Shown here: positions 1 to 64,000 of the stretch, one piece after another
Numbering within the stretch: the first letter of the stretch is position 1
Layout of the letters: each line of letters opens with the position of its first letter
Virus record (IMG/VR): IMGVR_UViG_3300033066_000276
Span: 16,097-80,096 of that record
Length of the DNA: 64,000 nt
Reading direction: 5' to 3' (one strand)
From: a virus
Lineage: Duplodnaviria > Caudoviricetes
Translations under genes and position numbers: made by a program
Notes under the pieces: model-generated
The model's input: the letters and a program-made list of their open reading frames with translations, nothing else
Databases searched by the model: none
What the model was told of the DNA's origin: nothing

Positions 1-1220
1 AATCGCAAGACGTTCAGATCAAGCGGGACTTTTTCATCCTTAGCTTGAACTGGAACGCCGCCTTGTTTTGCATTCTTCAAACGAGTAAGCTCATCGCTGT
101 ACTCGACGATGGTGTCGTCGGAGATGTTCTCAATGCCCATCATCGCAGGGATGATAGACTCTAGGTGAGCGATGGCCTTGTCAAGTTCAAAGGCTTCATC
201 CCGAACTGAGATGTACTCATCGACACCGTGACCGATCTCTTTGGCGAAGTCTCGAATGTCTTCAGCCATTGACACCTTGCCTTTGTCTCTGGCTCGGTTG
301 TAGCGTTCTTCGGCTGTCTCTTCGCGTTCACCACCTTGGCCATCAGGAACCGCCAGTGGAATCAGGTACTCAGCACGAAGCACACCCCATTTACGTTCGG
401 GATCAGCGTCAAGGCGGGCATTGATCCGTGCTTCATAGTCAGCGACGCGCGGAATATCAAAGCCCTTATCCCACCATTCTTCCAAACGTTGACGGGTGAT
501 GCCAAGCTCGATGACTTTGTAGCCAGTCTTCTGCACAAAGGTCTTTTGCTTGTTGCCGTACATGCTCATCCAATCGACGACATACGGCGACTTGGTGTAG
601 CTGTTCATCCGCAGCCAAAGCATCAGATATTGGAAATCGCGTGTGGTTAACTCTCGTACTGGACGATTGATGCAGTTACCGATCGCTTCCACCAACGGCG
701 TGATGTTGTTGGTCTGCGGCACGGCACTGATCTTCATCAGTTCGCCAAAGCCAAACGGCCGAATGTGGAGGGACTTCCAATCATACGGCGTAAACTTGCT
801 TGGCAGATCGATAGCCGTAAACTCTTCCTCGGGCACCTCTTCAGTAGTGCGATCAAGGCTAGTCGGCTCGGGAATTACAGCCTTTTGGACCGGGGTTTCA
901 GCCCTTGGCGGTGGCTCTTGATACACCTGTTCGGGCTCTGGATTGAGCACCCGTTGTGAGGGTGGGGGTGCCGCCATTCTGGCTCTAGCGCGCATTGCTG
1001 GCGTCTTAGGGATCAATGTGGATGGGGAATTATCGGCTTCCTCCAACTGTGGTTGCGGTTGAGGAATACGGCTTTGTTGTTCCCGCTCATTAGGAGTCGA
1101 AGTCAGCGCCTGCCGTTTCGGCGCTTTCTTACCACGAAAGGTAGTTCCGTTTTGCTCGTCCACGTTCTCGTAATTCGAGTTGATGATTGACTCTTCTTCT
1201 TCGATAGACATACCAGCCAT
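1..1220 (-). CDS. Baseplate hub-like protein (T4 gp26-like), 3' end runs off the window
   Basis: Manually translated open frame from ATG at 1220 (after AAGGAG) with no stop before base 1, so absent from the ORF track. Disordered Pro/Glu-rich N-terminus, then LPSKFTPY..LHIRPFGFGE..AIGNCINRPVRELTTRDFQYLMLWLRMNSY, resembling gp26-type hub proteins; directly downstream of the tube genes. Confidence 0.6.
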   Translation of the reverse strand, partial: MAGMSIEEEESIINSNYENVDEQNGTTFRGKKAPKRQALTSTPNEREQQSRIPQPQPQLEEADNSPSTLIPKTPAMRARARMAAPPPSQRVLNPEPEQVYQEPPPRAETPVQKAVIPEPTSLDRTTEEVPEEEFTAIDLPSKFTPYDWKSLHIRPFGFGELMKISAVPQTNNITPLVEAIGNCINRPVRELTTRDFQYLMLWLRMNSYTKSPYVVDWMSMYGNKQKTFVQKTGYKVIELGITRQRLEEWWDKGFDIPRVADYEARINARLDADPERKWGVLRAEYLIPLAVPDGQGGEREETAEERYNRARDKGKVSMAEDIRDFAKEIGHGVDEYISVRDEAFELDKAIAHLESIIPAMMGIENISDDTIVEYSDELTRLKNAKQGGVPVQAKDEKVPLDLNVLR

Positions 1221-1231
1221 CGGCTAGCTCC

Positions 1232-1909
1232 TTAAATTCCAAATGCTCGTGTAACTATCTCTTGGGCTCGATCTCTAATCGCACCAGCGGCACGATCACG
1301 AAGCTCAGATACTCCACGAGTGACTAGCGTTTCGATTCCGCGTTGAATAAGGCCCTGGATACCACCAGAACCTTCTGGGACTTTCTGGCCTGCCACTTCT
1401 AGGCCAAGCCTATCGGTGTCAATGCTGAACATGACTTGCACAGTCATCCGATTGTCTTCAGTGTAGGAGTAATCGAACGCTGAGATATCGGAAGGCCAAA
1501 CCCCGTTTGCTTTGAAGGTAAGTAGTTCGGTATTGTCGTCTTCGGCTGAGTACAGTTTGAGTTCGATTGCCTTCTTGTAGTTGTTCGCTGGGAAGTAATT
1601 GTCTTCCCCATTCTTGATGAGATTGCGCCAAGCGTAGATGTACTTAGTGGCGTTGTAGTTTTCATCCTCGTACAGCATAACGCTGATTGGATCAACGTCG
1701 CTGAAATCTGGATAGTAACGGCGCGTCCCGGCGACAAATCTGCCGACAGGTGATATCCGTGTGTGCGGAAAGGTGATTGCTTCGACTAGAGCATAGTTGC
1801 CAGCGATCAGGTATGAGGAGCCTGGAATCTGCGGCATCATTGCTCGCCACCGCCATTTCAATGCCGGTGGATCGAGAGCTAGTATGCTGGTTAGATTGAG
1901 ATTACCCAC
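1232..1909 (-). CDS. Tail tube-like protein (gp19 fold; probable baseplate tube initiator, gp48/gp54-like)
   Basis: RW...P, YYPDFSDVDPISVMLYED, GVWPSDISAFDYSY..V.FSID pattern shared with the two neighbouring tube paralogues. Confidence 0.7.
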   Translation of the reverse strand: MGNLNLTSILALDPPALKWRWRAMMPQIPGSSYLIAGNYALVEAITFPHTRISPVGRFVAGTRRYYPDFSDVDPISVMLYEDENYNATKYIYAWRNLIKNGEDNYFPANNYKKAIELKLYSAEDDNTELLTFKANGVWPSDISAFDYSYTEDNRMTVQVMFSIDTDRLGLEVAGQKVPEGSGGIQGLIQRGIETLVTRGVSELRDRAAGAIRDRAQEIVTRAFGI

Positions 1910-1918
1910 GGAACCCTC

Positions 1919-2650
1919 TTAGGGGAAGCGGAATGAATTGCTCGATATGGTACGAACTGCCGAACTAATTGAAGAACCAACTGGGCCGAACGCTTGTGAG
2001 ACACCTTGCGTAAGGGTTCGCACAGCCGCACCACTGAGTTGACTTTGAATGTTGGACAGTCCTGAAAAGAGCTGCGACGCTTGGGGTATCAAATTGGAAA
2101 CGACGCCGCCGAGAGCTTCGGCTTCGCCGTGTAAGTAATAGTCATACGTGAACTCTGCGTTGACAATGAACACGTCACTGCCAGCGCTATCGAATCCTGA
2201 CCCACCGACAAAAGAGGGCCACACATTGCCGAGAAACCATGGACGCAATTCGTTGTTGTCAACACCGATCGGAATGAGTAGAGCAGTCGTCGCGTAAGTG
2301 CCCGAGCCGAAACCACCAGTTTTCTTACCAGATGAATTACCGGACTTCGGGTCACTTACTCTAGTGCTCCACTCTTCCAACAGGCGCAGCGTGGACATGT
2401 CACCGTTCTCTAGGAAGGTGGTTTGCAGTGCTTCGTTAGACTGCTTTCTCCCAGGGAACTTGACGCTTGTGCCGAACGCTTCAACAACGATCTCACCTTG
2501 ACGACGTGAGGGGACAGTGCAGCTATTGCATTTAAGAGTAAGCTGCTTGTCAAACAGACGGATGCCGGGGATGTTGGTGAACCGAAGTTCCCAACGATTG
2601 TTCATAACCGGATCGTCTAGTGCCTCAACGTCGTCTAGGGAAATCGCCAT
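1919..2650 (-). CDS. Tail tube-like protein (gp19 fold; probable baseplate tube initiator)
   Basis: NRWELRF, LKCNSCTVP, VKFPGRK, TTFLE, VWPSFVGG..FD..F.YDYY tube motifs plus an amphipathic C-terminal extension. Confidence 0.75.
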   Translation of the reverse strand: MAISLDDVEALDDPVMNNRWELRFTNIPGIRLFDKQLTLKCNSCTVPSRRQGEIVVEAFGTSVKFPGRKQSNEALQTTFLENGDMSTLRLLEEWSTRVSDPKSGNSSGKKTGGFGSGTYATTALLIPIGVDNNELRPWFLGNVWPSFVGGSGFDSAGSDVFIVNAEFTYDYYLHGEAEALGGVVSNLIPQASQLFSGLSNIQSQLSGAAVRTLTQGVSQAFGPVGSSISSAVRTISSNSFRFP

Positions 2651-3171
2651 TAACGGATAACGTGGTTATTGGAGCTGAAATAATCGTAGCTGAACATGGT
2701 CTGAATTTGCATGGCTTGTGAGCCCTGGCCGTCCAGCACCGTGTCCGAGATTTCAGTCGGGAAGCAGTAGTGAAGGATCACACTGTCAACCAACTGGTTG
2801 TCGGGGCCGTAGGTCCGCAGTTCGGCGTTGACCGAATACTGCTTCTTCAACAGGCCACCACCTGAGTTAGAACCAACGATGAACTCGTGCCAAGCGCGAA
2901 GGGCGCGGAACGAACTCAGGTCCGTCGTTTCAATCAGGGTTGCTTGCAGAATCCGTGGGTAGGTTTTGCGACCTCTGAACTTGAGGACGTGCCCATGGAT
3001 CGGAACTTCAAAGGTTTCGTTGCCGAAGCCAGGGATGTTCGTGTTCAAGCACTTGAGCGTAAGCGGTTCTGATCGAATACCGCCGGGGATTGTACCAAAC
3101 AGTAGCTCGTAGGCTTCGCCGGTAATGACATCCGGCAGTGCCTCCATTTGGTCAAGTGTAATACGAGGCAT
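2650..3171 (-). CDS. Major tail tube protein (gp19-like)
   Basis: 173 aa directly after the sheath gene; LKCLNTNIPG, LKFRGRKTY, CFPTEISDTVLD, FSYDYF tube motifs. Confidence 0.8.
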   Translation of the reverse strand: MPRITLDQMEALPDVITGEAYELLFGTIPGGIRSEPLTLKCLNTNIPGFGNETFEVPIHGHVLKFRGRKTYPRILQATLIETTDLSSFRALRAWHEFIVGSNSGGGLLKKQYSVNAELRTYGPDNQLVDSVILHYCFPTEISDTVLDGQGSQAMQIQTMFSYDYFSSNNHVIR

Positions 3172-3184
3172 TGTCTATGTCTCC

Positions 3185-5566
3185 TTAACCGACAGACTCG
3201 AAGAAGCTGATATCCCCTTCGCGGGTAATGATTGTGCGAAGGCGAATCTTTTCAACCGGGTACACAGGAACTAGGTACAGGTCAACGTTCAGCAACCCTT
3301 GCTCTTCATCCGACTGCTTGTTGTTGCGTCCATCGCACACCACCAAGAACAGCTTGAGTGCTTCCTGTTCCCGCAGGGGAATGAGGAAGGAGTTAATCAT
3401 CTGCTTGATTGTGAACTGAGCGAACGCGGCGTTTTGTTCAAACACCGAGAAGTCCAGCGCACTGATGATTGACTCTTGAATGAAGATCAGCAGGCGACGA
3501 ATGTTGATGTAGCTGAGCGGTGAGAACTTCGATTGCAGCGTTCTGTCACCCCAAGCAACGTAGCCACGACCGTTCTTACGAATGATCGCGTTGATGCCCT
3601 TCGGGGTGAAGATTTCAAGGTCACCTTGCTCGTATTCCTTATACAAGCCAGAGACGTTGTTCAGAATACCGCGATTGAGACCCGCAGGTGCATACCACGT
3701 ACCGCGCGTGTAGTCCGTGCGGGCGTAGATCGATGCCATCTTGCCCGAAGGCGGAGTGTAGCGACCGATGCTGTTGTACTGCGAGACGTTCTTCACGTCG
3801 GGGGTGTAAATAGCCGAGAACGAAGAGTTGATATTCAGCACTCGGTCACGGTACTCAACCGCCTTTTGCACTTCCTGATACTCGGGCGGCATATCGAGGA
3901 TAGCCATACAGTCGCGTCGTTGTTTCGCCAACGCGTCCATCGAGTATTGAATTTCAGGATCGCTGTAGCCACCGTTAATCATCATACGCAGCGGGTAACG
4001 CTCTTTGTTCGAGAGCGAGTTCCAACCAGCGATAACTTGCGAGTTGGTGACACCCGTAACGGTCGAGCCGTTCTTGAGCCACTGCACCGCAGAACTGACG
4101 ACAAGCGTTGAGTACGAGTTGCCCGAGTAGGTGGAACCAAAGCGCACGTTGTACGCCGGATCTTCTTCGCTGCGATAACGAGTGTAATCCGGTTGGTAGA
4201 TACGAATGTATTGCGACTTGTTCGGACCTTCGTTGACCACTTGCATGATGTTGGTCTGTTTGCCGAGGCCGTTGACTGCTTCGTGCAGCGTCACAACCCA
4301 GCTCTCAACGATCACGGTCGGGCGATCCGACAGGTAAACTTCGAGCGAGAACTCACCCGTCCAGGCTTCCGCTTCAACCACTTCCGCCGAAGTAATTGTC
4401 GCCTGGGTAGAACCAAGCGTCACAGCAGCCGAGTCAATGACGATTTCGTGCCCGTCCAGGTGGCCGGTATCGAAGATGTCGATTTCAAGGGTAGCTTCGG
4501 TAGCGTCGCTTTGCAGATCACGATCCAGCGGTTGATCGGTGAACTTAGCTTCCAAACCAATCGGGTTCAGGGTAGAACGTAGTTCCGCCAGCAACAGGTC
4601 CATCGTATTGGCGTGACTGGTGGCATAGGTCACCGGATCAATATCTACACCATCAACTGAGATATCAACCACGTTGGCCGTAATCAGCTTGGTAGAGAAG
4701 GTCAAGCGCCACAGGTTCGGTCTGCCGATGTTTGGCTTGGTGATTCTAACACCAACCGTATTGCCGTCAGCGCCCGGTGAGATAGCGAACACGTCGAACA
4801 AACGCGGTTCAACGTAGGCAGCTACAGCAATTTGTCCTGCACCAAGCGTAACCGCAAAGGACACGACAGTCGGCTTTTCAACGCCTTCCGGCAACCACAC
4901 TCGGATCAGTGATCTGTTGGCAGTTGAGCCCGCAAGAACAGTACACGTAATCGTGCTGTTACCAAGGTTGGTCCGCAGCGACGCTTGCAACGCGACGGCG
5001 AAAGCCGTAATCGAAGCAGCGGAACTGGAAGCATAGGTCGTGGTGACAGTGACGTTGGCATTGCCATCGCCGATGTTGTAGATCAGGGTAGTGACGTTAG
5101 ACGCAACCAGTACGCCAGGGAAATCCAACATGATAATGTCGTATCCCGCACCTTCGTACCCATCATCGGAGCCGATGCCAGGATCGTAGGCATACGTGAT
5201 CTGCGCATCACTATAACCCGCGTCATAAGCCGACGTGGATTGACCCACCAAACCTTCATTGTGGTTCAGTGAGTTATGGAAGCTGAGGTTGGCGTACTTT
5301 GAACCGTTGTCCACGCGAAGGAACCAACCGTTCTTGCCATCCTCGAAGAAGTCGATCACGCAATCGTGCGCCTTACTGATGGCCGGACGCGGCTCACCAA
5401 ACAGGCGAATAAACTCTTCCCGGCCCGACAGAAAGACAGGTTCGTTAACCGGCCCTTTGCTACTGGCGAAAACACAGGAAGCGATAGAGGTCGATAGCCC
5501 TTCAATGACTTGATAGGCGTCGATCTCTTCCGAGTAAACACCTGGAGCCTGATAGAACTGCGCCAT
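3185..5566 (-). CDS. Contractile tail sheath protein
   Basis: N-terminal APGVYSEEID; C-terminal sheath motifs WYAPAGLNRG, GINAI, WGDRTL, YINIRRL, VVCDGRNN; 793 aa with inserted domains. Confidence 0.95.
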   Translation of the reverse strand: MAQFYQAPGVYSEEIDAYQVIEGLSTSIASCVFASSKGPVNEPVFLSGREEFIRLFGEPRPAISKAHDCVIDFFEDGKNGWFLRVDNGSKYANLSFHNSLNHNEGLVGQSTSAYDAGYSDAQITYAYDPGIGSDDGYEGAGYDIIMLDFPGVLVASNVTTLIYNIGDGNANVTVTTTYASSSAASITAFAVALQASLRTNLGNSTITCTVLAGSTANRSLIRVWLPEGVEKPTVVSFAVTLGAGQIAVAAYVEPRLFDVFAISPGADGNTVGVRITKPNIGRPNLWRLTFSTKLITANVVDISVDGVDIDPVTYATSHANTMDLLLAELRSTLNPIGLEAKFTDQPLDRDLQSDATEATLEIDIFDTGHLDGHEIVIDSAAVTLGSTQATITSAEVVEAEAWTGEFSLEVYLSDRPTVIVESWVVTLHEAVNGLGKQTNIMQVVNEGPNKSQYIRIYQPDYTRYRSEEDPAYNVRFGSTYSGNSYSTLVVSSAVQWLKNGSTVTGVTNSQVIAGWNSLSNKERYPLRMMINGGYSDPEIQYSMDALAKQRRDCMAILDMPPEYQEVQKAVEYRDRVLNINSSFSAIYTPDVKNVSQYNSIGRYTPPSGKMASIYARTDYTRGTWYAPAGLNRGILNNVSGLYKEYEQGDLEIFTPKGINAIIRKNGRGYVAWGDRTLQSKFSPLSYINIRRLLIFIQESIISALDFSVFEQNAAFAQFTIKQMINSFLIPLREQEALKLFLVVCDGRNNKQSDEEQGLLNVDLYLVPVYPVEKIRLRTIITREGDISFFESVG

Positions 5567-5581
5567 GTCGCTGTCTCTCCA

Positions 5582-6019
5582 TTATTTCTTGAGTAAGTCT
5601 TCGGAGGTAGTCACATTCGGTTCGTCGGCAATGTATTCACTGTCTTGATCGTCGTCGATTGTTTCTTCGACCATATCGATAACAGCAATTTTGTCTTCTT
5701 CCGAAAGTGTTTCGTCGTTAATCTCAACCTGTCCGGCTGAATTATCAGCGTTCGTGTCTTCGACTACAGGTTCAGGGGCTAACTCTTGTTCAGAGTTAAG
5801 AAAAACTGGTGCATCGACGATCGACTCCTGTTCGGGAATTTTCACGCCGGGTGTTGGCACGCCTTGCAGCGCCAGAATAGCTAATCCCGCTGGTAGTTCG
5901 TCAGGGAAGCTACTGTCCAAATGGGCCGTACCGTTTGGTGCTACTTCAAGGACTTTGCCAGTGCTGTTCTTAACACGCACCGGCTTCCTTTTGTAATTCT
6001 TGACAACGCGAATTGTCAT
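5582..6019 (-). CDS. Hypothetical protein with acidic C-terminal tail
   Basis: 145 aa ORF with RBS, filling the gap upstream of the sheath gene. Confidence 0.6.
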   Translation of the reverse strand: MTIRVVKNYKRKPVRVKNSTGKVLEVAPNGTAHLDSSFPDELPAGLAILALQGVPTPGVKIPEQESIVDAPVFLNSEQELAPEPVVEDTNADNSAGQVEINDETLSEEDKIAVIDMVEETIDDDQDSEYIADEPNVTTSEDLLKK

Positions 6020-6030
6020 TCGGATTCCTC

Positions 6031-6381
6031 TTATGCGTATAAGACCAAAAAGTTGACAGGATTGTCCACGTCTTCATTGATAAGTTCGACAGCTCCAACC
6101 GCTCCCGTATAGAAGAAAACTTTGTTCACGTCGAACGTAAAGTCTTCCCCATCAATGTGAGCAGTTATGGAGATTGGCCTGTCAACCACAAGGTAAATTA
6201 GTGATTCTGACCCTGTAAAGCTATAGCTTGTGGGTGTGTTTTCATCTACGGCAACAGGGATTACACCGCGAATTTCGTTGTAATCAGAGATGGAAAAGGA
6301 AGCTCTATTGGGCTTCAAGAAGTCTCTCTGCTTAGACACTAGGCGAGTAATGTCCAAGTCGAACAAAAGGGTCTGACTCAT
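6031..6381 (-). CDS. Hypothetical beta-rich virion protein (paralogue of 18356..18742)
   Basis: Within the structural operon; shares the YxVVDxP..F.Y.GA.G....N motif with the 18356..18742 product. Confidence 0.6.
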   Translation of the reverse strand: MSQTLLFDLDITRLVSKQRDFLKPNRASFSISDYNEIRGVIPVAVDENTPTSYSFTGSESLIYLVVDRPISITAHIDGEDFTFDVNKVFFYTGAVGAVELINEDVDNPVNFLVLYA

Positions 6382-7070
6382 AGGGCGGTTACCTCACCTG
6401 TAGATAGATCAACGTTGAACGAGTCCGCTGGTGTCAACACGATTTCCTCGTCAGTACCTTGATAGAGGATGCTCTCGTTGATGCGAACGTTCTTGATCTT
6501 GCGGCGTCGATAGATCTTACCGACGTAGGACCAAATAGTCGCAGCGGTTTCAAGTTGATAAGGGGGTTGGGTCTCATCGTTCTCGTTGTGCTCTGGGAAA
6601 ACGATGGAGGGCTCAAGCTGAACCTTAATGCCGATCTTCCCTGGATGGTCGCGGGTCTTGAGCTTAAATTGTAACTCGTAGTCTTGATACATCCACTGCT
6701 GAGAAAACTCTAGCACGTCGGGGCCATTGTTACTCAGGTAGGAGACCACAAGAATGGTGCGAACAGGTACGGCTGAAAGGTAATAGAGAAAGTCGTCGTC
6801 GGATCCAATCACGACGCCGTTGCGTTTCAATGATCTACGATTGAAACTTTCGATGTTTGGGTCGATAGCTGAGATTGAGCAAGCAACGATTGGTAGTCCT
6901 TCGACACCGAACTCAGCGAACACCTTCTTCGCTGCCCCTCTCGCGGAACTGAATACGGCACGGGGCTTGCGGTCTTTCGACGGCGCAAGCCCCGCTAGTA
7001 CCTCTGTACTCGCTCGAAGAGATTGCTCATAGATAGAACTCAGCGGAGTGTCTTGAGCGATTTTGGACAC
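6378..7070 (-). CDS. Probable neck / tail-terminator-type protein
   Basis: Lies between capsid and sheath genes; AVPVRTILVVSYLSNN..DVLEFSQQW is reminiscent of gp15-type completion proteins. Confidence 0.4.
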   Translation of the reverse strand: MSKIAQDTPLSSIYEQSLRASTEVLAGLAPSKDRKPRAVFSSARGAAKKVFAEFGVEGLPIVACSISAIDPNIESFNRRSLKRNGVVIGSDDDFLYYLSAVPVRTILVVSYLSNNGPDVLEFSQQWMYQDYELQFKLKTRDHPGKIGIKVQLEPSIVFPEHNENDETQPPYQLETAATIWSYVGKIYRRRKIKNVRINESILYQGTDEEIVLTPADSFNVDLSTGEVTAL

Positions 7071-7072
7071 TA

Positions 7073-7546
7073 TTAAGCCTTTGCTTGTCTCAGCCTACGC
7101 TTCCTTGCATGGCGAGCGAGTGACGACGGCTTGTCGCTATAGTCACTCTCTTCTTCCTCGTCATCCGAGTCGTCGTCACCGTCGGCTACTTCCTCACTGT
7201 GTTCAGCGAGGTATTCGTCCGAAGCAATTTCAAGGTAGGACTTCGAGTTGCTTTGGTTGATCTGCGAGGCTAGTTCTTCAATGCCATCGAGGCTGATCGA
7301 CTTGAGGGCAAGGGCTCTGGCTTCTTGCATCTTACCTTGGTGTTTGAAGGACACCGCAGCAGCGAGGCAATCACCAGCAGCATTGTACTTGTGGAGGGCC
7401 ACTAAAGGGTTGCCCCCTTGGGCTGCCGCGATAGTCTGCAGCAGCCCTTGGAGAACAACGTCTTCATCGCAGCCGTCGAAGTGACCCAGAAGAAGCGAGG
7501 CCGCTTCCAGAATCTTCTTCTTGTCTTTTCCGTTCGGTTTGAACAT
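7073..7546 (-). CDS. Hypothetical head-associated protein
   Basis: 157 aa, directly downstream of the capsid gene; acidic then basic tail. Confidence 0.55.
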   Translation of the reverse strand: MFKPNGKDKKKILEAASLLLGHFDGCDEDVVLQGLLQTIAAAQGGNPLVALHKYNAAGDCLAAAVSFKHQGKMQEARALALKSISLDGIEELASQINQSNSKSYLEIASDEYLAEHSEEVADGDDDSDDEEEESDYSDKPSSLARHARKRRLRQAKA

Positions 7547-7580
7547 CGGCTGCCTCTTACAAATGATTGGCTACAGTGGA

Positions 7581-8690
7581 TTAATACTGCAACGAACCCT
7601 TTGCGACAGCGCGCGCGTTGCCCAGGGTAAGCGACAGGATTTCGTGGAAATCCCAGCCACGGCCCGGACGCGCGTCCGTGATGGTGGTGTTCAACTCTTG
7701 GGTTTGGATCGGACCACGATCGGTGTAAGCACCGAGGTTTTCCGGGTTACCAAACACCCAAATGTCGCCACGGGTCAGAACCTTCAAGGCTTGGTCGCGG
7801 AAGGCGTCGGTGATAACCGAACAACCAACAACGCGGCCAATCTCGCCGGTCATAACAATGTCGTGCTGCGAGATCGGGTCAAACCACGTCGCAAACGCCG
7901 ACGAACCGAGCATGTTGTTCTGCACGTCCGTCGCCATCAGGATGGTGGCTGCCGGGAGGCCCCATTCAGTCACGCCGCCTTTGAGGGCAGTGAGAGCTGA
8001 CGGGGTGAAACCACCCGAAATATAGAGCAGGTCGTTTTCGACACCGACTACATCATTCGCCAGGGCCAGGAAGAGTTTGTCTTCCTTGACGAGCACTTGC
8101 TCTTGAAGTTCAAAGAACTTCTCGTCGAGCAGGTCGCCCGGACCTTGGTTGAGTTCGATCTCACCGATCGAAATGCGACCGCGGACATAGAATTCCGGCG
8201 GGTGCATGTAGTAGCCGCGCAGCAGTTGGCTTTGGAGGCTGGCGCCGTCCGAAGAAACTGCAATCGCACGGGTGTCCTTACGACGAACTCTGATACGCGG
8301 GGGCATACCTTGGGTCGCTTCGCCTTTCAGCATCAGACGACGCATGAAGCCATCGCGTTCACCAGATTCGTTGATTTCGGCACCGATCAGAGCGCCAAGC
8401 TCAAGCCATGCGTCGCCCTTGCGGTCGTGAAACGCAGCTTCTACGGTTTCCCGCAGTTCGCGCTTTTCTTCCGCTGAGGTTTCAGCATAACGTTGCTGGC
8501 GATTGGACATCACTTCGCCTTGCGCGACTAGCTTTGCAAGGTTGGCAATTTCCTTCATCAGTTCCTGACGGCTCGACGCATTGATCTCGCCGTTGTTGCC
8601 AACAAGGTGTTCGCCCTTGCCACCATCTTTACGATAGTCGCTAGCGCGTTCCTTGCCGACTGTCATCTTCTTCCAGGGGTTCGGTCTCAT
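7581..8690 (-). CDS. Major capsid protein (HK97 fold)
   Basis: 369 aa downstream of scaffold and decoration-like genes; spine-helix-like ELQEQVLVKEDKLFLALAN, A-domain GEIGRVVGCSVITD, C-terminal LTLGNARAVAKG. Confidence 0.85.
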   Translation of the reverse strand: MRPNPWKKMTVGKERASDYRKDGGKGEHLVGNNGEINASSRQELMKEIANLAKLVAQGEVMSNRQQRYAETSAEEKRELRETVEAAFHDRKGDAWLELGALIGAEINESGERDGFMRRLMLKGEATQGMPPRIRVRRKDTRAIAVSSDGASLQSQLLRGYYMHPPEFYVRGRISIGEIELNQGPGDLLDEKFFELQEQVLVKEDKLFLALANDVVGVENDLLYISGGFTPSALTALKGGVTEWGLPAATILMATDVQNNMLGSSAFATWFDPISQHDIVMTGEIGRVVGCSVITDAFRDQALKVLTRGDIWVFGNPENLGAYTDRGPIQTQELNTTITDARPGRGWDFHEILSLTLGNARAVAKGSLQY

Positions 8691-8738
8691 TGAATGTATT
8701 CCTTGGTTAACCGGCTATAGGTTTGACAGAGCTAGCTA

Positions 8739-9449
8739 TTAGCTCACCCAGATTCTCAGGCCGAGCATGGGATTCTCAGCCGTCGGAACCTTCGTCGGAT
8801 GACCTCTGACCGTCGCCCCGGTTGCGCCGGATGCCATCGTGAACAGGCCGCTGGCCGTGACCTTGAGCGTCGAAGCACCCGTGAAGCCAGCCCAGTTGTC
8901 TGCCGCAGCGAATTGGTCAGTGTAGAACTCACCGCCGAGCAGCGCGGTAACGCTGTCCGTAACGAGCGAGGGCTGCACCGCGCCGAGATAGGTGCCGTCG
9001 CCAAACTTACGTTCAGCTTCTGCCGCCGAAAGCGTGCGCTTGTAGCGGACGTTGAGCAGCGCGCCAGTGTTATCGGCATGGACCGTAATGGTCGAGCCGG
9101 TGATGGCGAACTGAGCATTGCTCGGCGAAGCGTTATACGTGAGTACAGCGCCACCGTCGATCTGGACGAACATGGCCGTCGTAGGCGTCAACGGCGTGTA
9201 GGTCGTTGTGCCAGTCAGAGCCGTGAGTTGCACTTGTTCCACAACCACTTCCGTGGTCGGGAGCACGTGAGACGTGAGTGCGATACCGCAGAACACATCA
9301 TTGTTTGAGCCGCCATCCCCGAGCATGGCTTTGAACTCGCCATCCTCATATTCATAGGTCAGACCGGCACCTTGGACAATATCGGCACTTGCGCTATACA
9401 GCGGAAGTTCCACCGATCTTTCCATTCTCGTACCAACAACAGTCAGCAT
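8739..9449 (-). CDS. Probable capsid decoration / cement protein
   Basis: 236 aa, Thr/Ala/Gly-rich beta protein between scaffold and capsid genes, the usual position for decoration proteins. Confidence 0.55.
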   Translation of the reverse strand: MLTVVGTRMERSVELPLYSASADIVQGAGLTYEYEDGEFKAMLGDGGSNNDVFCGIALTSHVLPTTEVVVEQVQLTALTGTTTYTPLTPTTAMFVQIDGGAVLTYNASPSNAQFAITGSTITVHADNTGALLNVRYKRTLSAAEAERKFGDGTYLGAVQPSLVTDSVTALLGGEFYTDQFAAADNWAGFTGASTLKVTASGLFTMASGATGATVRGHPTKVPTAENPMLGLRIWVS

Positions 9450-9497
9450 TTAATTCTCCACTTTGTGGTTAGGGCGTTTGTAAGACACCCGATCAGT

Positions 9498-12400
9498 TTA
9501 TCGCTTGCTACGGGATTGGATCGACTTGCGAACCAACGCGAGATTGATTGGCTTCTGCGTAGCCGTCTCCTGTTTCGTATCATCGTCTTCGTCATCCGTT
9601 ACAATCTTGCCAGCAGTGGCGAGGCGATCTCGGAAGTCACCGCCACCATCATCGTCGCGTTGAAAGTTGTAGCTGGCGTTCTCAACCGTTCTTGCAACTA
9701 CGTTGCGAGCGTCGGTCGATTCTTTCGCCAGTTCGTCAGCCTTCGCAAAAGCAACTTGGACAAAGTCCTCGCCTGCTTCGGCAAATGCTGTGTCGATCAA
9801 TTTAGCTGGATGCTTAACACCGTTTTGCTCCAGCAGTTCGTAGAGCTTCGCTTTGACCGGGTGGTCTTGCAGATCTTTCAAGCACTGCTTGTTCATAGCA
9901 GCGAGAGCAATCTGAAGCCCGTGACGAAGCGCCGATCTGAACTCTTTCTGCTTACCTTTGAGTTCGGCAAGCCGCTTACTCATTTGCTCTTCGATGAAAT
10001 TGGCCGCTTCTTGGTCAATGTCAAAGGCAAGCTCAATCGGCTCAAGGCCGAACGTAAGCGCAAGTTCATCTGACTCTGCACCATGCTCTTTGGCCGCAGC
10101 CAAGAAAGCCGTTTCAAGAGTCGAGATCTTCGTCCACACCTTGGCAGTTTCAGGCTTGGCCTTATCGTAGTTCAACACTGCGACAGGTTGTCCATCTACC
10201 ATGACGTAGACTTTTTTCATGTCTTTCCCGCCATGAGCGAGTTCGACGTCCTTCTCGAAGAAGGTACTAGCGACCTCCTTGAGGAGATTTCGTGCTAGCA
10301 CTGTATCAGCTCCTGCGTATGAGAACGAAAGTGGGTTGGCACGATGCTTTTTGTAAGCCTCGTAACCCTTACGATCCTCTGCTTCTCGATCTGCGTCTTC
10401 TTGTTCCTTTTGGGATTTCAGATGACGTAGCTCTTCAAGTTCTTGTGCAGTCTTCGCAGGCTTCTGCTTCTCTTCCTCGTGCTTTTGCATTTCATCTTCG
10501 TCGAAAGACTCAGGGTGACGCGCCTTGATGCCTTTGATGGCACCCTTCGTGTCCTTGATCCTTTGCTTTTCTTCGTCGATGCGCTTGCGTTGGAAGTTCT
10601 TCGACTTAAGAGCTTTGATCTTGTTGTCGTCGCGAGCAATCTTGCGCTTACGGCCAACCGGCCCCAAGCCAAACTGCTCACCGACAAAATTCTCAAACTT
10701 CTTACCAGCCTTACGAGCCCAGCGGTGAACTGGGGAGGTACTGAACTTCTTGGGATCACCTTGGAAGGCTTGCTCAAGAATATCGTTCACACGACCGACG
10801 TAGGTGTGAGCCAGAACCATAACGTCAAGAGCGTCTTGCTCTTCTTCGATCATCGACGAGACTTCCTCACTGTAAAGTGGGGACTTCTTGTCACCGAGGA
10901 TCGTAGCCATCGACAGAGCCACATACAGGTTCTCGTTCTCAGACGAAAGGTCTGGGTAACGGTTGAACTTGTCGTGGAACTCAACGCGGGCCGCGATGTA
11001 AGCCGAGCCAACGATGTGGTTCAACGATGCGACTTCTTCGTCGTCAGTGCTCGACTCTTCGATTTCATCATCGTCTTCCGAGGCTTCCACCTCTTCTTCG
11101 ATTTCGTCATCATCAGCGTCGGCGTTGACTTCTTCGATGTCTACGTCAACTTCTTCGTCAGTACCATCGGCGATCTCTGCAAATTCAACGTCGAAGGTTG
11201 GAAGCAAGGTGGAAAGTTCTTCCCACTTGTCACCGGCTTCTTCTACACCGAACAGCTTTCGCGTTGCCGCAATGTCGAGGTCATCCTCAGTCGGGAGCGA
11301 GTCAACGTCCACAGCATCAATCGACTTGCCAAGAGCTTTGAACTCGGCGAGGGCGGCAAAGTCGCCTCGCGTCTTCTTGATCTTGCCGAACTGATCGCGC
11401 AGTTGTTGATACTTCTCAAGCGTCAGGGTGCCGTTTTTGATACCCTTATTCTTTTCCTTTTTGATCTTCAGCAAGGCTTCACGACGAGAGTTCTTACTCA
11501 GGCCAAGACCTTCCTTGAGACGATCACCAAGGTTCTTGGTGTCACGACCGTTGATAACGACAGACTCTTCAGCCTCATCATCATCATCCGACGAAGCCTC
11601 GGTTTCTTCTTCCTCGTCGTCACCGGCGTCATCGTCCTCATCGGACTCATCATCGCCGCTGTCGTCGTCTTCCGAGTCATTCTCATCGGACTCGTCGTCG
11701 CCTTCGCCCTCATCGGATTCATCATCCTCATCGGACTCGTCGTCGCCATCATCTTCGGTGTCTTCGTCGTCTTCTGACTCGTCGTCACCGCCGTCGTCAT
11801 CGTCGTCACCAGACAATTCAGCATCATCGTCTTCGTCGTCAGATGCCTCTTCTGAGTCATCGTCTTCGTCGTCAGATGCCTCTTCTGAGTCATCGTCTTC
11901 GCTGTCGTCGGCTGAAAGTTCTGTATCTTCTTCGATCAGATCATCATCGTCCGAGGCTTCTTCAGCATCGTCGTCATCGTCAGACTCTTCCGAGGCTTCT
12001 TCGGACTCATCCTCGTCGTCATCATCTGACGCCGTGGTCTCATCGTCATCATCCTCGTCATCAGACGATTCTTCGCTGTCGTCGTCATCGTCAGACTCTT
12101 CCGAGGCTTCTACTTCCTCGTCGTCATCGTCTTCCGATGCTTCCTCAGCATCATCATCTTCTTCGTCGGAGGCTTCTTCAGATTCTTCTTCGTCGGAGGC
12201 TTCTTCAGATTCTTCTTCGTCGTCATCGGAAGCAGCTTCTACTTCCTCAACGTCATCAGAATCTTCTTCGGCTTCTTCTGTTTCTTCGTCGTCCTGGGCA
12301 GCAACAGCCACCAGGGTATTGCAGACGTTGCAATGGATCTTTCGGCCGTCTAGGGCCGTAGCAACTTCTGGCGTGGCACGCAGGGTGACGCCGCAGGTCT

Positions 12401-12659
12401 CACAGTCGCCAATAATTGACATTGATGCGACCTCAGCCCCATCCAAGTCAACTTGACCATTATCGTCTGCAGCCATCACTTCCCCGTTAATCGGTGAGTA
12501 CGGCTGAAGACTGTCATTCGTGATGACCCGGATGCCCGAGGTGCATGTGTGTGCCCTCGCGCAGACCGGCGTAACCACGTTGATAGGGTGAGACACAATG
12601 ACAGGGAGCTTAACCCCTTTCATCGCCTTCTCAACCTTCGCGGTTTCGGAAATCTTCAT
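9498..12659 (-). CDS. Very acidic scaffold / prohead core protein, possibly processed as a polyprotein
   Basis: Likely ATG at 12659 after GGAG (ORF track starts at 12686). N-terminal Cys pairs (CETC, CNVC), a long Asp/Glu/Ser tract, helical C-terminal domain; upstream of decoration and capsid genes. Confidence 0.7.
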   Translation of the reverse strand: MKISETAKVEKAMKGVKLPVIVSHPINVVTPVCARAHTCTSGIRVITNDSLQPYSPINGEVMAADDNGQVDLDGAEVASMSIIGDCETCGVTLRATPEVATALDGRKIHCNVCNTLVAVAAQDDEETEEAEEDSDDVEEVEAASDDDEEESEEASDEEESEEASDEEDDDAEEASEDDDDEEVEASEESDDDDDSEESSDDEDDDDETTASDDDDEDESEEASEESDDDDDAEEASDDDDLIEEDTELSADDSEDDDSEEASDDEDDDSEEASDDEDDDAELSGDDDDDGGDDESEDDEDTEDDGDDESDEDDESDEGEGDDESDENDSEDDDSGDDESDEDDDAGDDEEEETEASSDDDDEAEESVVINGRDTKNLGDRLKEGLGLSKNSRREALLKIKKEKNKGIKNGTLTLEKYQQLRDQFGKIKKTRGDFAALAEFKALGKSIDAVDVDSLPTEDDLDIAATRKLFGVEEAGDKWEELSTLLPTFDVEFAEIADGTDEEVDVDIEEVNADADDDEIEEEVEASEDDDEIEESSTDDEEVASLNHIVGSAYIAARVEFHDKFNRYPDLSSENENLYVALSMATILGDKKSPLYSEEVSSMIEEEQDALDVMVLAHTYVGRVNDILEQAFQGDPKKFSTSPVHRWARKAGKKFENFVGEQFGLGPVGRKRKIARDDNKIKALKSKNFQRKRIDEEKQRIKDTKGAIKGIKARHPESFDEDEMQKHEEEKQKPAKTAQELEELRHLKSQKEQEDADREAEDRKGYEAYKKHRANPLSFSYAGADTVLARNLLKEVASTFFEKDVELAHGGKDMKKVYVMVDGQPVAVLNYDKAKPETAKVWTKISTLETAFLAAAKEHGAESDELALTFGLEPIELAFDIDQEAANFIEEQMSKRLAELKGKQKEFRSALRHGLQIALAAMNKQCLKDLQDHPVKAKLYELLEQNGVKHPAKLIDTAFAEAGEDFVQVAFAKADELAKESTDARNVVARTVENASYNFQRDDDGGGDFRDRLATAGKIVTDDEDDDTKQETATQKPINLALVRKSIQSRSKR
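11825..11901. repeat. 33-bp tandem repeat (about 2.3 copies) encoding DDSEEASDDED
   Basis: catcgtcttcgtcgtcagatgcctcttctgagt at 11825-11857 and 11858-11890, plus a partial third copy. Confidence 0.9.
12157..12222. repeat. 27-bp tandem repeat (about 2.4 copies) encoding EEESEEASD
   Basis: tcttcttcgtcggaggcttcttcagat at 12157-12183 and 12184-12210, plus a partial copy. Confidence 0.9.
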
Positions 12660-12795
12660 CAGGTTTCTCCAGATTAGCCAGGGCAAAGGTATAGCAATGG
12701 CCTCGACTACCCCTAAAATTAGCCGAGTTGATTAAAATCCATGCAAAACAACACCTAGACGCAAGTTTGGTTCAAATGCGAGTGCTTTGAAGACG

Positions 12796-12822
12796 AAAAA
12801 AGCGAGGGCTGAAAACCCTCGC
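12796..12822 (-). terminator. Rho-independent terminator
   Basis: Minus strand GCGAGGG-TTTTCAG-CCCTCGC followed by TTTTTT, in the only large intergenic gap, downstream of 12962..13312. Confidence 0.85.
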
Positions 12823-12961
12823 ATGTGCATGTTTTTATTCAGTTTTTTGTGTCAGTTCGGCGGCTGCAATTGCCTCGATTTGGAGGACACTTCGGTCTGG
12901 TACGTGATTGACACTAGAGCGTTTTTAGACCTGTTTTTCTGCTATTCCACCTGTTTTAGCT

Positions 12962-13312
12962 CTATCTCTCAATGTTTTCCCAGAAGCGTTTCTCATCAGG
13001 ATTCAACTCTTCCAGAGGGAGCCTTTCGCCCGCCGCTAGATGGGTACTGTCGCCATGGAAGTATATCTCGCCATGCTCTATGTTGTAATGGCAGATCTGT
13101 TCACGATCCTTACCGTTACGGCGACCCTTAGAGTGTCTTAGGCTTGGAGTAAAGTGCGGTTTGTGCTGGTCGAAGTTAAACTCCCAGGTCGGCCCTCCCT
13201 CTGGCCGATCGAATGGAATGACATGGGCTTCATTGCAGCCTTGGCAATGATGGACGAAGCCACACCCCGGCAGGAAGTAGAGCTTACCGAAATAACCTCG
13301 AACGATAGTCAT
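12962..13312 (-). CDS. DUF6527-like small Cys/His (putative Zn-binding) protein
   Basis: HCQGCNEAH...WEFN...P.FTPS...ICHYNIEHGEIYFHGDSTH.AG pattern; likely ATG at 13312 right after the stop of the upstream gene. Confidence 0.6.
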   Translation of the reverse strand: MTIVRGYFGKLYFLPGCGFVHHCQGCNEAHVIPFDRPEGGPTWEFNFDQHKPHFTPSLRHSKGRRNGKDREQICHYNIEHGEIYFHGDSTHLAAGERLPLEELNPDEKRFWENIER

Positions 13313-13313
13313 C

Positions 13314-15320
13314 TTACCCTTCTGCATTCTTACCCATCAGCCACTTTGGAATCTTCAAACCTTGGTTGGTGAACCACTCTCTCATCCAACCTTTGTCAAT
13401 GTAAGACTTGACGCTGGTAGACCAAATTGGTTCACCTGTTGCTTTCTTGTGACCCAACGTGACCGCTACCGGCTCAGCCACTTCCTTCTTAAACCACGCC
13501 TCTACCGCTCGTTGTTTGTCAGCAAGCGACATACCTTTGGCTAGACGAGGTTTCTTTCCTTGCCCGTCGAGGATTTCCTGAGCCGTCATTGTGCCGCGAA
13601 CGTGACGAATCTTGTGAGCAGTTGACGGAAAGCCAATGTGCTTGAGATACTCGTTAGCAGCTTTCTCAGTAACCCTCTTCTGACCGATGCCGTAGGTCCA
13701 CAGAAAGTCGGCTTTGCTCTTGCCAGTAATCAGTTTCTGTAACAGCTTGCCAGCCTTCTTTTGCACCGGAGTCTTGAACTTGGTAATGTGGTTTTGACCA
13801 ATGTCCGACTTGCCACTGTACTTTAGAGCAATGCTGCTAACACCAGCATCAGTGCTATTGAGACGTACGTTATTGATGACCAGTGAGGACATACCGTCGT
13901 TCTTGTTCTTCAGTGAGCCAATACGTGCGGCGGTGTCCCATGTCATCCATACCAACAAGACAGTAACATCGTTCTTGTCAAGAACCTTCTTGTTGTCATC
14001 GATCTTACGAATATCGGCTTGCAGTCGTGCCACGATCTTTGGTGCAGCGGCAATACATTCACGGATTGTTTCATCCTTACCACTTTCACGGCGTTGGGTG
14101 TGTCCCTGCGTGTAGTAAGAATTGACCCCACCTGACTTGAGAGGTTTCAGATCAGTGATTGGAATGTCGTCATAGTCACCATCGTTGTCAAACACGACAC
14201 GGACATTCTTGCCGTCAATCTTCTCAACGGTGACCTTATTCAAGCGGCCATCCCATTTGATGACTGCTCTATCACCAACTTTCCAAGCGGTTTTCGTTTC
14301 GTTAGACTTGTCATCTACCGCTTTGATGTAATAGGTGCTGCTGCCTTGTGTGTATTCCGGGTTCATAGTAACCGGACGTCCAGGCAACGGCCAGCCTTCC
14401 ACTGCTTCACCGTAAGGTGTGAACAGAGACAAAGCGCCTTCCTTGGTCAGACCAATATTGCCAGTGTAGCCGGTCGGTACTCGGCTCCAAGGAATACCAG
14501 CCTTCTTCATCTGGGCTTCAAATTCGACCGCAGGGACATGCTGTTTGCCGCTTGAACGCAACATGCTCTTGGCTTGCGTATTCCATAGCTTAACAGCTTC
14601 ACTAGCCGAACGCTTGTAGATAGCGAGCGCACCCGCCTTCTTTGGGTCTGCTGCCAGCCTTACTTCTTCCGAGTAAGTCAGCAGATAGCCCTTACGATTG
14701 ACCAGCTTGAGCACACCTGCTTGGAGTTCTTCTCCCAGCTTCGTGGTCTGTGACCGATCGTGTTGCTTGACGAACTTCTTCTTGACGTTGATGTCCTTGA
14801 CCACGTTGCTGAAATTGACAACGTTGTTCCAAGCCGAAGCACTATCGTGGTTACGAAGATAAGAGCCAACGTGTTTGAAGCTGACAATCAGAGAGTAATC
14901 GTTAGCTTGAGCCGCATTGTCCAACTGCTTGGTGAACGTCAACAGTTCGTTACCAACCTGTACCGCCTTCTCCTTTACCTCTGGAACATAACCGCCACTT
15001 TTGACCAGGGTGTCAGCAATCTCAGTCAGCTCTCGATAGCCCAAGCACATACCGGTTGTGATTTGCAGAGAACGAATGGTGCTTGACCACTTCTTCAATG
15101 CCTCAGCGTCTTGTGGCGTGCATGTACGGCTGTGAACGATATGTGCCAGCAGATAATAGGCATCTACCACCAAGGCAACTCGATCACCTTGGTATTCCAT
15201 GTCCGGAACGTTTGAGGCTTTCTTCTTGCGTCGGGCTGCCACTTCGGTTACTAGACCGGAAGCGACGAACGCCAGCACTTCTGCGTTGTTTAGGTGTTCT
15301 GGGTTCACGTAGAGTCGCAT
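13314..15320 (-). CDS. DNA topoisomerase IB-like protein with N-terminal extension and Tudor/KOW-like insert
   Basis: Catalytic-type motifs AARIGS, LKYSGKS, HKIRHVRGT, LGH...SVKSYID (Tyr nucleophile), matching bacterial/poxviral Topo IB; insert WKVGDRAVIKWDG...VRVVFDNDGDYDDIPITDLKPL. Confidence 0.8.
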   Translation of the reverse strand: MRLYVNPEHLNNAEVLAFVASGLVTEVAARRKKKASNVPDMEYQGDRVALVVDAYYLLAHIVHSRTCTPQDAEALKKWSSTIRSLQITTGMCLGYRELTEIADTLVKSGGYVPEVKEKAVQVGNELLTFTKQLDNAAQANDYSLIVSFKHVGSYLRNHDSASAWNNVVNFSNVVKDINVKKKFVKQHDRSQTTKLGEELQAGVLKLVNRKGYLLTYSEEVRLAADPKKAGALAIYKRSASEAVKLWNTQAKSMLRSSGKQHVPAVEFEAQMKKAGIPWSRVPTGYTGNIGLTKEGALSLFTPYGEAVEGWPLPGRPVTMNPEYTQGSSTYYIKAVDDKSNETKTAWKVGDRAVIKWDGRLNKVTVEKIDGKNVRVVFDNDGDYDDIPITDLKPLKSGGVNSYYTQGHTQRRESGKDETIRECIAAAPKIVARLQADIRKIDDNKKVLDKNDVTVLLVWMTWDTAARIGSLKNKNDGMSSLVINNVRLNSTDAGVSSIALKYSGKSDIGQNHITKFKTPVQKKAGKLLQKLITGKSKADFLWTYGIGQKRVTEKAANEYLKHIGFPSTAHKIRHVRGTMTAQEILDGQGKKPRLAKGMSLADKQRAVEAWFKKEVAEPVAVTLGHKKATGEPIWSTSVKSYIDKGWMREWFTNQGLKIPKWLMGKNAEG

Positions 15321-15383
15321 TTGGCCTTACCGTGGCTAAGCTAGGGGTGTCGAAATAGGATGTGTTTTGAGGGCTCAATCAGG

Positions 15384-15509
15384 CTATTTGGAGCCTGTAT
15401 CGTCCTTATTAGAGTCATTTCTACGGCTGTAGTTGAAGTAGATGCTGTAGGCTGCCAGAACTAGAAACAGCACGATAACGACGATTCCGCCAACATTCTC
15501 AATAGGCAT
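15384..15509 (-). CDS. Small single-pass membrane protein (41 aa)
   Basis: Manual translation MPIENVGGIVVIVLFLVLAAYSIYFNYSRRNDSNKDDTGSK, with GGAG upstream. Confidence 0.55.
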   Translation of the reverse strand: MPIENVGGIVVIVLFLVLAAYSIYFNYSRRNDSNKDDTGSK

Positions 15510-15513
15510 GTCC

Positions 15514-15867
15514 CTACTCCAGTCTTATGCCGTGGTCTGATTGACCACATTGCGAACACTTACCCTTCCGGCCCACTGAGTCGCAAGTATGTACCTTGAC
15601 AAACTTCTTCTTGGCCGTACAGTTGGGGCAAGGAACATAGTTTAGGCCACCTCTATTATTCAACGGGTGGCCTTTGGCTTTTGCCTCTGCAACGGTATGG
15701 CTTATCCATTCCTGTTGCGAGCGAGCCGACTTCTTCTGGAACGTCTGAATCCACCAGTTCGTGCAACAGGTTGGAATACCATTGACCCGACCTAGCTTCC
15801 GATGATGGTCTTCAGGCTTACCACCAAAAATAGCTACTTCGTTGGACCGAGTGAACTTGATCTGCAT
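15514..15867 (-). CDS. Cys-rich (Zn-finger) hypothetical protein
   Basis: Likely start MQIKFTRS at 15867; PTCCTNWW, CPNC and CSQC motifs. Confidence 0.6.
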   Translation of the reverse strand: MQIKFTRSNEVAIFGGKPEDHHRKLGRVNGIPTCCTNWWIQTFQKKSARSQQEWISHTVAEAKAKGHPLNNRGGLNYVPCPNCTAKKKFVKVHTCDSVGRKGKCSQCGQSDHGIRLE

Positions 15868-15868
15868 G

Positions 15869-17713
15869 TCACTTGGCCTCCATCCTTTCAAAGCCTAGTT
15901 TCTGCATGTGATCGTGCAGTTCCTGTGGGCCGTGTACTACTCTGGTGTAGTGGGTCTTTGTTTCACCGGCTACGGATTTTTTTCCGCCCTTCGTTATGAA
16001 CGCCACACCTTCTGGTCCACTTACTTTATTTCTCATATACTTCTTCTTAGGCATCCCCCACTTGACAGTTACATCAGGAGCAGCAGTTTCTTTTGATAGA
16101 GCCTCACCGACCGGCTCATCCTTAGGCATAATGACTTTGAGTTTCTTGTCCCATACCTCTTTGCACTTGTTCAAGAACTTGCGCCACGGCTTCGTCTCTA
16201 CCAGTGACAGGTTCTTGATCTTGCGCTGGTGAGCGCGGTCGAGAATGTCTTGCAGAATACCAGTGTCCCGCACCGCCTTGTAGGCTACGTTCTGCACTTT
16301 CCATTCAGCTCCAGGGCTGCCATCGAGTGAAGAATTACGCAGGCCAACAATTTGACCACGGACCTTCATCATCTTGTCAATGTCACCAGACTTGATGGCA
16401 TCATTGAGTTGCTTCATCCAAGCGTTCTTGAGTGCCGTGGCAGCCTTTTTGTTGACCGTCGGTTTGACCCACTTGGGCTTCTTGATCCATTCGTTCTTGG
16501 TCAACGAGTATTGACCATCAGACGTATGCACCTGATCGAGTGGATCGATCGACAATTCAACCGGCAAGCCCATCACCCGCACGTCTTTGTAGCGTTGTTT
16601 CCAGGCAATCTGTTTAGCCTGAATAATCATACGGTCGGCTGGATTCTTTAACGTGCTGATGATATGCACGTCGATGTCTGAGCCCTTGTGATAGTTGAAG
16701 TTGGCGTTGGAGCCCTTGAACAGAACCTCGTGCTCTTCCATCTTGATGTTCATGAACTGCTTGTAGGTGTTCACGATCTGAGACAGCTTGGCACGCACTT
16801 CCGGTTTCAGATAGGCATCCTTGCCGAACAGCTTAGGGTTCAGCTTATCGTGGTAGACGTAAGCCGTTTCAACTGACGCCGTGACTACAGCCTGCTTCGG
16901 CTTAATCAGCATCTGCGGGTCAACTAGCTCTTCCGGCTTGATGTAACGCTTAGCACCCTTTTTGCTCAGGGTCAGCTCTTGGTTACGCAGGCTATTCATC
17001 TTCTCGTTCATCTTGTCTAGGTAACCCATCGACCGCACCAGACGATAGGCGAGGTTGTAGGGATTAGTCTCACCCTCAACCGAACCAGGGTTAGCGTTGA
17101 GGATGGTGCGACGAGCTTTGAGAATGTCCTGGTTGCAAGCTAGGATAGTTTGGAAATCGTTGGTCTTCAACGCCGCATTGATACGCTGACACATTGATAG
17201 AGCCAGCTTGCGAATACGCATGTCCTTCTTGTTGAAAGTAAACTTGATCGGCGGTGCGACCCACGTGTTCTTGATGAGTGAATACACACCGCCAGCGGGC
17301 TTCGGTTGTTCTTCATGCTCAACGAAGACTTCAATCGGCAAGCCAACAGCTTTAATCTTACGCAGCTTCTTCCACAGCACCGTCTTGGTGTAGATCATAT
17401 CACGAATGAACATCTCACCGTGCGTGTTCAACTGAATGTGAACGTCGAGATCTGACTTGCCAGAGTAATTGTAGTTGGCGTTGCTACCCGAGATGTTAAT
17501 GTCACTGATCGGATAGGTCTGAATATCGATCTTGGCAAATGCCAAAAACCCCCTGACGACTTTCAGGAGGTGCTGACGAATGTGCGGCCGCATCTTGCGG
17601 TTCTCATCCCAAATCTGTGGGTTCAAATCCTTGTGTTGCTTGAGGCCGTGCGTGGTAGGTGGCAGGCCGACCTTTTCCAACAGGGCTTGATCGCGGTAGA
17701 AGTTGTAACGCAT
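15869..17713 (-). CDS. Protein with two tandem Pol-beta-superfamily nucleotidyltransferase domains
   Basis: Two copies of the GS..DxD signature, ISGSNANYNYSGKSDLDVH and FKGSNANFNYHKGSDIDVH, each preceded by LNP.(I/L)(W/F) and followed by G.Y.L.KN.W. Confidence 0.8.
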   Translation of the reverse strand: MRYNFYRDQALLEKVGLPPTTHGLKQHKDLNPQIWDENRKMRPHIRQHLLKVVRGFLAFAKIDIQTYPISDINISGSNANYNYSGKSDLDVHIQLNTHGEMFIRDMIYTKTVLWKKLRKIKAVGLPIEVFVEHEEQPKPAGGVYSLIKNTWVAPPIKFTFNKKDMRIRKLALSMCQRINAALKTNDFQTILACNQDILKARRTILNANPGSVEGETNPYNLAYRLVRSMGYLDKMNEKMNSLRNQELTLSKKGAKRYIKPEELVDPQMLIKPKQAVVTASVETAYVYHDKLNPKLFGKDAYLKPEVRAKLSQIVNTYKQFMNIKMEEHEVLFKGSNANFNYHKGSDIDVHIISTLKNPADRMIIQAKQIAWKQRYKDVRVMGLPVELSIDPLDQVHTSDGQYSLTKNEWIKKPKWVKPTVNKKAATALKNAWMKQLNDAIKSGDIDKMMKVRGQIVGLRNSSLDGSPGAEWKVQNVAYKAVRDTGILQDILDRAHQRKIKNLSLVETKPWRKFLNKCKEVWDKKLKVIMPKDEPVGEALSKETAAPDVTVKWGMPKKKYMRNKVSGPEGVAFITKGGKKSVAGETKTHYTRVVHGPQELHDHMQKLGFERMEAK

Positions 17714-17715
17714 GA

Positions 17716-18354
17716 TTATTTCTCAACCCCAATTTGGAATACTTGTTTAGCGAATGGGTCAACGATGACTAGCTTATCCTGTGTGTTCATCATCAGGTTG
17801 CCTGGGTTCAGATCGAAACGAAACAGCGGTGTCGCTAGCTTCTGTAGGCCCAAGACGGTTCTAGTGAGTGATTCTAGTTGTTTGGTCTTGCGCAAGTAAG
17901 CGCGAAATTCTCTGGCTCGACCGAGGATATCTGGGTTGTAGTTGTCTGGCATCGTCTTTGACAAAGCCAACCCAATGATCGCGTTACCCCAACCAAGATT
18001 ACCCGCAGCCAATAGCTTTCTAAGGTTTGGTGGCAGAGGCTTAAGCCGTTGTAGTCTAACTGCGTACATGCGCTTGCCGACACGCACCGTCTTACCAATG
18101 ATGTTTGGTAGGTGCTTATTTGTCTTAGCCTTGCGGCAATGAGCTAGGAAGACACTGTAACCGTGATCGAACTTGTAGCACTTGAGAACTTGCGATGTAT
18201 CACCCGGCTTAATGAAGACACGAGCCATCGCACCCGCACCAATCTTCTTGGTGAAGCCTACCTTTTTGGCGTAGTTTGCGGCCTTTATTTCAAAGGCAGG
18301 ATCAATGGTTAGTACACCGCCATAGATGTACGAGCGCTCGAAGTAGTAGCGCAT
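17716..18354 (-). CDS. Ser/Thr protein kinase, T7 gp0.7-like
   Basis: IGAGAMARVF glycine loop, VLKC lysine, FLAHCR...LPNI, FDLNPGNLM catalytic loop and IVDPF mirror the gp0.7 kinase layout. Confidence 0.8.
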   Translation of the reverse strand: MRYYFERSYIYGGVLTIDPAFEIKAANYAKKVGFTKKIGAGAMARVFIKPGDTSQVLKCYKFDHGYSVFLAHCRKAKTNKHLPNIIGKTVRVGKRMYAVRLQRLKPLPPNLRKLLAAGNLGWGNAIIGLALSKTMPDNYNPDILGRAREFRAYLRKTKQLESLTRTVLGLQKLATPLFRFDLNPGNLMMNTQDKLVIVDPFAKQVFQIGVEK

Positions 18355-18355
18355 C

Positions 18356-18742
18356 TTATTTCACAACGATGATCTTATATCGAACAACCGGGTTGGTTAC
18401 CACGAACGGATTATTGATTGAGAAATCACCTATTGCTCCAGCATACAAGAACATGCGTTCAAGCGGAACATGGTAGAAGTCCTCCCAAGCGTTACCGTTT
18501 TTGATCTTGACACTAAAGTCAACTGGATGATCTACAACGATGTATAGACCCATTGGAGGAGTGCTGAGGTTAAACTCCATACCAAAGTTGGGTGGATCAC
18601 CATCGTCAGTTGTTAGTTCGCCTTCGATAACCTGGACACCGTCACCTTGCATGGTGATCTTGTTACGAGCGATGTCTTCTTTTTGGTCACCATCGTAGCG
18701 ACGAATTGAGATGTCGAACGACACAGAAGTCTCAGCGGTCAT
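18356..18742 (-). CDS. Hypothetical beta-rich protein (paralogue of 6031..6381)
   Basis: GLYIVVDHPV..MFLYAGAIGDFSINN aligns with LIYLVVDRPI..VFFYTGAVGAVELIN. Confidence 0.6.
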   Translation of the reverse strand: MTAETSVSFDISIRRYDGDQKEDIARNKITMQGDGVQVIEGELTTDDGDPPNFGMEFNLSTPPMGLYIVVDHPVDFSVKIKNGNAWEDFYHVPLERMFLYAGAIGDFSINNPFVVTNPVVRYKIIVVK

Positions 18743-18837
18743 TTCTTCCTCGCTAGCGCCTTGCGCTTACGTCGCCAGTAGCGGTTATCTACGTAGTCTT
18801 CCCACTTGGCAATTTTCCACCACTCAAGTACAGCCAT
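18739..18837 (-). CDS. Small basic peptide (32 aa)
   Basis: MAVLEWWKIAKWEDYVDNRYWRRKRKALARKK; coupled by TAATG upstream and ATGA downstream. Confidence 0.55.
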   Translation of the reverse strand: MAVLEWWKIAKWEDYVDNRYWRRKRKALARKK

Positions 18838-19076
18838 TACGCATCCTTTTTATCGACGTGAATACCTAGACCTTCAAGTTGCTTATGAGCATCTGGGTGT
18901 CCAGTTACAACCACGTTGTAATGCTTGCCGCTACGATCTCCACGCACACCAACAAAATCTGTGACGTGACCTTTGTGTTGCAAGTCAACAAGATTCTCAC
19001 GGAATTTGCTGACGCCGCCTTTGGGGATTCGATATGCCGTAGTCTTGGCAACCTCCCGACGCATTTGATAACGCAC
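18837..19076 (-). CDS. Small basic protein with MRYQM leader
   Basis: 79 aa, coupled to neighbours; starts MRYQMRREVA. Confidence 0.6.
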   Translation of the reverse strand: MRYQMRREVAKTTAYRIPKGGVSKFRENLVDLQHKGHVTDFVGVRGDRSGKHYNVVVTGHPDAHKQLEGLGIHVDKKDA

Positions 19077-19315
19077 TAAACCAATCCTTCTGAGATTAAG
19101 TCAACGGTGAATCCTGAGCGATAGAAACCAGCTTCGCGTAAGGACTTACTCGGTTCCAGTTCTTTCTTACCATGATATAAGACGAGACGATCCCGGTCAG
19201 AGATCAATCGCCTTTGGGCAGCTTCTTTTATCACGTCTGCTACCTTGGCCGAAGCCAAGGCGCTCATTGGTACTACACCCATTTGGGTCCGAACTTGGAA
19301 CCGATACTCATCCAT
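19076..19315 (-). CDS. Ubiquitin-like (beta-grasp) protein
   Basis: Likely ATG at 19315. YRFQVRT..VVPMSALASAKVADVIKEAAQ..DRLVLYHGKKELEPSKSLREAGF..FTVDLI follows the ubiquitin topology (cf. [26 protein letters not shown]); no C-terminal GG. Confidence 0.65.
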   Translation of the reverse strand: MDEYRFQVRTQMGVVPMSALASAKVADVIKEAAQRRLISDRDRLVLYHGKKELEPSKSLREAGFYRSGFTVDLISEGLV

Positions 19316-19336
19316 TGCCAATCCCCTTGGCTAGAT

Positions 19337-19933
19337 TTACCGTTGTAGCATTGAGAAGTAGTCTGGGTTGCGATGACTTGGATTGCCCCTTGGCCTGGGT
19401 ACTTTTGAAAAATCCAAACCAAGCTCTTTTACGATAGAGATATTTGACCTACCTAGAGCTACGTCATTCACCGCCGCCGCGCTACACCCTAATTTTTCCG
19501 CTATCACACGGCAAGGTGTTTCCGCTTTCAAGGCTTTGTAGATGAATTTGATTGCCTTCTTGTTAGCGATCTTACTCATCGACCTGTTTTGCACTTGTTT
19601 TACGGCATCTACCATTCTGATGTTGGAAGGATTGTTGTTCGTGACAACCCTATCCCTGTGGTCAAGTTCCATCTTGTTAGCTTTGAGATACTCCCTAAAC
19701 TCCCAAGATTTTGTGGCTAGGGCGTAAGCAACGTAATGCTCACGAACGTCTAACCTCTGTCCGCTTCCATACAATGAGTAGCGTGGATAACCACACTCGT
19801 CAAAGTTATCAGCGAGTACCCTTCGCGGACCGGTTACCCTTAACCTACCATTGGATAGCAACTTCGCTGTGTATCCGTCAAATGGTTCAGGAAGGCGATA
19901 AGTCTTTCCTACCTTGAGCTTTCGCTTCTTCAT
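19337..19933 (-). CDS. HNH homing endonuclease
   Basis: ELDHRDRVVTNNNPSNIRMV..QVQN motif plus C-terminal HTH; free-standing, overlaps the protease stop (ATGA). Confidence 0.85.
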   Translation of the reverse strand: MKKRKLKVGKTYRLPEPFDGYTAKLLSNGRLRVTGPRRVLADNFDECGYPRYSLYGSGQRLDVREHYVAYALATKSWEFREYLKANKMELDHRDRVVTNNNPSNIRMVDAVKQVQNRSMSKIANKKAIKFIYKALKAETPCRVIAEKLGCSAAAVNDVALGRSNISIVKELGLDFSKVPRPRGNPSHRNPDYFSMLQR

Positions 19934-20715
19934 TTGTTCAACATGCTGAAATAAGAGGGGTTGTCAGCCGTCACGTAAGCCGGGGTGGCGACGCTAGATG
20001 TTTCAAAGCCGATTGGATCGATGGCTCTGTAATAGGCCAGATCGGAGCCGTTGTAGAGGCGATACTGCGGACGTTGCTTATCAACGTGATCGCAACCACC
20101 AGACTTCAATGACTTGGCGCAGATCGAGCACTCGTAATCCTTCACATACGCGCCCATCGAATAGGCGGTACGCTTGCGGGTTAGAATGTCATTGACCAGC
20201 ATTGCGTCCTTGCTGCGATCAAACGCCAGCAACGAAACAACCTTCCACACTGAGCCTTCGTAACCAGTCATTGGACGAATAGCGGTATCGAGGATAACGC
20301 CTTTTGCTTCAACCGGGTTTTGGTTCTGGTGCTCAACGTGCGTGGGTTTGCCGACCCAGGACTTATACATCAAGCAGCCGGTGTCTGGGCTAAATCGCGT
20401 CAGTTCTCTGAACGGGAAGCCAACGCCGTTACGATTTGGCAGTTCCGACGGCATAATCATCACCGGGATGACAACATAGTCAGCTAACGATTTCGAGATG
20501 CGGTACGGCTCAGACGCAAACGGTAACCAGCCACGAACCTTCTTGGTCAGGTCCATGAAGCCTTCGGTGTCCGTCAGCGCATCAACGCCAGCGATAGACG
20601 TGATAGAACGCTTTGCATCTTCCTCGTCACCCTTCATAACCTTGTGAAGCTCAAAGGGGGTAGATGTAACGCTCAAGTCGTGGAACGACATCTCAAGAAA
20701 TTCACGATCTTCCAT
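19930..20715 (-). CDS. Prohead maturation protease (HK97/herpes-like serine protease fold)
   Basis: KPTHVEH (His), AYSMGA (Ser) and FETSSVATPA motifs, with a CSIC..CDH insertion. Confidence 0.75.
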   Translation of the reverse strand: MEDREFLEMSFHDLSVTSTPFELHKVMKGDEEDAKRSITSIAGVDALTDTEGFMDLTKKVRGWLPFASEPYRISKSLADYVVIPVMIMPSELPNRNGVGFPFRELTRFSPDTGCLMYKSWVGKPTHVEHQNQNPVEAKGVILDTAIRPMTGYEGSVWKVVSLLAFDRSKDAMLVNDILTRKRTAYSMGAYVKDYECSICAKSLKSGGCDHVDKQRPQYRLYNGSDLAYYRAIDPIGFETSSVATPAYVTADNPSYFSMLNK

Positions 20716-21389
20716 TACTTCTTTCCCTTCCGTGCCTTACGAGCACGCGCCAACTTGTTGTAACCATTGCGCTGGATTGAACGTTCAATGCGTTTGTTCT
20801 CGGGCGTCATCAGCGCCCAACCTTTATTGAAGCCGATCTGTTCGAGCACTGCCTTCTTGGTGCGAAGCTCTGGAGGTATAGTGTTGGCTATAGAGCTCAA
20901 CTTGTTACGGCTGGCTTGCTTTAGCATGTCATCGATATGGTGAAACTTCGGCCTAATTAATTTTGAGCCTCTGTTCTTATCAACGTACTCTTTATGAGCC
21001 CGCTTTAGGTCGGTGTCCTCAAACCTAAATTTCTTTTCAACCCCGCCTGGACCGATTGACACAATCCCATCTGCGTTCACGCCTTCACCGTTCAAGTGAC
21101 GACGAGCTACGTTCCTAACGTCGCCGAACGAAGGCTTGTTGCGAAAGCCATCCTCTTCATCCTCATTTGGAACCTTTTTGCCAGCTAGATCACGCATCGC
21201 TCGCTTGGCTTCTGTGGCTTCTTTGACTGCCTTGCGAGCCGATCGGATCTTCGCTCGGCTCATACGCAATACCGCTTTTGACGCGCCGGAGTCTTTCAGT
21301 TGGGTGTGCAGGCGTTCGGCATCATGGATAGGGCCAACACTGTCCTCTTCGTCCTCACATTTGCTCGACCGATTGAAGTAGATTCTCAC
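20715..21389 (-). CDS. Basic hypothetical protein with MRIYF leader
   Basis: GTG at 21389 overlaps the upstream TGA, giving MRIYFNRSS; Lys/Arg rich. Confidence 0.6.
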   Translation of the reverse strand: MRIYFNRSSKCEDEEDSVGPIHDAERLHTQLKDSGASKAVLRMSRAKIRSARKAVKEATEAKRAMRDLAGKKVPNEDEEDGFRNKPSFGDVRNVARRHLNGEGVNADGIVSIGPGGVEKKFRFEDTDLKRAHKEYVDKNRGSKLIRPKFHHIDDMLKQASRNKLSSIANTIPPELRTKKAVLEQIGFNKGWALMTPENKRIERSIQRNGYNKLARARKARKGKK

Positions 21390-22264
21390 GCTTTCCTCCA
21401 TTCGATCTCGGCACCACCGGTATCTTTAGCCCAAGTGTTGAGAAACTCACTTGAGATGCCGCCATAGCACTTTTTGAGCCGCCAAATATGCTTGTAAATA
21501 GGGACACCTTCGGCCCTGTCTACTTGCTTACTGACACTGATAACTTGGAAGATGAACGGGACAATGTGACCCAATTCCAAGTTGCTGCTGATGATAGACA
21601 CCTTCTTGATCTGCAATTGCGAGATAAGTTCAGACCAGTTATACAGCACCACGTCTAGGGCTTTGCTACGCGGCAGCAACGAATACAAGACCGGCAACGA
21701 GCGCACGTATTGCTTTTTCTCTTCGTCCATGTCAAGATAGTTGACCATAGTCTTCTCAGTCAACGCTTGCCGCAGCTTCCACTCATCGATCTTCATCATC
21801 AAGTGGGCTTCGTAGATACCGCGCATCAAGTTGGTGACAACGCTATCACATTCATCTTCACCGATGCCCAACTCAGATCTAACGTTACCAGCGAAGATCT
21901 CAGCCGACGGGACCATCTTCTTGTCACGCATCAATAGGAACTCGGCCTCGAAATTTCTATCGGGGTCGATGTTGCGCATCAACAGATTAAGTTGCGGCTG
22001 GTACGGCACGAACTTATCTGGCAACGTGATCTGTGTCACTAGCGGATAGTAGCTACCTTCGTGATTGAGGCGTTGCACGTCTCTTTGAGCCTCAGTAATG
22101 GCGACACTGATGGAATTGTGCGCCACGAAACCATTGTCGAGAACCAGCTTAGCTGGACTCCTCATGGTCATGCGTGACGCAGGGATGCCATACAGCAACC
22201 ACGTATCGAGGTAGACTGACGAGCAGCCTAGCCAGAAGGTAATGGGTTCACTCTTATCAGGCAC
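21386..22264 (-). CDS. Hypothetical protein, possible degenerate ADP-ribosyltransferase fold at N-terminus
   Basis: FWLGCSS..LDTWLLYGI...DNGFVAHNSISVAITEA...YPLVTQI loosely follows the ART pattern (HGT..I...G...GFY.T.S...A..YA...vl.i). Confidence 0.3.
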   Translation of the reverse strand: MPDKSEPITFWLGCSSVYLDTWLLYGIPASRMTMRSPAKLVLDNGFVAHNSISVAITEAQRDVQRLNHEGSYYPLVTQITLPDKFVPYQPQLNLLMRNIDPDRNFEAEFLLMRDKKMVPSAEIFAGNVRSELGIGEDECDSVVTNLMRGIYEAHLMMKIDEWKLRQALTEKTMVNYLDMDEEKKQYVRSLPVLYSLLPRSKALDVVLYNWSELISQLQIKKVSIISSNLELGHIVPFIFQVISVSKQVDRAEGVPIYKHIWRLKKCYGGISSEFLNTWAKDTGGAEIEWRKA

Positions 22265-22269
22265 TACGC

Positions 22270-22557
22270 TCAGTCCTTGTGTATAGGTGTGTCAACGTCA
22301 TCAAAGGTCTTACCATACCAGTTGCGGGTGTAACCTTTGTACGAATGGCCTTTTTTCTTTATGTCAGCTTCGGTATTAGTCCACACTTGTTGGGCTTCAC
22401 GTCTGGTTGTCCCCTCATGGATCTTCTTGCCGTTAAGCTCAACACCATGCAAGACCTTCTTGCCGTCTTTGCGCCGGTACGCCACCAGCTTATGCATTTT
22501 ACCTGCACTAGACACAAGTTTTGGTGCGGCTGTCTCACGCACGAATTGGTAACGCAT
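22270..22557 (-). CDS. Small basic protein with MRYQF leader
   Basis: Starts MRYQFVRETAAP; TAATG coupling. Confidence 0.6.
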   Translation of the reverse strand: MRYQFVRETAAPKLVSSAGKMHKLVAYRRKDGKKVLHGVELNGKKIHEGTTRREAQQVWTNTEADIKKKGHSYKGYTRNWYGKTFDDVDTPIHKD

Positions 22558-22649
22558 TACTTGCCTTTGCCTCCGAGGTACTTTGCCATCTTCCTAAGGT
22601 AGCCACGTCTGATTTTGGATGTCAAGTCTTTCAGACGTTGCTCGAACAT
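22557..22649 (-). CDS. Small basic peptide (30 aa)
   Basis: MFEQRLKDLTSKIRRGYLRKMAKYLGGKGK; TGATG and TAATG coupling at the two ends. Confidence 0.5.
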   Translation of the reverse strand: MFEQRLKDLTSKIRRGYLRKMAKYLGGKGK

Positions 22650-22930
22650 CACTTCTTTTTCTTTGGATAGAGTGAGTTTTCAATTGCACTTTTACGAACT
22701 GACCACGGCTTGCCATGCTTCTTTGAAAGAGCTTTGGCTACCTTTTCGGCTTCGGCTTTGGTATCTAGTAAGCCACTCCACAGATAATTGGTACTATCTC
22801 CTTTGACACCCCCCCAACCCCCATGACCATCGAACTCATAGACAACACTGGCTAATGGCTTAGCCAGATACTTTGTGTAACGTTCAACTAGAGAATCAAT
22901 CTCGTTGGCAAGGGCAAAGAAGTAGCGCAT
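22649..22930 (-). CDS. Small basic protein with MRYFF leader
   Basis: 93 aa, coupled to neighbours. Confidence 0.6.
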   Translation of the reverse strand: MRYFFALANEIDSLVERYTKYLAKPLASVVYEFDGHGGWGGVKGDSTNYLWSGLLDTKAEAEKVAKALSKKHGKPWSVRKSAIENSLYPKKKK

Positions 22931-23890
22931 TTAATTATCCATAAGCTTCAAGACTTTCGGGGCTATCTTCTTAGCCCAATCCTTAGCTACCTTTTTGAAC
23001 GAGGCTTTCCACTTGCTTGGACAGTTGTTGTTGATCGCAAATTCACACTTGCTGTATGCTTCGTCCTCTATCTCTTTAACTGTTACCTTCTTGCTCCACT
23101 TATGATAGTAGGCAAGGGTATCCACACTACAATCCTCTAAGTACGCTGAGTCGAACATATCCTCAAGCTCGTCGAGATCGTAAATACCCTCTTTTCCGAG
23201 TTGCGTCTTTAGCGACTTGTAGAGGTATAAAAGAAAAAGCTCGTCATCACTGGATGATGCCGTCTCCGCAGCCTTCTCTTCCATCAACCTACGATGCCAC
23301 ACTCCTTGATGGTGTACGGCTTCGCGCTTGGTTAGCCCGTTGATCTTCAATTTGCCATCGACACGCACCGCATACTGAGCGCCGTCGTTACCTCCCTCTT
23401 GCCGAAAGGTGACGCGCTTTTTGATATGCGAAGGTATCTCAACCGATGATGCCTCAATCGCTTTCACTTTGTCGTCGCAGCGCTTGCAGATCGGAACATC
23501 ACCGAGGATCGGGTGTGAGCGCGTCGTGGTAGATTGGTTCTTACACAAGGCAAACCAACCACAACCCGGTTTTGCTGCCGCCTTCTTCTCTTGTGCAGCC
23601 AAGCGCTTCTTCATCGCAGGCTTAATACTCTTGCCAAGCGGGGTACGCTTTTTCGCCGCTTGTTCAGCTCGTCTAGCGCCACCGCCTAACATCTCAGCTA
23701 CCCGACGAATAGCCTTTGGGCTTTTTGAGTAGATGCCAATGTGATCGTCGTGCTCGACGTACTGAGAGTGGCCTATGTCACCGAGCTTCTTGCGCGTGTC
23801 ATCTGTCTTGGGAAGGCGCAGCTTATGAATCTTGCCTTCCTCAATGACGACGGCTAAGCTCTCTTTGGTTTTGTCGAACTTACGCATCAC
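22931..23890 (-). CDS. Multi-module basic protein with C4 Zn finger
   Basis: CGWFALC...HPILGDVPICKRC; modules are separated by IEASS and ETASS. Confidence 0.65.
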   Translation of the reverse strand: MMRKFDKTKESLAVVIEEGKIHKLRLPKTDDTRKKLGDIGHSQYVEHDDHIGIYSKSPKAIRRVAEMLGGGARRAEQAAKKRTPLGKSIKPAMKKRLAAQEKKAAAKPGCGWFALCKNQSTTTRSHPILGDVPICKRCDDKVKAIEASSVEIPSHIKKRVTFRQEGGNDGAQYAVRVDGKLKINGLTKREAVHHQGVWHRRLMEEKAAETASSSDDELFLLYLYKSLKTQLGKEGIYDLDELEDMFDSAYLEDCSVDTLAYYHKWSKKVTVKEIEDEAYSKCEFAINNNCPSKWKASFKKVAKDWAKKIAPKVLKLMDN

Positions 23891-24870
23891 TCTTTATCCT
23901 TAACAGCTAACTTCTTGTAGTCTGGTGTTGGGCACTTACCGCGCCGGAATGGATGCATTGCAGTCCATGCTGATTGTTCGCAATTGTGATAAGCGGTAGC
24001 ACAGATCTTCTTGATGTTGTCAGCAGTGAGCGGCTTTGAGAAGTCATTGCCTAGCACAGTAACAATTGCGTTTTTGATCTCATACATAGTGAGAACGCTT
24101 ACTTTGTAGTGCTCACCGTTTGTCTTGCGAGGATGAAAATCTTGCTTCCAAACTTCGATTACCTTATCAAGGATGTCAGCCGGAACGTTCTGAACCGCTT
24201 TGGACTTAGCCTCATCCTCAGGTGAAGGTGGCTTGGCGATATAGCCAACAGGCTTTTCAAACGCATTCTGATCGTAATACTCAGGGTGATAGGACCAATC
24301 GCCTGCGGGAAGCGACTTGAGCACAGGAATTCCAACGTAGCGTTGGTGCGCTTGGATCAACGCCAGTTTGCGTTTTCCATATTCCTCATCCCCGATTTTT
24401 CCACGATTGCGGGAGAGCCAACTCAAACGCCACTCCGTCCGTTTAGTCACATCGTCCCTAAACCCGCCGAAGGATAACGGACGAACCGGCCACATTCCTG
24501 GCTCTGTCCTTTTATTTTCCTTCTTGTTCCACGCTCGAATAGCTTTAACAATCAGGCCAAGCTTGGCATGAGGGATGTCAAAGGTGAGACGATGATTGCG
24601 AGGATCAGAGTAACGCTCGTTTATCTGAACCACCTTTGGTTTGACACCATGCTTTTTAAGTATGGCACTCACTTGGGTAGCTGCTTTTTTATCTGCGGCA
24701 ATGAGGCTGTAGCTGCCTTGGATGGTCTTTGGAAACTTGATCCCTTCAACCGTCTCCAATACCGTGCCTGCTACTTTGGGTTTTGCCTTGGCCTTCTTTT
24801 TGGTTGGATCTCGACGCAAACGTTTAGTGGCTACGTCTTCGTGATCCCGGTTGAAGCTGAAACGCATCAC
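23887..24870 (-). CDS. Basic hypothetical protein with MRFSF leader
   Basis: 327 aa, starts (M)MRFSFNRDHEDVAT; coupled to the portal stop. Confidence 0.65.
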   Translation of the reverse strand: MMRFSFNRDHEDVATKRLRRDPTKKKAKAKPKVAGTVLETVEGIKFPKTIQGSYSLIAADKKAATQVSAILKKHGVKPKVVQINERYSDPRNHRLTFDIPHAKLGLIVKAIRAWNKKENKRTEPGMWPVRPLSFGGFRDDVTKRTEWRLSWLSRNRGKIGDEEYGKRKLALIQAHQRYVGIPVLKSLPAGDWSYHPEYYDQNAFEKPVGYIAKPPSPEDEAKSKAVQNVPADILDKVIEVWKQDFHPRKTNGEHYKVSVLTMYEIKNAIVTVLGNDFSKPLTADNIKKICATAYHNCEQSAWTAMHPFRRGKCPTPDYKKLAVKDKE

Positions 24871-27800
24871 TCTGTCACTCCAAATGCGCTCGGCGTTCTC
24901 ATCGCCAGCCTTTTGATTTCACGCTTGTTGAGTTTGCCGCCGCCAGAAGCAAGTTCAAGTAAGGCCGCAGCGATCTTCTTGTTCTGCTTCTCTTCAAGCC
25001 GCTTTTGGTAAGACGAGGTAGCGATACGACGCTGGCCTCGGCTGTCGCGTTCGTAGACACGATAGCGGTCAGTATCAAACTCACCGCGCGGCTTCTTCAT
25101 CTTGGCATAGGTACGGCCAAACGATTGCAACGCCGCATTCATCTCACGACGATCGGCTTCACTCAGATTGGCCTGCTCCATACCCGGTTGCTGTGGCATA
25201 AACTTTTCAAGCCGGGCCAGTTGCTTCGACACGTCTTTGCGAGTTTGCAAGTCATCGTCGAACTGATCCATAACCTGATCGAGATTCATACCACCGGCGG
25301 CAGCAATCATCCGCAATGGCACTGGCACCCCGTTCTGCGTCATGATCTGCAGGATGTTGAGGTAGGCTTCGTCCGCTTGCGGTTGCAGTTGCTTGTGCCA
25401 GTTGACCGTTGGGATCTGATACTCAGTGATATCCTCGATCTCATTCAGGTCGTGGCCCAAAGAACCATCGCACAACGCCATGTAGTCGCCGTTGCGATTC
25501 TTCATGATATAGGTGCCGCGCGAGCCCCAGATAGGCCGACGATACGGTGAGATGTATTCACCGCGACGACGCAGGCGAGCCCGCTCACTCTTACTCAGTG
25601 AACCATGCGCCTTGAAGCTACGGCCACCATCTTCGTTCTTGAAGTTGTTGGCAACCGCAATCGACGGGAACAGCTTATCGTAGAACAACTCCCGCGTCAC
25701 CATCTGACGATAGCTACGCAGTTGTTCCATGAACACCGACAGGGCGGTTTCTAGTGTATTGTAGCTGGCCTCACCTGAGAGGAAGGTTTCGTTGATGCCC
25801 AGACCCTTGAGCTTTGCCGCTGCAAGGTAATCGTAGACATCCGAATTATGAACGACAATACCATTGGCAACGAAGGAATTTTCTTCTCCCTTAGCCATTG
25901 TCAAATCGTAAGTACTTACGATCTTGCCCTTGGTTATTTCCTTTAACTCAGTGAAGAAGAATTTTCTCTCAAACAAGGCAATTACTTTAGCGTGTTCCGT
26001 GGGAGAAACCTGCTTTAGGATTGAAAGTTGCTGGTCGTATTCTCCATCGACATAATTGTCGTAGCTCCAAAAAGCTCGAAGTTCGCGATTGAAAATGTTG
26101 TAACCTTCAACCTCAATATCCTTTCCATCATCAGTTCTAAGGATTACTCCTACACGACGACCTACTTTCCGTCCGTTTAAGAACGCCCTAATACCGGCAG
26201 TAGGAATACCAGCCGTGTGTTGTGGCCATTGTGGTGTCGCTACTTCTTTGATCTTGTGGGTCAAAAATGGTTGGAGCTTGGAATTTAAGCTATGAGTGGC
26301 ACCACGATTGAACGTAAGAACGTTATTGTGGATATGACTCAAACATCCATGAGACGCCATCATTGTCTGCATCTGACGAAGGTTCTTCTTCGAGGATGAA
26401 GCAATACTAATGTTAGTCTCAGAGATAGTACCATCACCCTCGATGTAACCAGCCAAATAAGCCAACTGACATTCTTCGTTGGCTTGCAAAACTGTGTAAG
26501 GTACTTCTTTGTAGTACGAAGGAGATTTTTTCTTTCGATGGTTCTTCAGGCCAATATGAGTCCAAAACTTGGATAGTAAAGTGCTGCAATATCCAACATC
26601 ATAAAACTCCTTAGTAGAAGTCATACCGGCAGATTCAATACCTGGCGGTCGTGTTCCTCTTCGAGCTTCAATACCAAATTGTTCCAGCATGATAGTGGCA
26701 AAACGATCGGCAAGCTTCTTGTTCGAGTTGCCAAAATGGCTCTGCGTTTTGTCAAAGCTTCCTTCGGACACCATCAAGCCTAAGATGAAAGCCAAGTCCG
26801 TATTCATGTACTTTGGAAAGCGGAGTTCTTTTTCGTTACCATATTCGTTGGCTTCAAACGGAGGCAATTTATATTCAGATTGACGAGTCAACGAATCTGT
26901 AGTGGCACAAAGCAAGTCACCTAATTGGAGGTCCTTACCTTTCTTCCAGACTACTTCGTTATTTTCAAGCACCATAAAGCGGTGTTCTTTGGTAGCAGTT
27001 ATCGTCTGACCATTGGCTGTACGATATTTGAATACAGGTTTTTTGCCTGCATTGGTCCATTCCGCCACTTTGGCTGGACCTTTGCCACCTAGAATACGAA
27101 GAGGTTTGCTGGAATTGTTGATACGATCCTCTAACTCGTCAATGCGAAAGATACCTTCTTCTGTTGGAATAAGGGTATCACCAGCAAGACAGTGTTTCCA
27201 CAGATCATCCCCACGCCGGACTTCGTTAGTCAACACCCCTTGGCGTGTGACGACGACGGCTCCAGTCGGGTCGAGGTTAGCAGTAGCGAAGAGGTTAGCC
27301 CCCGCTTGCATTTCCTGATCGGTAGGTTCCCAGACTTCATCGCCCATCGTGATATGCAAAATCGCCCGTTGGCGGGCGTAGGCTTGCTCCATGGTGCCGC
27401 GCATCAGCGCTTTTTCCATGATCCACAACGGTATCAAACGACGAAACGCCGATGTTCCAATTGACGAGTACGAGAAGGTCTTGCGACCGATGTAAACTGT
27501 GCTGGCTGGATCAAGGGCGATACGATTGCCACCACCACGTCCACCACCGCCGCGATTTGAACCGCCAGTGGACGCACCTTGCACGGCTTGCTTGTAGAAC
27601 TCAGGTAGATTCTTCAACGCCTTCTTGGCGCGATCATCCTTTGAGTTGAATAGCTCGACCAGATTCTTCGGCACCTTCATATCGATGATAGGGTCCATCC
27701 CGTAGATGGGCGTATCAAGGAACTCAAGGTTATCTTGGTTGTGGGTGACGACGTTCGAGAAGATGCCGCGGCTCTTGTTGAACGAGAACGTGCCGACGAA

Positions 27801-28319
27801 AGCTCCATCGACAATGTAGTCAATCGACAATTGCGGGAACAGTGTCTTGAGTTTGAGGTTCTCAATCGACTTGACGAAAACCTTGAGCACCTCTTCATCG
27901 TTGACACCACTCAACGAGAAATCTGAGAACGGCAAGTTAGACATCAGGTCGGCAGCGGAGCCGGCAATGGTGTCGTGGTAGTACATATCTCGAGCCAGCT
28001 TACGGATAACCTGTGGCTTCGAGGTGACGATACCTTCAATGACGTCCGCTTCGTACTGGCCGACGATGGCAGAACCACCGAGTCCAGTCTTGCTCGAATT
28101 AACGTCAACCCCACCCGCCGCCGCAACTTCGGCCATGTACGGATCGGTGTATGCTTCCTCACGAGAGTTGGCAAGCACCTTCTGATCTGGCTTGCCGGTA
28201 ACAGCTACAGATGAACGTTCGCCCCCGCCGCCGTAGCCAAGCTGGGAGTTAAAAGTAACCAAGCGTTGTTTGCCTTGACGGTCTTTGTAAAGGCCGACTT
28301 CTGATGTACGTTTGAGCAT
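24867..28319 (-). CDS. Portal protein containing an intein
   Basis: Next to the terminase; IRKLARDMYYHDTIAGSAADLM, YIVDGAFVG, RQRAILHITMG, LGINETFLSGEASY are portal-like segments. Confidence 0.85.
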   Translation of the reverse strand: MLKRTSEVGLYKDRQGKQRLVTFNSQLGYGGGGERSSVAVTGKPDQKVLANSREEAYTDPYMAEVAAAGGVDVNSSKTGLGGSAIVGQYEADVIEGIVTSKPQVIRKLARDMYYHDTIAGSAADLMSNLPFSDFSLSGVNDEEVLKVFVKSIENLKLKTLFPQLSIDYIVDGAFVGTFSFNKSRGIFSNVVTHNQDNLEFLDTPIYGMDPIIDMKVPKNLVELFNSKDDRAKKALKNLPEFYKQAVQGASTGGSNRGGGGRGGGNRIALDPASTVYIGRKTFSYSSIGTSAFRRLIPLWIMEKALMRGTMEQAYARQRAILHITMGDEVWEPTDQEMQAGANLFATANLDPTGAVVVTRQGVLTNEVRRGDDLWKHCLAGDTLIPTEEGIFRIDELEDRINNSSKPLRILGGKGPAKVAEWTNAGKKPVFKYRTANGQTITATKEHRFMVLENNEVVWKKGKDLQLGDLLCATTDSLTRQSEYKLPPFEANEYGNEKELRFPKYMNTDLAFILGLMVSEGSFDKTQSHFGNSNKKLADRFATIMLEQFGIEARRGTRPPGIESAGMTSTKEFYDVGYCSTLLSKFWTHIGLKNHRKKKSPSYYKEVPYTVLQANEECQLAYLAGYIEGDGTISETNISIASSSKKNLRQMQTMMASHGCLSHIHNNVLTFNRGATHSLNSKLQPFLTHKIKEVATPQWPQHTAGIPTAGIRAFLNGRKVGRRVGVILRTDDGKDIEVEGYNIFNRELRAFWSYDNYVDGEYDQQLSILKQVSPTEHAKVIALFERKFFFTELKEITKGKIVSTYDLTMAKGEENSFVANGIVVHNSDVYDYLAAAKLKGLGINETFLSGEASYNTLETALSVFMEQLRSYRQMVTRELFYDKLFPSIAVANNFKNEDGGRSFKAHGSLSKSERARLRRRGEYISPYRRPIWGSRGTYIMKNRNGDYMALCDGSLGHDLNEIEDITEYQIPTVNWHKQLQPQADEAYLNILQIMTQNGVPVPLRMIAAAGGMNLDQVMDQFDDDLQTRKDVSKQLARLEKFMPQQPGMEQANLSEADRREMNAALQSFGRTYAKMKKPRGEFDTDRYRVYERDSRGQRRIATSSYQKRLEEKQNKKIAAALLELASGGGKLNKREIKRLAMRTPSAFGVTE
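25845..27191 (-). mobile_element. Intein (449 aa) with LAGLIDADG homing endonuclease, in portal
   Basis: Begins CLAGDTLIPT, ends SFVANGIVVHN, followed by Ser; LAFILGLMVSEG and YLAGYIEGDG motifs. Confidence 0.95.
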
Positions 28320-28346
28320 GTTGATCTTTCGCCGTTACCGTGGAGC

Positions 28347-28598
28347 TTACTTCTCGCGGACAGGAATACAAATTCGATTTTGTTGATCGATGTAGACAGG
28401 AATCTTCGCGCCGCCTACGCCACCGGCGTTGGCTTTCAGCATGGGGGAACCGTCGATTGGAGAGCGTGGTGTCTCGCCATAGTTCTGCGCCATAACAGCA
28501 CCAGAAGCCGTTTCCTTAGTACGTTTGGAGAACGGAGAGATAAGGCTCTCGTTTGATTTCTTTTTCACTAGGTTGCCTCTTGTTTTGGGTTGCGGCAC
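28347..28598 (-). CDS. Small hypothetical protein between terminase and portal
   Basis: 83 aa ORF filling the gap. Confidence 0.5.
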   Translation of the reverse strand: MPQPKTRGNLVKKKSNESLISPFSKRTKETASGAVMAQNYGETPRSPIDGSPMLKANAGGVGGAKIPVYIDQQNRICIPVREK

Positions 28599-28615
28599 TC
28601 GATGGTGAATTAGTA

Positions 28616-31600
28616 TTACAGCGTCTTACTAGCGCCAATACCAACAGCGGAACGACCTCCGCCAGTAGCACTGCCAGACACCATTACACCCATCCCGGAA
28701 ACACTTTGAACCCCTGCCGCTCCACCAATGAAGCCAAAGCTGCCAAAGCGTTTGGCTGTCTCGCCAGCGAACTTGGGAGCAAGGTCTTTATCGCGTAGGA
28801 AGGAGTGGGCTAGCACTACGGCTCGGAAGATATCGTCGGTAGTTGACTCACCCTTCTCAACCGAAGTCTCAAAGTCACGCACCGTCATGATCTGAGCGAT
28901 CAAGTGCGCCACCGGCTTGCCTTCAAAGCCTTTTGGATAGCTCTCGTCAATCAAGTCGAGAATCTCAGGGATCTTGACTTCGCAGCGAGGGAAGCTGATA
29001 GTGGCGTCGTGAATGTCTTCACGCAGCATTTCAAAGTCTTCGTACTTGACCGTGTACTCGCGGGTGTCCACTCGACGATCAGTCTCAATGTCCATTAGGA
29101 TCTTCTTCGACTGCCATCTATCTGTGACCGCCATGATGACGTTGAACTCATCGATCAACGGTAGCAGGATTCGGTCATACACGTCTCTAAAGTTGATGCG
29201 ATGGTCCTTCTGTGGGATCACTTCGCCAATAGCGTCAATCACCGGCGACAGAGCCTTGTCATTGTGCGCTACACAGAAGGCAAAGCTGTTTCCCGTTAGG
29301 ATATAGTCTTCCAACACGAAGGAGTGAGTGTCAGGAATCTCCGCACAGTAAACCTTCTCACGGCGTTTGGTTTTATTTATTGACTCTACTGTCCACTTGG
29401 TTCTAGTGTTGAAATCCTTAGTGTTGTTGACGAAGCGTTCTCTATGTTGTGGGTTAAGCAACAACTCAGCCGAGAATGTCTCCCGCAGGAAGAAGAGCTT
29501 ATAGCACTTGAACATCTTGCCATTGAAAGGATTGACTGTTTCTTGACAAGTAATCGGACTGGTGGCTACACCAAGCTTATTACAGACGTCTCTCAGCTTG
29601 CGGAGATTTTTCTTGGTGATGCTGTTTATCATCACCTTGCCATCCTTATCAACACAGCCATCGGTAGCAATGTATCCCGCGATGAATCCTCGCAAATACG
29701 AGTCATCATATCTTGGTGATGGTACACTTTTGTATTCAATTGGAAGGTGAGTAATGACTATCTCATTCTTTGGATATTCACCACGCTCTTGCCAATACTT
29801 TCCTCTTGCACGATACCTCTCAAAGTAAGGCAACAAGAAATCAATTTTATGGTAGCAGAGATTAGCTACACTCCAGTGACGTTCCTGGCCCTTACCCCAT
29901 GGACCTAAGTGACCGTCACCCATAACCACACCATGTTCCACTCCACGCGGGTCAATGGACCAATCGCTATTAACAGGCGGCAAAACACTATCGATCTTGT
30001 AGCCCGTCTGTAACGTTTCGGTAGTAAGCTCCTTACGGGTACGATTCTTATCGAAGGCAAACCATCTATGGTTTCCAGTTACACGGATTACCTTCTTAGC
30101 TCCATTGAAGCTAAGCTCTAATTCGTACAGTTCGGCTTTGCCGTAGCATTTGAACTCAGTCTTAACCCATTTTGATCCTTCGGTAAGGACTTCTACCGAC
30201 TTACCAATAAGACGATCGATACGTTTTGTCCCGTTACGGGTAATAACCTTTGTCTCACCAGCGAAACAATTGTGAGTTTCACCAGCGTCGAAGGTCAGGA
30301 TGTGATTGGTTTTGGTGCCTGGGGAAATGATCTTGGCCTTACCAGACGTCATCACCGCGTTGGCTCGCGTTTGCACCAACACTTGCTTGATCTTGAGCAG
30401 GTTCTCACGATGCGGGTCGAGGCACTTCTTAACGAAATTGATATCCCCGATGAAGCCAGCAGACGACAGCGGTGGCTTGGCACCGTAATCTCGCATGGCC
30501 TTTTCGTAGTTTTCCGCGAACTCTTCCGCCAGCACCTTGCGGCTAACCTTGGGGTTCATTTCCCAAGTAGCATAGCGGAAGCCGTACACCATACGGCTCT
30601 TCTTCGATTGGTTGTAGAGCTTGGTGATTTTATCGTAGCGACTCGACGGCGATGAGATGTTGAGGAACATCGGGGCCGGAATAGAGTTCATGCCCTTCTT
30701 CCGCAGTGTGGCATGAGCCGCACGCAGGGTAAGGAAGGACCGTCGCATAGCTTTGTGGACTTCGTCGGCGTTTAGTTTCACGGCTCCATCGTTACCAGTG
30801 AACCAGCCGATTTCGTCGATACCTCCAAGGTAACGAGTTAGACCACGCAGGGTACGCATGTTCGGGCCTGACACCGATCCAATCAGGTTCCTGTGGCGAT
30901 ACCAGTAGTACGTGTCCTTGAGCGAATAGTATTCGATACCGGTTTTCTCATGCCAGTAATCGAGCATCTTATGGTAGTTCTTATACCACGGACCTTCCGT
31001 CAACGCTTGGTAAATTGGATCCCAAATCGTCTTACGAGCTTGATCTTGTGTGGTCGCCAGGAAGGTTGCGCCAAGCTGCTGATTCTTCAACAGCCCGAAG
31101 AACTGTGAAGGGTTGGGCAACTTGAGGAAGAGGTGATTGGTGTAGGATGTGACCATGCCGGTGACGGCAGACTTACCACCACGCTGTCCAGCGAGGCCCG
31201 CCATCTCATAGTGATCGTTCAGATCACCTTCGGCCACCATGTCTGACTTGCGACCATCGCACTGTGGACAGATGCCGTTCTCAAGCAAGACAACGTGTTC
31301 AAGGTAGGCGGGAACTTTGGTCTTGACCGACACGCTACCGTCGAGCCATTTCATGTCCGTGCAGTACGGGCAATACTCTGACATTAGGTTCACGGCGATC
31401 TCGAACTGACGGCCAAACGGCGTCATGTTCTGATACATCTTCGAGCAAGTGAACTCGTAGAAGTTTTTAGCCTGTGGGAAGTCACCGTCGTCGATGCTCA
31501 TGTCTGGCATCGAACCGGCGTTCTTGACTATATCGAGAACGTACTTCTCAACGTCGAAGTTTATGTCATCGTCGCTGGTCTTTGGTTCCCACGGCTGAAT

Positions 31601-31810
31601 GGTATCTTCTTTGTCTTGCGCCGACTCGGCCATCATACGATCAAGATCGAAGCGCTCACCATCGGCTTCTCGAAAGCGTGAGCACAGGTAGCCGCTAGAC
31701 TTACTCTTGTCAGTGCAAATCGGCCACAGGGCACAGGTTAGGCAATTTTCCTCAAGACTTGGACGAAGACTTCTTCCTAGCTTTAATCGGATACGACGGC
31801 GTTTTTCCAT
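28616..31810 (-). CDS. Terminase large subunit containing an intein
   Basis: Walker A AGQRGGKS, Walker B GGIDEIGWF, RNase H-like nuclease ILTFDAGETHN|SFAF and C-terminal DDIFRA; N-terminal Cys clusters; exact start uncertain. Confidence 0.92.
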   Translation of the reverse strand: MEKRRRIRLKLGRSLRPSLEENCLTCALWPICTDKSKSSGYLCSRFREADGERFDLDRMMAESAQDKEDTIQPWEPKTSDDDINFDVEKYVLDIVKNAGSMPDMSIDDGDFPQAKNFYEFTCSKMYQNMTPFGRQFEIAVNLMSEYCPYCTDMKWLDGSVSVKTKVPAYLEHVVLLENGICPQCDGRKSDMVAEGDLNDHYEMAGLAGQRGGKSAVTGMVTSYTNHLFLKLPNPSQFFGLLKNQQLGATFLATTQDQARKTIWDPIYQALTEGPWYKNYHKMLDYWHEKTGIEYYSLKDTYYWYRHRNLIGSVSGPNMRTLRGLTRYLGGIDEIGWFTGNDGAVKLNADEVHKAMRRSFLTLRAAHATLRKKGMNSIPAPMFLNISSPSSRYDKITKLYNQSKKSRMVYGFRYATWEMNPKVSRKVLAEEFAENYEKAMRDYGAKPPLSSAGFIGDINFVKKCLDPHRENLLKIKQVLVQTRANAVMTSGKAKIISPGTKTNHILTFDAGETHNCFAGETKVITRNGTKRIDRLIGKSVEVLTEGSKWVKTEFKCYGKAELYELELSFNGAKKVIRVTGNHRWFAFDKNRTRKELTTETLQTGYKIDSVLPPVNSDWSIDPRGVEHGVVMGDGHLGPWGKGQERHWSVANLCYHKIDFLLPYFERYRARGKYWQERGEYPKNEIVITHLPIEYKSVPSPRYDDSYLRGFIAGYIATDGCVDKDGKVMINSITKKNLRKLRDVCNKLGVATSPITCQETVNPFNGKMFKCYKLFFLRETFSAELLLNPQHRERFVNNTKDFNTRTKWTVESINKTKRREKVYCAEIPDTHSFVLEDYILTGNSFAFCVAHNDKALSPVIDAIGEVIPQKDHRINFRDVYDRILLPLIDEFNVIMAVTDRWQSKKILMDIETDRRVDTREYTVKYEDFEMLREDIHDATISFPRCEVKIPEILDLIDESYPKGFEGKPVAHLIAQIMTVRDFETSVEKGESTTDDIFRAVVLAHSFLRDKDLAPKFAGETAKRFGSFGFIGGAAGVQSVSGMGVMVSGSATGGGRSAVGIGASKTL
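29288..30268 (-). mobile_element. Intein (327 aa) with LAGLIDADG endonuclease, in terminase nuclease domain
   Basis: Begins CFAGETKVIT, ends SFVLEDYILTGN, followed by Ser; HGVVMGDG and FIAGYIATDG motifs. Confidence 0.95.
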
Positions 31811-32390
31811 TAGGGCTGCTCTGCTGCATTAACCGGGCTACCATAGACGCCAGTGCATCCTTGGCTTGCGCCGGTGTGAATTCTGTAAGCATAGCTAGGT
31901 TGCGAATCCTAGCGCGTGCTTTAGGCCCTAAATTGGTGTCTTTGAGCAGCATGTCGAGGACTTCAATACGGGCAATTCGACGCCCCGTAGCCTCTACTTC
32001 GGCCATTTCGAGCCCTATTGGGATATTCATTTGGGTGGCAAAGACCTTGTTTGCCTGGGCTACACCCTCCATTTGAGCGTATAGACGAATAGTTAGATCA
32101 AGCGCCCGATCTCTAGTCGTGGCGACTGTGGTTTCCCAGATGCGGAATAGCGGCCCTTGGTCAACGTTGTCTTCAAGGTTGGCAAAATACTTCGCCAACC
32201 GCTTGCGTTCTCGCAGCAGACTCTTTTGTAGTTTAGTCTTCGAGGTAGTCGTCGAGGCTTTCGTCTTGTTCTTCTTTCGGTCGCTTCTTGGACCCACCCT
32301 TACCCCCTTTTCCTTTCTTTCCTCCTTCACTTCCTCCGTTACCTTTGACATAGCTTTCAAATCCTTTGAGTTCTTCCTCGGTCGGGTCAC
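31752..32390 (-). CDS. Hypothetical helical protein upstream of terminase (small-terminase candidate); start uncertain
   Basis: 212 aa ORF overlapping the DnaB tail and the terminase start. Confidence 0.45.
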   Translation of the reverse strand: MTRPRKNSKDLKAMSKVTEEVKEERKEKGVRVGPRSDRKKNKTKASTTTSKTKLQKSLLRERKRLAKYFANLEDNVDQGPLFRIWETTVATTRDRALDLTIRLYAQMEGVAQANKVFATQMNIPIGLEMAEVEATGRRIARIEVLDMLLKDTNLGPKARARIRNLAMLTEFTPAQAKDALASMVARLMQQSSPNGKTPSYPIKARKKSSSKS

Positions 32391-34710
32391 GCACGGTCAT
32401 GGTGCCGTAGTCTTCAGCGAGGTAGAAATTGTAGTCTGGTTGGTTGCGGTTTTTCTGTTGCTGCACGTAGATCATTCCAGCTTCCTTGCTGGCCTTGTCT
32501 CGCACCCAAGTCCACATATTTGAATTATGGACAATCATCCCATTGGCGACAAAACTATCAGTTCCTGGTACTGTCAAGTCATACACAGTCTGCTTACCCA
32601 CATAAGTAACTGATCTTACCGACTGTAGATGGTAGTCGGGACGTTTACGCCATTTGGTCGTGTGCTGGTATTGTTTATTTGGATGGATGCATCGGATATA
32701 CTTATTCCATAGCTCTAAATTGGCAATGCCTGCTACTTCAAATGACCAGCCACTACTCCAGGTTTTCTCAACCTTCTTCTCCTCACCATTTTGCTTAGCG
32801 TAGATTCCTAATCGTTGTAGCAATAAGCGAAAACGATGGCTCATCTCTTTTGATGTAGTAGAGAAAGCTTTTCTGTCTATCCCACTACCGCCATCACAAT
32901 CATATAGAGCACCAAGGCACTCACCTACTATATTTCGCGGTGATTGCATGACTACATCAGGGATATATTTGCTGTTGGCTTTGCCTGTTAAACCAGGGAT
33001 TGAGGCAAGTATCTCACTTACTTGCTTTTTGTAGACAACAACCCCACCCTTAACAGGAGAAGGTGTTATGCCAAACACTTTTTCAAAGCATCGAACGTAG
33101 TCTGCAATTAGTATTGGATTATGGTTGGCGAAATGTACTCGCCAACGTTTTTGCTCGTTACAGATATGACCGTCACCAATCAAATATCCAATCAACCGTG
33201 CAAACTCCTTGTTCATTCGCTTTGGAACTTTGACTCGTTGAGATCTATCAAATTTGTGTCTGTATTCTACTTGAAGTCTCATCTGACTACGAGGCCAAAT
33301 GTACTGTTGATTGAAGATAATATGGTCAGTAGGCTGTAGCTTCTTAAGCTCCCTCCACTCTACACCCTTTATCCCCATCACTGCAAAGCGGTGGTTTCCC
33401 GTTGCTGTAATCTCTACGCCGCGCTCTGTTACCAGCTTGTAGACTGGTTTCTTTCCGTTATTGTGGGCACGAAGAGCTATTCCAACGCCATTTTGTGACG
33501 TTACCATTTCTTGAATGTGTCGGTTGCCAGGTTCGTCCATAGCAACCAAATCTTGAATTGGGATAACGCCATTGGGTGTATCAATCAACGTGTTTCCAAT
33601 AACGCAAGCGTGTTCCTTCATGCCCTTTGAATAGCGAATGATCCCTTCTTCGCTAAGCTGCGCTAGAACCACAACAATGCAGCGGTTGGCTTCGGCGAAG
33701 CGTTTGCAGAAACGAGCAATATCCGACAGCTTGCGCCATTGATCGTCTGTACTTGCACCCTTCAAGAGGTTGATGTAGTCGATGATAATGACAGGGTAGC
33801 TGAACGGCTTGAGTCGGAACAGCGTTTCCTCGATGGTCAAGTCCTCATCGGGGATCATGTGGGTTTCGACTGAACCACGCTTCTTCAGGTCGGCCGTGTA
33901 TTCCTTCCACGCACGAGTGAGCTTCTTCACCTCCTTACGAGTGAGGTCAGCCGGTCGCAACATACGTTCGAGCGGAATCTTAGTCAGATACGACATACGC
34001 CGCATCATCATTTCCGTCTCGTTCATTTCAAGGCCGACGATGCAGGTCCGGTAGCCTTGCTTGGCCCAATTGTGCGCCAGCACTTGTGCAAGAGTTGACT
34101 TACCGCCGCCGGTGTTGGCTGCAATTAGAAACAAACCGCCCAGCGGTATCCCGGCTGAGCGGCGGTCGAAACTATCGAATCCTGTAGGGATAAAGCGAGT
34201 AGCTGTACCCTTTAGAAAGTCCCTGAGTATCTTCTTGGTGTTGTTATTGTCACCGTAATTGAACATCGTCTCACGGTTGCCGGTTGAGTTGGCTTCCATG
34301 AGTTTCACGCTGATCTTCGCCAGCATGTCATCGATGTCTACGGTTTCACCTTTGAGCGCTTCAACGCCTTCACGGTGCATCTCATGCACGAGACGCAAGC
34401 GGCGGAATTCATTAAGCTGGCGGGCAATGGTTGTGGCTCGCTTCTTGCTGCGAATCCTAACCTTCTGCACCTTACGCAGCTTCGCTCTTACCCGTTCGGG
34501 GAGCTTGGTATCATGGCAGATAGTATCGTAGTCGGGGCGAGCACCTGTGTTCCGCATGATCGTAGTGATGCGACGGAAGACAGCTTTGCCAGTTGATGTC
34601 TGAAAGTGGTTTTCGTTACATAGACCTAGCAGTACGTTGGCACTGTGTTCGTGTTCGCCAACCATCGCGCGAACAGCTTTAAGCTCCAAAGAAATGTCGA
34701 ACAGTTTCAC
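32233..34710 (-). CDS. dnaB: Replicative DnaB-like helicase containing an intein
   Basis: Walker A AANTGGGKST, VGLEMN, IIIDYINLL, VVLAQLS, RYSKGMKEHA|SN, KNRN arginine finger; acidic C-terminal tail. Confidence 0.92.
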   Translation of the reverse strand: MKLFDISLELKAVRAMVGEHEHSANVLLGLCNENHFQTSTGKAVFRRITTIMRNTGARPDYDTICHDTKLPERVRAKLRKVQKVRIRSKKRATTIARQLNEFRRLRLVHEMHREGVEALKGETVDIDDMLAKISVKLMEANSTGNRETMFNYGDNNNTKKILRDFLKGTATRFIPTGFDSFDRRSAGIPLGGLFLIAANTGGGKSTLAQVLAHNWAKQGYRTCIVGLEMNETEMMMRRMSYLTKIPLERMLRPADLTRKEVKKLTRAWKEYTADLKKRGSVETHMIPDEDLTIEETLFRLKPFSYPVIIIDYINLLKGASTDDQWRKLSDIARFCKRFAEANRCIVVVLAQLSEEGIIRYSKGMKEHACVIGNTLIDTPNGVIPIQDLVAMDEPGNRHIQEMVTSQNGVGIALRAHNNGKKPVYKLVTERGVEITATGNHRFAVMGIKGVEWRELKKLQPTDHIIFNQQYIWPRSQMRLQVEYRHKFDRSQRVKVPKRMNKEFARLIGYLIGDGHICNEQKRWRVHFANHNPILIADYVRCFEKVFGITPSPVKGGVVVYKKQVSEILASIPGLTGKANSKYIPDVVMQSPRNIVGECLGALYDCDGGSGIDRKAFSTTSKEMSHRFRLLLQRLGIYAKQNGEEKKVEKTWSSGWSFEVAGIANLELWNKYIRCIHPNKQYQHTTKWRKRPDYHLQSVRSVTYVGKQTVYDLTVPGTDSFVANGMIVHNSNMWTWVRDKASKEAGMIYVQQQKNRNQPDYNFYLAEDYGTMTVRDPTEEELKGFESYVKGNGGSEGGKKGKGGKGGSKKRPKEEQDESLDDYLED
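32524..33606 (-). mobile_element. Intein (361 aa) with LAGLIDADG endonuclease, in DnaB
   Basis: Begins CVIGNTLIDT, ends SFVANGMIVHN, followed by Ser; LIGYLIGDG and LGALYDCDG motifs. Confidence 0.95.
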
Positions 34711-34711
34711 G

Positions 34712-35290
34712 TTAAATTTGCTCTGGTCTTCTAGTTAGCAACGGTGTGCCGCGTGTGAAGTATGCAAGTCGCTTTACCGGGATGAACAAATTGTTGTGAG
34801 CAAAATGTACCGGATCAGCGCCGACCACAACGAGGATTACAGGGCAGTTTAGCTCCGCTAGAATGTCGCGCGCCTTCTCGAACACAGGTCCGGTTGAGTT
34901 CTGATACAGACCCCATAGCACGAACAGGCTTGGTTCGTGTTCAATCACTTCATCTAGGACAGGGTTGTCGAAGCCACCACGCACGCGCCGCCAACGTATC
35001 TCACCTTGTTGGTTGGCAGCAAGACGTAGCGCCAGCTTCAACGGTAGGTCATCGCTTTCACGACCACCAAGAATAGTAACCCCACTCAGAGGTTCTTTTC
35101 CCTCCAAGTGGGGCGCCAGTTTGTCGGCTTGCTTAGATGCAGTGATAGAAGGCTTCCCGTGAATGTCAATGTCGCCGAGACGTGGCCGCAGTTTGAACGT
35201 GCGAAAACCAAGCTTCCGCATCGGTGCGCCAGCGAAGCTCAAACGCATACGCTCTTCATGGGTCAGCGCTGTAACGTCGCCCTTATTCAT
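34712..35290 (-). CDS. Hypothetical protein, possible degenerate helicase-loader / P-loop fold
   Basis: Directly upstream of DnaB with alpha/beta alternation; no intact Walker A. Confidence 0.3.
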   Translation of the reverse strand: MNKGDVTALTHEERMRLSFAGAPMRKLGFRTFKLRPRLGDIDIHGKPSITASKQADKLAPHLEGKEPLSGVTILGGRESDDLPLKLALRLAANQQGEIRWRRVRGGFDNPVLDEVIEHEPSLFVLWGLYQNSTGPVFEKARDILAELNCPVILVVVGADPVHFAHNNLFIPVKRLAYFTRGTPLLTRRPEQI

Positions 35291-35556
35291 TGAGATGACA
35301 CTATCACTTTTCCGCTTTTGTCTACCACTTCCATACGGTCAAAGACGATAGCTTGTCTCATGTAGACGCGCATCGTATCGCCTTCGTACTTGTCTACAAC
35401 ATTCAAGTTGCGAGCATTGAGGTAGCCATTCTTAAGGTCCAAGTCAGGCTCCGCCCGAAGGAAGCTTTGCACAGCCATCTCTGATGCAACCATAATGTTT
35501 GGCGCATGTCCTTGCCACTGCAAGCTGTCATCCCACCAAACTTGAAATTCAGCCAT
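35287..35556 (-). CDS. Hypothetical protein
   Basis: 89 aa ORF coupled to neighbours. Confidence 0.5.
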   Translation of the reverse strand: MAEFQVWWDDSLQWQGHAPNIMVASEMAVQSFLRAEPDLDLKNGYLNARNLNVVDKYEGDTMRVYMRQAIVFDRMEVVDKSGKVIVSSQ

Positions 35557-35607
35557 ACTTCACCTTTACCAATGCGGTTGGCCTCGTCTCCGAGGCCAAC
35601 CTTGGTT

Positions 35608-35910
35608 TCAGTCACCACTGTTCAGGAGTGCCTTGACGACCCACATGACTGAGTCTTCAAGCTGGCGAATACCGTGGCTGACGTTGGAGCCACGTGCGCG
35701 ATTGCCGTCAGACCGGGTATGCACCGGCGACACCTTGTAGTAGAGCAGCAGCAGTTCGACCGCTTTGGTTTTGATCTCATCGGCCAGTGCCAGTTTGTCT
35801 TCCGACGGTTTGCCGTAGGCGCGTGCGAACACTTGTTCGGCTGCGATCACGTCTTCAATCGAGACGTTGTGTTTGGCTGCCAGAGCTTGGCGTCGTTGTT
35901 CGTCACTCAT
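35608..35910 (-). CDS. Acb2/Tad1-like helical hairpin protein (putative immune-signal sponge)
   Basis: F..AYGKPSEDK...EIKTKAVEL...SP...R..SHGIRQLEDSVMWVVKAL fits the family pattern F.Y..P...q...ir..a..l....P.sRe.slA.t.LEeavMWa.kai as I recall it. Confidence 0.55.
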   Translation of the reverse strand: MSDEQRRQALAAKHNVSIEDVIAAEQVFARAYGKPSEDKLALADEIKTKAVELLLLYYKVSPVHTRSDGNRARGSNVSHGIRQLEDSVMWVVKALLNSGD

Positions 35911-36173
35911 GTCTTTTCCTTCTTCGCTTTGAACGCTCGCAGATTCGCGACCGCTTCTTCAATAATACGATCCGTGTCGTCGATATGGGCAAGTCTCAGG
36001 CTTGAATGATTGTCAAGAACATCATCTACCTGAATACGTCGGTGGGCGATAACCTTGCCGTTTTTCAGCTCTCGATTGATAACGCAGAAGATAGGCCAAC
36101 CTTCTTCGGACGTACCGATCTGAAATTTCTCGTAGATGCGGCCTTCTTTGGCCCACATGCGATTAAGATCCAT
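35907..36173 (-). CDS. Hypothetical protein
   Basis: Likely start MDLNRMWAK at 36173. Confidence 0.5.
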   Translation of the reverse strand: MDLNRMWAKEGRIYEKFQIGTSEEGWPIFCVINRELKNGKVIAHRRIQVDDVLDNHSSLRLAHIDDTDRIIEEAVANLRAFKAKKEKT

Positions 36174-36684
36174 TCCATTTGTTCCACAGGTTGACGACCT
36201 TGCAGTCCTTGTTGTTGGCTTCGGCGAAACGGATGCAATTTTCGGTGCCGCCCTTAGATCCATCCCATAAGGCAATTAGTCGGGTTGCTTTCATCACCAT
36301 CCAAGCGTTTCGGTCCTGCAAAGCCTTTGCCACTTTCCAGAATGGAACCTCACCTTTGTCGTCAAACTCAGTGATGTAGTGGATACGTTTGGATTGTACC
36401 AGCAGATCGTTGTAGTATTTCTGACTCTCACGCGGCCACCGTTTCTCTTGACCGTGAAATGGCACCGCAGCAACGAACGGAATCTCAAGGTCAACACAGG
36501 CTTGTGCGAACGCCTGATCCCAACCTAGAGCCATACCGGAGATAGCTCGATAAGGCCGATGCGACTGTAGATATTTCTTCGCCAGTCTAACTAGGTTGGC
36601 ATGTGTTCCGAGAGAATAGCCGCCAAGTTTGTTGGGTCGATGTCCAGTTGCCGCAAAGACTTGACGGCCTACCCACCTAGCCAT
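36163..36684 (-). CDS. YpsA/DUF1273-like SLOG-superfamily protein
   Basis: ATGHRPNKLGGY, ISGMALGWDQ, AAVPFHGQEKRWP, RNAWMV, LWDGSKGGTENCI are diagnostic YpsA/SLOG motifs; likely ATG at 36684. Confidence 0.85.
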   Translation of the reverse strand: MARWVGRQVFAATGHRPNKLGGYSLGTHANLVRLAKKYLQSHRPYRAISGMALGWDQAFAQACVDLEIPFVAAVPFHGQEKRWPRESQKYYNDLLVQSKRIHYITEFDDKGEVPFWKVAKALQDRNAWMVMKATRLIALWDGSKGGTENCIRFAEANNKDCKVVNLWNKWNGS

Positions 36685-36925
36685 AAAGTATGTCTTCCAA
36701 TAGAATACGTTCGGTTGGATCATAATAATCGTTGAGTTCAGGCACGATCTCCGCCACCGCTTCGCAGCTAGCCATGATGGATGAAAGCCAAAGGCCCTTG
36801 CCAGTAGTCCTCCAGGCAAACTCTCGCGCGCGTTGTTCATCAGCAGCTACAAGCGTGAAGCCACGAGTCTCATCGTAGCATTTATTGTAGTCATCCCCCT
36901 TCCTTTTTAGAATCCAAACGCGCAC
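36677..36925 (-). CDS. Conserved phage hypothetical protein
   Basis: GTG start giving MRVWILKR; YD..GFTLVAADEQRAREFA pattern. Confidence 0.5.
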   Translation of the reverse strand: MRVWILKRKGDDYNKCYDETRGFTLVAADEQRAREFAWRTTGKGLWLSSIMASCEAVAEIVPELNDYYDPTERILLEDILYG

Positions 36926-37256
36926 TGGCGGCGAGGTCTTGTTTGTGCCTATGGACGTCGTATCCAAGGACGGTTGCAATCCAGTTGCCATTTCCATTCC
37001 CCACAGGTTCAATCAGTTTCATGTCTTGTAGCTTGACCGCAAGCGGTGTCGGGCCAACTTTGCCTTCACAGATACGAGCTAACGTTTCCAGTGCTGACGG
37101 AAAGGTAGTGAGTTGTGCATAGAGATAGTCAACTCGTTCTTTCCTTAACCGCTTCAAGAGTTTGCTGAACTTGTTGGCCCCTGGTAGATCGTTGTCAACG
37201 GCATCGATTACCTCCATGGCCAATTCTCGATACACGACGTAAGAGAAATCAGCCAT
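36891..37256 (-). CDS. Hypothetical protein
   Basis: Likely start MADFSY. Confidence 0.5.
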   Translation of the reverse strand: MADFSYVVYRELAMEVIDAVDNDLPGANKFSKLLKRLRKERVDYLYAQLTTFPSALETLARICEGKVGPTPLAVKLQDMKLIEPVGNGNGNWIATVLGYDVHRHKQDLAASARLDSKKEGG

Positions 37257-37599
37257 CGATAACTCCAATCACGTCGCTTTCTTTCATGCACAAATAAGGC
37301 TTGTTCTCACCGGGGAAGTGAATCTCATTGCCTGACCAGCGGCCATAGAGCACAACTTCACCCACTTCCAAGTCGGTAGGGCAACGATAGCCACCCTTGA
37401 GTCTCTTGCCTGGACCGACGGCTACTACCTCGCCCTTCTTCGGTGTGTCTTCAGGGTCATAGTTTTCAGGGATGATAAGACTACCAATCTTACCACTGTG
37501 AGAATCGAGTTGCCGAATGAGAACGTTGTCCTCCATCGGCACAAAATCACGAACGTCCAATTGCTTGCTCCTGTACTTGACTTGCAGTGTCAGCCTCAT
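37249..37599 (-). CDS. groES: GroES-like co-chaperonin
   Basis: FVPMEDNVLI, GSLIIPE mobile loop, GEVVAVGPGK, VGEVVLYGRWSGNEI, MKESDVIGVI. Confidence 0.93.
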   Translation of the reverse strand: MRLTLQVKYRSKQLDVRDFVPMEDNVLIRQLDSHSGKIGSLIIPENYDPEDTPKKGEVVAVGPGKRLKGGYRCPTDLEVGEVVLYGRWSGNEIHFPGENKPYLCMKESDVIGVIDG

Positions 37600-38317
37600 A
37601 GCTGATGGTTAGAATACGATCATCGCCGGTTGCTCTCTCAGCGACACACATGAACAATGGTCTGCGGCCGCGCCACATACTAATCGGCCGACCGATAGCT
37701 GGAATGTCTTCAACCGAAGCACTGCCATATTGCCCATCAGGATACTTGTCTCGCTTGTCACCAAGCCAATATCCACGCACAACCGGGAAGTTGGTGTGGT
37801 CTTCGTTTGTCGGTATGTACTCAGCGAACATAATGATCGCTTGACAATTGTGCTCATCTCTTGTCTTCAACAAGGATTCGTACTGAGACTGACTGAAGAG
37901 ACTGGTTACCTGTTCGGGACTCCAAATGTGCGGACCCACTGGACCATCGGGTGAGATGACGGCAGCGTCCTTTTCAACAAGACCTATGCTCTCGACTCGG
38001 TTAGCGTCAGCACCCATGACGCTTTGATCCAAAGTGCTTTTGCGTGGTTGCAGTTCACGCACCTTTTCGGCGTCTCGCACATGGTCAAGATTTACCTCAG
38101 CATCTTCGTTGTTGTTCAACAGGTCTAACAGTTCATCCAACGGTATGTTGACGAAGTGAACGCCACCGTGCGACATCTTGATGTTGCTGGCATTGTTGAT
38201 GACACTGCTGATCTCAGTGATTTCGTCAGTGAAGATGACGATGGTTGACTTGAACGGTTCACTCTTGCTATGCTTCTGATAGCCCAGAGTCAGCGTTCTG
38301 CATTTAACTTTCGCCAT
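37547..38317 (-). CDS. Hypothetical protein
   Basis: 256 aa ORF with GGAG RBS. Confidence 0.55.
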   Translation of the reverse strand: MAKVKCRTLTLGYQKHSKSEPFKSTIVIFTDEITEISSVINNASNIKMSHGGVHFVNIPLDELLDLLNNNEDAEVNLDHVRDAEKVRELQPRKSTLDQSVMGADANRVESIGLVEKDAAVISPDGPVGPHIWSPEQVTSLFSQSQYESLLKTRDEHNCQAIIMFAEYIPTNEDHTNFPVVRGYWLGDKRDKYPDGQYGSASVEDIPAIGRPISMWRGRRPLFMCVAERATGDDRILTISYEADTASQVQEQAIGRS

Positions 38318-38318
38318 G

Positions 38319-38693
38319 TCATTTTCTCCAATCTCGGAAGCATTGCATCAAGAACCTGATGCGGTCATTCGCCATACCCCGTCCGTAGTCACAGTCTAGG
38401 TCAAGGTCATCCTCGCCCATACACTGTTCGGTTGGTAAGTTCACGCTTTGATGGTAGGCAAAGAAGTGTAGGCTTTTGGCTAGCTCGCGCGTGCGCCCGC
38501 CGGTTAGAACCCACCCTGATCCATCGGGGATCAAGTTGAACACATACTCAACCTGTGCCCTTAGCTTTACCCGTTCATCTTCGGGCACGTTGCGCCAAGA
38601 GGTGCGGCCTGTAAAGTTGATGAAGGCAGCCATCTGGTAGTGGCCGTGCAGTCTCTCAGCTAGGTGTTCGATCAGTGCTGGATCCAGCTTCAT
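38319..38693 (-). CDS. Hypothetical protein
   Basis: Likely start MKLDPAL after GGAG. Confidence 0.5.
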   Translation of the reverse strand: MKLDPALIEHLAERLHGHYQMAAFINFTGRTSWRNVPEDERVKLRAQVEYVFNLIPDGSGWVLTGGRTRELAKSLHFFAYHQSVNLPTEQCMGEDDLDLDCDYGRGMANDRIRFLMQCFRDWRK

Positions 38694-38874
38694 TGTTGCT
38701 CTCCGGGTATGGTAGGCCAAAGTGTTCGTAGAGCTTTTTGTGTAGCCAGGATCGGTGTTCTTCATCGCCGTGTGCGATTGCCGTGAACAGTTCTTCGATT
38801 TCGTTTTGTAGTGCCGATGGGTACTTCCCATAGAAGGGTTGCACCGACCCCTTCATGTTAGGTTTTGTCGCCAT
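38656..38874 (-). CDS. Small phage hypothetical protein
   Basis: Start MATKPN after GAGGAG; AIAHGDEEHRSWL motif. Confidence 0.55.
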   Translation of the reverse strand: MATKPNMKGSVQPFYGKYPSALQNEIEELFTAIAHGDEEHRSWLHKKLYEHFGLPYPESNNEAGSSTDRTPS

Positions 38875-39091
38875 CGTTAAACTCCTCGAAGCTGATGCCA
38901 TCCTTGGTGATGATTGAACGAAGTCGGATCATGGTAACCGGCTTGGGCTCAATAGCGTAGATGTTGATGGCGTTGGTGGCGTAGTTAGCGACCACTCTAG
39001 CCTTACGAAACCGGCCTTCTAGTCGGTATTGAATACGCAGACGAACGACCGTGCAACCGAGCACCAAGGTACGCCAGAGGTGATACCACAT
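38858..39091 (-). CDS. 77-aa protein resembling the tail-sheath C-terminal domain
   Basis: TGATG-coupled start; PVTMIRLRSIITKDG-ISFEE vs sheath PVEKIRLRTIITREGDISFFE, 14 identities in 21 columns. Confidence 0.7.
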   Translation of the reverse strand: MWYHLWRTLVLGCTVVRLRIQYRLEGRFRKARVVANYATNAINIYAIEPKPVTMIRLRSIITKDGISFEEFNDGDKT

Positions 39092-39477
39092 CAGTCGTCG
39101 TCCTTGAACTTAAAGAACCAACCGATGATCCGCTGCGTAGCCAGGATATGGTTAGGGCTGTGAACGTGGCAGTGTGCTTGTAGCCACGGACTCAACGGGC
39201 GAGGCGAAACCAAGGACACATACTTACCAGCTTTGAAAGCGAGAACCACTTCCATAGCTGAGCCGTAGCTTGGCTTCCAACAGTTCGCCACTATTGCATC
39301 GCATTGTGCGATAGCGTGCAGATCACGTTGCACTACATTCTTGCCCTTCCAATCGGTAGGGTCGATGAAAGTAACACCTTGGTTGACGAACAGATTCTTG
39401 AGTTCGTTTCGCCAGTCGTGCGCCTCGCCATGCGTACAGTTTGCGATGGGACCGCATAGATAGATGCTAGGTGTCAT
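39091..39477 (-). CDS. Nucleoside 2-deoxyribosyltransferase / dNMP N-glycosidase (NDT/DNPH1-like)
   Basis: IYLCGPI, DWR, FIDP, VQRDLHAIAQCDAIVA, SYGSAMEV (catalytic Glu position). Confidence 0.85.
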   Translation of the reverse strand: MTPSIYLCGPIANCTHGEAHDWRNELKNLFVNQGVTFIDPTDWKGKNVVQRDLHAIAQCDAIVANCWKPSYGSAMEVVLAFKAGKYVSLVSPRPLSPWLQAHCHVHSPNHILATQRIIGWFFKFKDDD

Positions 39478-39926
39478 ACCTTCTTCTCTCCATAAGGTAG
39501 CTGACTTAGCGGATAGTCCTCTACTTCATACCAGTTGCCGCTTCCCTTCTCAATTGTAAGCACTAGCTCCTTGCAACGGCTCGTGGCCTCGTGCTCGTGT
39601 AGCCAAATAGAGTCGATAGATTGAGCCGACACACCGTCAACTTCATAGCCACGCAAGACAACGTGGACATTTTCGTGCTTACGAAGCAGTCCTGGCATAT
39701 GCAACACTAATGGAATCAGCTCTTGTCGATCAGGTAGGCGGGCGTAGGCCGCACCCTCAGGAGCCAACAGCACTTCGGCGATACGGATCATGTTGTTGGC
39801 GCCATCATTGGTATAGATACCTTTCTTGTCGGTATCATATACCAACTCACCTACACCAATACCTTGGATGTGTTCGAGCTTACCTTGCTCAACGAACTCA
39901 CCGCGCTTGATAAGTATCTGCATCAC
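39474..39926 (-). CDS. Two-domain hypothetical protein; N-terminus resembles a tail-fibre N-terminal (Mtd_N/hyaluronidase-N-like) module
   Basis: QILIKRG...GELVYDTDKKGIYTNDG vs family pattern iqlrRGt...GE.gy.tDt...kiGDG. Confidence 0.4.
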   Translation of the reverse strand: MMQILIKRGEFVEQGKLEHIQGIGVGELVYDTDKKGIYTNDGANNMIRIAEVLLAPEGAAYARLPDRQELIPLVLHMPGLLRKHENVHVVLRGYEVDGVSAQSIDSIWLHEHEATSRCKELVLTIEKGSGNWYEVEDYPLSQLPYGEKKV

Positions 39927-40309
39927 ATTTGCTCCGGCGGGATGGTGAATGGTTTTTTGTCATCACGACGACGAGGATTAGACACCGCTGGCATGTCAGG
40001 GTAGTTTTCAAGCTGCGAGTCCATGATAGTATCCTCAATCTTGAAACGCCAAACGTCGAAGCCCTCAGCCTTCAATTCTTCAACACAACCACGCACGCGG
40101 CGTTGAATAGCATCGAGGTTCTTGTCGCGAGTGGTCAGGAAGCTATCGTACTTTGAACGAGTAGGTGTATCTACGTCCCGTTTTTTCATCAACAGGTCAG
40201 CCACCCGAAAATCATACTTGAGAGCAATAAGACGCAAGGTTATTTGACGATTATCCAACACCGGCTCAAGCGTGACATGGGCTTCGTAGTACAGTTTAGA
40301 ATCCATCAT
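39923..40309 (-). CDS. Phage hypothetical protein
   Basis: YYEAHVT...SFLTTR...GFDVWRFKIED. Confidence 0.55.
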   Translation of the reverse strand: MMDSKLYYEAHVTLEPVLDNRQITLRLIALKYDFRVADLLMKKRDVDTPTRSKYDSFLTTRDKNLDAIQRRVRGCVEELKAEGFDVWRFKIEDTIMDSQLENYPDMPAVSNPRRRDDKKPFTIPPEQM

Positions 40310-40683
40310 TCGGCGTCCTTCCACGATATCTTGAGCACGTAGTAATAGCAGATGGCCGGAGCAGCACTATCGCCATGATTGACTTCGATCTCTTCAATCG
40401 AGGACGCATAGTTCTGTTCTTGCAACTCGTTAGCTATGTGGTTTAACGCTTCCCAACTCTCATCGTCTTTACTGACATTGTGCTCTACACTGTAGTAACG
40501 GTTCTCTGATGCTGACGCAATCGCCGTGGCAATGAGTGGCTTGAGTTCGGAGATGATGCGACTGATACGTTGACGCCTCTGAGCAGCGATGGATTCTTCT
40601 TCCTTCTGTCTAGCTGCGAAAGCAACCCTCTCTGCGGCTTTGGTTTCAGCCCGAACGTGTGTAGCTTTTTTGAAGTAGCTCAT
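40306..40683 (-). CDS. Hypothetical protein
   Basis: Likely start MSYFKK at 40683. Confidence 0.5.
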   Translation of the reverse strand: MSYFKKATHVRAETKAAERVAFAARQKEEESIAAQRRQRISRIISELKPLIATAIASASENRYYSVEHNVSKDDESWEALNHIANELQEQNYASSIEEIEVNHGDSAAPAICYYYVLKISWKDAE

Positions 40684-40684
40684 G

Positions 40685-40993
40685 CTACGTGTCCTTTGAT
40701 ATTTGTCGTCGCGTGCGAAAGAACCCATCGTGTTCAGGATACCTGCGGTGAAAACGACGAGCGTAGAAGGCAGTGAAATTGTTGTTCAGCTTAAACTCTT
40801 TATCCTTATCGTAGGTTGGTTGATCCGTTTCCCAACGTACTCTATGGCAGATAGCATCAGATGAGTAATGCTCAAAGCCTTGAGCAATACGATCTTTGGT
40901 GAACCGCACGAACAGCTTCCATACTTCTGGGTGTTCCTTGTTGAAGCGTTTGAACTGCTCCAACAATTGCTGACGGCGGGTAGGCTTCTTCAT
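40685..40993 (-). CDS. Conserved phage hypothetical protein
   Basis: FKRFNKEHPEVW...RVRWET...FKLNNNFTAFYAR...FFRTR pattern seen in other phage proteins of unknown function. Confidence 0.6.
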   Translation of the reverse strand: MKKPTRRQQLLEQFKRFNKEHPEVWKLFVRFTKDRIAQGFEHYSSDAICHRVRWETDQPTYDKDKEFKLNNNFTAFYARRFHRRYPEHDGFFRTRRQISKDT

Positions 40994-40994
40994 T

Positions 40995-41183
40995 TTAGAA
41001 CTTAGCCTTTTCGATATTCTGTTTGATCTGCCCGATAGCCTTGTCTTTGCTTATTTCATTACCATCTTCATCTACGAACTTTATCTGAGCGCTACGGCGT
41101 TCACCTCTTAGCCTAGCCAACTCGGCTGCTTCTTCTTGGGTAATTTCCTTACCATCACCATCTATGTACTTAACCATTGTCAA
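40995..41183 (-). CDS. Small hypothetical protein with internal duplication
   Basis: VKYIDGDGKEITQEEA repeated as IKFVDEDGNEISKDKA. Confidence 0.55.
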   Translation of the reverse strand: MTMVKYIDGDGKEITQEEAAELARLRGERRSAQIKFVDEDGNEISKDKAIGQIKQNIEKAKF

Positions 41184-42832
41184 AACCTCCGTGGCACTTG
41201 CCGTGTGTGTGCTTCTGATTGGTGCTTACGATGATTTACCACTTTTCCTCCAAACCTTGAGGGCTTAGACGAGGCCAAAGCATACATCCGTTCACGGTTT
41301 TCTTTGCTCATCTTGTAGCGTGGTTGGTTGCCATACTTGTTGCCTTCGAGGTAGGGAGAGATTGCAGTCCAACACAGCTTACGCAGACAACCTATGCTCT
41401 GTGGCATGTCATCGACGTAGATCTTGACCTTGGGTTGGCGCTTGCCTTTGGCTGGCGTGCAAGGACGACAGGCCAATTGATAGAACATCGGTCCATTCGA
41501 GGTCGGGATTACTTGATGCAGCACAGTGGGGCGCTTCATGTCCACGCCTTGCTTCATCATCGATGAGATCGCAACGACGACTAGGTGTTTGCCCTTTTCA
41601 AAGTCTCGCAGCACCTTCTTTTGATCGGAGTCAGCGTTGTAGGCCACCGCCATCTGATCGGGCCATTCTTCACCGCGTTTGCGATTGTTAATTCGAGCCT
41701 GATTGTTTATCGTCTGGATGAGTAGGTTCTGTTGCTTGCGATACTCCACTGGAATGATGACGCCACCATGCCCCTCACGCAGATCCTTGAATACGTCCTT
41801 GACGATTCTCTTGGTGCGTCCTGGATCACTACCGATGAATGATAAGAAGTAGGTCCAGTGGTTGATCTTCTTACCCTCACCGGGGTTGACGCCGGTTTCA
41901 ACGATCTCTAATTCAGGCAGCAGAGCCGCGGTGTGTGAACGCACAGTCACCGGTCCAAGCAAAGCGTAGCCGATGAATTGACGATTGTCCTTGCGGTCGG
42001 GTGTGGCCGTAAGACCAAGCCGGTAGCGACTATCGATCTCGTTGATAAATTTGGCAAACGCCGACGCAGAACCCATGTGGGCTTCGTCAACGATCAACAG
42101 ACCAAACTTGCCGGTGATCGCTTCCTTCAATCGTCCAGGGCCATACTTGCTGATGAACTTCTGGTAGTTGACCAGCACTACGTCAGCCTTGGTGTCAAGG
42201 TCTTCAACCGTACTCACCATCTTGACTACGGTTCGACCACGCCGTTTGAGATCATTCATGTTGGTGAAGTCTCGATAGGTGCGGTAGAACTGACGCAGCA
42301 GTTGCTTTTTGTGGGCCACAATCAGAGTACGGGTGCCAAGTTGCACTGAGATGAAGCAACCGAGAACAGTCTTACCCGTCCTCGGTGCCGCCTCGATGAT
42401 GCCATGCTTAACCTTGAGCCATTCGTCTGTCAGCTTGACTTGGTTAGCAGTCTTAATGTCGTCGATAGTTTGCCCGTGATAGAGCTCACGCGTGAACTTT
42501 ATCTTGTTGCGGAATGGAGGATTGGCACGCTTGTCTATGGCTAGGTGAAAGTCAAAGCCGATCTTCTTGGCTGTAACTCGATCTCCTGACGGGACAGCGA
42601 TGTAGTCTTCACCCTTGAAATTGCCCTTACGCCACAGCTTGATCTCACCCTGGAAGGCAGGGCATTGGTCACAAAGTTCGTTATGACGATCAGGCAAATT
42701 TTTACATCTTCCACAAGCACTTTCGTCATAGATAGAACGTTGGTAGTGTTGTTTAACCTCCCGAAGATTAACTTGATCCCTCCGTAGGTATAACTTGTCT
42801 TTGATTATGAACTTTGGTGAAGCCATGACCAT
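41180..42832 (-). CDS. Superfamily 2 DNA helicase (UvsW-like)
   Basis: EAAPRTGKT, LIVDEAH, GLTATPDRKD, QGVDMKR, YQLACR. Confidence 0.88.
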   Translation of the reverse strand: MVMASPKFIIKDKLYLRRDQVNLREVKQHYQRSIYDESACGRCKNLPDRHNELCDQCPAFQGEIKLWRKGNFKGEDYIAVPSGDRVTAKKIGFDFHLAIDKRANPPFRNKIKFTRELYHGQTIDDIKTANQVKLTDEWLKVKHGIIEAAPRTGKTVLGCFISVQLGTRTLIVAHKKQLLRQFYRTYRDFTNMNDLKRRGRTVVKMVSTVEDLDTKADVVLVNYQKFISKYGPGRLKEAITGKFGLLIVDEAHMGSASAFAKFINEIDSRYRLGLTATPDRKDNRQFIGYALLGPVTVRSHTAALLPELEIVETGVNPGEGKKINHWTYFLSFIGSDPGRTKRIVKDVFKDLREGHGGVIIPVEYRKQQNLLIQTINNQARINNRKRGEEWPDQMAVAYNADSDQKKVLRDFEKGKHLVVVAISSMMKQGVDMKRPTVLHQVIPTSNGPMFYQLACRPCTPAKGKRQPKVKIYVDDMPQSIGCLRKLCWTAISPYLEGNKYGNQPRYKMSKENRERMYALASSKPSRFGGKVVNHRKHQSEAHTRQVPRRF

Positions 42833-43371
42833 GCCCTTCCAGAGATGATATTTTGTATCAAAGAAGGAGACACATTAAATCTATCACTCATCCCCTTAAC
42901 ACCAAATTTACTATGTCCTCGCTTGAACTTGCGTTTGATGAACAAGACATCATCTTTGCATAATTTAGCTTTTGGATGTCGAGTACCTTGTAGTGTCGTC
43001 CCGTGTTTTGAAGCATCTGCGCCATTTTCAACGTAGGTTCCATATTCTATGTTGGTCGCAACATTGTTTGTTCCCACGCCATCAAGATGACGAACTACAA
43101 GACCATTCGGCCTTTTGCCTTTGAAAGCTCTAGCCACTAGGACATGCACATATTTGGTATATTTTACAGCTTCTCTGCACAAAGAAACAGTACGATACGG
43201 TCCACTTCGTGCTTGTTTCAATACACGTCCAGGTACTACGTAGGACTTGAGTGGAACACCATTTCTCATAGCATTAACGGTTGTTCCCAGTGATCTTACC
43301 CTCCCCAAGTTAGAGACTTCATAATTGGGGTATCCCTTGACCTTCTTCCATATCTCTTTGGGTGCTGGCAT
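42805..43371 (-). CDS. NUMOD4-HNH homing endonuclease
   Basis: EIWKKVKGYPNYEVSNLGRVRS (NUMOD4), YVHVLVA, VRHLDGVGTNNVATNIEYGTYVEN; likely ATG at 43371. Confidence 0.9.
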   Translation of the reverse strand: MPAPKEIWKKVKGYPNYEVSNLGRVRSLGTTVNAMRNGVPLKSYVVPGRVLKQARSGPYRTVSLCREAVKYTKYVHVLVARAFKGKRPNGLVVRHLDGVGTNNVATNIEYGTYVENGADASKHGTTLQGTRHPKAKLCKDDVLFIKRKFKRGHSKFGVKGMSDRFNVSPSLIQNIISGRAWSWLHQSS

Positions 43372-43375
43372 TTGG

Positions 43376-44593
43376 TTAATATGTCTCTGGATCACGACCC
43401 GAAGGTGGGGAAGCTGGTGGTGGTAGCACCGCTTCTGCTGCTGCGGTTGGAACAACAGGCGGCGGTGTTGGTGGTATTGGAGTTACTGCAATCACCGCTT
43501 CCTTGACTATGGGCTCCTTGTTGACTGCCAGCACTTGCATCAAGTCGGCAATCATCTTGATCTCAGCTTCGTCAAACACTCGCGGTCGGGTAACCGAAGG
43601 ATTGACCTGAGCCTTGTTCAAGAACAGCAGTCGCGCCAAGTCACTAGCACTGTTTACCTTAAGCGCCGTGGGGAACAATTCGTCGGTAAACGGGGTTGGA
43701 CGAACGATTGGCGTGGCTCCAGCCAACACTGCTTCCATGACCTCGTACTGCATCGTATCCCGATCGTTCCACCCCAACACCCATTGGCAGCGAGATAGAA
43801 AGCTCAAGTAGTCATGTTTGTTCTTGACAACCCGGAACATCAGGTTCTGTGGCAGCTTGGTTGTATCGGGTAGATTGCGTCGGCTATTGAGCATACTGCC
43901 TGGAACGACAGCCATAAACCTAACTAGGTCTAGGCCACGACTAAGACGATAGCTAGCGTTGTCACTGGTGACGCCAGCCAGACTATTGTACTCACGCGCA
44001 GCATCAATCAACACTTGCAGACCGTTGTCATCGCAAACCCGTTGCGGCATGACCAAGATCTTTTCCTTCGTCGTCGCCGTGAACGCCTTGTCAACGCGAC
44101 ATGGATAGCCGACTACAGCCACCTTGTCTCCACCGATCATGTGGTGCTGCATCAGTGCGTCTTTCAACGCCTGAGTAGCAACGTAGATACGATCAGCCCC
44201 TTCCATGATGTTGTCTTCAAAGCGACCGACAACGTTGCGATTGCTCTTATCCCACATCCGTGTGGTGCTGGTGACGATACCGGCGTAAGGAATCTCAGGA
44301 TTGTCCATCACAATCGACGGCACTTCTGGAGACAACAGGTCCATGAAGAACAGCATGTCGAACTGGTGATGCTTCTTTTCTTCGGCCATCTGACGAAGAA
44401 CGTTGAGCCGGTTTTCGGTTTGATAGGATGGATCGTAGAAACTCTCCACGTTGGTAATCGCGGTGAAGTTGGTGCCGCCAATCATCACCACTTCCGCCAT
44501 GCGCGACAGGTGGTAGACGAAGTCATCGACCAGTGTTTGTTCGGGACGAAACCAAGCTAGGGCGGGACGAACCAATCCAATAGTGTACTGCAT
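43376..44593 (-). CDS. GT-B (GT4-like) glycosyltransferase
   Basis: ADRIYVATQALKDAL, ILVMPQR, KHDYLSFLSRCQWV...DTMQYEVMEAVLAGATPIV (D/E-x7-E donor-binding motif); Pro-rich tail. Confidence 0.8.
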   Translation of the reverse strand: MQYTIGLVRPALAWFRPEQTLVDDFVYHLSRMAEVVMIGGTNFTAITNVESFYDPSYQTENRLNVLRQMAEEKKHHQFDMLFFMDLLSPEVPSIVMDNPEIPYAGIVTSTTRMWDKSNRNVVGRFEDNIMEGADRIYVATQALKDALMQHHMIGGDKVAVVGYPCRVDKAFTATTKEKILVMPQRVCDDNGLQVLIDAAREYNSLAGVTSDNASYRLSRGLDLVRFMAVVPGSMLNSRRNLPDTTKLPQNLMFRVVKNKHDYLSFLSRCQWVLGWNDRDTMQYEVMEAVLAGATPIVRPTPFTDELFPTALKVNSASDLARLLFLNKAQVNPSVTRPRVFDEAEIKMIADLMQVLAVNKEPIVKEAVIAVTPIPPTPPPVVPTAAAEAVLPPPASPPSGRDPETY

Positions 44594-44859
44594 TACTGCG
44601 CCTCCTCTAGCATATCAGTGACAATGTGTCGGTTGTCTGGATCGGCTAGAGGTTGTTGTGAAGGTGTGTCGGTGGCAGAGTAACGCAATTCCATGCGTAG
44701 GTAGACCAATTTGATTTCGTTTAGATCGTGCGCCATACTTGAAGCATAGTAAGCGATAGCCACCAGTATGAGCGAGCAAGCAACGATAGCGGCGTTGCGC
44801 ACTCCTTCTAGGAGCAACATCATCTGCTCCCAATTCATCTTTGAAATTTTCATAGTCAA
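44593..44859 (-). CDS. Small single-pass membrane protein
   Basis: Hydrophobic AAIVACSLILVAIAYYA; TAATG-coupled to the glycosyltransferase. Confidence 0.6.
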   Translation of the reverse strand: MTMKISKMNWEQMMLLLEGVRNAAIVACSLILVAIAYYASSMAHDLNEIKLVYLRMELRYSATDTPSQQPLADPDNRHIVTDMLEEAQ

Positions 44860-44862
44860 TCC

Positions 44863-45813
44863 TTACGCTAAACCGGGAAGCTCTACCCAATCAGCTTTCC
44901 ATTGCATTCCGCGCTTGAGGTTGTTTATGTCCAACCCCAATCCAAGTTTGAGATTTTTGTTGTAGCACTCCTGTAATGCCTTGAGCAAGATAAAGTCTTC
45001 GTGTAGGCTGTGACCCACGATTGAATAGGTGTATTGCAGGAGCTTTCGTCGCTCATCACGATCAAACAGCGCCAGCGCTAACAATCTGTTCTCAGCCGAC
45101 CGAAACTCCCATATCTCACACGGCGTTCGCAGCACCATCTCAATTTGATTGAGCATGAAGTCAGGCAAGAAAGGGTAGTGCTTGCCTGAGATCATAACCC
45201 CGTTGCTGCTCACGCACTCGAAACCGGGAATGTCTTCCCGCAAACGTCGGCTTAAATCGGTGAGCACTAGAGCACGTAGTTCGCTTCGTCCGCTAACACT
45301 AGCACCAAATCGATCGTAGGATTGGACTTTTACGTTCGTGTGCGCGTACCAGCAACTCTCCATGCCAATCGCTTGTAATTGGTTTCCAAACCAGATGTAG
45401 CGTGGGTTTATTACAAATTCGCCATGTCCGTCCTCAATGATGTCTAGAGGCAAGTCATGTAGAGTTCGCATGAAGTCTAGCTGCGCCGCCGCCCAAGTAG
45501 GTATAGTCAATTCAGCCAGTACCGTCCAGATGATGCCTCGGTCGGCGGTGCTGTGTTGCACTAACGGAATAAGGAAGTCGCCGTCAGCCATCAGACTAGG
45601 TGCGCTGACGTAGGGAATGGCCGTATCTTTCGACCATTCGTGGCTACCAATCTCCACGGATACGAAAGCGTACAGCCATTCTTTTTCTAGTGGTGCTACT
45701 CGCGGCCCCATCGTTGCTGAATGGTCAGACACTGCCTGCATGAACCGTTCAACTCTCGGCCAAAAAGTATCCCAATGCTGCAACCATGTCTTGCCATCAG
45801 TAACGTTAATCAA
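44863..45813 (-). CDS. GNAT-fold protein with Bpt/ATE1-like (aminoacyl-tRNA transferase-type) C-terminal domain
   Basis: EFRSAENRLLALALFD...LQYTY...HSL..FILLKALQE..NLKLGLGLDI...MQWK parallels Bpt/ATE1 E.R.dgrLvAvav.D...l..vYt...sLG...iL..i...l.ylYLGy.I...M.YK. Confidence 0.45.
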   Translation of the reverse strand: MINVTDGKTWLQHWDTFWPRVERFMQAVSDHSATMGPRVAPLEKEWLYAFVSVEIGSHEWSKDTAIPYVSAPSLMADGDFLIPLVQHSTADRGIIWTVLAELTIPTWAAAQLDFMRTLHDLPLDIIEDGHGEFVINPRYIWFGNQLQAIGMESCWYAHTNVKVQSYDRFGASVSGRSELRALVLTDLSRRLREDIPGFECVSSNGVMISGKHYPFLPDFMLNQIEMVLRTPCEIWEFRSAENRLLALALFDRDERRKLLQYTYSIVGHSLHEDFILLKALQECYNKNLKLGLGLDINNLKRGMQWKADWVELPGLA

Positions 45814-47197
45814 GACTCTTCCTCAATACTGTGCCTAGATCTATTTCGGACCCGATCAAGTTGATGATGTCTAGGCCAACGTCATCGCGGTAGGTATGTG
45901 ACCAGCAAGACACTTTCCTAGCTTGATCGTATAGCTCTTGTCGTGCATCGTCTATGCTAAAATTGTTAGCAGTCAAGATAACGGCTCGATCTTGCTGTAC
46001 GATGCGAACCGTTCCCTTCTTGTCGATGTAGCCCGCATCAAACAAGCGCTTTTGTACCACGATGGACAATTTGTCTAGGCCATGCACCAGGGCCAACATC
46101 TTGCCAGCCTTTTGCCCGACGAAGCTATCGTAATGCAGCAGACCAATGCTGACACTAAAGCCAGCGTCAGGATTAACTACTACATCTACATCGTCTTCTA
46201 TTGGCTCGAAGCCTGAAATATGCGCTAAGAAGCGAGCGTAGTGAACCATCGTTGAGATGATATGCTCAGTCGGGTAACCAAACCGCGTTGTGAACTCTAG
46301 AAAGTGTAGCTTGTTTCCGACCATGATCGTATTGATGCCGAAGAAGCCACGATACTCGCTGTCCTTCAAGTCTTGGGTAATGCTCTCGAAGAAACTTCTT
46401 ACGCGATAGGGTAGCTGATCGAACGGCACAAGCTGGCCTGCGGTTCCAGATTCACCTGAGAATACGCCGCCACGATTCTCATTGTTAACGCCCTTGTACT
46501 CACGATTGATGAAACAGAACTGCCAGAACCTCTGACCATCGAACCAACAATCGTAGCTGAACTCTTCGCCGCCAACGATTTGTTCTTCCATGAACACACC
46601 CTTCTCCCGCCGGAAGAAGTTGAAGTAATCCTGTTCGAGGAAGTCTTGGCAGTCGGCGCGGTTCGGTGGCAGCACTGTGTCCCAGGTGCCCTTGAGCAAG
46701 AAGTTCTTGGTCGGGTGCTTCTTTAATAGCTTGCGAGCGTCCTCGATCGTTTTAACGAATACGCCTTCGTGGTTCAGAGCAAAGCCGTGGGCTTCGGCCA
46801 ACACCTTACCAAAAGCTCTGTCGAGTTCCAGCTTGTTGGTGAATGTAGTTGGTCCAATCACGAAAGGATGGATCGAACGCAAGTAGTCAGCCACCATGCC
46901 CATCTGTTTGCCGTTGTAATCGCAAACGATGAAGTCCTTACCCTTGACGAAAGCACGTAGGTCTTCCAGCACTTGCGTGTGTAGTGACTTAGACAAGCCT
47001 CGATACTTGCGGCCTTCGTTCGCGATCTTGTAGGTACGCGGGTACAAGAACCTCAACCCCGAACTGTCTTTCAGTTCGTAGCGATTGATCCCTGCGATAA
47101 AGGCAGTGACCTTATGCCCTTCTTTCAGAAGTTGTTCTTGTAAGCCGACAGATGCCAGCATGTGACTGACGAAGCCGATGTTATACGCTCTGTTCAC
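45806..47197 (-). CDS. ATP-grasp amide ligase, PurD (glycinamide ribonucleotide synthetase)-like
   Basis: IGPT..TNKLELDRAFGK, FMEEQIVGGEEFS, REYK...GESG, YRGFFGINTI, LEFTTRFGYP (cf. PurD lEfNcRFGDPE). Confidence 0.8.
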   Translation of the reverse strand: MNRAYNIGFVSHMLASVGLQEQLLKEGHKVTAFIAGINRYELKDSSGLRFLYPRTYKIANEGRKYRGLSKSLHTQVLEDLRAFVKGKDFIVCDYNGKQMGMVADYLRSIHPFVIGPTTFTNKLELDRAFGKVLAEAHGFALNHEGVFVKTIEDARKLLKKHPTKNFLLKGTWDTVLPPNRADCQDFLEQDYFNFFRREKGVFMEEQIVGGEEFSYDCWFDGQRFWQFCFINREYKGVNNENRGGVFSGESGTAGQLVPFDQLPYRVRSFFESITQDLKDSEYRGFFGINTIMVGNKLHFLEFTTRFGYPTEHIISTMVHYARFLAHISGFEPIEDDVDVVVNPDAGFSVSIGLLHYDSFVGQKAGKMLALVHGLDKLSIVVQKRLFDAGYIDKKGTVRIVQQDRAVILTANNFSIDDARQELYDQARKVSCWSHTYRDDVGLDIINLIGSEIDLGTVLRKSLD

Positions 47198-47924
47198 GGG
47201 AGTCCTTCTTTCTTGCCACTACCAATGCCGAAGTCATCATGCGTTCACCGCAACTAAAGAATTCAGATGGGACAGGGCTATATCGTTTCCGCTCAGCTTC
47301 AAATTGTTTGGCCGTAAGACGTTTGGCCCCTAGCGAGGCTAGGTGTTCGTAGTAGTCCTGTGCGTCAATGGCTTCAATGCCTATCTCCAAACACAACTGT
47401 TCGAGGTATAGCAATGCAGCTTTACTTGATCCGCTTTCGATAGTGAACATGCTTTCGATAGTCAGATAATTGGGCAGGACCAACCCAAAAAGTCCACCGA
47501 CTAGCTTCTCCTTGGGGTCCAAAACTTCAATACTATAGGCTCGTAGCTGATCGTAAAGTTCTCGATAGGCGTTTTGGGTAGGTTCGTCCAACCAGTCAAT
47601 GAGATCGTAACCATCTTCTGTGTCTTCTTCTTTGCGTTTGATCGTAGCACAGGTCTCAACCACTCGACCAAATTGCGCAGCGTCTAGGTTATTGACGTTA
47701 AGCATAACGAACCATTTGTTCTTACGCAATTGTTGGCTCGTGGTTTTGGACATGTGAACCGACCCAGGTTCAAACACCGCTCGTGGATTAGGGATCACCC
47801 AATCCCAGGTCTTGCCTTCCTTGGACGACTTGCCGTCAATCACTGCACCAAAATCTAGTGCTGACTCGTAAAGGGTCTTACCCTTAACGGATCGAGTGCG
47901 TTTGAAAACCTCTGCGTCAGCCAT
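47181..47924 (-). CDS. aat: Leucyl/phenylalanyl-tRNA--protein transferase (Aat-like)
   Basis: PNPRAVF, HMSK, W(L)..AYRELY..AYSIEV, LVGGLFG, ESMF..SGSSKAAL, IDAQ, EHLASLGA reproduce the Aat motif order. Confidence 0.9.
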   Translation of the reverse strand: MADAEVFKRTRSVKGKTLYESALDFGAVIDGKSSKEGKTWDWVIPNPRAVFEPGSVHMSKTTSQQLRKNKWFVMLNVNNLDAAQFGRVVETCATIKRKEEDTEDGYDLIDWLDEPTQNAYRELYDQLRAYSIEVLDPKEKLVGGLFGLVLPNYLTIESMFTIESGSSKAALLYLEQLCLEIGIEAIDAQDYYEHLASLGAKRLTAKQFEAERKRYSPVPSEFFSCGERMMTSALVVARKKDSREQSV

Positions 47925-48841
47925 TATACTCTCGCAATGATATGGGTCGGCATCAGGTGCTTGGCCTTCTTAGCGGTAGCTTGCTTGTTCGGTAGCAAGT
48001 CTAGGTCAGCTTCGTCGGCTTGATCTTCCGAGCGAAAGAACATGAAGTCTATGAAGCCTGCCTCTTTGGCAATATCGATGATTTCAGTTTCAGACCAAAA
48101 CCGTTGTGTCCATGGGCGTTCAACGTCCACCGTCACCGCCAACTTACCGTCCTCGTAGAACTGCATCTCATCGAACTTGGTGACCGCGCAGCAACCAATC
48201 CGATCGTAGGTGAACTCTCGATCAACGTTGACGTAGACGTAGCTGTGTGATTTTAGCCCGAGTTCGTCACGCAGCGGATGCTGATACGGGATCACCAGTT
48301 CTTGCATACACTCCGACTCATGGTAGTCGATCAGATCTTCAAAGCCGATACGATACCCATCCGGGGCAATATCAAAGTAGAAACCACCACCTGTCTTTAG
48401 CAGCCGCGCCATGTTGCTGAACACACGCTGCATCTTGGGGCGCGAATGGTTCCAGTTGTTGTCCATAATTTGTGGTAACGGGTAGAAGAAGGCGAAGATC
48501 ATATCGAAGGTTATGTCGGTCTTCAATGATTCAGCGTCGCCGATCATCACGTCTGGAAAGACCATACCACCGTACTTGCGAAGCTCATTCTTGTAGTAAG
48601 ACTTGATTGGGAAGGTTGCGTGCTGGCGGAAATAGCCTTCGTGCTGCGATCCTGCACCCGACATGATCTCAAGGAATTGGAACCCTTCTTTCGGCACCGG
48701 ATAGTTACCGTGATGCACGAACTCTTCAACCGTGCGAACCGCAGTCCATGCCTCAAGGTGTTTATCCATCGGTAGGCCACCGTAGAACAGGCGGTACAAG
48801 CCATTCGATGAATAGATATGCTCGAACTCAAACGTCTTCAT
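47924..48841 (-). CDS. Class I SAM-dependent methyltransferase (small-molecule / amine N-methyltransferase-like)
   Basis: FLEIMSGAG motif I, IGDAESL, FDMIFAFF, ARLLKTGGGFYFD, C-terminal RFWSETEI...EAGF. Confidence 0.85.
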   Translation of the reverse strand: MKTFEFEHIYSSNGLYRLFYGGLPMDKHLEAWTAVRTVEEFVHHGNYPVPKEGFQFLEIMSGAGSQHEGYFRQHATFPIKSYYKNELRKYGGMVFPDVMIGDAESLKTDITFDMIFAFFYPLPQIMDNNWNHSRPKMQRVFSNMARLLKTGGGFYFDIAPDGYRIGFEDLIDYHESECMQELVIPYQHPLRDELGLKSHSYVYVNVDREFTYDRIGCCAVTKFDEMQFYEDGKLAVTVDVERPWTQRFWSETEIIDIAKEAGFIDFMFFRSEDQADEADLDLLPNKQATAKKAKHLMPTHIIARV

Positions 48842-50019
48842 GGGTACACCATATCCAGTAGTTTTCTTACGTAGTCTTTAGGGGTGCGGAAAACCTCGCG
48901 TGGGTCTTTCAACGCATCGACACTTCCATTCAGGTCGATGGTATGACCCAACTCTCTAGCGATCTCCTGCAAGCCGCCTTCCATCTTAGGTACGATGGTT
49001 CGCACGCCAGCGGCAGCCATCTCAAGCAAGTGATAGCCAAACGTCTCAAAGATCGCCACCGGATGGTAGCTGATGCTTGGACGTAAGGTGCTCACCGCGT
49101 ACAAGTAGTTCTCACGCGACAACGCGGTCTCAACCTTCACCCTTTCCTTTACCGAAGGAGTAGCGTCGATCAACACTTTCAGCATGGCTTGATTGCTGTA
49201 GTCTGCGAACACATGCAAGCGAGCGTGTACATCTTCCTTGAGCCAATTGATAAGCTGTTGCAGATCGTGCTTGGCCCACGTCAGACTCGCCAACACTAGG
49301 TTTTCATTCGGCTCAGTGATCTTCGATGGAAGCTCAACCGGGCATGGGTTCCAGAGCTTGGTGATGCGAGTGTTGTCCATGTTGAAGCGGTAGGCCAAGT
49401 TATTAAGCAACGTCCGCACAGTATTGGTAGGACAAACTATGTTGCCGAGGATACCACCTGACAGAGTAGTAATGACCCAATTCATCACGTCGAAGTCGGT
49501 CAGATTGTTGACGATGCCTTCTTGCTTTGGAGCCAACTGCATCATAGAGTTCTTATGGTCAAGCACTCGCTCCTTCAACCGAGTACCGGCAAACAGCCCC
49601 TCAAAGTCTTCACGAGTGAGCAATTCGCGTGCGCCAACCACACGATCCTTACCCCACTGCATATCGATGAAGCCAACGTCGTGGATGACGTGGATCATGC
49701 GTTTGTTCAGAGTGTAATTGAACGTGTAGAACTCCATCGGCAGAAAAACCGGCTGGTTGACCACGATTAGATCGTAGTCGCGCAGCCGTTCCTTTAACCA
49801 GGGAAGAATTGTGAAGTGCTTGAAAGCGTGAGCAGCGTGAATAAGACCAGCTTCGGCGCGACGGTACATCTCATTCGATCGGTCGAGCATTTCCGTGTAG
49901 TCTTTGGTATCGACCGTGTAGCCTATCTCTTCGAAGCCATGCTTCACTGTTTCAGTATAGACACCAATGCCTGTGATCGCCGCGCGATTCTGGTTGGTGA
50001 TGATTAGAACTTTCTGCAC
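48838..50019 (-). CDS. GT-B (GT4-like) glycosyltransferase
   Basis: KVLII...TGIGVY..EEIGYTV, HVIHD, IVCPTNTVR, FETFGYHLLEMAAAGVRTIV...GGLQEI. Confidence 0.85.
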   Translation of the reverse strand: MQKVLIITNQNRAAITGIGVYTETVKHGFEEIGYTVDTKDYTEMLDRSNEMYRRAEAGLIHAAHAFKHFTILPWLKERLRDYDLIVVNQPVFLPMEFYTFNYTLNKRMIHVIHDVGFIDMQWGKDRVVGARELLTREDFEGLFAGTRLKERVLDHKNSMMQLAPKQEGIVNNLTDFDVMNWVITTLSGGILGNIVCPTNTVRTLLNNLAYRFNMDNTRITKLWNPCPVELPSKITEPNENLVLASLTWAKHDLQQLINWLKEDVHARLHVFADYSNQAMLKVLIDATPSVKERVKVETALSRENYLYAVSTLRPSISYHPVAIFETFGYHLLEMAAAGVRTIVPKMEGGLQEIARELGHTIDLNGSVDALKDPREVFRTPKDYVRKLLDMVYP

Positions 50020-50526
50020 CTAGTCCTCTTTATTTAGCTCAGCAAATATGTCCGTGCTATCGAACTCTTTTTCCCTCATTTTCGTCCATATAGTCTCTAG
50101 TTCAGCCGTGGTAGCTGACCGAAACTGTAATAGAGTTCTTTCGACGGAGGCTTTATCCCTAATGTATAGCTCCATGTAAATTTGCTTGGTCTGTTGACGA
50201 GCAGGAGAGTTAACGCTATCGCCCCAAACCCATTTCCACTCGATACCATATAGGTTAATTGCTGACTCTAATTGAAACCTATTCCAAAGTTCATCAACCA
50301 ATTTGGTCAGCAATTGATCTCGCAGTGGTGTGCCTAGATACGGTCTTGCTTTCGACAACCACCAACTCAAACGAGCAGTCAAAACAGCGTTCATTGCTCT
50401 TCGTGCAGCAGGCATACTCACAGTAAGGGGAAGGCTGGCAAAGTAAGAGCGCAGAGACTTATAGAGCATAGGTATATTGATGGCGTGGTACTTGCTTTCA
50501 AAATCATCTTCAGAAACAAGGGTCAT
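50020..50526 (-). CDS. Hypothetical protein
   Basis: 168 aa, abuts the glycosyltransferase start. Confidence 0.55.
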   Translation of the reverse strand: MTLVSEDDFESKYHAINIPMLYKSLRSYFASLPLTVSMPAARRAMNAVLTARLSWWLSKARPYLGTPLRDQLLTKLVDELWNRFQLESAINLYGIEWKWVWGDSVNSPARQQTKQIYMELYIRDKASVERTLLQFRSATTAELETIWTKMREKEFDSTDIFAELNKED

Positions 50527-50852
50527 GTGAGTTGTCCATCTTTGCGTAAGCCGCGTAACTTACGTGACCTTTTTACCAACTTCAACATCCGTTTGTTGCC
50601 ACGTTGACGAGCCACGAACTCCGCTGGTGCGAACTTATCCATTGGGATCGCACCATACTTGATAGCTAGCTCTCGCTTGCTCATGGCAATGTCAAAATGA
50701 ACCCAAGATGCCTTGGGTGGCTTTTGAATCCACCGACGGCTGACACCGATTTTGTCCACCATTTTCAGGAGTTCAATCTCAGTGTCAGCCCAAAGATGGG
50801 ACATCTTCATCCGCCCGTAGGGAATGAAAGCGTTGTCAACGTAGACAGCCAT
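50523..50852 (-). CDS. DUF4031-family protein
   Basis: MAVYVD...RMKMSHLWADT..EL...IG..RRWIQ...HFDI...RELAIKYGA. Confidence 0.85.
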   Translation of the reverse strand: MAVYVDNAFIPYGRMKMSHLWADTEIELLKMVDKIGVSRRWIQKPPKASWVHFDIAMSKRELAIKYGAIPMDKFAPAEFVARQRGNKRMLKLVKRSRKLRGLRKDGQLT

Positions 50853-51121
50853 TAGCGTGGAGGTGTGACCCCACCGCCGCCTGCTGCCGGTGTTGCTGGA
50901 GTATCGTCAAGCAACATACTGATTCCACCGATGATGATTGCGGCGACGGTGCCGGAAAGACCGCTAGCGACCAGTGCAGCTTGCAGCGTCCGCAGCAGCC
51001 ATTCCTTCGCACCTGGGAACTTGTTGAGGAACTTCAAGTCCTTCTTGATGTCCGCCGCCGACTTGGTGACGAATTGTTCTGGCGACATATCGCCCTTGAT
51101 GAGTTCAGATAGATTCGACAT
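50852..51121 (-). CDS. Small hydrophobic protein
   Basis: 89 aa with a hydrophobic segment (GTVAAIIIGGISMLL). Confidence 0.5.
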   Translation of the reverse strand: MSNLSELIKGDMSPEQFVTKSAADIKKDLKFLNKFPGAKEWLLRTLQAALVASGLSGTVAAIIIGGISMLLDDTPATPAAGGGGVTPPR

Positions 51122-51124
51122 GCT

Positions 51125-51346
51125 TTACTCCTTGGGTTGATCGTCCTTACCATGGACGAAGAAATAGTAGATTGGGATCGTGATGGGCATGAATACGAGT
51201 TGCCAATACTCCTTCCAAAAGTAGCGGAAATCAAAGACCAAACCACTGTCGATGCCCCGCATTCTCCACCAACAGTATAGTAACTCAAACGCTAGACAGG
51301 CGATCAGCCACACGACAACGAGGATGATGAACAATTCGTAGATCAT
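51125..51346 (-). CDS. Small two-TM membrane protein
   Basis: LFIILVVVWLIACLAFELL and WQLVFMPITIPIYYFFV. Confidence 0.6.
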   Translation of the reverse strand: MIYELFIILVVVWLIACLAFELLYCWWRMRGIDSGLVFDFRYFWKEYWQLVFMPITIPIYYFFVHGKDDQPKE

Positions 51347-51546
51347 TTGATCTCCGGTGGTGGTTCATCGTCATTGCGTTTTAGTGGCACGTCCAATCGA
51401 TTTTCGATTTCGATTTCGACGTCCGTAGGGCAAGTGCCTGGACCACGTGCGTCACCGATGTAGTGCGTTCGACCGCAAAAGACACAGTGTTCAGGTTGTA
51501 GACTACCAATCACCATCTGCTCTTCTCCACACGGCATAGATTTCAT
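51343..51546 (-). CDS. Small Cys-containing hypothetical protein
   Basis: HCVFCGRTH...CP; start uncertain. Confidence 0.4.
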   Translation of the reverse strand: MKSMPCGEEQMVIGSLQPEHCVFCGRTHYIGDARGPGTCPTDVEIEIENRLDVPLKRNDDEPPPEIK

Positions 51547-51653
51547 CGTACTGCCAGATGTTGCTGAGTTCGAGAATACTCAGGCACACCTTGAACGTCG
51601 GATCACCGAGCTTGATAATTTCAAAATCAGTGATATACTCGGGCAATGGACCG

Positions 51654-52007
51654 TTAGCCCCGTTCGGCTCCATCAGTCTTTGGATCGCTGTTAGGTCGCT
51701 GAGTTTCAGGCCCGGATACACTGTCAGTAGTTCCAGTGCTGTCCGTTCTAGCCGCTTGACTACCTCGGTCTGTTCCTGGGTCCATTCCCTTGATTTCGAT
51801 ACCGGGTACTCGACCGTCTCTGAGCGCACAAGCAAAGGTGTCTCGATACTCGTAGCGTTGGTTGTGTCGTCGGCAGTATTCACGAGCCTTCTCCTCTGTA
51901 TCAAAGGATTCGAGGAAGTCGTCATCAGCAGTTGCTACTCGCCAGAACTGAGGACGGTTTCGCGGTGTGATAAGCTCGTAGAACAACAGGCTCATCAGAA
52001 CTTCCAC
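51654..52007 (-). CDS. Hypothetical protein
   Basis: Likely start MSLLFYE overlapping the upstream stop. Confidence 0.45.
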   Translation of the reverse strand: MEVLMSLLFYELITPRNRPQFWRVATADDDFLESFDTEEKAREYCRRHNQRYEYRDTFACALRDGRVPGIEIKGMDPGTDRGSQAARTDSTGTTDSVSGPETQRPNSDPKTDGAERG

Positions 52008-52222
52008 TTCTTGCTGAGGACAATACCATCGAACGGAATGTCATCGTCGCCAGATGTGTCAAGGTGAAGTTGAATCTTGACGCCGCCGGGTGTGTCGAAT
52101 TTGATGTCTCGCTTGTCGAGTAGCATCTTCAACGCTTCGGTCACGTCGTCCTCAGTCAGTTGGATCTCACCTAGCGAACCGATGTAGTGGAGGTTGGCGT
52201 TAGGTGGTTTCTGGTTTTCCAT
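51995..52222 (-). CDS. Hypothetical protein
   Basis: 75 aa with GAGG RBS. Confidence 0.5.
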   Translation of the reverse strand: MENQKPPNANLHYIGSLGEIQLTEDDVTEALKMLLDKRDIKFDTPGGVKIQLHLDTSGDDDIPFDGIVLSKKWKF

Positions 52223-52458
52223 CAGCGTCTTCCTCTCGATCTCCCTTTGGGTTGTCCGTTTCTGGCTTCACCTCTTCAATAGGCTTGGCTTCATCGGTGG
52301 CGGGAATAGCATCACCGTTCTCTACGAACGGTCTATCTTTGTTGGTCATTGAACTCTCCATATGGACTACTTCAAATGCGTACTTGCCCAGATCAGGTTT
52401 AGGAAGCACGTAGTCTTCCTGTACGTTGAGTGCGCGGGCTACTGATCTTCTTACCCCG

Positions 52459-52680
52459 TCAATCATTCGTGATTGGACCTCCAGGGAAGTGATCGTCTTC
52501 AACCGGGGCTGTAGTTGTCGGTGTTTCAATTGGCGTGGATCGGAAGCACACTTCCTGTTGATTGATCTGACTCAAACCATAAGGAACGGCGACGAACGTG
52601 ATGAGTAGGATCGACCCTACGAAAAATGGAATCTTATACCACCAGCCGGGAAACTGTGACTTCTGTTGATGCTCACTCAT
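52459..52680 (-). CDS. Small membrane protein
   Basis: WWYKIPFFVGSILLITFVAVPYGL; TAATG coupling. Confidence 0.55.
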   Translation of the reverse strand: MSEHQQKSQFPGWWYKIPFFVGSILLITFVAVPYGLSQINQQEVCFRSTPIETPTTTAPVEDDHFPGGPITND

Positions 52681-53093
52681 TACTCGTACTCCACCAGCAG
52701 GATCGATGTTTCTTTGATGAACCGATCGGCTTCTGGTAGGTGATCGTCACAGATCACGGGCGTACCGAAGAGCATTCCGATCATACCAGCTTCCAGCAAC
52801 TTGACCATTGAGTAACGGTCGAAGAAGTTGTCGAACTCTTTGCCAGACAATGCCTCACGATCTTTGGCCGCAACTGCGAGTACGGTCTTGCCTAGATGTT
52901 TACGTTCTTCACCTTCTGCTTTCGACAAGGCATCGGCAATGGACGTAATGTCGATTGCGGGTACTGAGAAGAAAACAATGTTGGCGTGGTCTTCCTTGAC
53001 TTTGGCGAGGAAGTTAAGGTTAGCTTCGCCTGTGAAGTCTGGGAACTTGATTTTTCTAGGTGTGGTCATTCTATCTACCTTTGCTATTGACAT
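52680..53093 (-). CDS. 137-aa protein resembling the A-domain of the major capsid protein
   Basis: Ungapped manual alignment of its last ~65 aa to MCP (7752..7946) gives 16 identities, including FFD/WFD and G.IG...G..VI.D. Confidence 0.65.
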   Translation of the reverse strand: MSIAKVDRMTTPRKIKFPDFTGEANLNFLAKVKEDHANIVFFSVPAIDITSIADALSKAEGEERKHLGKTVLAVAAKDREALSGKEFDNFFDRYSMVKLLEAGMIGMLFGTPVICDDHLPEADRFIKETSILLVEYE

Positions 53094-53120
53094 CTTCCTT
53101 GACCAGTTCTAGTGCATCGA

Positions 53121-53690
53121 TCATCGCACGCACCTTCCAACGTGTTGCCATTTTTTACCTTTCACCGCCAAATGCATAGCAGACTGACTCACGTTAAATT
53201 TACGAGCCATAGCGGAAATACTACGAGTAGGATGATTACGTTTGTAAGTCCTACGCGCGTAAGCTACAATCTTTTCATCAAGTTTCGCAACACCATTTCT
53301 CGATCCCTTGTTGGCTCGTCCATGACGTTGTGTGTCTTCACAGTTTTCTTTGTGTGTACCATACTTTAGATTAGACAATTTAGAATTTGCACGGTCCCCA
53401 TCCAAATGTCTAACTTCTAATCCCTTAGGGCATGGTCCTCGAAACGTTTTTATCACCAAGCCATACACACTTCTATTGGTAACGTGGCCTTTCTTACTCA
53501 GTGAAACCATTGGATAATCTTTATCGCCAGGAGTCTGGCACAAAAGTTTTCCTTTATGGATACACGTTGTCCAAGTGCCCCACATATTTCTTTTGCGTAT
53601 CTTTCTAGTCAGGCTTCGCACTCGACCAAGATTGGATACTTGATAGAGATTTTTGTATCCTACTATGTCTTTCCAGATTTCTTTAGTCAT
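53121..53690 (-). CDS. NUMOD4-HNH homing endonuclease
   Basis: EIWKDIVGYKNLYQVSNLGRVRS, VRHLDGDRANSKLSNLKYGTHKEN; likely ATG at 53690; paralogue of 42805..43371. Confidence 0.9.
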   Translation of the reverse strand: MTKEIWKDIVGYKNLYQVSNLGRVRSLTRKIRKRNMWGTWTTCIHKGKLLCQTPGDKDYPMVSLSKKGHVTNRSVYGLVIKTFRGPCPKGLEVRHLDGDRANSKLSNLKYGTHKENCEDTQRHGRANKGSRNGVAKLDEKIVAYARRTYKRNHPTRSISAMARKFNVSQSAMHLAVKGKKWQHVGRCVR

Positions 53691-54255
53691 CGCTATAACG
53701 GGATTTTGTTCTTGGACCAGAGTCATTTTCCTGTTTAACAAGATTCAAGGCTTCGATGACTGCTTTAACACGCCAAGCAGCTTGGTCAATGTCATCGATT
53801 GCCATGTCAGCGGATTCAATCACCGCCTCAAGGCGTTTGGTTACTTTGAGTACCGGAGCTAGTACACGACGAATTGCTCCATCACGCTCAGCCGCCGTTC
53901 GCATTTCCTTGAGCAGACCCTTGTACTCGTCTTTCAAGTGATCGGCAGTTTCTTCAAAAGCCGCCTCAAGTATGCTCGACCAACGAAACACATGCAGCTT
54001 GATCTCCACCAAGCGACTACGGCGCGAACCATTTGACAGAGATACCTCCACCAAATGGCGCGACGCCGATTGCAATAGTTCACTGGCTGTGAGACTTCGG
54101 TCAAGGCGAGCCGCGTGTGTTGACTCAATCTCCTTGACCAAAGCTCTGGTGTCAGGCAAGTTCTTCGACGATGCCTTTTTCAGCAGCCGAATAACGTGCT
54201 CGTCTTCTTTAGCCCGACGAAGGAACGAAACGTTCTTTACGGTCACGTTGGGCAC
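53683..54255 (-). CDS. Coiled-coil protein, possibly UvsY-like recombination mediator
   Basis: All-helical; TAAERDGAI...IDDID...WRVKAVIE resembles the UvsY C-terminus; replication context. Confidence 0.35.
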   Translation of the reverse strand: MPNVTVKNVSFLRRAKEDEHVIRLLKKASSKNLPDTRALVKEIESTHAARLDRSLTASELLQSASRHLVEVSLSNGSRRSRLVEIKLHVFRWSSILEAAFEETADHLKDEYKGLLKEMRTAAERDGAIRRVLAPVLKVTKRLEAVIESADMAIDDIDQAAWRVKAVIEALNLVKQENDSGPRTKSRYSDD

Positions 54256-54620
54256 GCCCCCGGTTTAACCGTGATGATGTTGCGGAACCACGACAGGAAC
54301 GGAAGTCGGTATCCATTCACTTTGAAGCAATAGGTTTCACCATTACGGATGCGATTGGCTATGTCAGCCGAGTTGAATTTGAAGAACCACATATTGTCTA
54401 CGTCCTCGAAAACTTCGTTCTCGGTGTAGATCTTCCATGAGCACTCGGTAGACACACTACCATCGGAACCACTTGTTCTGCACTCACGTTCTGGTTCACG
54501 ATGCACCGTTGCGGTCACATGGTCCACACTGACGTAGTTGACAATAACCGAACTAGACAGCAGTGCAACGATAAGCACTCCAACCGCAATGATGCCGGTA
54601 AACGTTGTATCTCTATTCAT
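54243..54620 (-). CDS. Membrane-anchored DUF1523-like protein
   Basis: N-terminal TM; IYTENEVFEDVD..FKFNSAD...GETYCFKVNGYRLPFLSWFRNII. Confidence 0.55.
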   Translation of the reverse strand: MNRDTTFTGIIAVGVLIVALLSSSVIVNYVSVDHVTATVHREPERECRTSGSDGSVSTECSWKIYTENEVFEDVDNMWFFKFNSADIANRIRNGETYCFKVNGYRLPFLSWFRNIITVKPGACPT

Positions 54621-54811
54621 TAGTTAGCCTCACCCCACTTGTGCCATTCGCCATTTGGATACTTGATTGCATACAGGCCATAGCCACCGTTCTTCTTACA
54701 CCATTGCACGGCGGCGGCATAAGACTTGTTCTGATAGATGGCTTCTTCGTGATTGCGAACACCGGGTTGTCCAGGTTCGTTTTGATAGACGAAGTATGTA
54801 CCTTGTGCCAT
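54620..54811 (-). CDS. Small hypothetical protein
   Basis: 63 aa, TAATG-coupled. Confidence 0.5.
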   Translation of the reverse strand: MAQGTYFVYQNEPGQPGVRNHEEAIYQNKSYAAAVQWCKKNGGYGLYAIKYPNGEWHKWGEAN

Positions 54812-55327
54812 TTAATTCATTCCTATAGTCCAGTGTTGATCGTTGACAATGTAAGAGATCGTTGATCGAGCTACGTTGAACTTCTTTGCGATAGCCTTCC
54901 CGCTATATTTACCTGGGTGGTGAGGAACATAATGCTTCCTGATCCAAGCAACTTGTGCAACTGTTAATTCCGCTCTAGGATTTTTCTCACCCCAGGTTTG
55001 TCGTTTCTTATTAACCTTGTCCTCAACGTTACTCGCATGAGTACCTTTGAACAAGTGATCCGGCTTCACGCATTTTGGTGTGTCACAAGTATGGAGCACA
55101 CATATACACGTCTTTCCCTTGTCTTTGTTCTTTGGTAGTCGTCCTTTGAACAAGACGTATGAAGCACGATGGGCGGTTATCTGACATTGCTTACCATCAC
55201 TGTCAACGAAGCTGAAATGTCCGTAGACTTCACCTCCACCTACCCAAAACCAACACCCTCTTGTTTTGCGTACATAAGAAAGGAAGCGCTTTTGGACTTC
55301 TTTTTTCCTAGTCGGAGTTAGCCTCAT
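54812..55327 (-). CDS. HNH homing endonuclease
   Basis: CWFWVG, AHRASY, VLHTCDTPKCVKPDHLFKGTHASN, C-terminal HTH. Confidence 0.9.
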   Translation of the reverse strand: MRLTPTRKKEVQKRFLSYVRKTRGCWFWVGGGEVYGHFSFVDSDGKQCQITAHRASYVLFKGRLPKNKDKGKTCICVLHTCDTPKCVKPDHLFKGTHASNVEDKVNKKRQTWGEKNPRAELTVAQVAWIRKHYVPHHPGKYSGKAIAKKFNVARSTISYIVNDQHWTIGMN

Positions 55328-55328
55328 C

Positions 55329-55748
55329 TTAGTTCATGCCGACATTCACAATTGAGAAACCATTTGCCATGACTACCTCAACCGATTCTGCTGTTAACGT
55401 TGTGGTTACTTTGTCTTGCGATAGCAGCCGCAAGTCTTCTATGCTCCGATCCTTTCGTATAGTGCGAATGAAATGCGGGGTGATCGTGCTCTGTTTGAAC
55501 GGTAGCACCCACAGTGAACCAAAGTCGATACCGCTAGATAGGAGGAAGTAGCGATCAATCAGTCCTTCAACCTCACTTGGCTTCAACTCCAAATCGCCGC
55601 GTGTCAACACTTGACTAGTACGCATTAGAGCGTAGCTGTGTTTGGGTCCATCAAACATTGAGCCCACGTCATAGAAGTAGCCAAGCTGAAAGCTATTGAC
55701 TATGGATAGGTTGCTGTCGATGCGCTCTTGCAGATCAACTAGCTTCAT
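55329..55748 (-). CDS. Hypothetical protein
   Basis: 139 aa, TAATG-coupled to the clamp gene. Confidence 0.55.
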   Translation of the reverse strand: MKLVDLQERIDSNLSIVNSFQLGYFYDVGSMFDGPKHSYALMRTSQVLTRGDLELKPSEVEGLIDRYFLLSSGIDFGSLWVLPFKQSTITPHFIRTIRKDRSIEDLRLLSQDKVTTTLTAESVEVVMANGFSIVNVGMN

Positions 55749-56848
55749 TAGCCATATCCTGCCACCAGATACTTCTTGGTTGCTTCGGTCTTCTTATTCT
55801 TTGACACGAAGACAATACGGGTTACACTTTTGTCACCGTCGAAGAGCATGTCGATTTCACCGCCCGCCAAGTTGATTACATCCATCAACGTGCGTGGGTT
55901 CAATTTGGCAGTTTTGCCAGCTCCACCTTTGATAATCGTAGCTTCCAACTCTTCCGACACCGAACCGAACTTGGAATCAATGCCTATTGTCAACGCTGAC
56001 TTGCCAAGTTTGACCTTGACCGTGACGCCTTCTTCTTCGACCGCCAGCAAGTTCTCAGTGATGCGCTTCAAGTCTTCAGCTTTGAATGTGGCGACGTGCT
56101 TGCCGGTTTTGAAGAGCTCCATCACTTCTTTCGGTGATGCTTGAAAACCGTATTCCACCATCGGCATACAGGCTTCGATGCTGTCCGACCAAAAGTACAG
56201 GATGTTGCCTTCGACCGCAAACTTGAGGCCCTTAAAATTCTTCGCCGCCGATTGCACTACCTCCGCCAGTTTCATTGGCAGAAGAATGGTAACCGGCTTT
56301 TTCGCCGCCTTCTCCAACTTGACTTCACTAACTGCCAAGTGGTGCCGGTCCACACCCATCACTTGCATCACGTCGTTCTTGACGTTGACAATGAATGGGA
56401 TGTTGTAGTCATCGTACTGCGGTGAGATAGCCACCGCACTCAGATGATCGATCAAGGCTTGCCGTACTGTGGTCGTGATCGCTTCACCGCTCTTCTTGAC
56501 TGAGTCCTCGATCGGTTTCTCGAAGTCAAAAGACGACAGGCTGAATTGACCTCGGTACGAAGTCCCAGGCGCTTCAAATCGGCCACTGTCACCATCGAGT
56601 CCTACCCGCAAAATCTTACGGCCTTTGATGAACCCGCTCAGAGACAACAGGTTAGCCGTGAACTCCAGCTTGCCTTTGCACTTGGCCGCACTGCGAAGCA
56701 TGATCCGACTTGCACCACTTTGGGCGAACAGCCACACGTCTTTGCCATCAGCCGTGATCGTCAGGAACTCAGTCGATGACACCACCTTCTTGATAAGAGT
56801 GAGTTCACTTTCAAACGGCTTTGACTCTATCTCAACGTACGATTTCAT
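55748..56848 (-). CDS. DNA sliding clamp (DNA polymerase III beta-like)
   Basis: 366 aa, beta-clamp size; MQVMGVDRHHLAV (cf. l.vaTDghRLa), three-domain spacing, LNPRTLMDVI. Confidence 0.8.
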   Translation of the reverse strand: MKSYVEIESKPFESELTLIKKVVSSTEFLTITADGKDVWLFAQSGASRIMLRSAAKCKGKLEFTANLLSLSGFIKGRKILRVGLDGDSGRFEAPGTSYRGQFSLSSFDFEKPIEDSVKKSGEAITTTVRQALIDHLSAVAISPQYDDYNIPFIVNVKNDVMQVMGVDRHHLAVSEVKLEKAAKKPVTILLPMKLAEVVQSAAKNFKGLKFAVEGNILYFWSDSIEACMPMVEYGFQASPKEVMELFKTGKHVATFKAEDLKRITENLLAVEEEGVTVKVKLGKSALTIGIDSKFGSVSEELEATIIKGGAGKTAKLNPRTLMDVINLAGGEIDMLFDGDKSVTRIVFVSKNKKTEATKKYLVAGYG

Positions 56849-56861
56849 TGTAACCCTGTGT

Positions 56862-57209
56862 TTAGAAGTAAGGTAGAAGTAGGTGTTGGCTAGTTCTTCT
56901 AGTGCTGCCTTGATTTACCAGTTGCGGGTTGATTGCGGGTTGCAAAGTATCGGGGTCTATGTAGCCTACATGCCTCTGTACGGGTAGTTTAGACGGGTCA
57001 ACAAGCTCACTAGATTCGACCCCCTTGTCAGGGCTAGGGGCTGACTCTAAAGCCTTTTCCAACCCATCAATGTCCCTGGCAAGCTGCTCAGTTTTCTCAG
57101 CTTGAATCCTTTCATCGAGGGCATGGTCACCAAGGCTTCGGCTTTCGCGCTTGGCAATCTTACGCATGTTACGCGCGATCTCAGCGAAATATTCGGAATC
57201 ATCACTCAT
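56862..57209 (-). CDS. Hypothetical protein
   Basis: 115 aa with AGGAG RBS. Confidence 0.55.
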   Translation of the reverse strand: MSDDSEYFAEIARNMRKIAKRESRSLGDHALDERIQAEKTEQLARDIDGLEKALESAPSPDKGVESSELVDPSKLPVQRHVGYIDPDTLQPAINPQLVNQGSTRRTSQHLLLPYF

Positions 57210-57832
57210 TGTTGATCTCCTTGCGGATAATGTTCAGCTTGCACCGCTGGACCTTTGTTATCAGGAAACAGCTTGCCAACCTCACGAATTGATCCGTCCT
57301 TGAAATAGATAACGGTGTTTTGCCAGTGCGGCTTGGGGCTAGCGCGTGGTCTCTTGGCGACAAATTCGGCGTAGGTTAGATCGTCTGGATGCTCGAAGGT
57401 AGCAATGTCAAAGTTGCGTTCCTTGCGCTTGTTGACCACTATCGTCCAGAAATCCTCGTACTTGTTGACCACTCCAGTGCTGTGATCGCCTGCATACCAG
57501 CGGCCTTCTACCTGATGTAGGATACTGCCCTTGCGCTTGTGTAGACGAAAGGCTTGCACAATAACGTGACCAATCCGGCCGGTATTAATGTCTAGTACCC
57601 GTTCTCGATAGGTAGTCAGCGGAAAGGTCCAGAAATCAAATTCGTGGCTATGGAAAGTGTCAGGCTGCGGGTCACCTTGGTGGAAATGATGCAACACCGC
57701 TTGCCCACCAGCTAGCGATCCAAATAGCCACGGCCATTCAGGGATGTTGAAGAAATACTTGGTCATCGATGGGACTTCTCGATCCAAGTAATAGTCCACG
57801 AGCCGTAAACAAAAAGAACCGAACACACTCAT
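57206..57832 (-). CDS. Cupin-fold-like phage protein
   Basis: VLHHFHQGD...FHSHEFDFWTF...YRERV...HQV...WTIVV pattern. Confidence 0.5.
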   Translation of the reverse strand: MSVFGSFCLRLVDYYLDREVPSMTKYFFNIPEWPWLFGSLAGGQAVLHHFHQGDPQPDTFHSHEFDFWTFPLTTYRERVLDINTGRIGHVIVQAFRLHKRKGSILHQVEGRWYAGDHSTGVVNKYEDFWTIVVNKRKERNFDIATFEHPDDLTYAEFVAKRPRASPKPHWQNTVIYFKDGSIREVGKLFPDNKGPAVQAEHYPQGDQQ

Positions 57833-58188
57833 TGATTGTCTCGTGCTCTAACACGTCCAATAATACGAAGTTCATCAAGCATACGGAACTCCCGACACCA
57901 ACCGTTCTTGTGTGTCACCGGCCACACACCATTGGCGGTGTTGCTTAATCCAGTTGATGCGCAGACTACTGGTGACCTAGATCGACATTCACCTTCGTCC
58001 TTGACCAGCAAAGATTCAGTCCCGGTGCTTGGATCTTTCTGCGGTACTGCCGTTCGGTTCCAGGCATCACAGTTCTCACAGATCCGCATGGCCTTGGCTT
58101 GAGCCACCTTATCTTTGAAATCCTTGTTGAGATCGGCTACTGTAATCGCATCTTTTTGATCGTCACTCATAGCATCAACTCCTTGCAC
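57829..58188 (-). CDS. Cys-rich small phage protein
   Basis: CENCDAW...ECRSRSP...WPVT..WCREF. Confidence 0.55.
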   Translation of the reverse strand: MQGVDAMSDDQKDAITVADLNKDFKDKVAQAKAMRICENCDAWNRTAVPQKDPSTGTESLLVKDEGECRSRSPVVCASTGLSNTANGVWPVTHKNGWCREFRMLDELRIIGRVRARDNQ

Positions 58189-61067
58189 ATCTTCTTAGTC
58201 AGCAGCATTTCCTCTGCTGGGCCTTCCTTGTTCTTGAGTCGCTTCAATTCAGTGCGGCGCAGATCACCGATCACTTCGATGTTGTGGGCTAGCTTCTTGA
58301 ACTCGCGTTTCTCGTTGATCTCGTAACCAAGTTCGTCCTTCATCCACTTGACTGAGTTCTCTGCAATCGGCATCAGCGTATCGTAACGCATATCCCAACC
58401 ACTGAGGGAGGCTAGGGAACCGCCAATTTCAAACTCGCACTCCAAGTCAGCAGCCAGGGTCCAACCAAACGTTTCACGGCACTTCTTATGTACGCGCGTG
58501 GTCATGGCGTGCTCGATCAGATAGGTAGAAATCGGCAACTCGGCCAACTTGGTCTCATACTCACCTGAGTCGTGAACCATGTTGTTCTGTTGCAGCTTGA
58601 ACTTACCTTCACCGAACAGATCGTTGACCATGATCTGACATTCGCGGCCAGCGATATAGCCCATGTTAGATGAGACGCCCTGAATCTCCGAGTTCGGACC
58701 ACGGCGGTCCATTGCCGCATTGATACCGCTGTCGTTGTCCAGGTAACCCCACAAGTGACGAGTGAAGCCAAACGGGGTAACCAAGTGGAACTTCTTGGCT
58801 GTCTCAGCTTGCGTTTGTTTGATGTACTTGCCGCCCTCTGGGAAACCCTCGAACAGTTTGTCGATCAAATCTTGAGCTTCGTTTCTCTCAATGCCGAGTT
58901 CGCGCGCCAGTGAATTTGCACCCTTGCCATAAATAACGCCGAACACGATGGCCTTAATCTGATAGCGCAGTGGATCTTCCTTATCGACCCACTTGCCGAA
59001 GAAGAACTTGACGTTCTGAATGTGAATGTCACCCTTTTTCTTGAGCTCTTCACGCAGTTCTTCGATAGCTTCCTTGGCTACAGCGAGGCGATACTTGCGA
59101 CGTAACTCCCAAGCCAACATGAAGCGTTGACCGAGTGCAGCATCTCTAGCAACGTTGGCCCAATTGCGGACTTCGTGGGCTGAGTAGTCAACCTTGACGA
59201 AGATGAAGCCGTTGCGGCAGATGAACAGGCGCTTGATTAGCTTCGCCAGTTCGCCGCGCGATGGGATGTTCTGGAAGTTCGGGTTGCTAGAACTAGATCG
59301 ATTGGTTAGAACGGTGATGAAATCGTAGCTGGCCCGAATCCTTCCATCGTGCAGAGCATCAGCTTCGTTATTCAGTCGTCGCCATGTAGTCTTGACGTAG
59401 TTGTTGTTCAGGTGGCCGTACTTCTGCAAGGCGTTGAGCCACTTGACTTCCTTGACATCCTTGTACTTGTTTTGGAAAGCCTTGTCTACTGAGTAGCCGT
59501 TTTGACCTTCCTCACCTAGAGGTTCTAGGCCGAGAGCGTTGAAGAACAGCAGTTGCTTGTGGTGACTCTTGTTGATTGAGAACGCCCAACGGTCGCCCTT
59601 GTCACCAAACAGACTACCTTCTGGCTCGCCGCTTTCAGCCAACAGCATCTTGTTGACCTTGCGCGCCGCCTTCGATTTCTTATACTTGTTGCGGGTGCGG
59701 CGTAGCACGTTGTCAAACTCGCCACCCGGACGCATGATGTTGACTAGGTGGGTCCGATCGATCAAGTGCCCATTACCTTCCATCGTCGAGAAGACGTGGT
59801 TGGTTGGGCTCAACACCTCCAGGTTATACAGCATGAATTTGTCAGAGCCGAGACGCTTAGCCTCTCGTTTCTGAAACGTGTGGACTGCGTAAGGCAGAGC
59901 TACGTCGATACAGCCGTAAGGCATAAACTTCCTTGGGGCCGTATCAATAAGACGGGCTCGTTCCTTCTTGCCTACGTCTAGCTTGTCATACTCATAACAG
60001 CCATAGCGCCAGCCGAGTTGTTCCAGTCGGTACGGGTTCATGCCCATGCCTTTCTGTAGGAACTTACGGTTCTCCTCTAGCGCGTACTCCCCACCCATCG
60101 TGTCATAGACCGGGGTGTGATAAAACTCTATCTCGAAGCCTTCCTTGATCTGAGTCAAGTCAAACTTGGAAGAGTGCATGATATGGTATTTGTGCTTGGC
60201 CTTCTTCAAGAAGTTGCGGATCATCTGCTGGTGCCGATCGTCTTTCCAGATTGGCTCAAGCGGGTGATCGATTGGAATGAAATATTGTTTGGTGGCCGAA
60301 CCCATCTGTATAGACAACAGTCGGTTGGTCACTCGTGCAAGTGACGCCGTTTCTGTATCGATGGCGATACTTGGTTTGCTAGCTAGGTAATTGAGCGCCT
60401 TCTCTAGCTTCTCAAGTGTGTTAACGTACTTGAACTTCCACTTGCTTGGGTCAACGGTATAGCGACTCTCTTGCTGTAGCAATTGTGAGATGTGATCGAT
60501 CACAATGCCTGCCGCGTTGATTAGACCCCCTTGCTTGGTTTGAACCTCACGACGTAGCTCGTACATCGAAAGCGTCCACAGGTAGCGAACGTCTTTGTAC
60601 TCGATTACTCGACCAAAGCCCTTAACGTGGTTGCCGTTATAGACATCGGTTGGCAGGATATTTTCAGCCGTGTCGCTACCTAGCAACAAGACTATGTCGG
60701 GTTGAAGGTGTTTGATGTCCTCACGCACGCGCTCAACGAAATCGATCTCAGCTGCCCGAGCCATGTTGTGCTCTAGCTTGCCAATACGAAACTCATGGAA
60801 GTTGATCGTGTTGATGACACTAGGTATGATGCCAGCGTCCTTGCACGCCAGCCGCATAATGCGCCAGAACAAATCAGTTTCATCGACGCCATTGGTGAGC
60901 AGACTACGGCCCTTAATGTCGAAGGTAGCCACCCGGTCAAAGACCACGAGTAGCTTAGGGCCGTCCTTGTTGTTTGATTTATAGACAGGAAGGTTTAGTC
61001 GAAAGCGTGGGGTCTCCTTCGATACACCCGACTTCAACGATACTCTTCGAAACGAACTTGGCTTCAT
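58167..61067 (-). CDS. polA: Family A DNA polymerase with 3'-5' exonuclease and N-terminal UDG-like domain
   Basis: Exo I AIDTET, Exo II SKFDL, Exo III YGCIDV; motif A KVDYSAHEVR, motif B RYQIKAIVFGVIYG, motif C MVHDS; N-terminal DIKHLQPDIVLLLGSDTA UDG-like segment. Confidence 0.95.
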   Translation of the reverse strand: MKPSSFRRVSLKSGVSKETPRFRLNLPVYKSNNKDGPKLLVVFDRVATFDIKGRSLLTNGVDETDLFWRIMRLACKDAGIIPSVINTINFHEFRIGKLEHNMARAAEIDFVERVREDIKHLQPDIVLLLGSDTAENILPTDVYNGNHVKGFGRVIEYKDVRYLWTLSMYELRREVQTKQGGLINAAGIVIDHISQLLQQESRYTVDPSKWKFKYVNTLEKLEKALNYLASKPSIAIDTETASLARVTNRLLSIQMGSATKQYFIPIDHPLEPIWKDDRHQQMIRNFLKKAKHKYHIMHSSKFDLTQIKEGFEIEFYHTPVYDTMGGEYALEENRKFLQKGMGMNPYRLEQLGWRYGCYEYDKLDVGKKERARLIDTAPRKFMPYGCIDVALPYAVHTFQKREAKRLGSDKFMLYNLEVLSPTNHVFSTMEGNGHLIDRTHLVNIMRPGGEFDNVLRRTRNKYKKSKAARKVNKMLLAESGEPEGSLFGDKGDRWAFSINKSHHKQLLFFNALGLEPLGEEGQNGYSVDKAFQNKYKDVKEVKWLNALQKYGHLNNNYVKTTWRRLNNEADALHDGRIRASYDFITVLTNRSSSSNPNFQNIPSRGELAKLIKRLFICRNGFIFVKVDYSAHEVRNWANVARDAALGQRFMLAWELRRKYRLAVAKEAIEELREELKKKGDIHIQNVKFFFGKWVDKEDPLRYQIKAIVFGVIYGKGANSLARELGIERNEAQDLIDKLFEGFPEGGKYIKQTQAETAKKFHLVTPFGFTRHLWGYLDNDSGINAAMDRRGPNSEIQGVSSNMGYIAGRECQIMVNDLFGEGKFKLQQNNMVHDSGEYETKLAELPISTYLIEHAMTTRVHKKCRETFGWTLAADLECEFEIGGSLASLSGWDMRYDTLMPIAENSVKWMKDELGYEINEKREFKKLAHNIEVIGDLRRTELKRLKNKEGPAEEMLLTKKMCKELML

Positions 61068-61107
61068 CTACCTACTCAAAATTCACTACTACCCTTTACC
61101 AAATCCA

Positions 61108-61144
61108 CAAATAAAAAGGGGCTGCCCGCGAGAGCAACCCCTTT
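61108..61144 (-). terminator. Rho-independent terminator upstream of the polymerase gene
   Basis: Minus strand AAAGGGGTTGCTC-TCGC-GGGCAGCCCCTTT hairpin (G.U pairs) followed by TT-ATTT. Confidence 0.85.
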
Positions 61145-61172
61145 CAGATCAACAGTGTGGTTAGACGGTGTT

Positions 61173-61874
61173 TTAGTTGGTGATGTCCGGCTTGCCGATG
61201 CTTTCGGTGCTGATTTCAGGCTCCGGCGCATCGAAGTTGATTGACGGCTCATCGTCTTCAATCAGCGAATTAGAGTCGCTGTTTTCACCATCCATTGAAG
61301 CCGGTAGTTGAAGATCGACTCGTGGCTCAGCCGTAAATGCGTCTTCAACTGCCTCGTTATCCGGCACCTCAAACTCCGACTCATCGACGATTGGCGGAAT
61401 CTCAGGGATCACTTCGGGCGGTGCTTCCTCAACCGGCGGCACGTAATCGAAGTTGGACGACGAACTTTGGTTAATAGCCCGATCGATCTCAGCCTGTTCG
61501 ACTTCGGGGTCCATCGGCACAATGTCAGGGTTAGACGTAGTGACAATCGGCACTTCGACTATGACTTCTTCGGGCTTGACTTCCTCGATGACAGCGATCT
61601 CTTCGGCCAGCCAAGTTGGGGCGTTCACCTTACCTGGACGAGTACCGATCAGGTGCCTAGAGTCGGCATGGTGTGAACATGCTTCTTCCCAAGCCCATTG
61701 AGTTTTTTCATCCCACTTGTTGGTGTTGTGCTCACTATCTAGAAAGCCTTGACGCTGCAATGCCTTTTGCACAAGACCCATTTCTGGATTTTCTTCATCG
61801 TCGATCCGGCGAGGGATGGACTGATTGGGACGAACGTTTCTCCCTCTAATTCTCCTAATCATCGCTACTATCAA
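61173..61874 (-). CDS. Protein with putative peptidoglycan-binding domain and acidic Pro/Glu-rich tail
   Basis: GLVQKALQRQGFL...KWDEKTQWAW matches the PG_binding_1 pattern V..lQ.aL...Gy...G.fg..T..A. Confidence 0.5.
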   Translation of the reverse strand: MIVAMIRRIRGRNVRPNQSIPRRIDDEENPEMGLVQKALQRQGFLDSEHNTNKWDEKTQWAWEEACSHHADSRHLIGTRPGKVNAPTWLAEEIAVIEEVKPEEVIVEVPIVTTSNPDIVPMDPEVEQAEIDRAINQSSSSNFDYVPPVEEAPPEVIPEIPPIVDESEFEVPDNEAVEDAFTAEPRVDLQLPASMDGENSDSNSLIEDDEPSINFDAPEPEISTESIGKPDITN

Positions 61875-64000
61875 CCTTTCTTGTTTTTGCTGCGGCCTTT
61901 CGGCCCCAACTTGTCCAAGCTAACTGCTTTTCTGGGCTTGGGCTTCTGCTGCGGTGCTGCTGGCGTTGGCGAGGATCGGGACGATGATGATCCTGATGAC
62001 TTAGCCGATGCCTTCGGTTTAGGTTTCGCCGCGCCAGGACGTTTAGTCGGGGTGATTTTGTCCTTTCCATCTGGCTTCGACGGGGTAGGTATGTTCTTGG
62101 GTATTACTCTCTCTTCTTCCTTAGCCTTTGGCTTTTCAGACGTCTGCGCTGGTCCCTTGCCTACATGGATTTGCATGTCATCAATGGCTTCGAGTTCGTC
62201 ATCGATGTTGGGAACCGTGAACATTTCGTCCATGAATTTCAGCTCTTTACGAGCCTCATTCTTGCCCTTGAAGAATTTAACCAGCGACTTCTCATGGACC
62301 TCAATGTCACCAAGGCGAGGAATCTTGGTTTTGATTTTGCGCAACCAACGTTCCACCGCTGGATTACGGCGAAGGTCACGAAGGTCAAAGGCTACATAAA
62401 TGTCCTCATCCCACACCACAGTCATTGGATCAATGGGAATCTCACCGCCCGGTGCCGGTAGGCGTGCGATCCGTCGGGTAGCATAGGCTATGTTCTTAAC
62501 ACCTTGCATATCGACGTAGCCGTTATGCTGGAGCCGGCCTTTGCTTTGGCGGAACCGCTTGGCAAAGTCGAGCAAGAACTTACGGCGATTGGGGCTCAGG
62601 TCGAACTTATCGTCCATTGCCTCAACGAACTCTTCCATCGCCTTATAGGATGGAACATGCATGAACAAGGTTGCAGGGATTGTAGTCCACGCACGCGGAC
62701 GTGCTACCTTGGTGAACACTTCATCTTCAACGGTGTCGTTCTTGTCACCATACCGCACTAGAGCAGGCATGTTGTTGATGAGTGAAGCCCAGATGTAAAC
62801 GCCTTCGCCCTTGGTTTGAGCACCCTTCTTCTTCGGTTTTTCTTCTTCCTCGTCATCGTCATCCGTTGGCACTGTGCCGTCAAGCACTCGCTTCTTGAAG
62901 ATGACCTTGCCTGGACCTTCATCAAGTCGCAGTTTCTTCGGGTTAGGAGGAGCCTGAATGATGCCACCGCGCTTAACCGTCGGCAGACCTTGCAGGCCAC
63001 CTTGGTTGATGAGGTTGGCTAGACGTTTGACCCCACGTTGCGGATCGGCGCCTTTTTCATTAGGGTCAACCTCTGTGCTCGGCACGAAGACCACGCCCTT
63101 CGGCAATGATACAACACCTAGACCGAGAACGTTGACCTTAACAGTCTTCGCAGTCATACTGACGATGAAGCCAGGACCAAACTCGGTCATGCACTCCTGT
63201 TCTTTTTGAACCTTAACGTCGGCATCACCTTCGTCATCATCATCTGCTAGAATTGACGCCAGTGATTCCAACTTTAGCTCGTATGGGTCGTGCATACGCG
63301 CACCGAAGACCAGTGGCGTATAGAAGTGTGATGAGCCTTCGATCTCGACGTGTTCGTCGATGATCCGCATGGCATACTTCTTGACTTCGTTCTTGGTAAT
63401 AGAACGGCCAAGGCGCTTGCTGATTTGCAGGCGCAGTTTCTCACGCTTCTTATCGAACTGTTTGGTTTCCCAATCGAGTAGAGCCTTGTACTTAGAGAAG
63501 TAAGGCAGTAGCTCGGTGTACGGGATCGCTCGGATAAGGTCGAGGTTCATACGCAGAGGCTCAAGCCCCTCGAACTCTTCAGCGACTTCCTTCCACTCTT
63601 CGTTGTTGGCTTCATCGAACTTGTTTTTCTCGATCATCTTGGTGATGAGGCGAGCAGTCTTAGCTGTGTCAACGGTCGGGGCTTCACCATCAGGACCAAC
63701 GGCTACCAACCAATCCAAGTGAACCTGATCGCGGTTGTAGACGCCACGCGGGTCAGGACGGAAGATACGTGACATAGCTTGTTCGTGTGCGCCCGGTGAC
63801 CACAGTGTTTGTACACGGATCATGCGAGAGCACATCTGCAGATTGAAGCCTTCCTTGATGCTGGTTTCATCAGCCACAAGGATATTGTACTTGGTTTGGT
63901 TAGGATCAATGAACTTGGCTAGGGTGGCTTCGTCACTAGCGGTGTAGTGCAGAGCTTGTTGCTTGAACTGCGGAGCCAAGTTCTTGAACATATGCCGTGA
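61871..64000 (-). CDS. SNF2-like helicase, C-terminal part (5' end beyond the window)
   Basis: SIKEGFNLQMCSRMI...WSPGAHEQAMSRIFR (SNF2 motifs V/VI); frame stays open to the window edge; long basic tail. Confidence 0.8.
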   Translation of the reverse strand, partial: SRHMFKNLAPQFKQQALHYTASDEATLAKFIDPNQTKYNILVADETSIKEGFNLQMCSRMIRVQTLWSPGAHEQAMSRIFRPDPRGVYNRDQVHLDWLVAVGPDGEAPTVDTAKTARLITKMIEKNKFDEANNEEWKEVAEEFEGLEPLRMNLDLIRAIPYTELLPYFSKYKALLDWETKQFDKKREKLRLQISKRLGRSITKNEVKKYAMRIIDEHVEIEGSSHFYTPLVFGARMHDPYELKLESLASILADDDDEGDADVKVQKEQECMTEFGPGFIVSMTAKTVKVNVLGLGVVSLPKGVVFVPSTEVDPNEKGADPQRGVKRLANLINQGGLQGLPTVKRGGIIQAPPNPKKLRLDEGPGKVIFKKRVLDGTVPTDDDDEEEEKPKKKGAQTKGEGVYIWASLINNMPALVRYGDKNDTVEDEVFTKVARPRAWTTIPATLFMHVPSYKAMEEFVEAMDDKFDLSPNRRKFLLDFAKRFRQSKGRLQHNGYVDMQGVKNIAYATRRIARLPAPGGEIPIDPMTVVWDEDIYVAFDLRDLRRNPAVERWLRKIKTKIPRLGDIEVHEKSLVKFFKGKNEARKELKFMDEMFTVPNIDDELEAIDDMQIHVGKGPAQTSEKPKAKEEERVIPKNIPTPSKPDGKDKITPTKRPGAAKPKPKASAKSSGSSSSRSSPTPAAPQQKPKPRKAVSLDKLGPKGRSKNKKG

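Follow-up and report, generated by a model that had tools for sequence, protein, structure and literature searches.

A 77-amino-acid gene of an uncultured wastewater phage, homologous to the C-terminal end of the tail sheath and located outside the tail genes

An uncultured wastewater phage carries a 77-amino-acid gene (P0001, hereafter the mini-gene) whose product is homologous, over residues 25-73, to the last 60 residues of the tail sheath. Sequence comparisons established this homology over approximately 50 residues, not only over the last 30, and identified the mini-gene as a real gene under purifying selection. The mini-gene lies approximately 33-35 kb from the sheath gene, inside a co-directional operon of replication and nucleotide-metabolism genes, between the helicase and DnaB genes. 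Our tentative proposal, which we regard as possible rather than probable, is that the mini-protein docks on sheath subunits through the handshake strands and modulates their polymerization.

Results and Discussion

Genomic context of the mini-gene

The window, that is, the whole stretch of 64,000 nt that was analyzed, corresponds to bases 16097-80096 of an 80,096-nt IMG/VR record (completeness approximately 36%, CheckV), and every sizeable gene in it is carried by the minus strand (Table 1). In the direction of transcription, the helicase gene is followed by a series of small overlapping genes, the mini-gene among them, and, further on, by the gene of the co-chaperonin Cpn10. Past Cpn10, the order is YpsA-like, DnaB, large terminase, portal, prohead protease, and major capsid protein, followed by four unassigned genes, the tail sheath, and three tube paralogs. 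The earlier note had described the location as an accessory region: the region is indeed mosaic between strains (see below), but the mini-gene is embedded in the co-directional operon mentioned above. Scans for sigma-70-type promoters and for terminators gave scores no higher than those of shuffled sequences.

The 77-amino-acid ORF, which had been described from the letters as coupled to its upstream neighbor by TGATG, was confirmed. Its ATG overlaps the TGA of a nucleoside 2-deoxyribosyltransferase-like (Ndt-like) gene, and this stop/start junction was present in all three members of the family described below, as was a Shine-Dalgarno-like motif (AAGGA, GAGG, or AGG) 6-9 nt 5′ of the ATG. The Ndt-like gene matched two Pfam families (PF15891 and PF05014) at approximately 1e-6, slightly below the curated cut-offs, and had the same position in contigs L003 and L006. 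For the small conserved gene downstream, the start was set at the ATG 1 nt past the mini-gene stop; family searches with this gene gave zero matches. Its AIAHGDEEHRxWL motif also occurred in a distant AT-rich phage lineage (JGI metagenomes; L010 and L011) with different neighbors: the JGI scan made with the gene returned two short AT-rich contigs of a distant phage, in which another gene lies upstream.

Table 1. Positions of the mini-gene, its parts, its neighbors, and the tail sheath gene in the 64,000-nt window.
Feature	Position	Strand	Basis or remark
Mini-gene P0001, 77 aa	38858..39091 (stop codon included)	-	ORF listing; syntenic homologs; dN/dS
P0001 codons 25-73, sheath-homologous segment with 10-residue loop deletion	38873..39019	-	hhalign, MAFFT, PDB matches, tblastn of P0049
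P0001 codons 1-24, basic hydrophobic N-terminal segment	39020..39091	-	dN/dS 0.018; sheath similarity at shuffle level
Ndt-like gene, upstream, stop/start-overlapped with P0001	39091..39477	-	Pfam PF15891 and PF05014
Small conserved gene (55-66 aa, AIAHGDEEHRxWL motif), downstream of P0001	38656..38856	-	Alignment and synteny
Helicase	41180-42832	-	First in transcription order, ahead of the small-gene run
Co-chaperonin Cpn10	37249-37599	-	1.3 kb downstream of P0001, same operon
Tail sheath, 793 aa	3185..5566	-	Pfam PF04984 Phage_sheath_1 (1.3e-18) and PF17482 Phage_sheath_1C
Sheath codons 734-793, segment copied by P0001	3188..3367	-	hhalign alignment

The sheath of the phage itself scored 26.7 bits against PF17482, for which the cut-off is 26.9. 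Its closest annotated relatives in tblastn were the sheaths of Rhizobium, Burkholderia, Pseudomonas, and Ralstonia jumbo phages (28-35% identity), and sheaths of T4-like phages were matched as well; the closest other sheath (P0004) was encoded on a 207-kb contig. A canonical GPW_gp25 gene (PF04965, 33.4 bits, above the cut-off) was found outside the window (G000:C1:10253-10525), where it adjoins a baseplate-type gene. Immediately past the sheath gene, three tandem tail-tube paralogs (173, 243, and 225 aa; 1232-3171) each matched phrog_45.

Homology to the sheath C-terminus

Because an all-versus-all reading of a 64-kb window could yield such a match by chance, several tests that did not depend on the original pair of sequences were made. 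In the pair itself, BLASTP aligned mini-protein residues 42-70 with sheath residues 761-790 (15/30 identical, pairwise E = 3e-6), both segments being terminal in their proteins; the 14 identities in the last 21 columns counted in the earlier note were thus about right. A six-frame HMMER search of the entire 80-kb record gave E = 8e-4 for the same match. When an HMM of 45 sheath C-termini was used from which the phage's own sheath had been left out, P0001 and its closest homolog (P0002) scored 11.5 and 14.0 bits, and the best of 2000 shuffles scored 8.9. Mean Smith-Waterman scores against approximately 50 sheath C-termini were 38-50 per family member and 22 ± 1.4 for shuffles.

The alignment of the three-member family with 27 full-length sheaths (hhalign, 94.7%, E = 6e-8) placed ORF residues 25-73 on sheath residues 734-793 and crossed a 10-residue loop deletion in the mini-protein. 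MAFFT, applied to a mixed set, independently yielded the same register. A looser match upstream of the terminal one (EGRFRKARVVA versus QEALKLFLVVC), which had been suggested by eye, was borne out by this longer alignment. A PDB-wide profile search (E ≤ 10) returned four entries only, all of them T4-type gp18 sheaths, matched at approximately residues 625-654 of 656-659. The third and most divergent family member (P0049), searched by tblastn against 50,697 phage genomes, matched 286 records, and nearly all matches listed were annotated tail-sheath genes. The best of them showed 66.7% identity over residues 47-76 (database-wide E = 1e-4), and some alignments spanned residues 29-75; over approximately 30 residues, P0049 was 55-67% identical to the sheath ends of distant T4-like phages. 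Searches of the phage collection with P0001 (blastn and tblastn) gave zero matches, sheath genes being reached only with P0049, which is more consensus-like, and hmmscan of P0001 at E ≤ 1 gave no match to PF17482.

The most conserved positions of the sheath C-terminus were kept in the mini-protein (N40 = N749, I55 = I774, F68 = F788). Equivalents of these sheath-specific residues and the TKDG.SFEE end were found in 3/3 members, including P0049, which is only 46-48% identical to the others. The mini-protein covers the last 60 sheath residues only, and the full C-terminal domain (approximately 100 residues, with its sheet-packing helices) is not represented.

At the DNA level, the mini-gene and the phage's own sheath end were 61% identical over 90 nt, and the longest identical run was 9 nt. 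The sheath copy is therefore old, and recent gene conversion from the phage's own sheath was rejected. On the question of which sheath is closest, raised in the earlier note, P0001 and P0002 matched the sheath of their own clade best (Smith-Waterman; P0004, 70; P0003, 66). P0049 was closer to canonical T4-type sheath ends (13/29 identical with T4 gp18, counted by hand) than to the sheath end of the window phage. A protein of Acinetobacter phage vB_AbaM_PhT2 was rejected as a relative (tblastn, E = 2; hhalign, 37%; sheath profiles, nothing). This protein (vBAbaMPhT2_021; L012, 2276-2785) is a 169-aa hypothetical protein encoded in the early region of a T4-like phage, and its faint likeness to the C-terminal half of the mini-protein is probably due to chance.

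A family of three proteins under purifying selection

Among 5.8 billion protein clusters, a word-based search detected a single homolog of the mini-protein, P0002 (80 aa, 83% identity). P0049 (83 aa, 46-48% identity, E = 6e-18) came to light when 1.84 billion representatives were searched exhaustively with an HMM; another protein from this search (P0050) was discarded as a spurious repeat protein. A profile word search returned the same three proteins (P0001, P0002, and P0049), scans of IMG/VR with the ORF and with the helicase gave no further member or a single distant locus, and family searches with P0001 gave zero matches. Both P0002 and P0049 are encoded on Logan contigs of related phages (runs SRR29476928 and SRR17410015, respectively), at a syntenic position flanked by the Ndt-like gene on the upstream side and by a 55-aa gene and Cpn10 on the downstream side.

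P0001 and P0002 differed by 23 synonymous and 13 non-synonymous codon differences, which corresponds to a dN/dS of 0.13 at a dS of 0.9 (NG86). By segment, dN/dS was 0.018 in codons 1-24, 0 in codons 25-41, and 0.21 in codons 42-73; codons 1-45 showed 15 synonymous changes versus 1 non-synonymous change. The small size of the mini-gene, the lack of matches in family searches, and the abundance of homing endonucleases and recombination in the surrounding region would suit a non-functional recombination scar or a mis-called ORF. This explanation is nevertheless exceedingly improbable given the dN/dS at this dS and given that three diverged phages have preserved the reading frame, the start context, and the syntenic position. 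The scar, named in the earlier note as a case that would undo its reading, is excluded by the dN/dS and by the two syntenic homologs.

Parts of the mini-protein and structure models

The N-terminal 24 residues are basic and hydrophobic and are the most constrained part of the protein, the sheath-like part being less constrained; the pI of the N-terminal half is 11.3. The similarity of codons 1-24 to the sheath N-arm and to the remaining sheath was no greater than that of shuffles. A "mini-sheath" with its middle deleted, in which the N-terminus would be a copy of the sheath N-arm, was rejected on these scores.

The AF2 model of the mini-protein (2 rows) contained six strands at a pLDDT of 65, and the N-terminal segment was predicted, at low confidence, as a beta-hairpin. 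At the same low confidence, predicted strands at residues 41-48, 53-62, and 65-70 coincided with the acceptor, acceptor, and donor strands, respectively. Adding sheath rows gave a poorer model (pLDDT 52). A Foldseek search of the low-pLDDT model against the PDB returned nothing at E ≤ 0.001, and the ESM Atlas gave no usable match. From position in published sheath structures, we infer that residues 42-48, 53-62, and 65-70 correspond to two acceptor strands and the C-terminal donor strand, and that residues 30-36 correspond to the preceding core strand.

Variation between strains

The helicase was 92-93% identical in both related contigs, and the genes around the mini-gene showed 46-69% identity in one of them and 48-67% in the other. 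In one of these comparisons, no gene was more divergent than the mini-gene (46%); in the other, it ranked among the best conserved (83%). Small neighbor genes were gained and lost between strains, and the position and order of the mini-gene were kept in three phage contigs. The genes at 39474-39926 and 40685-40993 had homologs in L006 and none in L003.

In wastewater runs registered as RNA libraries (n = 4), 65-84% of the sampled words of the region were present. The dominant strains in the four runs departed from the window at approximately 38580-43180, where only low-depth contigs matched. This block, which contains the mini-gene, the Ndt-like gene, several small genes, and the helicase, is, to judge from these contigs, a strain-variable cassette in an otherwise conserved genome. 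One 600-nt contig (depth 897) joined position 38838 to position 39152 through 67 other letters, which is too short for the 234-nt gene; the Ndt-like gene was retained. Because this wastewater contig seems to lack the mini-gene, a close strain probably exists without it, and the gene is probably accessory; the evidence is this one assembled contig. In the Logan contigs of the RNA libraries, depth was uniform across structural and non-structural genes alike. Because the libraries may contain DNA, the contigs are not evidence of transcription, and the low cover of 38.7-42.7 kb in the RNA-library runs reflects strain divergence, not expression.

Comparison with sheath ends, initiators, and terminators

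Myophage tails, tailocins, eCIS, and the T6SS all have sheaths that polymerize by strand exchange. Two strands of the sheath inner domain (domain I) accept the N-arm and the C-arm of two subunits of the next ring, and the resulting four-stranded handshake sheet maintains the integrity of the sheath in both the uncontracted and the contracted state (PMC13450770, PMC10457771). The last three strands of TssC are the acceptor beta11, the acceptor beta12, and the donor beta13 (PMC5807055). At the two sheath ends, the same sheet is completed by small virion proteins, the sheath initiator and the tail terminator (PMC13450770). Full-length T4 gp18 forms polysheath unaided, and a fragment without residues 511-659 does not polymerize (PMC3004832, PMC6088184).

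The mini-protein resembles the T4-type sheath C-terminus (gp18 domain IV, approximately residues 600-654; the end of PF17482) over approximately 50 homologous residues, in the same order and likewise at the protein end. The elements shared are one core strand, an NN turn, two acceptor strands, and a C-terminal donor strand. Unlike the T4-type C-terminus, the mini-protein is approximately half a domain, without the helices, the N-arm, and the outer domains and with the 10-residue loop deleted; it also has a new 24-residue N-terminus, scores below the Pfam model, and is encoded approximately 33 kb from the sheath gene. Because the rest of the sheath (N-arm, helices, and outer domains) is missing, the mini-protein cannot build a sheath.

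Like the gp25-like initiators (T4 gp25, TssE, and Afp9; PF04965), the mini-protein is small, has a sheath-like hairpin, and could potentially join the handshake sheet. A gp25-like initiator works like a sheath subunit without polymerizing (PMC13450770). Unlike gp25, the mini-gene is located outside the baseplate module, and its product also keeps the donor C-terminal strand. P0001 had no Pfam match to PF04965, and hhalign against the phage's own gp25-like protein gave a probability of 0.6%. With a canonical gp25 gene in the same genome and these results, the mini-protein is not the standard gp25-like initiator that the earlier note had considered as the alternative to its reading.

The terminators phi92 gp129 and T4 gp15 are similar to the mini-protein in that it ends in a sheath-type donor strand; in terminators, the last sheath ring owes its complete four-stranded sheet to a C-terminal beta element (PMC13450770). 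Unlike terminators, the mini-protein is much smaller, is encoded outside the neck/tail gene block, and is seemingly dispensable in one strain; terminator genes are expected with the neck, sheath, and tube genes, and the mini-gene is found between the helicase and DnaB. Donor-strand complementation by PapD/FimC, the chaperones of chaperone-usher pili, may serve as an analogy of mechanism only: there, a subunit that would otherwise polymerize by strand exchange has its strand slot occupied by a protein that does not polymerize. The two cases share neither fold nor system nor ancestry. In principle, the mini-protein would act much as the initiator and the terminator do; it belongs to neither of these families and is a partial, diverged homolog of the sheath C-terminal domain.

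Possible functions of the mini-protein

In the proposed mechanism, the 3′ portion of a T4-type tail-sheath gene would have given rise to the mini-gene, which would then have been maintained as an independent accessory gene. Its product would dock on a sheath-type handshake surface by beta-strand addition, either by giving its C-terminal strand to the hairpin of a subunit or by taking the N- and C-arms of subunits on its own hairpin. Without further interfaces, it would form a non-propagating cap that would restrict or time sheath polymerization, for instance by preventing subunits from assembling into polysheath, or would terminate a growing sheath. The basic N-terminal segment of 24 residues would either shield the hydrophobic face, as the helix bundle does in the sheath, or provide a second contact.

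Several observations favor docking. The Cpn10 gene is located 1.3 kb downstream in the operon, the initiator and the terminator provide a precedent for small proteins at the handshake sheet, and the self-polymerization of gp18 suggests a possible need for control. Others speak against docking: the mini-gene is separated from the tail genes by approximately 33 kb and is surrounded by genes of replication and nucleotide metabolism, and its sheath-like half is less constrained than its N-terminus (dN/dS of 0.21 versus 0.018). An essential role in assembly is argued against because a close strain seems to lack the mini-gene. Simple co-evolution with a cognate sheath would not fit either, because P0049 is closer to canonical T4-type sheath ends; the sheath contigs that were recovered came from samples other than those of the P0002 and P0049 phages. 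To our knowledge, the small proteins that plug into the handshake sheet are virion parts only, namely, the initiator and the terminator, and we know of no chaperone of this kind for T4. In the literature searched, no account of free-standing sheath-handshake genes outside tail modules was found. P0001 may act as a cap, a chaperone, a poison, or a decoy.

The fold may have been exapted for a function unrelated to sheaths, the beta-sheet scaffold being kept and the basic N-terminal half being active, for example, in nucleic-acid or enzyme binding linked to the Ndt-like gene. The low dN/dS of the N-terminal 41 codons (0-0.02, versus 0.21 for the sheath-like end), the high pI of the N-terminal half, and the constant translational coupling to the Ndt-like gene are in agreement with exaptation. 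It is rather unlikely, however, given that the sheath-specific conserved positions and the TKDG.SFEE end were kept in all three members and that the contig without the mini-gene still has the Ndt-like gene. The mini-protein could also be a minor virion protein, an extra handshake adaptor at one sheath end (neck or baseplate) encoded outside the tail module. At each end of the sheath, one such protein, the initiator or the terminator, completes the handshake sheet (PMC13450770), no terminator was nameable among the four unassigned genes between the capsid and sheath genes, and expression timing is not indicated by strand since all window genes are co-directional. We consider such an adaptor quite unlikely: a canonical gp25-like gene is present, the mini-gene lies between the helicase and DnaB, outside the tail block, and is apparently absent from a close strain, and its family comprises three sequences in 5.8 billion protein clusters, whereas core tail parts are widespread.

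The remaining alternatives concern interactions with the host or with competitors. Host systems that sense virion proteins are known, for instance CapRel with the capsid, Avs with the portal and the terminase, and DSR2 with the tube. A counter-defense decoy or sponge would present the sheath C-terminal surface to a host sensor that recognizes the sheath and would either occupy the sensor without activating it or titrate it. The mosaic, strain-variable region, the possible presence or absence of the gene by strain, and the neighboring Ndt-like and YpsA/SLOG-type nucleotide-processing genes are what a decoy might predict. Yet the literature searched yielded no defense system known to sense the sheath protein, a faithful copy of the trigger would be expected to activate the sensor and not to block it, and neither P0001 nor its immediate neighbors matched an anti-defense family; on balance, a decoy is unlikely. 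The "virion-part decoy strategy" of the earlier note leans on a companion capsid-like fragment (52680-53093) that is weakly similar to the major capsid protein (7581-8690): the BLASTP match (14/47, pairwise E = 7e-4) was far weaker than in the case of the sheath and is unconvincing alone. Fragments of polymer subunits that are incompetent for assembly often act as poisons, and the mini-protein might thus be a dominant-negative cap against foreign contractile machines, that is, co-infecting myophages, host tailocins, or the T6SS. Its accessory, variable location and its homology to a broadly conserved polymerization element (P0049 with the distant T4-like sheath ends, 55-67%) are compatible with a poison. 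Nonetheless, this role appears very unlikely: P0001 and P0002 match the sheath of their own clade best, so that the phage's own tail would be expected to be poisoned too, the likeness to TssC or pyocin-type sheaths is no more than that general to the family, and no precedent was found in the literature.

Returning to docking on the handshake sheet, a wider conjecture, to which we give little credence at present, is that large myophages repeatedly make free-standing, non-structural mini-proteins from the handshake element. These would act as strand-exchange caps that control sheath polymerization, sabotage that of competitors, or blind a host sensor, and P0001 would be their minimal form (two acceptor strands and a donor). 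Strand-exchange caps, if true, would be a so far undescribed way to act on sheath polymerization, and a conserved, non-structural, apparently dispensable gene that copies the handshake strands would offer a natural point of control over sheath assembly. If the partner is not the sheath, the mini-gene would still cleanly exemplify how part of a virion gene can be recruited to become a new gene.

Mobile genes and inserts in the window

An HNH/NUMOD4 homing-endonuclease gene (42805-43455) was 99.5% identical to the L003 copy, the flanking genes being 78-92% identical, and the endonuclease at the same site in L006 was just 42% identical. These identities suggest that a mobile endonuclease has recently moved horizontally or been replaced. 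The genes of the large terminase (28616-31810, 1064 aa), DnaB (32233-34710, 825 aa), and the portal (24867-28319, 1150 aa) are apparently interrupted by intein-like inserts. The terminase homolog in L003 showed weak Intein_splicing and LAGLIDADG matches, and the L003 DnaB is just 465 aa long. Residues 368-444 of DnaB matched the terminase PHROG, and phrog_9666 was matched by both DnaB and the portal.

Follow-up and report, generated by a model that had tools for sequence, protein, structure and literature searches.

We asked what is made by a block of seven genes on the minus strand of a genome fragment from a large, uncultured phage, at positions 43376-50019 of the window (the whole 64,000-nt stretch of DNA analysed here). 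Their products probably decorate a single target with sugars, amino acids and a methyl group. The explanation that we favour, with a confidence somewhat short of an even chance, is that the cassette tailors a nucleobase hypermodification, possibly of 7-deazaguanine.

ORF calling in the window confirmed that the seven co-directional genes are adjacent and mostly overlapping, as the initial annotation had described. The intergenic spacings from the first gene (GT2) to the last (GT1), in gene order, are −4, −1, −17, −8, +3 and −1 nt, a range of −17 to +3 nt. Because almost all large ORFs of the window share this strand, co-orientation alone carries little weight, and no excess of promoters or terminators delimiting an operon was found at the cassette. 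The block is collinear with that of the relative L002 at about 85% nucleotide identity, while its neighbours on either side, the upstream gene and the downstream HNH gene, are different. The dN/dS values against L002 (85% identical) range from 0.06 to 0.13 across all seven genes: 0.083 for GT2, 0.056 for the methyltransferase, 0.127 for Aat, 0.089 for the PurD-like ligase, 0.089 for the 316-aa protein, 0.068 for the 88-aa protein and 0.093 for GT1. Purifying selection acts on every gene of the set, and with values this low and near that of the helicase (0.07), the ORFs are real genes. The seven genes are thus one conserved unit under selection.

The cassette sits within the replication module. 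It had been placed between a helicase and replication genes, and the flanks agree: a clamp-like gene, PolA and SNF2 lie upstream, and HNH and helicase genes downstream. Directly upstream of GT2 is a variable 168-aa gene (50020..50526, minus strand) for which family searches gave no match; in L002 an unrelated 273-aa gene replaces it, so that conservation of the block ends here on the upstream side. The downstream NUMOD4/HNH homing endonuclease gene (42805..43455, minus strand; PF07463 E 6.7e-13, PF13392 E 2.8e-10, phrog_59) is outside the proposed pathway, and its stretch has no DNA-level alignment with L002. It is followed by a ResIII/DEAD superfamily-2 helicase gene (41180..42832, minus strand; PF04851 E 3.4e-20, phrog_16). 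The relative L013 reaches about 4 kb beyond the window's end, where its extra gene is SNF2 only. We searched the 80-kb record (36% complete) for QueC, TGT/DpdA and ThyA-like genes and for a homologue of DpdA-like proteins, and found none in it.

Among the cassette proteins, the 247-aa protein (47924-47181, minus strand) matches PF03588 at E 5.6e-32 and E. coli Aat structures at E 6e-15, and scores 79.5 bits against TIGR00667, whose cut-off is 143.55. It keeps the equivalents of the catalytic Asp186/Gln188 ('IDAQ') and of Glu156, and Xanthomonas and Erwinia jumbo phages carry homologues at 39% identity. On these sequence features, its assignment to the Aat (Leu/Phe-tRNA-protein transferase) family, as first annotated, is solid. 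The 305-aa protein (48841-47924, minus strand) gave no match in the Pfam search. Its sequence shows the glycine-rich motif I of class I enzymes, and in the ESM Atlas it matched Methyltransf_11/25 clusters (score 0.95, TM 0.65 over about 240 residues), one of which is a sugar N-methyltransferase cluster. Homologues are found in L006 (39% identity) and in the Xanthomonas phage PhiXhv-16 (E 1e-15). Judged by fold and motif, the protein is a class I SAM-dependent methyltransferase, in agreement with the initial annotation.

The 463-aa protein (47197-45806, minus strand) falls under the Pfam cut-offs for GARS_A, GARS_C and ATP-grasp_3. It matches TIGR00877 at E 8e-13, with 47.9 bits against an equivalog cut-off of 288 bits, and the PDB PurD structure 2yw2 at E 8e-12 over residues 78-442, which is near full length. 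It clusters with CPR/DPANN proteins labelled PurD, with which it has the motifs EFTTRFGYPT and YR(D/T)D in common; a CPR homologue adjoins MurB. Phage homologues are P0002 (88%), P0003 (43%) and P0004 (30%). We regard the protein as a clear PurD homologue and a putative ATP-grasp amide ligase. The homology part of the earlier PurD-like call therefore stands, whereas orthology with PurD was rejected on the TIGR00877 score, far under the cut-off, and on the CPR/DPANN grouping.

For the 316-aa protein (45813-44863, minus strand), in which Met at residue 25 may be the true start, Pfam and PHROG searches gave no match, and an exhaustive phmmer search against 1.8 billion representatives gave only four. 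Its AF2 model is poor (pLDDT 53.7). Every Foldseek match of this model was a GNAT (E about 6e-3), the full-length ones being aaPGS/MprF, and VIA-align also returned only GNATs, with ATE1 on top at Z 9.2, level with generic GNATs. The ESM Atlas matches were Acetyltransf_6/FemAB/LPG_synthase_C/ATE_C. This weak model suggests a divergent GNAT fold, nearest to the ATE1/MprF/Fem aminoacyl-tRNA transferases. The Bpt/ATE1-like label thus holds at the level of the fold, but not beyond it.

GT2 (50019-48838, minus strand, 393 aa) matches Pfam Glycos_transf_1 at E 0.008 (16.1 bits against a cut-off of 26.4) over residues 314-358, which contain an E-x7-E motif; its known relatives are close ones only, P0128 (90%) and P0129 (78%). 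It is probably a GT-B (GT4-like) glycosyltransferase. GT1 (44593-43376, minus strand, 405 aa) had no match in the Pfam search; it has an acid-x7-acid motif, a Pro-rich C-terminal tail and the close relatives P0126 (87%) and P0127 (78%). We aligned it by hhalign with a 367-aa gene product of PhiXhv-16 (probability 70%, E 4e-5, 28% identity, 254 columns), which is annotated as a glycosyltransferase and whose gene adjoins PIG-L and Gat-QueC genes. The only PDB match of the GT1 family profile was MshA, a GT-B GT4 enzyme (E 0.07). GT1 is also a probable GT-B glycosyltransferase. Acid-x7-acid motifs and weak profile matches are all that both assignments draw on, so that the two GT-Bs of the initial annotation remain candidates. 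Between GT1 and the 316-aa gene lies the gene of an 88-aa protein (44859-44593, minus strand), its length counted from TTG; the ATG at 44853 is the likely start. Pfam and PHROG searches gave it no family match, and it is 77.5% identical in L002. The transmembrane peptide noted earlier corresponds to its single hydrophobic stretch (Kyte-Doolittle 1.99 over 19 residues, positions 25-43), a predicted transmembrane helix.

Co-conservation across related phages had been proposed as a check, and it was found not only in the collinear L002 block but also in distant phages. PhiXhv-16 is a cultured Xanthomonas jumbo phage whose shared identity is otherwise only about 25-40%. Four of the seven cassette families are grouped there within about 15 kb: an Aat-family member (E 3e-38), a Fem-like 264-aa member of the 316-aa family, connected via P0122-P0124, and the methyltransferase-family (E 1e-15) and GT1-family (hhalign E 4e-5) proteins. 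They are interleaved with Gat-QueC (QueC E 2e-49 plus GATase_7), a PIG-L deacetylase and a GFO_IDH_MocA sugar oxidoreductase, and the phage additionally carries DpdA-like and QueD-like genes. Other relatives of the 316-aa protein lie between QueC-family and PIG-L genes, adjoining PolA or DnaB.

A second lineage is represented by G001, a 209-kb phage genome (93% complete) that holds P0004, the member of the PurD-like clade with 30% identity. Its gene order is FolE, DUF7487, TGT/DpdA-like, QueC, A4, QueC, A4, PurD-like, A4, a 392-aa gene and a KamA-like radical SAM gene. The three A4 paralogues around the ligase matched FemX in Foldseek (E 6.8e-6, probability 1.0) and Sba18 (Z 10.9) and Sbb17 (Z 10.7) in VIA-align, and are FemX/Sbb17-like by modelled fold. 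Thus, a PurD-like ligase is found together with aminoacyl-tRNA transferases in three lineages, namely the window, L003 and L006. G001 has no Aat, so the cassette families are not obligately linked. Because relatives hold several cassette families inside 7-deazaguanine clusters, the cassette may serve a DNA hypermodification that has not been described before.

From these assignments we infer an order of steps, substrates and a target. The acceptor would bear an amine or a hydroxyl, and would most likely be a modified base of the phage's own DNA or a free-base precursor, with 7-deazaguanine as the leading candidate. One or both GT-B enzymes would add sugar(s). The PurD-like ATP-grasp enzyme would then convert an amino-acid carboxylate to an acyl phosphate and couple this to a primary amine, carried by either the base or the sugar, leaving the alpha-amine free. 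Aat and the ATE1/Fem-like GNAT would add more residues from charged host tRNAs, and the class I methyltransferase would cap an amine or hydroxyl. The product of this one seven-gene cassette would be a glycosylated, amino-acid-bearing, methylated appendage. The initially proposed chemical logic (amide priming, tRNA-dependent extension, methylation, glycosylation) has parallels in Sbb17/Sba18, FemX, Mom, huimycin and roseomycin. The link from cassette to DNA comes wholly from the genes that surround its families in distant relatives (25-40% identity); counted against a DNA target are the weak GT-B assignments, the low confidence of both AF2 models and a cassette with no deacetylase, aminotransferase or other obvious amine source. 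A literature search found no paper on such a gene combination, in line with the earlier claim that no characterised phage pathway has it; however, Mom now provides a precedent for the tRNA-dependent hypermodification of DNA as such (PMC13219725).

Three other targets should be weighed. The product could be a free small molecule, a glycosyl- or peptidyl-nucleobase or nucleoside of the huimycin, roseomycin or streptothricin type, which might serve host or competitor inhibition or act as a cofactor. The closest chemical parallels are indeed all small-molecule enzymes, namely Sbb17/Sba18 (amino sugar), HuiC/HuiG (preQ0) and RoyL with an ATP-grasp (CDG), and the 80-kb fragment yielded no DNA transglycosylase. 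However, relatives with cassette families also carry DpdA-like genes, which point to DNA base insertion, the cassette is in the replication module, and genes for export or self-resistance are not apparent. To our knowledge there is also little precedent for lytic phages making secondary metabolites, and we consider this product unlikely.

A host envelope precursor (lipid II of peptidoglycan, LPS or a capsule sugar) is an equally improbable target. It would receive sugars from the GT-Bs and amino acids from the ATP-grasp and Fem-like enzymes, and the phage could thereby exclude other phages or control lysis. The transmembrane peptide of the block and the CPR ligase homologue beside MurB suggest the cell envelope, as do the substrates of Fem/MprF-type folds (lipid II and phosphatidylglycerol), the MshA match of GT1, and the PIG-L and sugar oxidoreductases of relatives. 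Small transmembrane ORFs are common across phage genomes, however, and the cassette enzymes themselves have no membrane segments. Flippase, polyprenyl-phosphate transferase and lipid-carrier genes are absent, and FolE, QueC and DpdA-like genes are interleaved with cassette families in two independent lineages.

We are similarly doubtful of a protein target. In that case Aat and the ATE1-like GNAT would extend the N-termini of host or phage proteins, which could rewire N-degrons for ClpS/ClpAP or modify the virion, and the substrates of the GTs would be virion proteins. This reading fits the Asp/Gln and Glu156 equivalent that Aat shares with the protein-modifying E. coli enzyme, the first rank of ATE1 among the VIA matches to the 316-aa model, and the virion glycosylation known in mycobacteriophages. 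But it leaves the PurD-like ligase and the methyltransferase without a role and the recurrence of the families with QueC, PIG-L and sugar oxidoreductases unexplained, and the cassette belongs to the replication module rather than to the structural one. Finally, that seven functionally unrelated accessory genes lie side by side by chance is very improbable: the whole window is dense, co-directional and tightly packed, and no promoter or terminator excess defines an operon, but four of seven families recur in a span of about 15 kb of a phage otherwise only about 25-40% identical, the ligase and aminoacyl-tRNA transferase are paired in three lineages, and the block is kept while its neighbours vary.

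Tailoring of a nucleobase can be compared with several known systems. Mycothiol and bacillithiol are made with a GT-B (MshA/BshA), a PIG-L deacetylase (MshB/BshB), an amino-acid ligase and a GNAT cap. PhiXhv-16 has a GT, a PIG-L deacetylase, amino-acid transferases and a GNAT in the same logical order, and MshA is the one PDB profile match of the GT1 family. However, the window cassette has no deacetylase, its ligation enzymes are unrelated to MshC/BshC, and thiol chemistry is not implied. The cassette ligase is homologous to PurD over almost its full length with a common ATP-grasp core, and would be expected to join an amino-acid carboxylate to a primary amine. It differs in that its clade has RFGYPT in place of the PurD signature and another N-terminal motif, and purine genes are otherwise absent nearby.

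Sbb17/Sba18, from the streptothricin-type BD-12 pathway, and FemX form amides in a tRNA-dependent manner on an amino sugar and a peptidoglycan precursor, respectively; a sugar amine can thus be acylated from charged tRNA. They are the best structural matches of the A4 family (FemX E 6.8e-6; Sba18 Z 10.9), and the window's 316-aa protein, in a model of low confidence, has the same fold class. However, they serve secondary metabolism or cell-wall synthesis in bacteria, and sequence searches detected no similarity to them. In huimycin, a free 7-deazapurine is glycosylated and methylated (PMC7439116), and the cassette, with its candidate glycosyltransferases and its SAM methyltransferase, would have a like repertoire for tailoring a 7-deazapurine. 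Roseomycin-type clusters with ATP-grasp and methyltransferase genes amino-acylate a 7-deazapurine (bioRxiv 10.64898/2026.04.15.718813), forming an amino-acid amide as the cassette may, although by the QueC-like RoyL and not by a PurD-like enzyme. Both are actinomycete small-molecule pathways without aminoacyl-tRNA transferases.

Phage 7-deazaguanine systems combine DpdA with FolE/QueD/QueE/QueC or Gat-QueC and with the tailoring enzymes DpdM/DpdN (PMC6884629, PMC10516641), and dPreQ1 in phage DNA is methylated or formylated (PMC10516641), that is, tailored at its amine. In PhiXhv-16 and G001, Gat-QueC, QueC and DpdA-like genes enclose or adjoin relatives of four window families. However, the window's 80-kb fragment (36% complete) shows no core deazaguanine gene, and the known systems lack ATP-grasp ligases, aminoacyl-tRNA transferases and glycosyltransferases. 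Mom of phage Mu modifies adenine in DNA using Gly-tRNA, and L/F-transferase, FemX, MprF and PacB have been named as related users of charged tRNA (PMC13219725). The parallel with the proposed role of the cassette is that Mom, a GNAT-fold phage enzyme that carbamoylmethylates adenine, transfers its acyl group from charged tRNA to DNA. Whereas Mom works as one enzyme with one GNAT domain, the cassette has two tRNA-transferase types together with a ligase, a methyltransferase and candidate glycosyltransferases.

The seven genes of the cassette (50019-43376 of the window, minus strand) are arranged head-to-tail, with successive junctions of -4, -1, -17, -8, +3 and -1 nt. They encode GT2 (393 aa), a methyltransferase (305 aa), Aat (247 aa), a PurD-like protein (463 aa), a GNAT-like protein (316 aa), a small protein (88 aa) and GT1 (405 aa), and this ORF layout confirmed the seven adjacent genes seen in the initial annotation. 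Almost all large ORFs of the window are carried by the minus strand. Upstream of the block are small ORFs and genes for a clamp-like protein, PolA and an SNF2 protein. Downstream of it are genes for a NUMOD4/HNH endonuclease and then a ResIII/DEAD helicase, with an intein-bearing DnaB gene and genes of the NDT-like and SLOG types farther on. Thus, the cassette lies within a replication and nucleotide-metabolism module, and these flanks bear out the position that had been proposed for it. Our promoter and terminator scan gave background level only, and no tRNA genes were found in the window.

The 80,096-bp IMG/VR virus record, of which the window takes bases 16097-80096, is 36% complete according to CheckV and thus represents a fragment of a phage genome of about 200 kb. 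Its nearest cultured phages by PolA are jumbo myoviruses (Erwinia Yoloswag and pEa_SNUABM_5, and Pseudomonas PaBG), at about 30% identity. Two genes lie a few kb downstream of the cassette, one similar to nucleoside 2-deoxyribosyltransferase (39091-39477; slightly below the Pfam cut-offs) and one of the YpsA/SLOG type (36163-36840). They might have a role in nucleotide-pool editing.

We found the whole block collinear in a Logan contig from a close relative (L002), with about 85% nucleotide identity and 78-91% protein identity. The dN/dS values were 0.06-0.13 for all seven block genes, and that of the helicase was similar. L002 differs from the window in its upstream neighbour, in an extra 73-aa ORF and in the HNH region, where the stretch of the NUMOD4/HNH gene after GT1 fails to align. 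This gene is one of three of the NUMOD4/HNH homing endonuclease type that are scattered in the replication module (42805-43455, 53121-53741 and 54812-55327). The slot directly upstream of GT2 is variable, with a 168-aa gene in the window (50020-50526) and an unrelated 273-aa gene in the relative (L002:6361-7182), and a DUF4031 homologue just upstream of it (50529-50852) is conserved. Fragments of the same lineage are a contig with a GT2 relative (P0129) and L012, which carries a GT1 relative (P0127). The DnaB-like helicase gene of the window (32233-34710) is split by an intein with LAGLIDADG domains, and the DnaB of L012 is uninterrupted (465 aa).

Neither the block as a whole nor the PurD-like gene, GT1 or GT2 had a match among GenBank phages, whether searched as DNA or as protein. 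None of the seven block proteins matched a PHROG, and the counterparts in phage PhiXhv-16 and in the G001 region matched only acetyltransferase families of a generic kind, except that the PIG-L protein matched a PHROG whose function is unknown. No close relatives were detected in IMG/VR scans with the PurD-like protein, the Aat profile, PolA or the profile of the 316-aa family; a scan with the A3 profile recovered G001 as the sole relative, and the metagenome scan gave three short contigs only.

Aat is a member of its family, as the match to Pfam PF03588 showed (111 bits against a gathering cut-off of 22.7, E = 5.6e-32, profile positions 18-170 of 171). The catalytic residues of the E. coli enzyme are reported to be Asp186 and Gln188 (Watanabe et al. 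2007). In an alignment to 2z3k, the window protein has 'IDAQ' opposite the E. coli 'IDCQ', which keeps the equivalents of both, and the Glu of 'ESMF', equivalent to Glu156, is also kept in an alignment to E. coli Aat structures. The score against the NCBIfam equivalog TIGR00667 was 79.5 bits, below the cut-off of 143.55. By sequence, the family assignment is secure, but the same function as bacterial Aat is not demonstrable.

The 463-aa protein had been called PurD-like, and its homology to PurD stands. It matched PurD structures in phmmer searches (2yw2, E = 8e-12, residues 78-442; also 1vkz, 2yrw and 3lp8), and it is an ATP-grasp superfamily member whose homology to PurD is genuine and spans almost the full length. 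Its scores were below the cut-offs of the PurD equivalog TIGR00877 (47.9 against 288 bits) and of the Pfam families GARS_A (20.8 against 27) and GARS_C (20.4 against 34.8). The canonical PurD signature is RFGDPE, together with an N-terminal motif of the GGREHA type; in an alignment that contained no bona fide PurD, RFGYPT takes its place in the 463-aa protein and its nearest relatives, whose N-terminus differs as well. On the TIGR00877 score and these motifs, a real purine-pathway PurD was rejected, and we name the protein a putative PurD-like ATP-grasp amide ligase. In the alignment it groups with CPR/DPANN proteins annotated as PurD, with which it has the motifs RFGYPT and YR(D/T)D in common. 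Many CPR/DPANN 'phosphoribosylamine-glycine ligases' (P0005-P0120) carry RFGYPT instead of the PurD signature, together with a different N-terminal motif, and one CPR gene of this group (L015:6001-7308) adjoins murB. They may constitute a ligase family that acts on another substrate and has been mis-annotated.

The 316-aa protein is a near-orphan, with 4 matches among 1.8 billion representatives. It had been described as a Bpt/ATE1-like GNAT, and no Pfam, NCBIfam or PDB sequence match to ATE_N or ATE_C (PF04376/PF04377) was found. AF2 modelled it poorly (pLDDT 53.7). With this model, VIA-align placed human ATE1 first (Z = 9.2, rmsd 3.8, 129 residues), in a tie with NatD and other generic GNATs that scored less than one Z unit lower; the earlier description probably holds at the level of the GNAT fold. 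Foldseek with the same poor model gave GNAT matches throughout, the full-length ones being aaPGS/MprF (E = 0.015-0.04), and the ESM Atlas pointed towards Acetyltransf_6, FemAB, ATE_C and LPG_synthase_C. The protein is likely to be an aminoacyl-tRNA-transferase-like GNAT, judging from these models. In relatives, the PurD-like ligase is flanked by another family (A4, about 320 aa), whose low-confidence models (pLDDT 57) are tandem GNATs resembling FemX and Sbb17. At this low confidence, Foldseek gave FemX (E = 6.8e-6, probability 1.0), and VIA-align gave Sba18 (Z = 10.9), Sbb17 (Z = 10.7), MprF (Z = 10.5) and FemX (Z = 9.8). Profile-profile comparison detected no sequence link among the 316-aa family, the A4 family and the 545-, 291-, 347- and 240-aa proteins of PhiXhv-16. 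Single-sequence and profile searches of PDB sequences gave no useful information on the 316-aa protein, the methyltransferase, GT2 or the A4 family.

For the 305-aa protein, no Pfam match was obtained, and the glycine-rich motif I of class I is present. Its ESM Atlas structure aligned over about 240 residues (query TM 0.65, hit TM 0.78), and the ten best matches were all Methyltransf_11/25. By the Rossmann-like fold of the model and by motif I, it is a class I SAM-dependent methyltransferase. GT2 has a sub-threshold match to Glycos_transf_1 (PF00534; 16.1 bits against 26.4) exactly at the E-x7-E motif. GT1 aligns with a PhiXhv-16 gene annotated as glycosyltransferase (hhalign E = 4e-5, 254 columns), and its family profile matched only MshA in the PDB (E = 0.07). 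Both are probable GT-B enzymes, with no sequence link between them in profile-profile comparison. The 88-aa protein has a single transmembrane-like helix.

Co-conservation in related phages had been suggested as a check on the cassette, and the families do recur together in PhiXhv-16, L006 and G001. Aat was detected by tblastn in five cultured jumbo phages, namely Xanthomonas PhiXhv-12, PhiXhv-15, PhiXhv-16 and Ep026, and Erwinia Ep032. In PhiXhv-16, Aat is followed by a 545-aa Acetyltransf_6+GNAT protein, two unknown genes, a 264-aa protein, Gat-QueC, PIG-L, a GT and GFO_IDH_MocA. The 264-aa protein is of the same family as the 316-aa protein, the GT is in the GT1 family, and the 305-aa methyltransferase has a homologue about 5 kb upstream of the run. 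Most genes of the region (L009:4227-19057; PV764603.1) are annotated as hypothetical and Gat-QueC as GlmS; the phage is an experimentally tractable proxy. In L006, which has one of the two further members of the PurD-like clade (the other is in G001), the order is a GT fragment, Methyltransf_11, A4, PurD-like, A4, a relative of the 305-aa methyltransferase and GFO_IDH.

G001 is a 209-kb phage, 93% complete, with a member of the PurD-like clade (P0004). Its order is FolE, DUF7487, TGT/DpdA-like (479 aa), QueC, A4, QueC, A4, PurD-like, A4, a 392-aa gene and a lysine-2,3-aminomutase-like radical SAM gene, and no Aat was found in it. The cluster is contiguous (L003:1-14587, IMGVR_UViG_3300045988_171246; also L004, L005 and L011) and may encode a DNA modification of the aminoacyl- or beta-lysyl-7-deazaguanine type. 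Despite similar lengths, its 303- and 392-aa genes showed no sequence link to the 305- and 393-aa genes of the window in profile-profile comparison. Further relatives of the 316-aa protein have a QueC-family gene on one side and a PIG-L gene on the other, with PolA or DnaB close by. On the phage-like contig L008 (6922-11535) the QueC gene bears an intein, with a GATase-like gene upstream of it and PolA nearby, and on a second phage-like contig, ERZ25072076, DnaB and an MmcB-like gene are nearby. These neighbourhoods show two recurring patterns among independent lineages: the pairing of a PurD-like ligase with aminoacyl-tRNA-transferase-like GNATs, and the mixing of the block families with sugar enzymes and 7-deazaguanine genes.

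In PurD chemistry the carboxylate of an amino acid is coupled with a primary amine while its alpha-amine stays free, and such alpha-amines are acylated from charged tRNA by Aat and by Fem/ATE-type enzymes. In the cassette, the PurD-like ligase would put an amino acid onto a primary amine, Aat and the Fem/ATE-like enzyme would acylate the exposed alpha-amine from charged tRNA, the class I methyltransferase would cap the product, and the GT-B enzymes would supply or decorate a sugar. We infer the step order, the substrates and the target. For each of the steps there is a precedent: Sbb17 and Sba18 acylate amino sugars from aminoacyl-tRNA (PDB titles), Mom uses Gly-tRNA on DNA adenine (PMC13219725), dPreQ1 in phage DNA can be methylated or formylated (PMC10516641), huimycin is a methylated, GlcNAc-bearing preQ0 (PMC7439116), and roseomycin-type clusters, with ATP-grasp and methyltransferase genes, attach amino acids to CDG (bioRxiv 10.64898/2026.04.15.718813).

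The cassette is a conserved tailoring unit with a new enzyme combination, and it is most likely a form of phage nucleic-acid hypermodification. Of the hypermodification pathway first proposed, the conserved cassette with recurring families has held up, and the target, the order of steps and the substrates stay at the level of a proposal. Because of the relatives' neighbourhoods and the location in the replication module, we favour a nucleobase of phage DNA, or its precursor, as the target, with 7-deazaguanine as the best candidate. A 7-deazaguanine system was defined as a DpdA/TGT-like transglycosylase and a QueC-family enzyme in one genome; neither was found in the 80-kb record (36% complete), and the comparator phages hold both. 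For thymidine hypermodification (hydroxymethylase, 5-HMUDK and aGPT-Pplase), defined by a ThyA-like dU/dC hydroxymethylase, there was no PF00303 match in the same 36% fragment. These absences, together with no obvious amine source in the cassette, are the main weakness of the nucleobase target. Since the DpdA-like and QueD-like genes of PhiXhv-16 are about 95 kb from its Aat/Gat-QueC cluster, absence from a 36% fragment is weak evidence.

As a less favoured alternative, the product could be a free metabolite of deazapurine or nucleoside type, similar to huimycin or roseomycin. An envelope precursor could be the target instead, or a protein, the N-degron idea included. Chance adjacency of the seven genes was rejected. 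Under the favoured nucleobase target, it is possible, although doubtful, that this lineage and the PhiXhv-16-like and G001-like jumbo phages build a chain of amino acids or a short peptide, sugar-linked or direct, on a DNA base, probably 7-deazaguanine; the ligase would start it, Aat and Fem-like enzymes would extend it from charged host tRNAs, and methylation would follow. If so, this would be a tRNA-dependent, ribosome-independent peptide synthesis on DNA.

In full-text searches of the literature, we found Aat, PurD-like and Fem-like proteins linked to phage DNA modification or deazaguanine clusters nowhere except in the work on Mom. The PhiXhv paper does not discuss the cluster, and a survey of jumbo phages does not mention these families in a DNA-modification or deazaguanine role (PMC7824862). 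The hypothesis is testable now, as the cultured phages PhiXhv-12, -15 and -16, Ep026 and Ep032 bear a related cluster. Should the target be something other than DNA, a phage Aat that works in a biosynthetic cluster would still be a new role for the Aat family. The phage DNA hypermodifications known so far are, to our knowledge, small groups or single sugars, and we know of none other than Mom that uses charged tRNA. A cassette that combines an ATP-grasp ligase and two types of aminoacyl-tRNA transferase with a methyltransferase and with glycosyltransferases would broaden this chemistry to glyco-aminoacyl or peptidyl adducts, which could affect evasion of restriction and CRISPR and yield new enzymes for DNA labelling.

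Follow-up and report, generated by a model that had tools for sequence, protein, structure and literature searches.

A free-standing homologue of the capsid A-domain, encoded among the replication genes of a phage with a PaBG/Lu11/phiRSL1-type capsid protein, as a candidate capsid mimic

Why should a large uncultured phage carry, in the midst of its replication genes, a short open reading frame (ORF) that resembles one domain of its own major capsid protein (MCP)? The question is raised by a window of 64,000 nucleotides of viral DNA, corresponding to bases 16097–80096 of an IMG/VR record (IMGVR_UViG_3300033066_000276; 80,096 bp; CheckV completeness 36%), in which the gene concerned, here termed the mini-gene, stands apart from the head genes. 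Profile comparisons described below show its product, the mini-protein, to be a predicted soluble, stand-alone copy of the axial (A) domain that descends from the MCP lineage of jumbo myoviruses of the PaBG/Lu11/phiRSL1 type. The candidate role that we favour, with a probability of approximately 0.4, is that of a soluble mimic of unassembled MCP employed in conflict, whether against a host sensor or against another, co-infecting phage through its capsid protein.

The longest ORF of the mini-gene was found where the earlier note on this DNA had placed it, at 52680–53093 on the minus strand (the strand which carries 84 of the 96 ORFs crudely called in the 80,096-bp record), and encodes 137 aa. 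The first ATG of this ORF is directly abutted by a purine run (AAGGAAG), while its second ATG (M9, at position 53069) has the motif AAAGG 8 nt upstream. Additionally, the alignment with the orthologue P0030 begins at M9, and an identical mini-protein is present on 17 contigs from several samples, on which the gene callers selected the M9 start. Based on the spacing of AAAGG, the orthologue alignment and the starts selected by the gene callers, the gene is taken as 52680–53069, so that translation probably begins at M9 and yields 129 aa rather than 137 (Table 1).

Table 1. Features discussed in the text, with positions in the 64,000-nt window
Feature	Position	Strand	Length	Remarks
MCP gene (parent family)	7581..8690	-	369 aa	phrog_2522 'major head protein', E 4.5e-60; PDB 6wkk MCP, E 2e-8
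Hyper-divergent patch	52351..53072	-		Mini-gene, membrane-protein gene and start of the next gene; no blastn similarity to contig L002
Membrane-protein gene	52459..52680	-	73 aa	Single-pass; ATG overlaps the mini-gene stop (TAATG); position conserved
Mini-gene (free-standing HK97 A-domain-like protein)	52680..53069	-	129 aa	Probable start M9; homology to MCP A-domain
HNH/NUMOD4 homing endonuclease gene	53121..53741	-		Pfam NUMOD4 and HNH_3, PHROG HNH endonuclease; directly upstream of the mini-gene
phrog_17451 protein gene	53683..54255	-	190 aa	phrog_17451, E 1.2e-24

The neighbouring gene map bears out a position among non-structural genes: the mini-gene lies approximately 44 kb from the MCP gene and outside the head-morphogenesis module, with the DNA polymerase/clamp module on one side and the helicase module on the other, and is co-directional with the surrounding replication genes. 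A scan for promoters and terminators around the mini-gene gave no signal above chance. The homing endonuclease gene next to it is polymorphic, being missing from contigs L002 and L030 (the latter a near-identical contig) and present in L031, L035 and L037; judged by this distribution it is a later insertion with no part in the function of the mini-gene. In relatives lacking the insertion, the phrog_17451 gene, whose orthologue in L002 is 83% identical, abuts the mini-gene. Weak hmmsearch matches of the phrog_17451 region to the N-arm of the MCP (E 0.03–0.05) had raised the idea that an MCP paralogue had been split, with this gene as its N-terminal half; the idea was rejected, as hhalign returned a probability of 0.6%. 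On the other side of the mini-gene, the membrane-protein gene has an orthologue in L002 (3247–3453) in the same arrangement with the mini-gene.

Judged by its database matches, the MCP of the window belongs to phrog_2522 and to the PaBG/Lu11/phiRSL1 group of jumbo phages, with tblastn identifying kin at 35–38% identity in phiRSL1, PaBG, Lu11, BcepSauron, and Rhizobium and Erwinia/Dickeya jumbo myoviruses. The earlier note had described an ungapped match of 65 columns between the mini-protein and this MCP, and a recount likewise gave 16 identical residues out of 65. BLASTP of the single pair returned an E-value of 7e-4, and in an all-against-all BLASTP of the 96 ORFs of the record the pair fell at or above the limit of 0.05. 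Such pairwise comparison is suggestive only; it is the profile methods that are decisive. When 27 members of the MCP family were aligned by hhalign with the pair formed by the mini-protein and its orthologue, the probability was 95.8% (E 6.8e-9), which became 96.7% (E 3.1e-10) for 16 MCP A-domain segments against the same pair and 96.4% (E 1e-9) for a seven-member mini-protein profile against the MCP family. Furthermore, when all ORFs of the record and the reading frames of L002 were searched with the MCP family by hmmsearch, the orthologue (7.4e-11) and the mini-protein (2.4e-6) were followed by a next match at 0.028.

Searches in the reverse direction led to the same region. In each of ten related IMG/VR phage records (18–166 kb) the sole match of the two-sequence mini-protein profile was the MCP gene, at the same stretch, and nearly all matches of P0030 in a tblastn search of 50,697 phage records, weak in E-value, were annotated capsid genes. 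The top phmmer match of the single mini-protein in the PDB was the corresponding region of a capsid protein (8zvi, E 0.083), and the six best PDB matches of the seven-member profile were all MCPs (E 0.019–0.62; profile positions 30–125).

The confident part of the alignment pairs residues 67–133 (approximately) of the mini-protein with residues 245–312 (approximately) of the MCP, and a low-confidence extension pairs residues 34–66 with MCP residues 215–244 or thereabouts; the mini-protein then ends where the MCP runs on for a further 55 residues or so. In common with the MCPs are FDP, G-x-[IL]-G-x-x-x-G-x-x-V and an invariant Asp; the hairpin of the mini-protein reads FDP...G-x-[IL]-G-x-[LV]-[LF]-G-x-x-V. 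The C-terminal two thirds of the mini-protein are thus, by profile homology, related to the A-domain of the MCP family of its own phage, while the N-terminal half is predicted to belong to the A-domain from structure neighbours and the low-confidence alignment only. Several residues that are near-invariant among the MCPs, such as the Arg in D-A-[YF]-R, are altered in the mini-protein as well as in its orthologue, and the surface to be mimicked may consequently have been lost.

General databases held few relatives of the mini-protein. A Pfam scan to E 10 returned only Tri3 and Phage_TAC_15, both below cut-offs, and a PHROG scan matched no family, capsid families included. Among 5.8 billion proteins, a word-indexed search detected the mini-protein itself, one orthologue and nothing else, whether the query was the single sequence or the pair profile, and an exhaustive phmmer search of 1.8 billion representatives similarly gave one true homologue, P0030 (126 aa, E 4e-22); a second phmmer match, the 1577-aa repeat protein P0031, was rejected as a chance match inflated by its repeats. 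Pattern scans of IMG/VR for the mini-protein, the pair profile and the phrog_17451 neighbour gave no match. A resemblance of the N-terminal half to the C-terminal domain of ribosomal protein L11 (E 0.16–0.65) was likewise dismissed as chance, having disappeared with the larger profile.

The language-model structure of the mini-protein in the ESM Atlas (pTM 0.47, pLDDT 0.52) has ten listed neighbours, all of them capsid proteins or short unnamed proteins (TM 0.50–0.62, query-normalised), and in the five best rows 109–120 residues are aligned, spanning residues 9/14–137; this neighbour search is independent of the alignment built here. The model that AlphaFold gave for the sequence alone could not be used (pLDDT 39.5). 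[quoted passage not shown] When the second model was compared with 48,161 PDB chains by VIA-align, HK97 capsids and encapsulins made up most of the best 50 (Z 4.9–2.5), a result that does not constitute independent evidence since the input alignment contained MCP segments. Foldseek of the mini-protein model against the PDB found nothing below E 0.3.

The mini-protein keeps the core of the A-domain, i.e. strand, helix, strand, helix, hairpin and final strand. A complete HK97 fold is not present, as 129–137 aa compare with 369 aa in the MCP and the confident match is confined to MCP residues 245–312: on this alignment the N-arm, the E-loop and the P-domain are absent, and the mini-protein would therefore be unable to join the capsid lattice. 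The earlier note had held that both the spine helix and the P-domain are missing. Loss of the P-domain is upheld, while for the spine helix the low-confidence alignment indicates that most, rather than all, of it is absent. The doubts which that note had itself attached to the capsid relationship were, on the other hand, not substantiated: the ESM Atlas neighbours are MCPs rather than proteins of an unrelated fold, and the hhalign and hmmsearch matches to the MCP are significant.

The implied uniqueness of the fragment did not hold, as homologous mini-genes are present in cultured jumbo phages of Erwinia and Dickeya. A weak non-capsid match in the tblastn search with P0030 was gp251 of Erwinia phage pEa_SNUABM_5, a hypothetical protein of 126 aa encoded just downstream of UvsX, and its kin occupy the same place in 28 Erwinia/Dickeya jumbo-phage records from the genera Rivsvirus, Sasquatchvirus and Alexandravirus. 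Five of these proteins were aligned (pEa_SNUABM_5 gp251, Y3 gp244, Alexandra gp247, pEa_SNUABM_22 gp247 and AD1 gp240), and hhalign related them to the window pair (95.0%, E 3.6e-8, 72 columns) as well as, less strongly, to the MCPs as a family (81.4%, E 1.2e-5). In the genomes of pEa_SNUABM_5 and Y3 the window-pair profile matched exactly two places, the MCP and the mini-gene.

That the window mini-protein is, by these profile matches, homologous to the hypothetical proteins encoded downstream of UvsX is new here. The two groups are alike in size (125–142 aa in the Erwinia/Dickeya phages and 126–129 aa in the window pair), in profile homology, in their replication/recombination surroundings and in fast evolution, identities of 35, 48 and 31% for the cultured-phage mini-proteins standing against 57, 95 and 79% for the adjoining UvsX proteins. 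Identity of the cultured-phage mini-proteins to the window protein is 18–20%, and the upstream neighbour differs, being UvsX in the Erwinia/Dickeya phages and the HNH endonuclease and phrog_17451 genes in the window. Both a single excision of an A-domain and several separate ones are compatible with the sequences of the window gene and its Erwinia-phage counterparts.

The 6,984-bp contig L002, which carries the orthologue P0030, permitted the rate of change of the mini-gene to be compared with that of its neighbours. The contig is syntenic with the window and its flanking DNA is 74–84% identical (blastn), while the patch listed in Table 1 lacks any such similarity. Proteins encoded along the syntenic stretch are, in order, 88, 73, 89, 70 and 83% identical, followed by the mini-protein (40%; 40–42% across alignments), the membrane protein (no match) and proteins at 62, 83 and 80%; the membrane protein, which has no blastp match at 1e-3, is 32% identical to its orthologue when the two are aligned. 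For the mini-gene a dN of 0.51 was obtained, as against 0.06–0.22 in the flanking genes, and its dS is saturated (0.85–2.0 in the flanks), so that a dN/dS ratio is not available for it. On these figures the mini-gene appears to change two to eight times faster than its neighbours, or else to have been exchanged for a divergent allele. Recombinational replacement could equally account for the divergence, because the dS of the mini-gene is saturated and a homing endonuclease gene adjoins it.

In a tree of the 69 shared columns the two mini-proteins share a single long branch with full support, separate from the 27 MCPs and not next to the phage's own MCP; being unrooted and containing this single long branch, the tree does not place them inside or outside the MCP family. 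With the sensitivity of a two-sequence profile, no free-standing copy was detected in the ten IMG/VR relatives or in the Lu11, PaBG and phiRSL1 records. The more distant relatives without a detected copy have MCPs at 32–41% identity and include a complete genome of 165.8 kb, where genes of no relation come after phrog_17451.

Could the mini-gene then be a functionless relic of a partial MCP duplication, or a fragment carried in by a mobile element, that has stayed open by chance? Its terminal branch in the 69-column tree is long (1.3 for the window mini-protein, P0002, against 0.11 for the orthologue), some residues invariant in the MCPs have been lost, a homing endonuclease gene is inserted alongside and most relatives do without the gene, all of which would suit such an origin. 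Conversely, the ORFs have stayed intact and of matching length in two phages that have diverged to saturation at synonymous sites, the dN of the mini-gene lies below the dS of the flanks, and the hydrophobic core and glycines are conserved between P0030 and the mini-protein. Additionally, about 28 cultured phages, belonging to at least three genera, keep homologues at one and the same position, and the endonuclease gene, as a later insertion, is absent from the orthologous locus. Since dN is below any plausible dS, the frames are intact and the lengths equal, the mini-gene is, as far as substitution patterns can indicate, intact and under constraint rather than pseudogene-like, contrary to the relaxed selection that the earlier note had named as a possible objection, and the relic explanation is considered very improbable.

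Alternatively, the product of the gene might act on the phage's own head, either by covering the A-domain contact face of newly made MCP or as a small ring serving to nucleate or template capsomers, and thereby control when and how a very large capsid is assembled. The domain to which the mini-protein is homologous provides, through its two main helices, the contacts within a capsomer (PMC8346489), the mini-protein retains the core motif, and jumbo capsids require many accessory head proteins. Such a regulator or chaperone would, however, be encoded amid replication genes, some 44 kb away from the head module; relatives that carry the same MCP family, the complete genome included, yielded no copy; and a divergence far above that of the flanks would be unusual for a factor that has to fit a conserved MCP. 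A role in head assembly is consequently regarded as unlikely, if by no means negligible.

Of similarly low likelihood, and argued by analogy, is exaptation of the A-domain for a task unrelated to capsids, for example as a small oligomeric platform working with replication/recombination proteins or with the co-diverging membrane protein. Free-standing A-domains of archaea partner with enzymes (PMC8346489), the Erwinia/Dickeya homologues always directly follow UvsX, and the mini-gene overlaps the conserved membrane-protein gene, with which it diverges in step. The overlap says little, because overlapping start and stop codons are frequent in the gene runs examined. Moreover, the neighbours are not the same in the two groups (phrog_17451/HNH as opposed to UvsX), and rapid divergence is atypical for a partner of core replication proteins.

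The preferred reading is mimicry of unassembled MCP in a conflict. The earlier note had suggested a decoy directed at capsid-sensing immunity or a dominant-negative poison, on which the divergence in excess of the flanks and the placement in the replication module bear indirectly. Also bearing on it is the published finding that three families of bacterial STAND sensors (Avs7, Avs8 and Avs10) bind the penton/hexon-forming face of the MCP A-domain (bioRxiv 10.64898/2026.01.04.697583). Because immune sensors grip this capsomer-forming face, mimicry of the capsid in conflict with hosts or with other phages is a natural candidate role for the mini-genes. The mini-gene would be transcribed with the replication genes, the mini-protein thus being present before or as MCP accumulates; expression before or alongside the late genes is expected because the gene lies in the replication region, is co-directional with it and has no detectable signals of its own. 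The mini-protein would then offer the capsomer-forming face of an A-domain to whatever binds it, in the manner of unassembled MCP. Its most likely partner would be an adversary, namely a host sensor of capsid protein that becomes occupied without being triggered, or alternatively the capsid protein of a co-infecting phage. Mimicry of this kind would account for the pace at which the mini-gene evolves, several times that of the adjoining genes, and for its dispensability in relatives. A mimic that binds the sensor might, however, trigger it instead of blocking it.

A separate observation concerns a second small gene (38858–39091, minus strand), which copies the last 30 residues or so of the tail sheath protein (15 of 30 identical, E 3e-6) and suggests a wider use of pieces of virion proteins by this phage. 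In its most specific form, the proposal reads that the mini-protein and its cultured-phage homologues are putative A-domain mimics which bind sensors of the Avs7/8/10 type (STAND or similar) without activating them, the copy of the tail-sheath C-terminus being a second case. This version is rather unlikely; if true, it would represent a protein-mimic antagonist of the pattern recognition of a virion protein.

The locus thus presents a phage-encoded, free-standing A-domain whose descent from the capsid family of its own phage can be demonstrated, and which is conserved yet fast-evolving and located outside the head genes. As homologues exist in cultured Erwinia/Dickeya jumbo phages, the gene is open to deletion and assay. 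Should the mini-proteins not be conflict mimics, they would exemplify the recruitment of a capsid domain to a novel task, and in either case 'hypothetical proteins' of jumbo phages that belong to a well-studied group would receive a name and an origin.

In literature searches, no account emerged of phage genes for a lone A-domain, nor of truncated copies, decoys or dominant-negative fragments of capsid proteins encoded by phages, and the only published free-standing A-domains found were the Family 4 'A-domain encapsulins' (PF08967, DUF1884; PDB 2PK8), which consist of the HK97 A-domain alone in approximately 100 aa (Andreas and Giessen 2021, PMC8346489). These are cellular proteins of hyperthermophilic archaea and of Rhodothermus/Rubricoccus, are encoded in two-gene operons downstream of an enzyme gene (hydrogenase, OsmC, GAPDH or DeoC) and have very low sequence similarity to capsid proteins (PMC8346489). 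They share with the mini-protein the restriction to the A-domain (about 100–130 aa, with the N- and C-terminal parts lost) and an uncharacterised function. VIA-align of the second model, one of low confidence (pLDDT 51), with 2PK8 gave a Z-score of 3.3 and an rmsd of 3.6 over 70 residues. The mini-protein differs from them in being phage-encoded, in its significant homology to the MCP family of its own phage, in its replication/accessory gene context and in its fast evolution; the PF08967 model that describes the encapsulins does not match it even at E 10, and the operon with an enzyme gene is absent, the neighbours here being the phrog_17451, HNH endonuclease and 73-aa membrane-protein genes.

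With the MCPs of phrog_2522, the mini-protein has the homology of the hairpin region in common, while it is one third of their length, lacks the delta domain, N-arm, E-loop and P-domain strands and is encoded outside the head module. Full-length MCP paralogues such as the vertex protein gp24 of T4 and the capsid-size-redirecting Ccm of SaPI/cf-PICI elements (PDB 7rwz) are built into shells, and the Ccm structure is among the weak structure neighbours of the mini-protein model. Like the mini-protein, gp24 and Ccm are additional copies of capsid-protein sequence put to use beyond the bulk lattice; unlike it, they retain the whole HK97 fold, whereas the mini-protein corresponds to the A-domain alone and is predicted not to build shells.

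The genes flanking the mini-gene, which encodes the free-standing capsid A-domain-like protein, were compared between the window and related contigs (Table). Across contigs that are otherwise near-identical, comparison of loci L030, L031, L035 and L037 and of L002, a syntenic 6,984-bp contig encoding the mini-protein orthologue P0030, revealed that the HNH/NUMOD4 endonuclease gene is polymorphic for presence or absence. The phrog_17451 gene carries this insertion at its 3' end, and the C-terminus of its product is altered in consequence. L030 additionally appears to be without the second HNH-type gene. On the other side of the mini-gene, the small membrane protein displays a conserved G-W-W-x-K-x-P-F motif followed by a transmembrane helix and then a Cys residue, and its divergence goes along with that of the mini-gene (32% identity to the L002 counterpart). 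The product of the following gene is 109 aa long in the window versus 298 aa in L002, with only a short C-terminal block in common.

Table. Features of the mini-gene neighbourhood and of the tail-sheath copy (window coordinates)
Feature	Position	Strand	Remark
HNH/NUMOD4 endonuclease gene	53121-53741	-	directly upstream of mini-gene
Second HNH-type gene	54812-55327		compared with L030
73-aa membrane protein	52459-52680	-	start/stop overlap with mini-gene
Gene after membrane protein	52200-52529	-	109 aa
77-aa ORF	38858-39091	-	accessory region; end resembles tail-sheath C-terminus
Tail sheath, 793 aa	3185-5566	-	source of sequence copied in 77-aa ORF

The phrog_17451 protein (53683-54255, minus strand) itself displays a short likeness to residues 81–121 of the major capsid protein (MCP), in its N-arm region, of the form E-A-A-F ... 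E-R-D-G-x-x-R-R (hmmsearch E 0.03-0.05), but hhalign returned a probability of only 0.6%; judged by these sequence comparisons, the likeness is probably due to chance. Among proteins of the representative library, P0031, a Cys-rich repeat protein of 1577 aa, matched the mini-protein with an E value of 6.5e-9. This score is built on nine copies of a 21-residue stretch, and the match was rejected as a chance one inflated by these repeats.

Besides the mini-gene, a second gene carrying a copied piece of a virion protein was observed, namely the 77-aa ORF. Its terminal stretch and the very C-terminal end of the tail sheath are identical at 15 of 30 positions; BLASTP gave E 3e-6 when the two proteins were compared on their own and 0.001 within the proteome.

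The related IMG/VR record G003 (165,822 bp, with direct terminal repeats and a completeness rating of 100%) provides a genome-size estimate for the group, and its MCP is 37% identical to that of the window. At its corresponding locus (L041), a primase-like gene is followed by a phrog_17451 homologue and then by unrelated genes, the mini-gene not being found after the homologue, which shows that the slot following phrog_17451 is variable. Furthermore, residues 31–110 of P0030 match, at 32.5% identity and with a weak E value, LU11_gp106 of Pseudomonas phage Lu11 (NC_017972.1 77477-78340, locus L047), a protein of just 287 aa that is labelled 'major head protein' in RefSeq.
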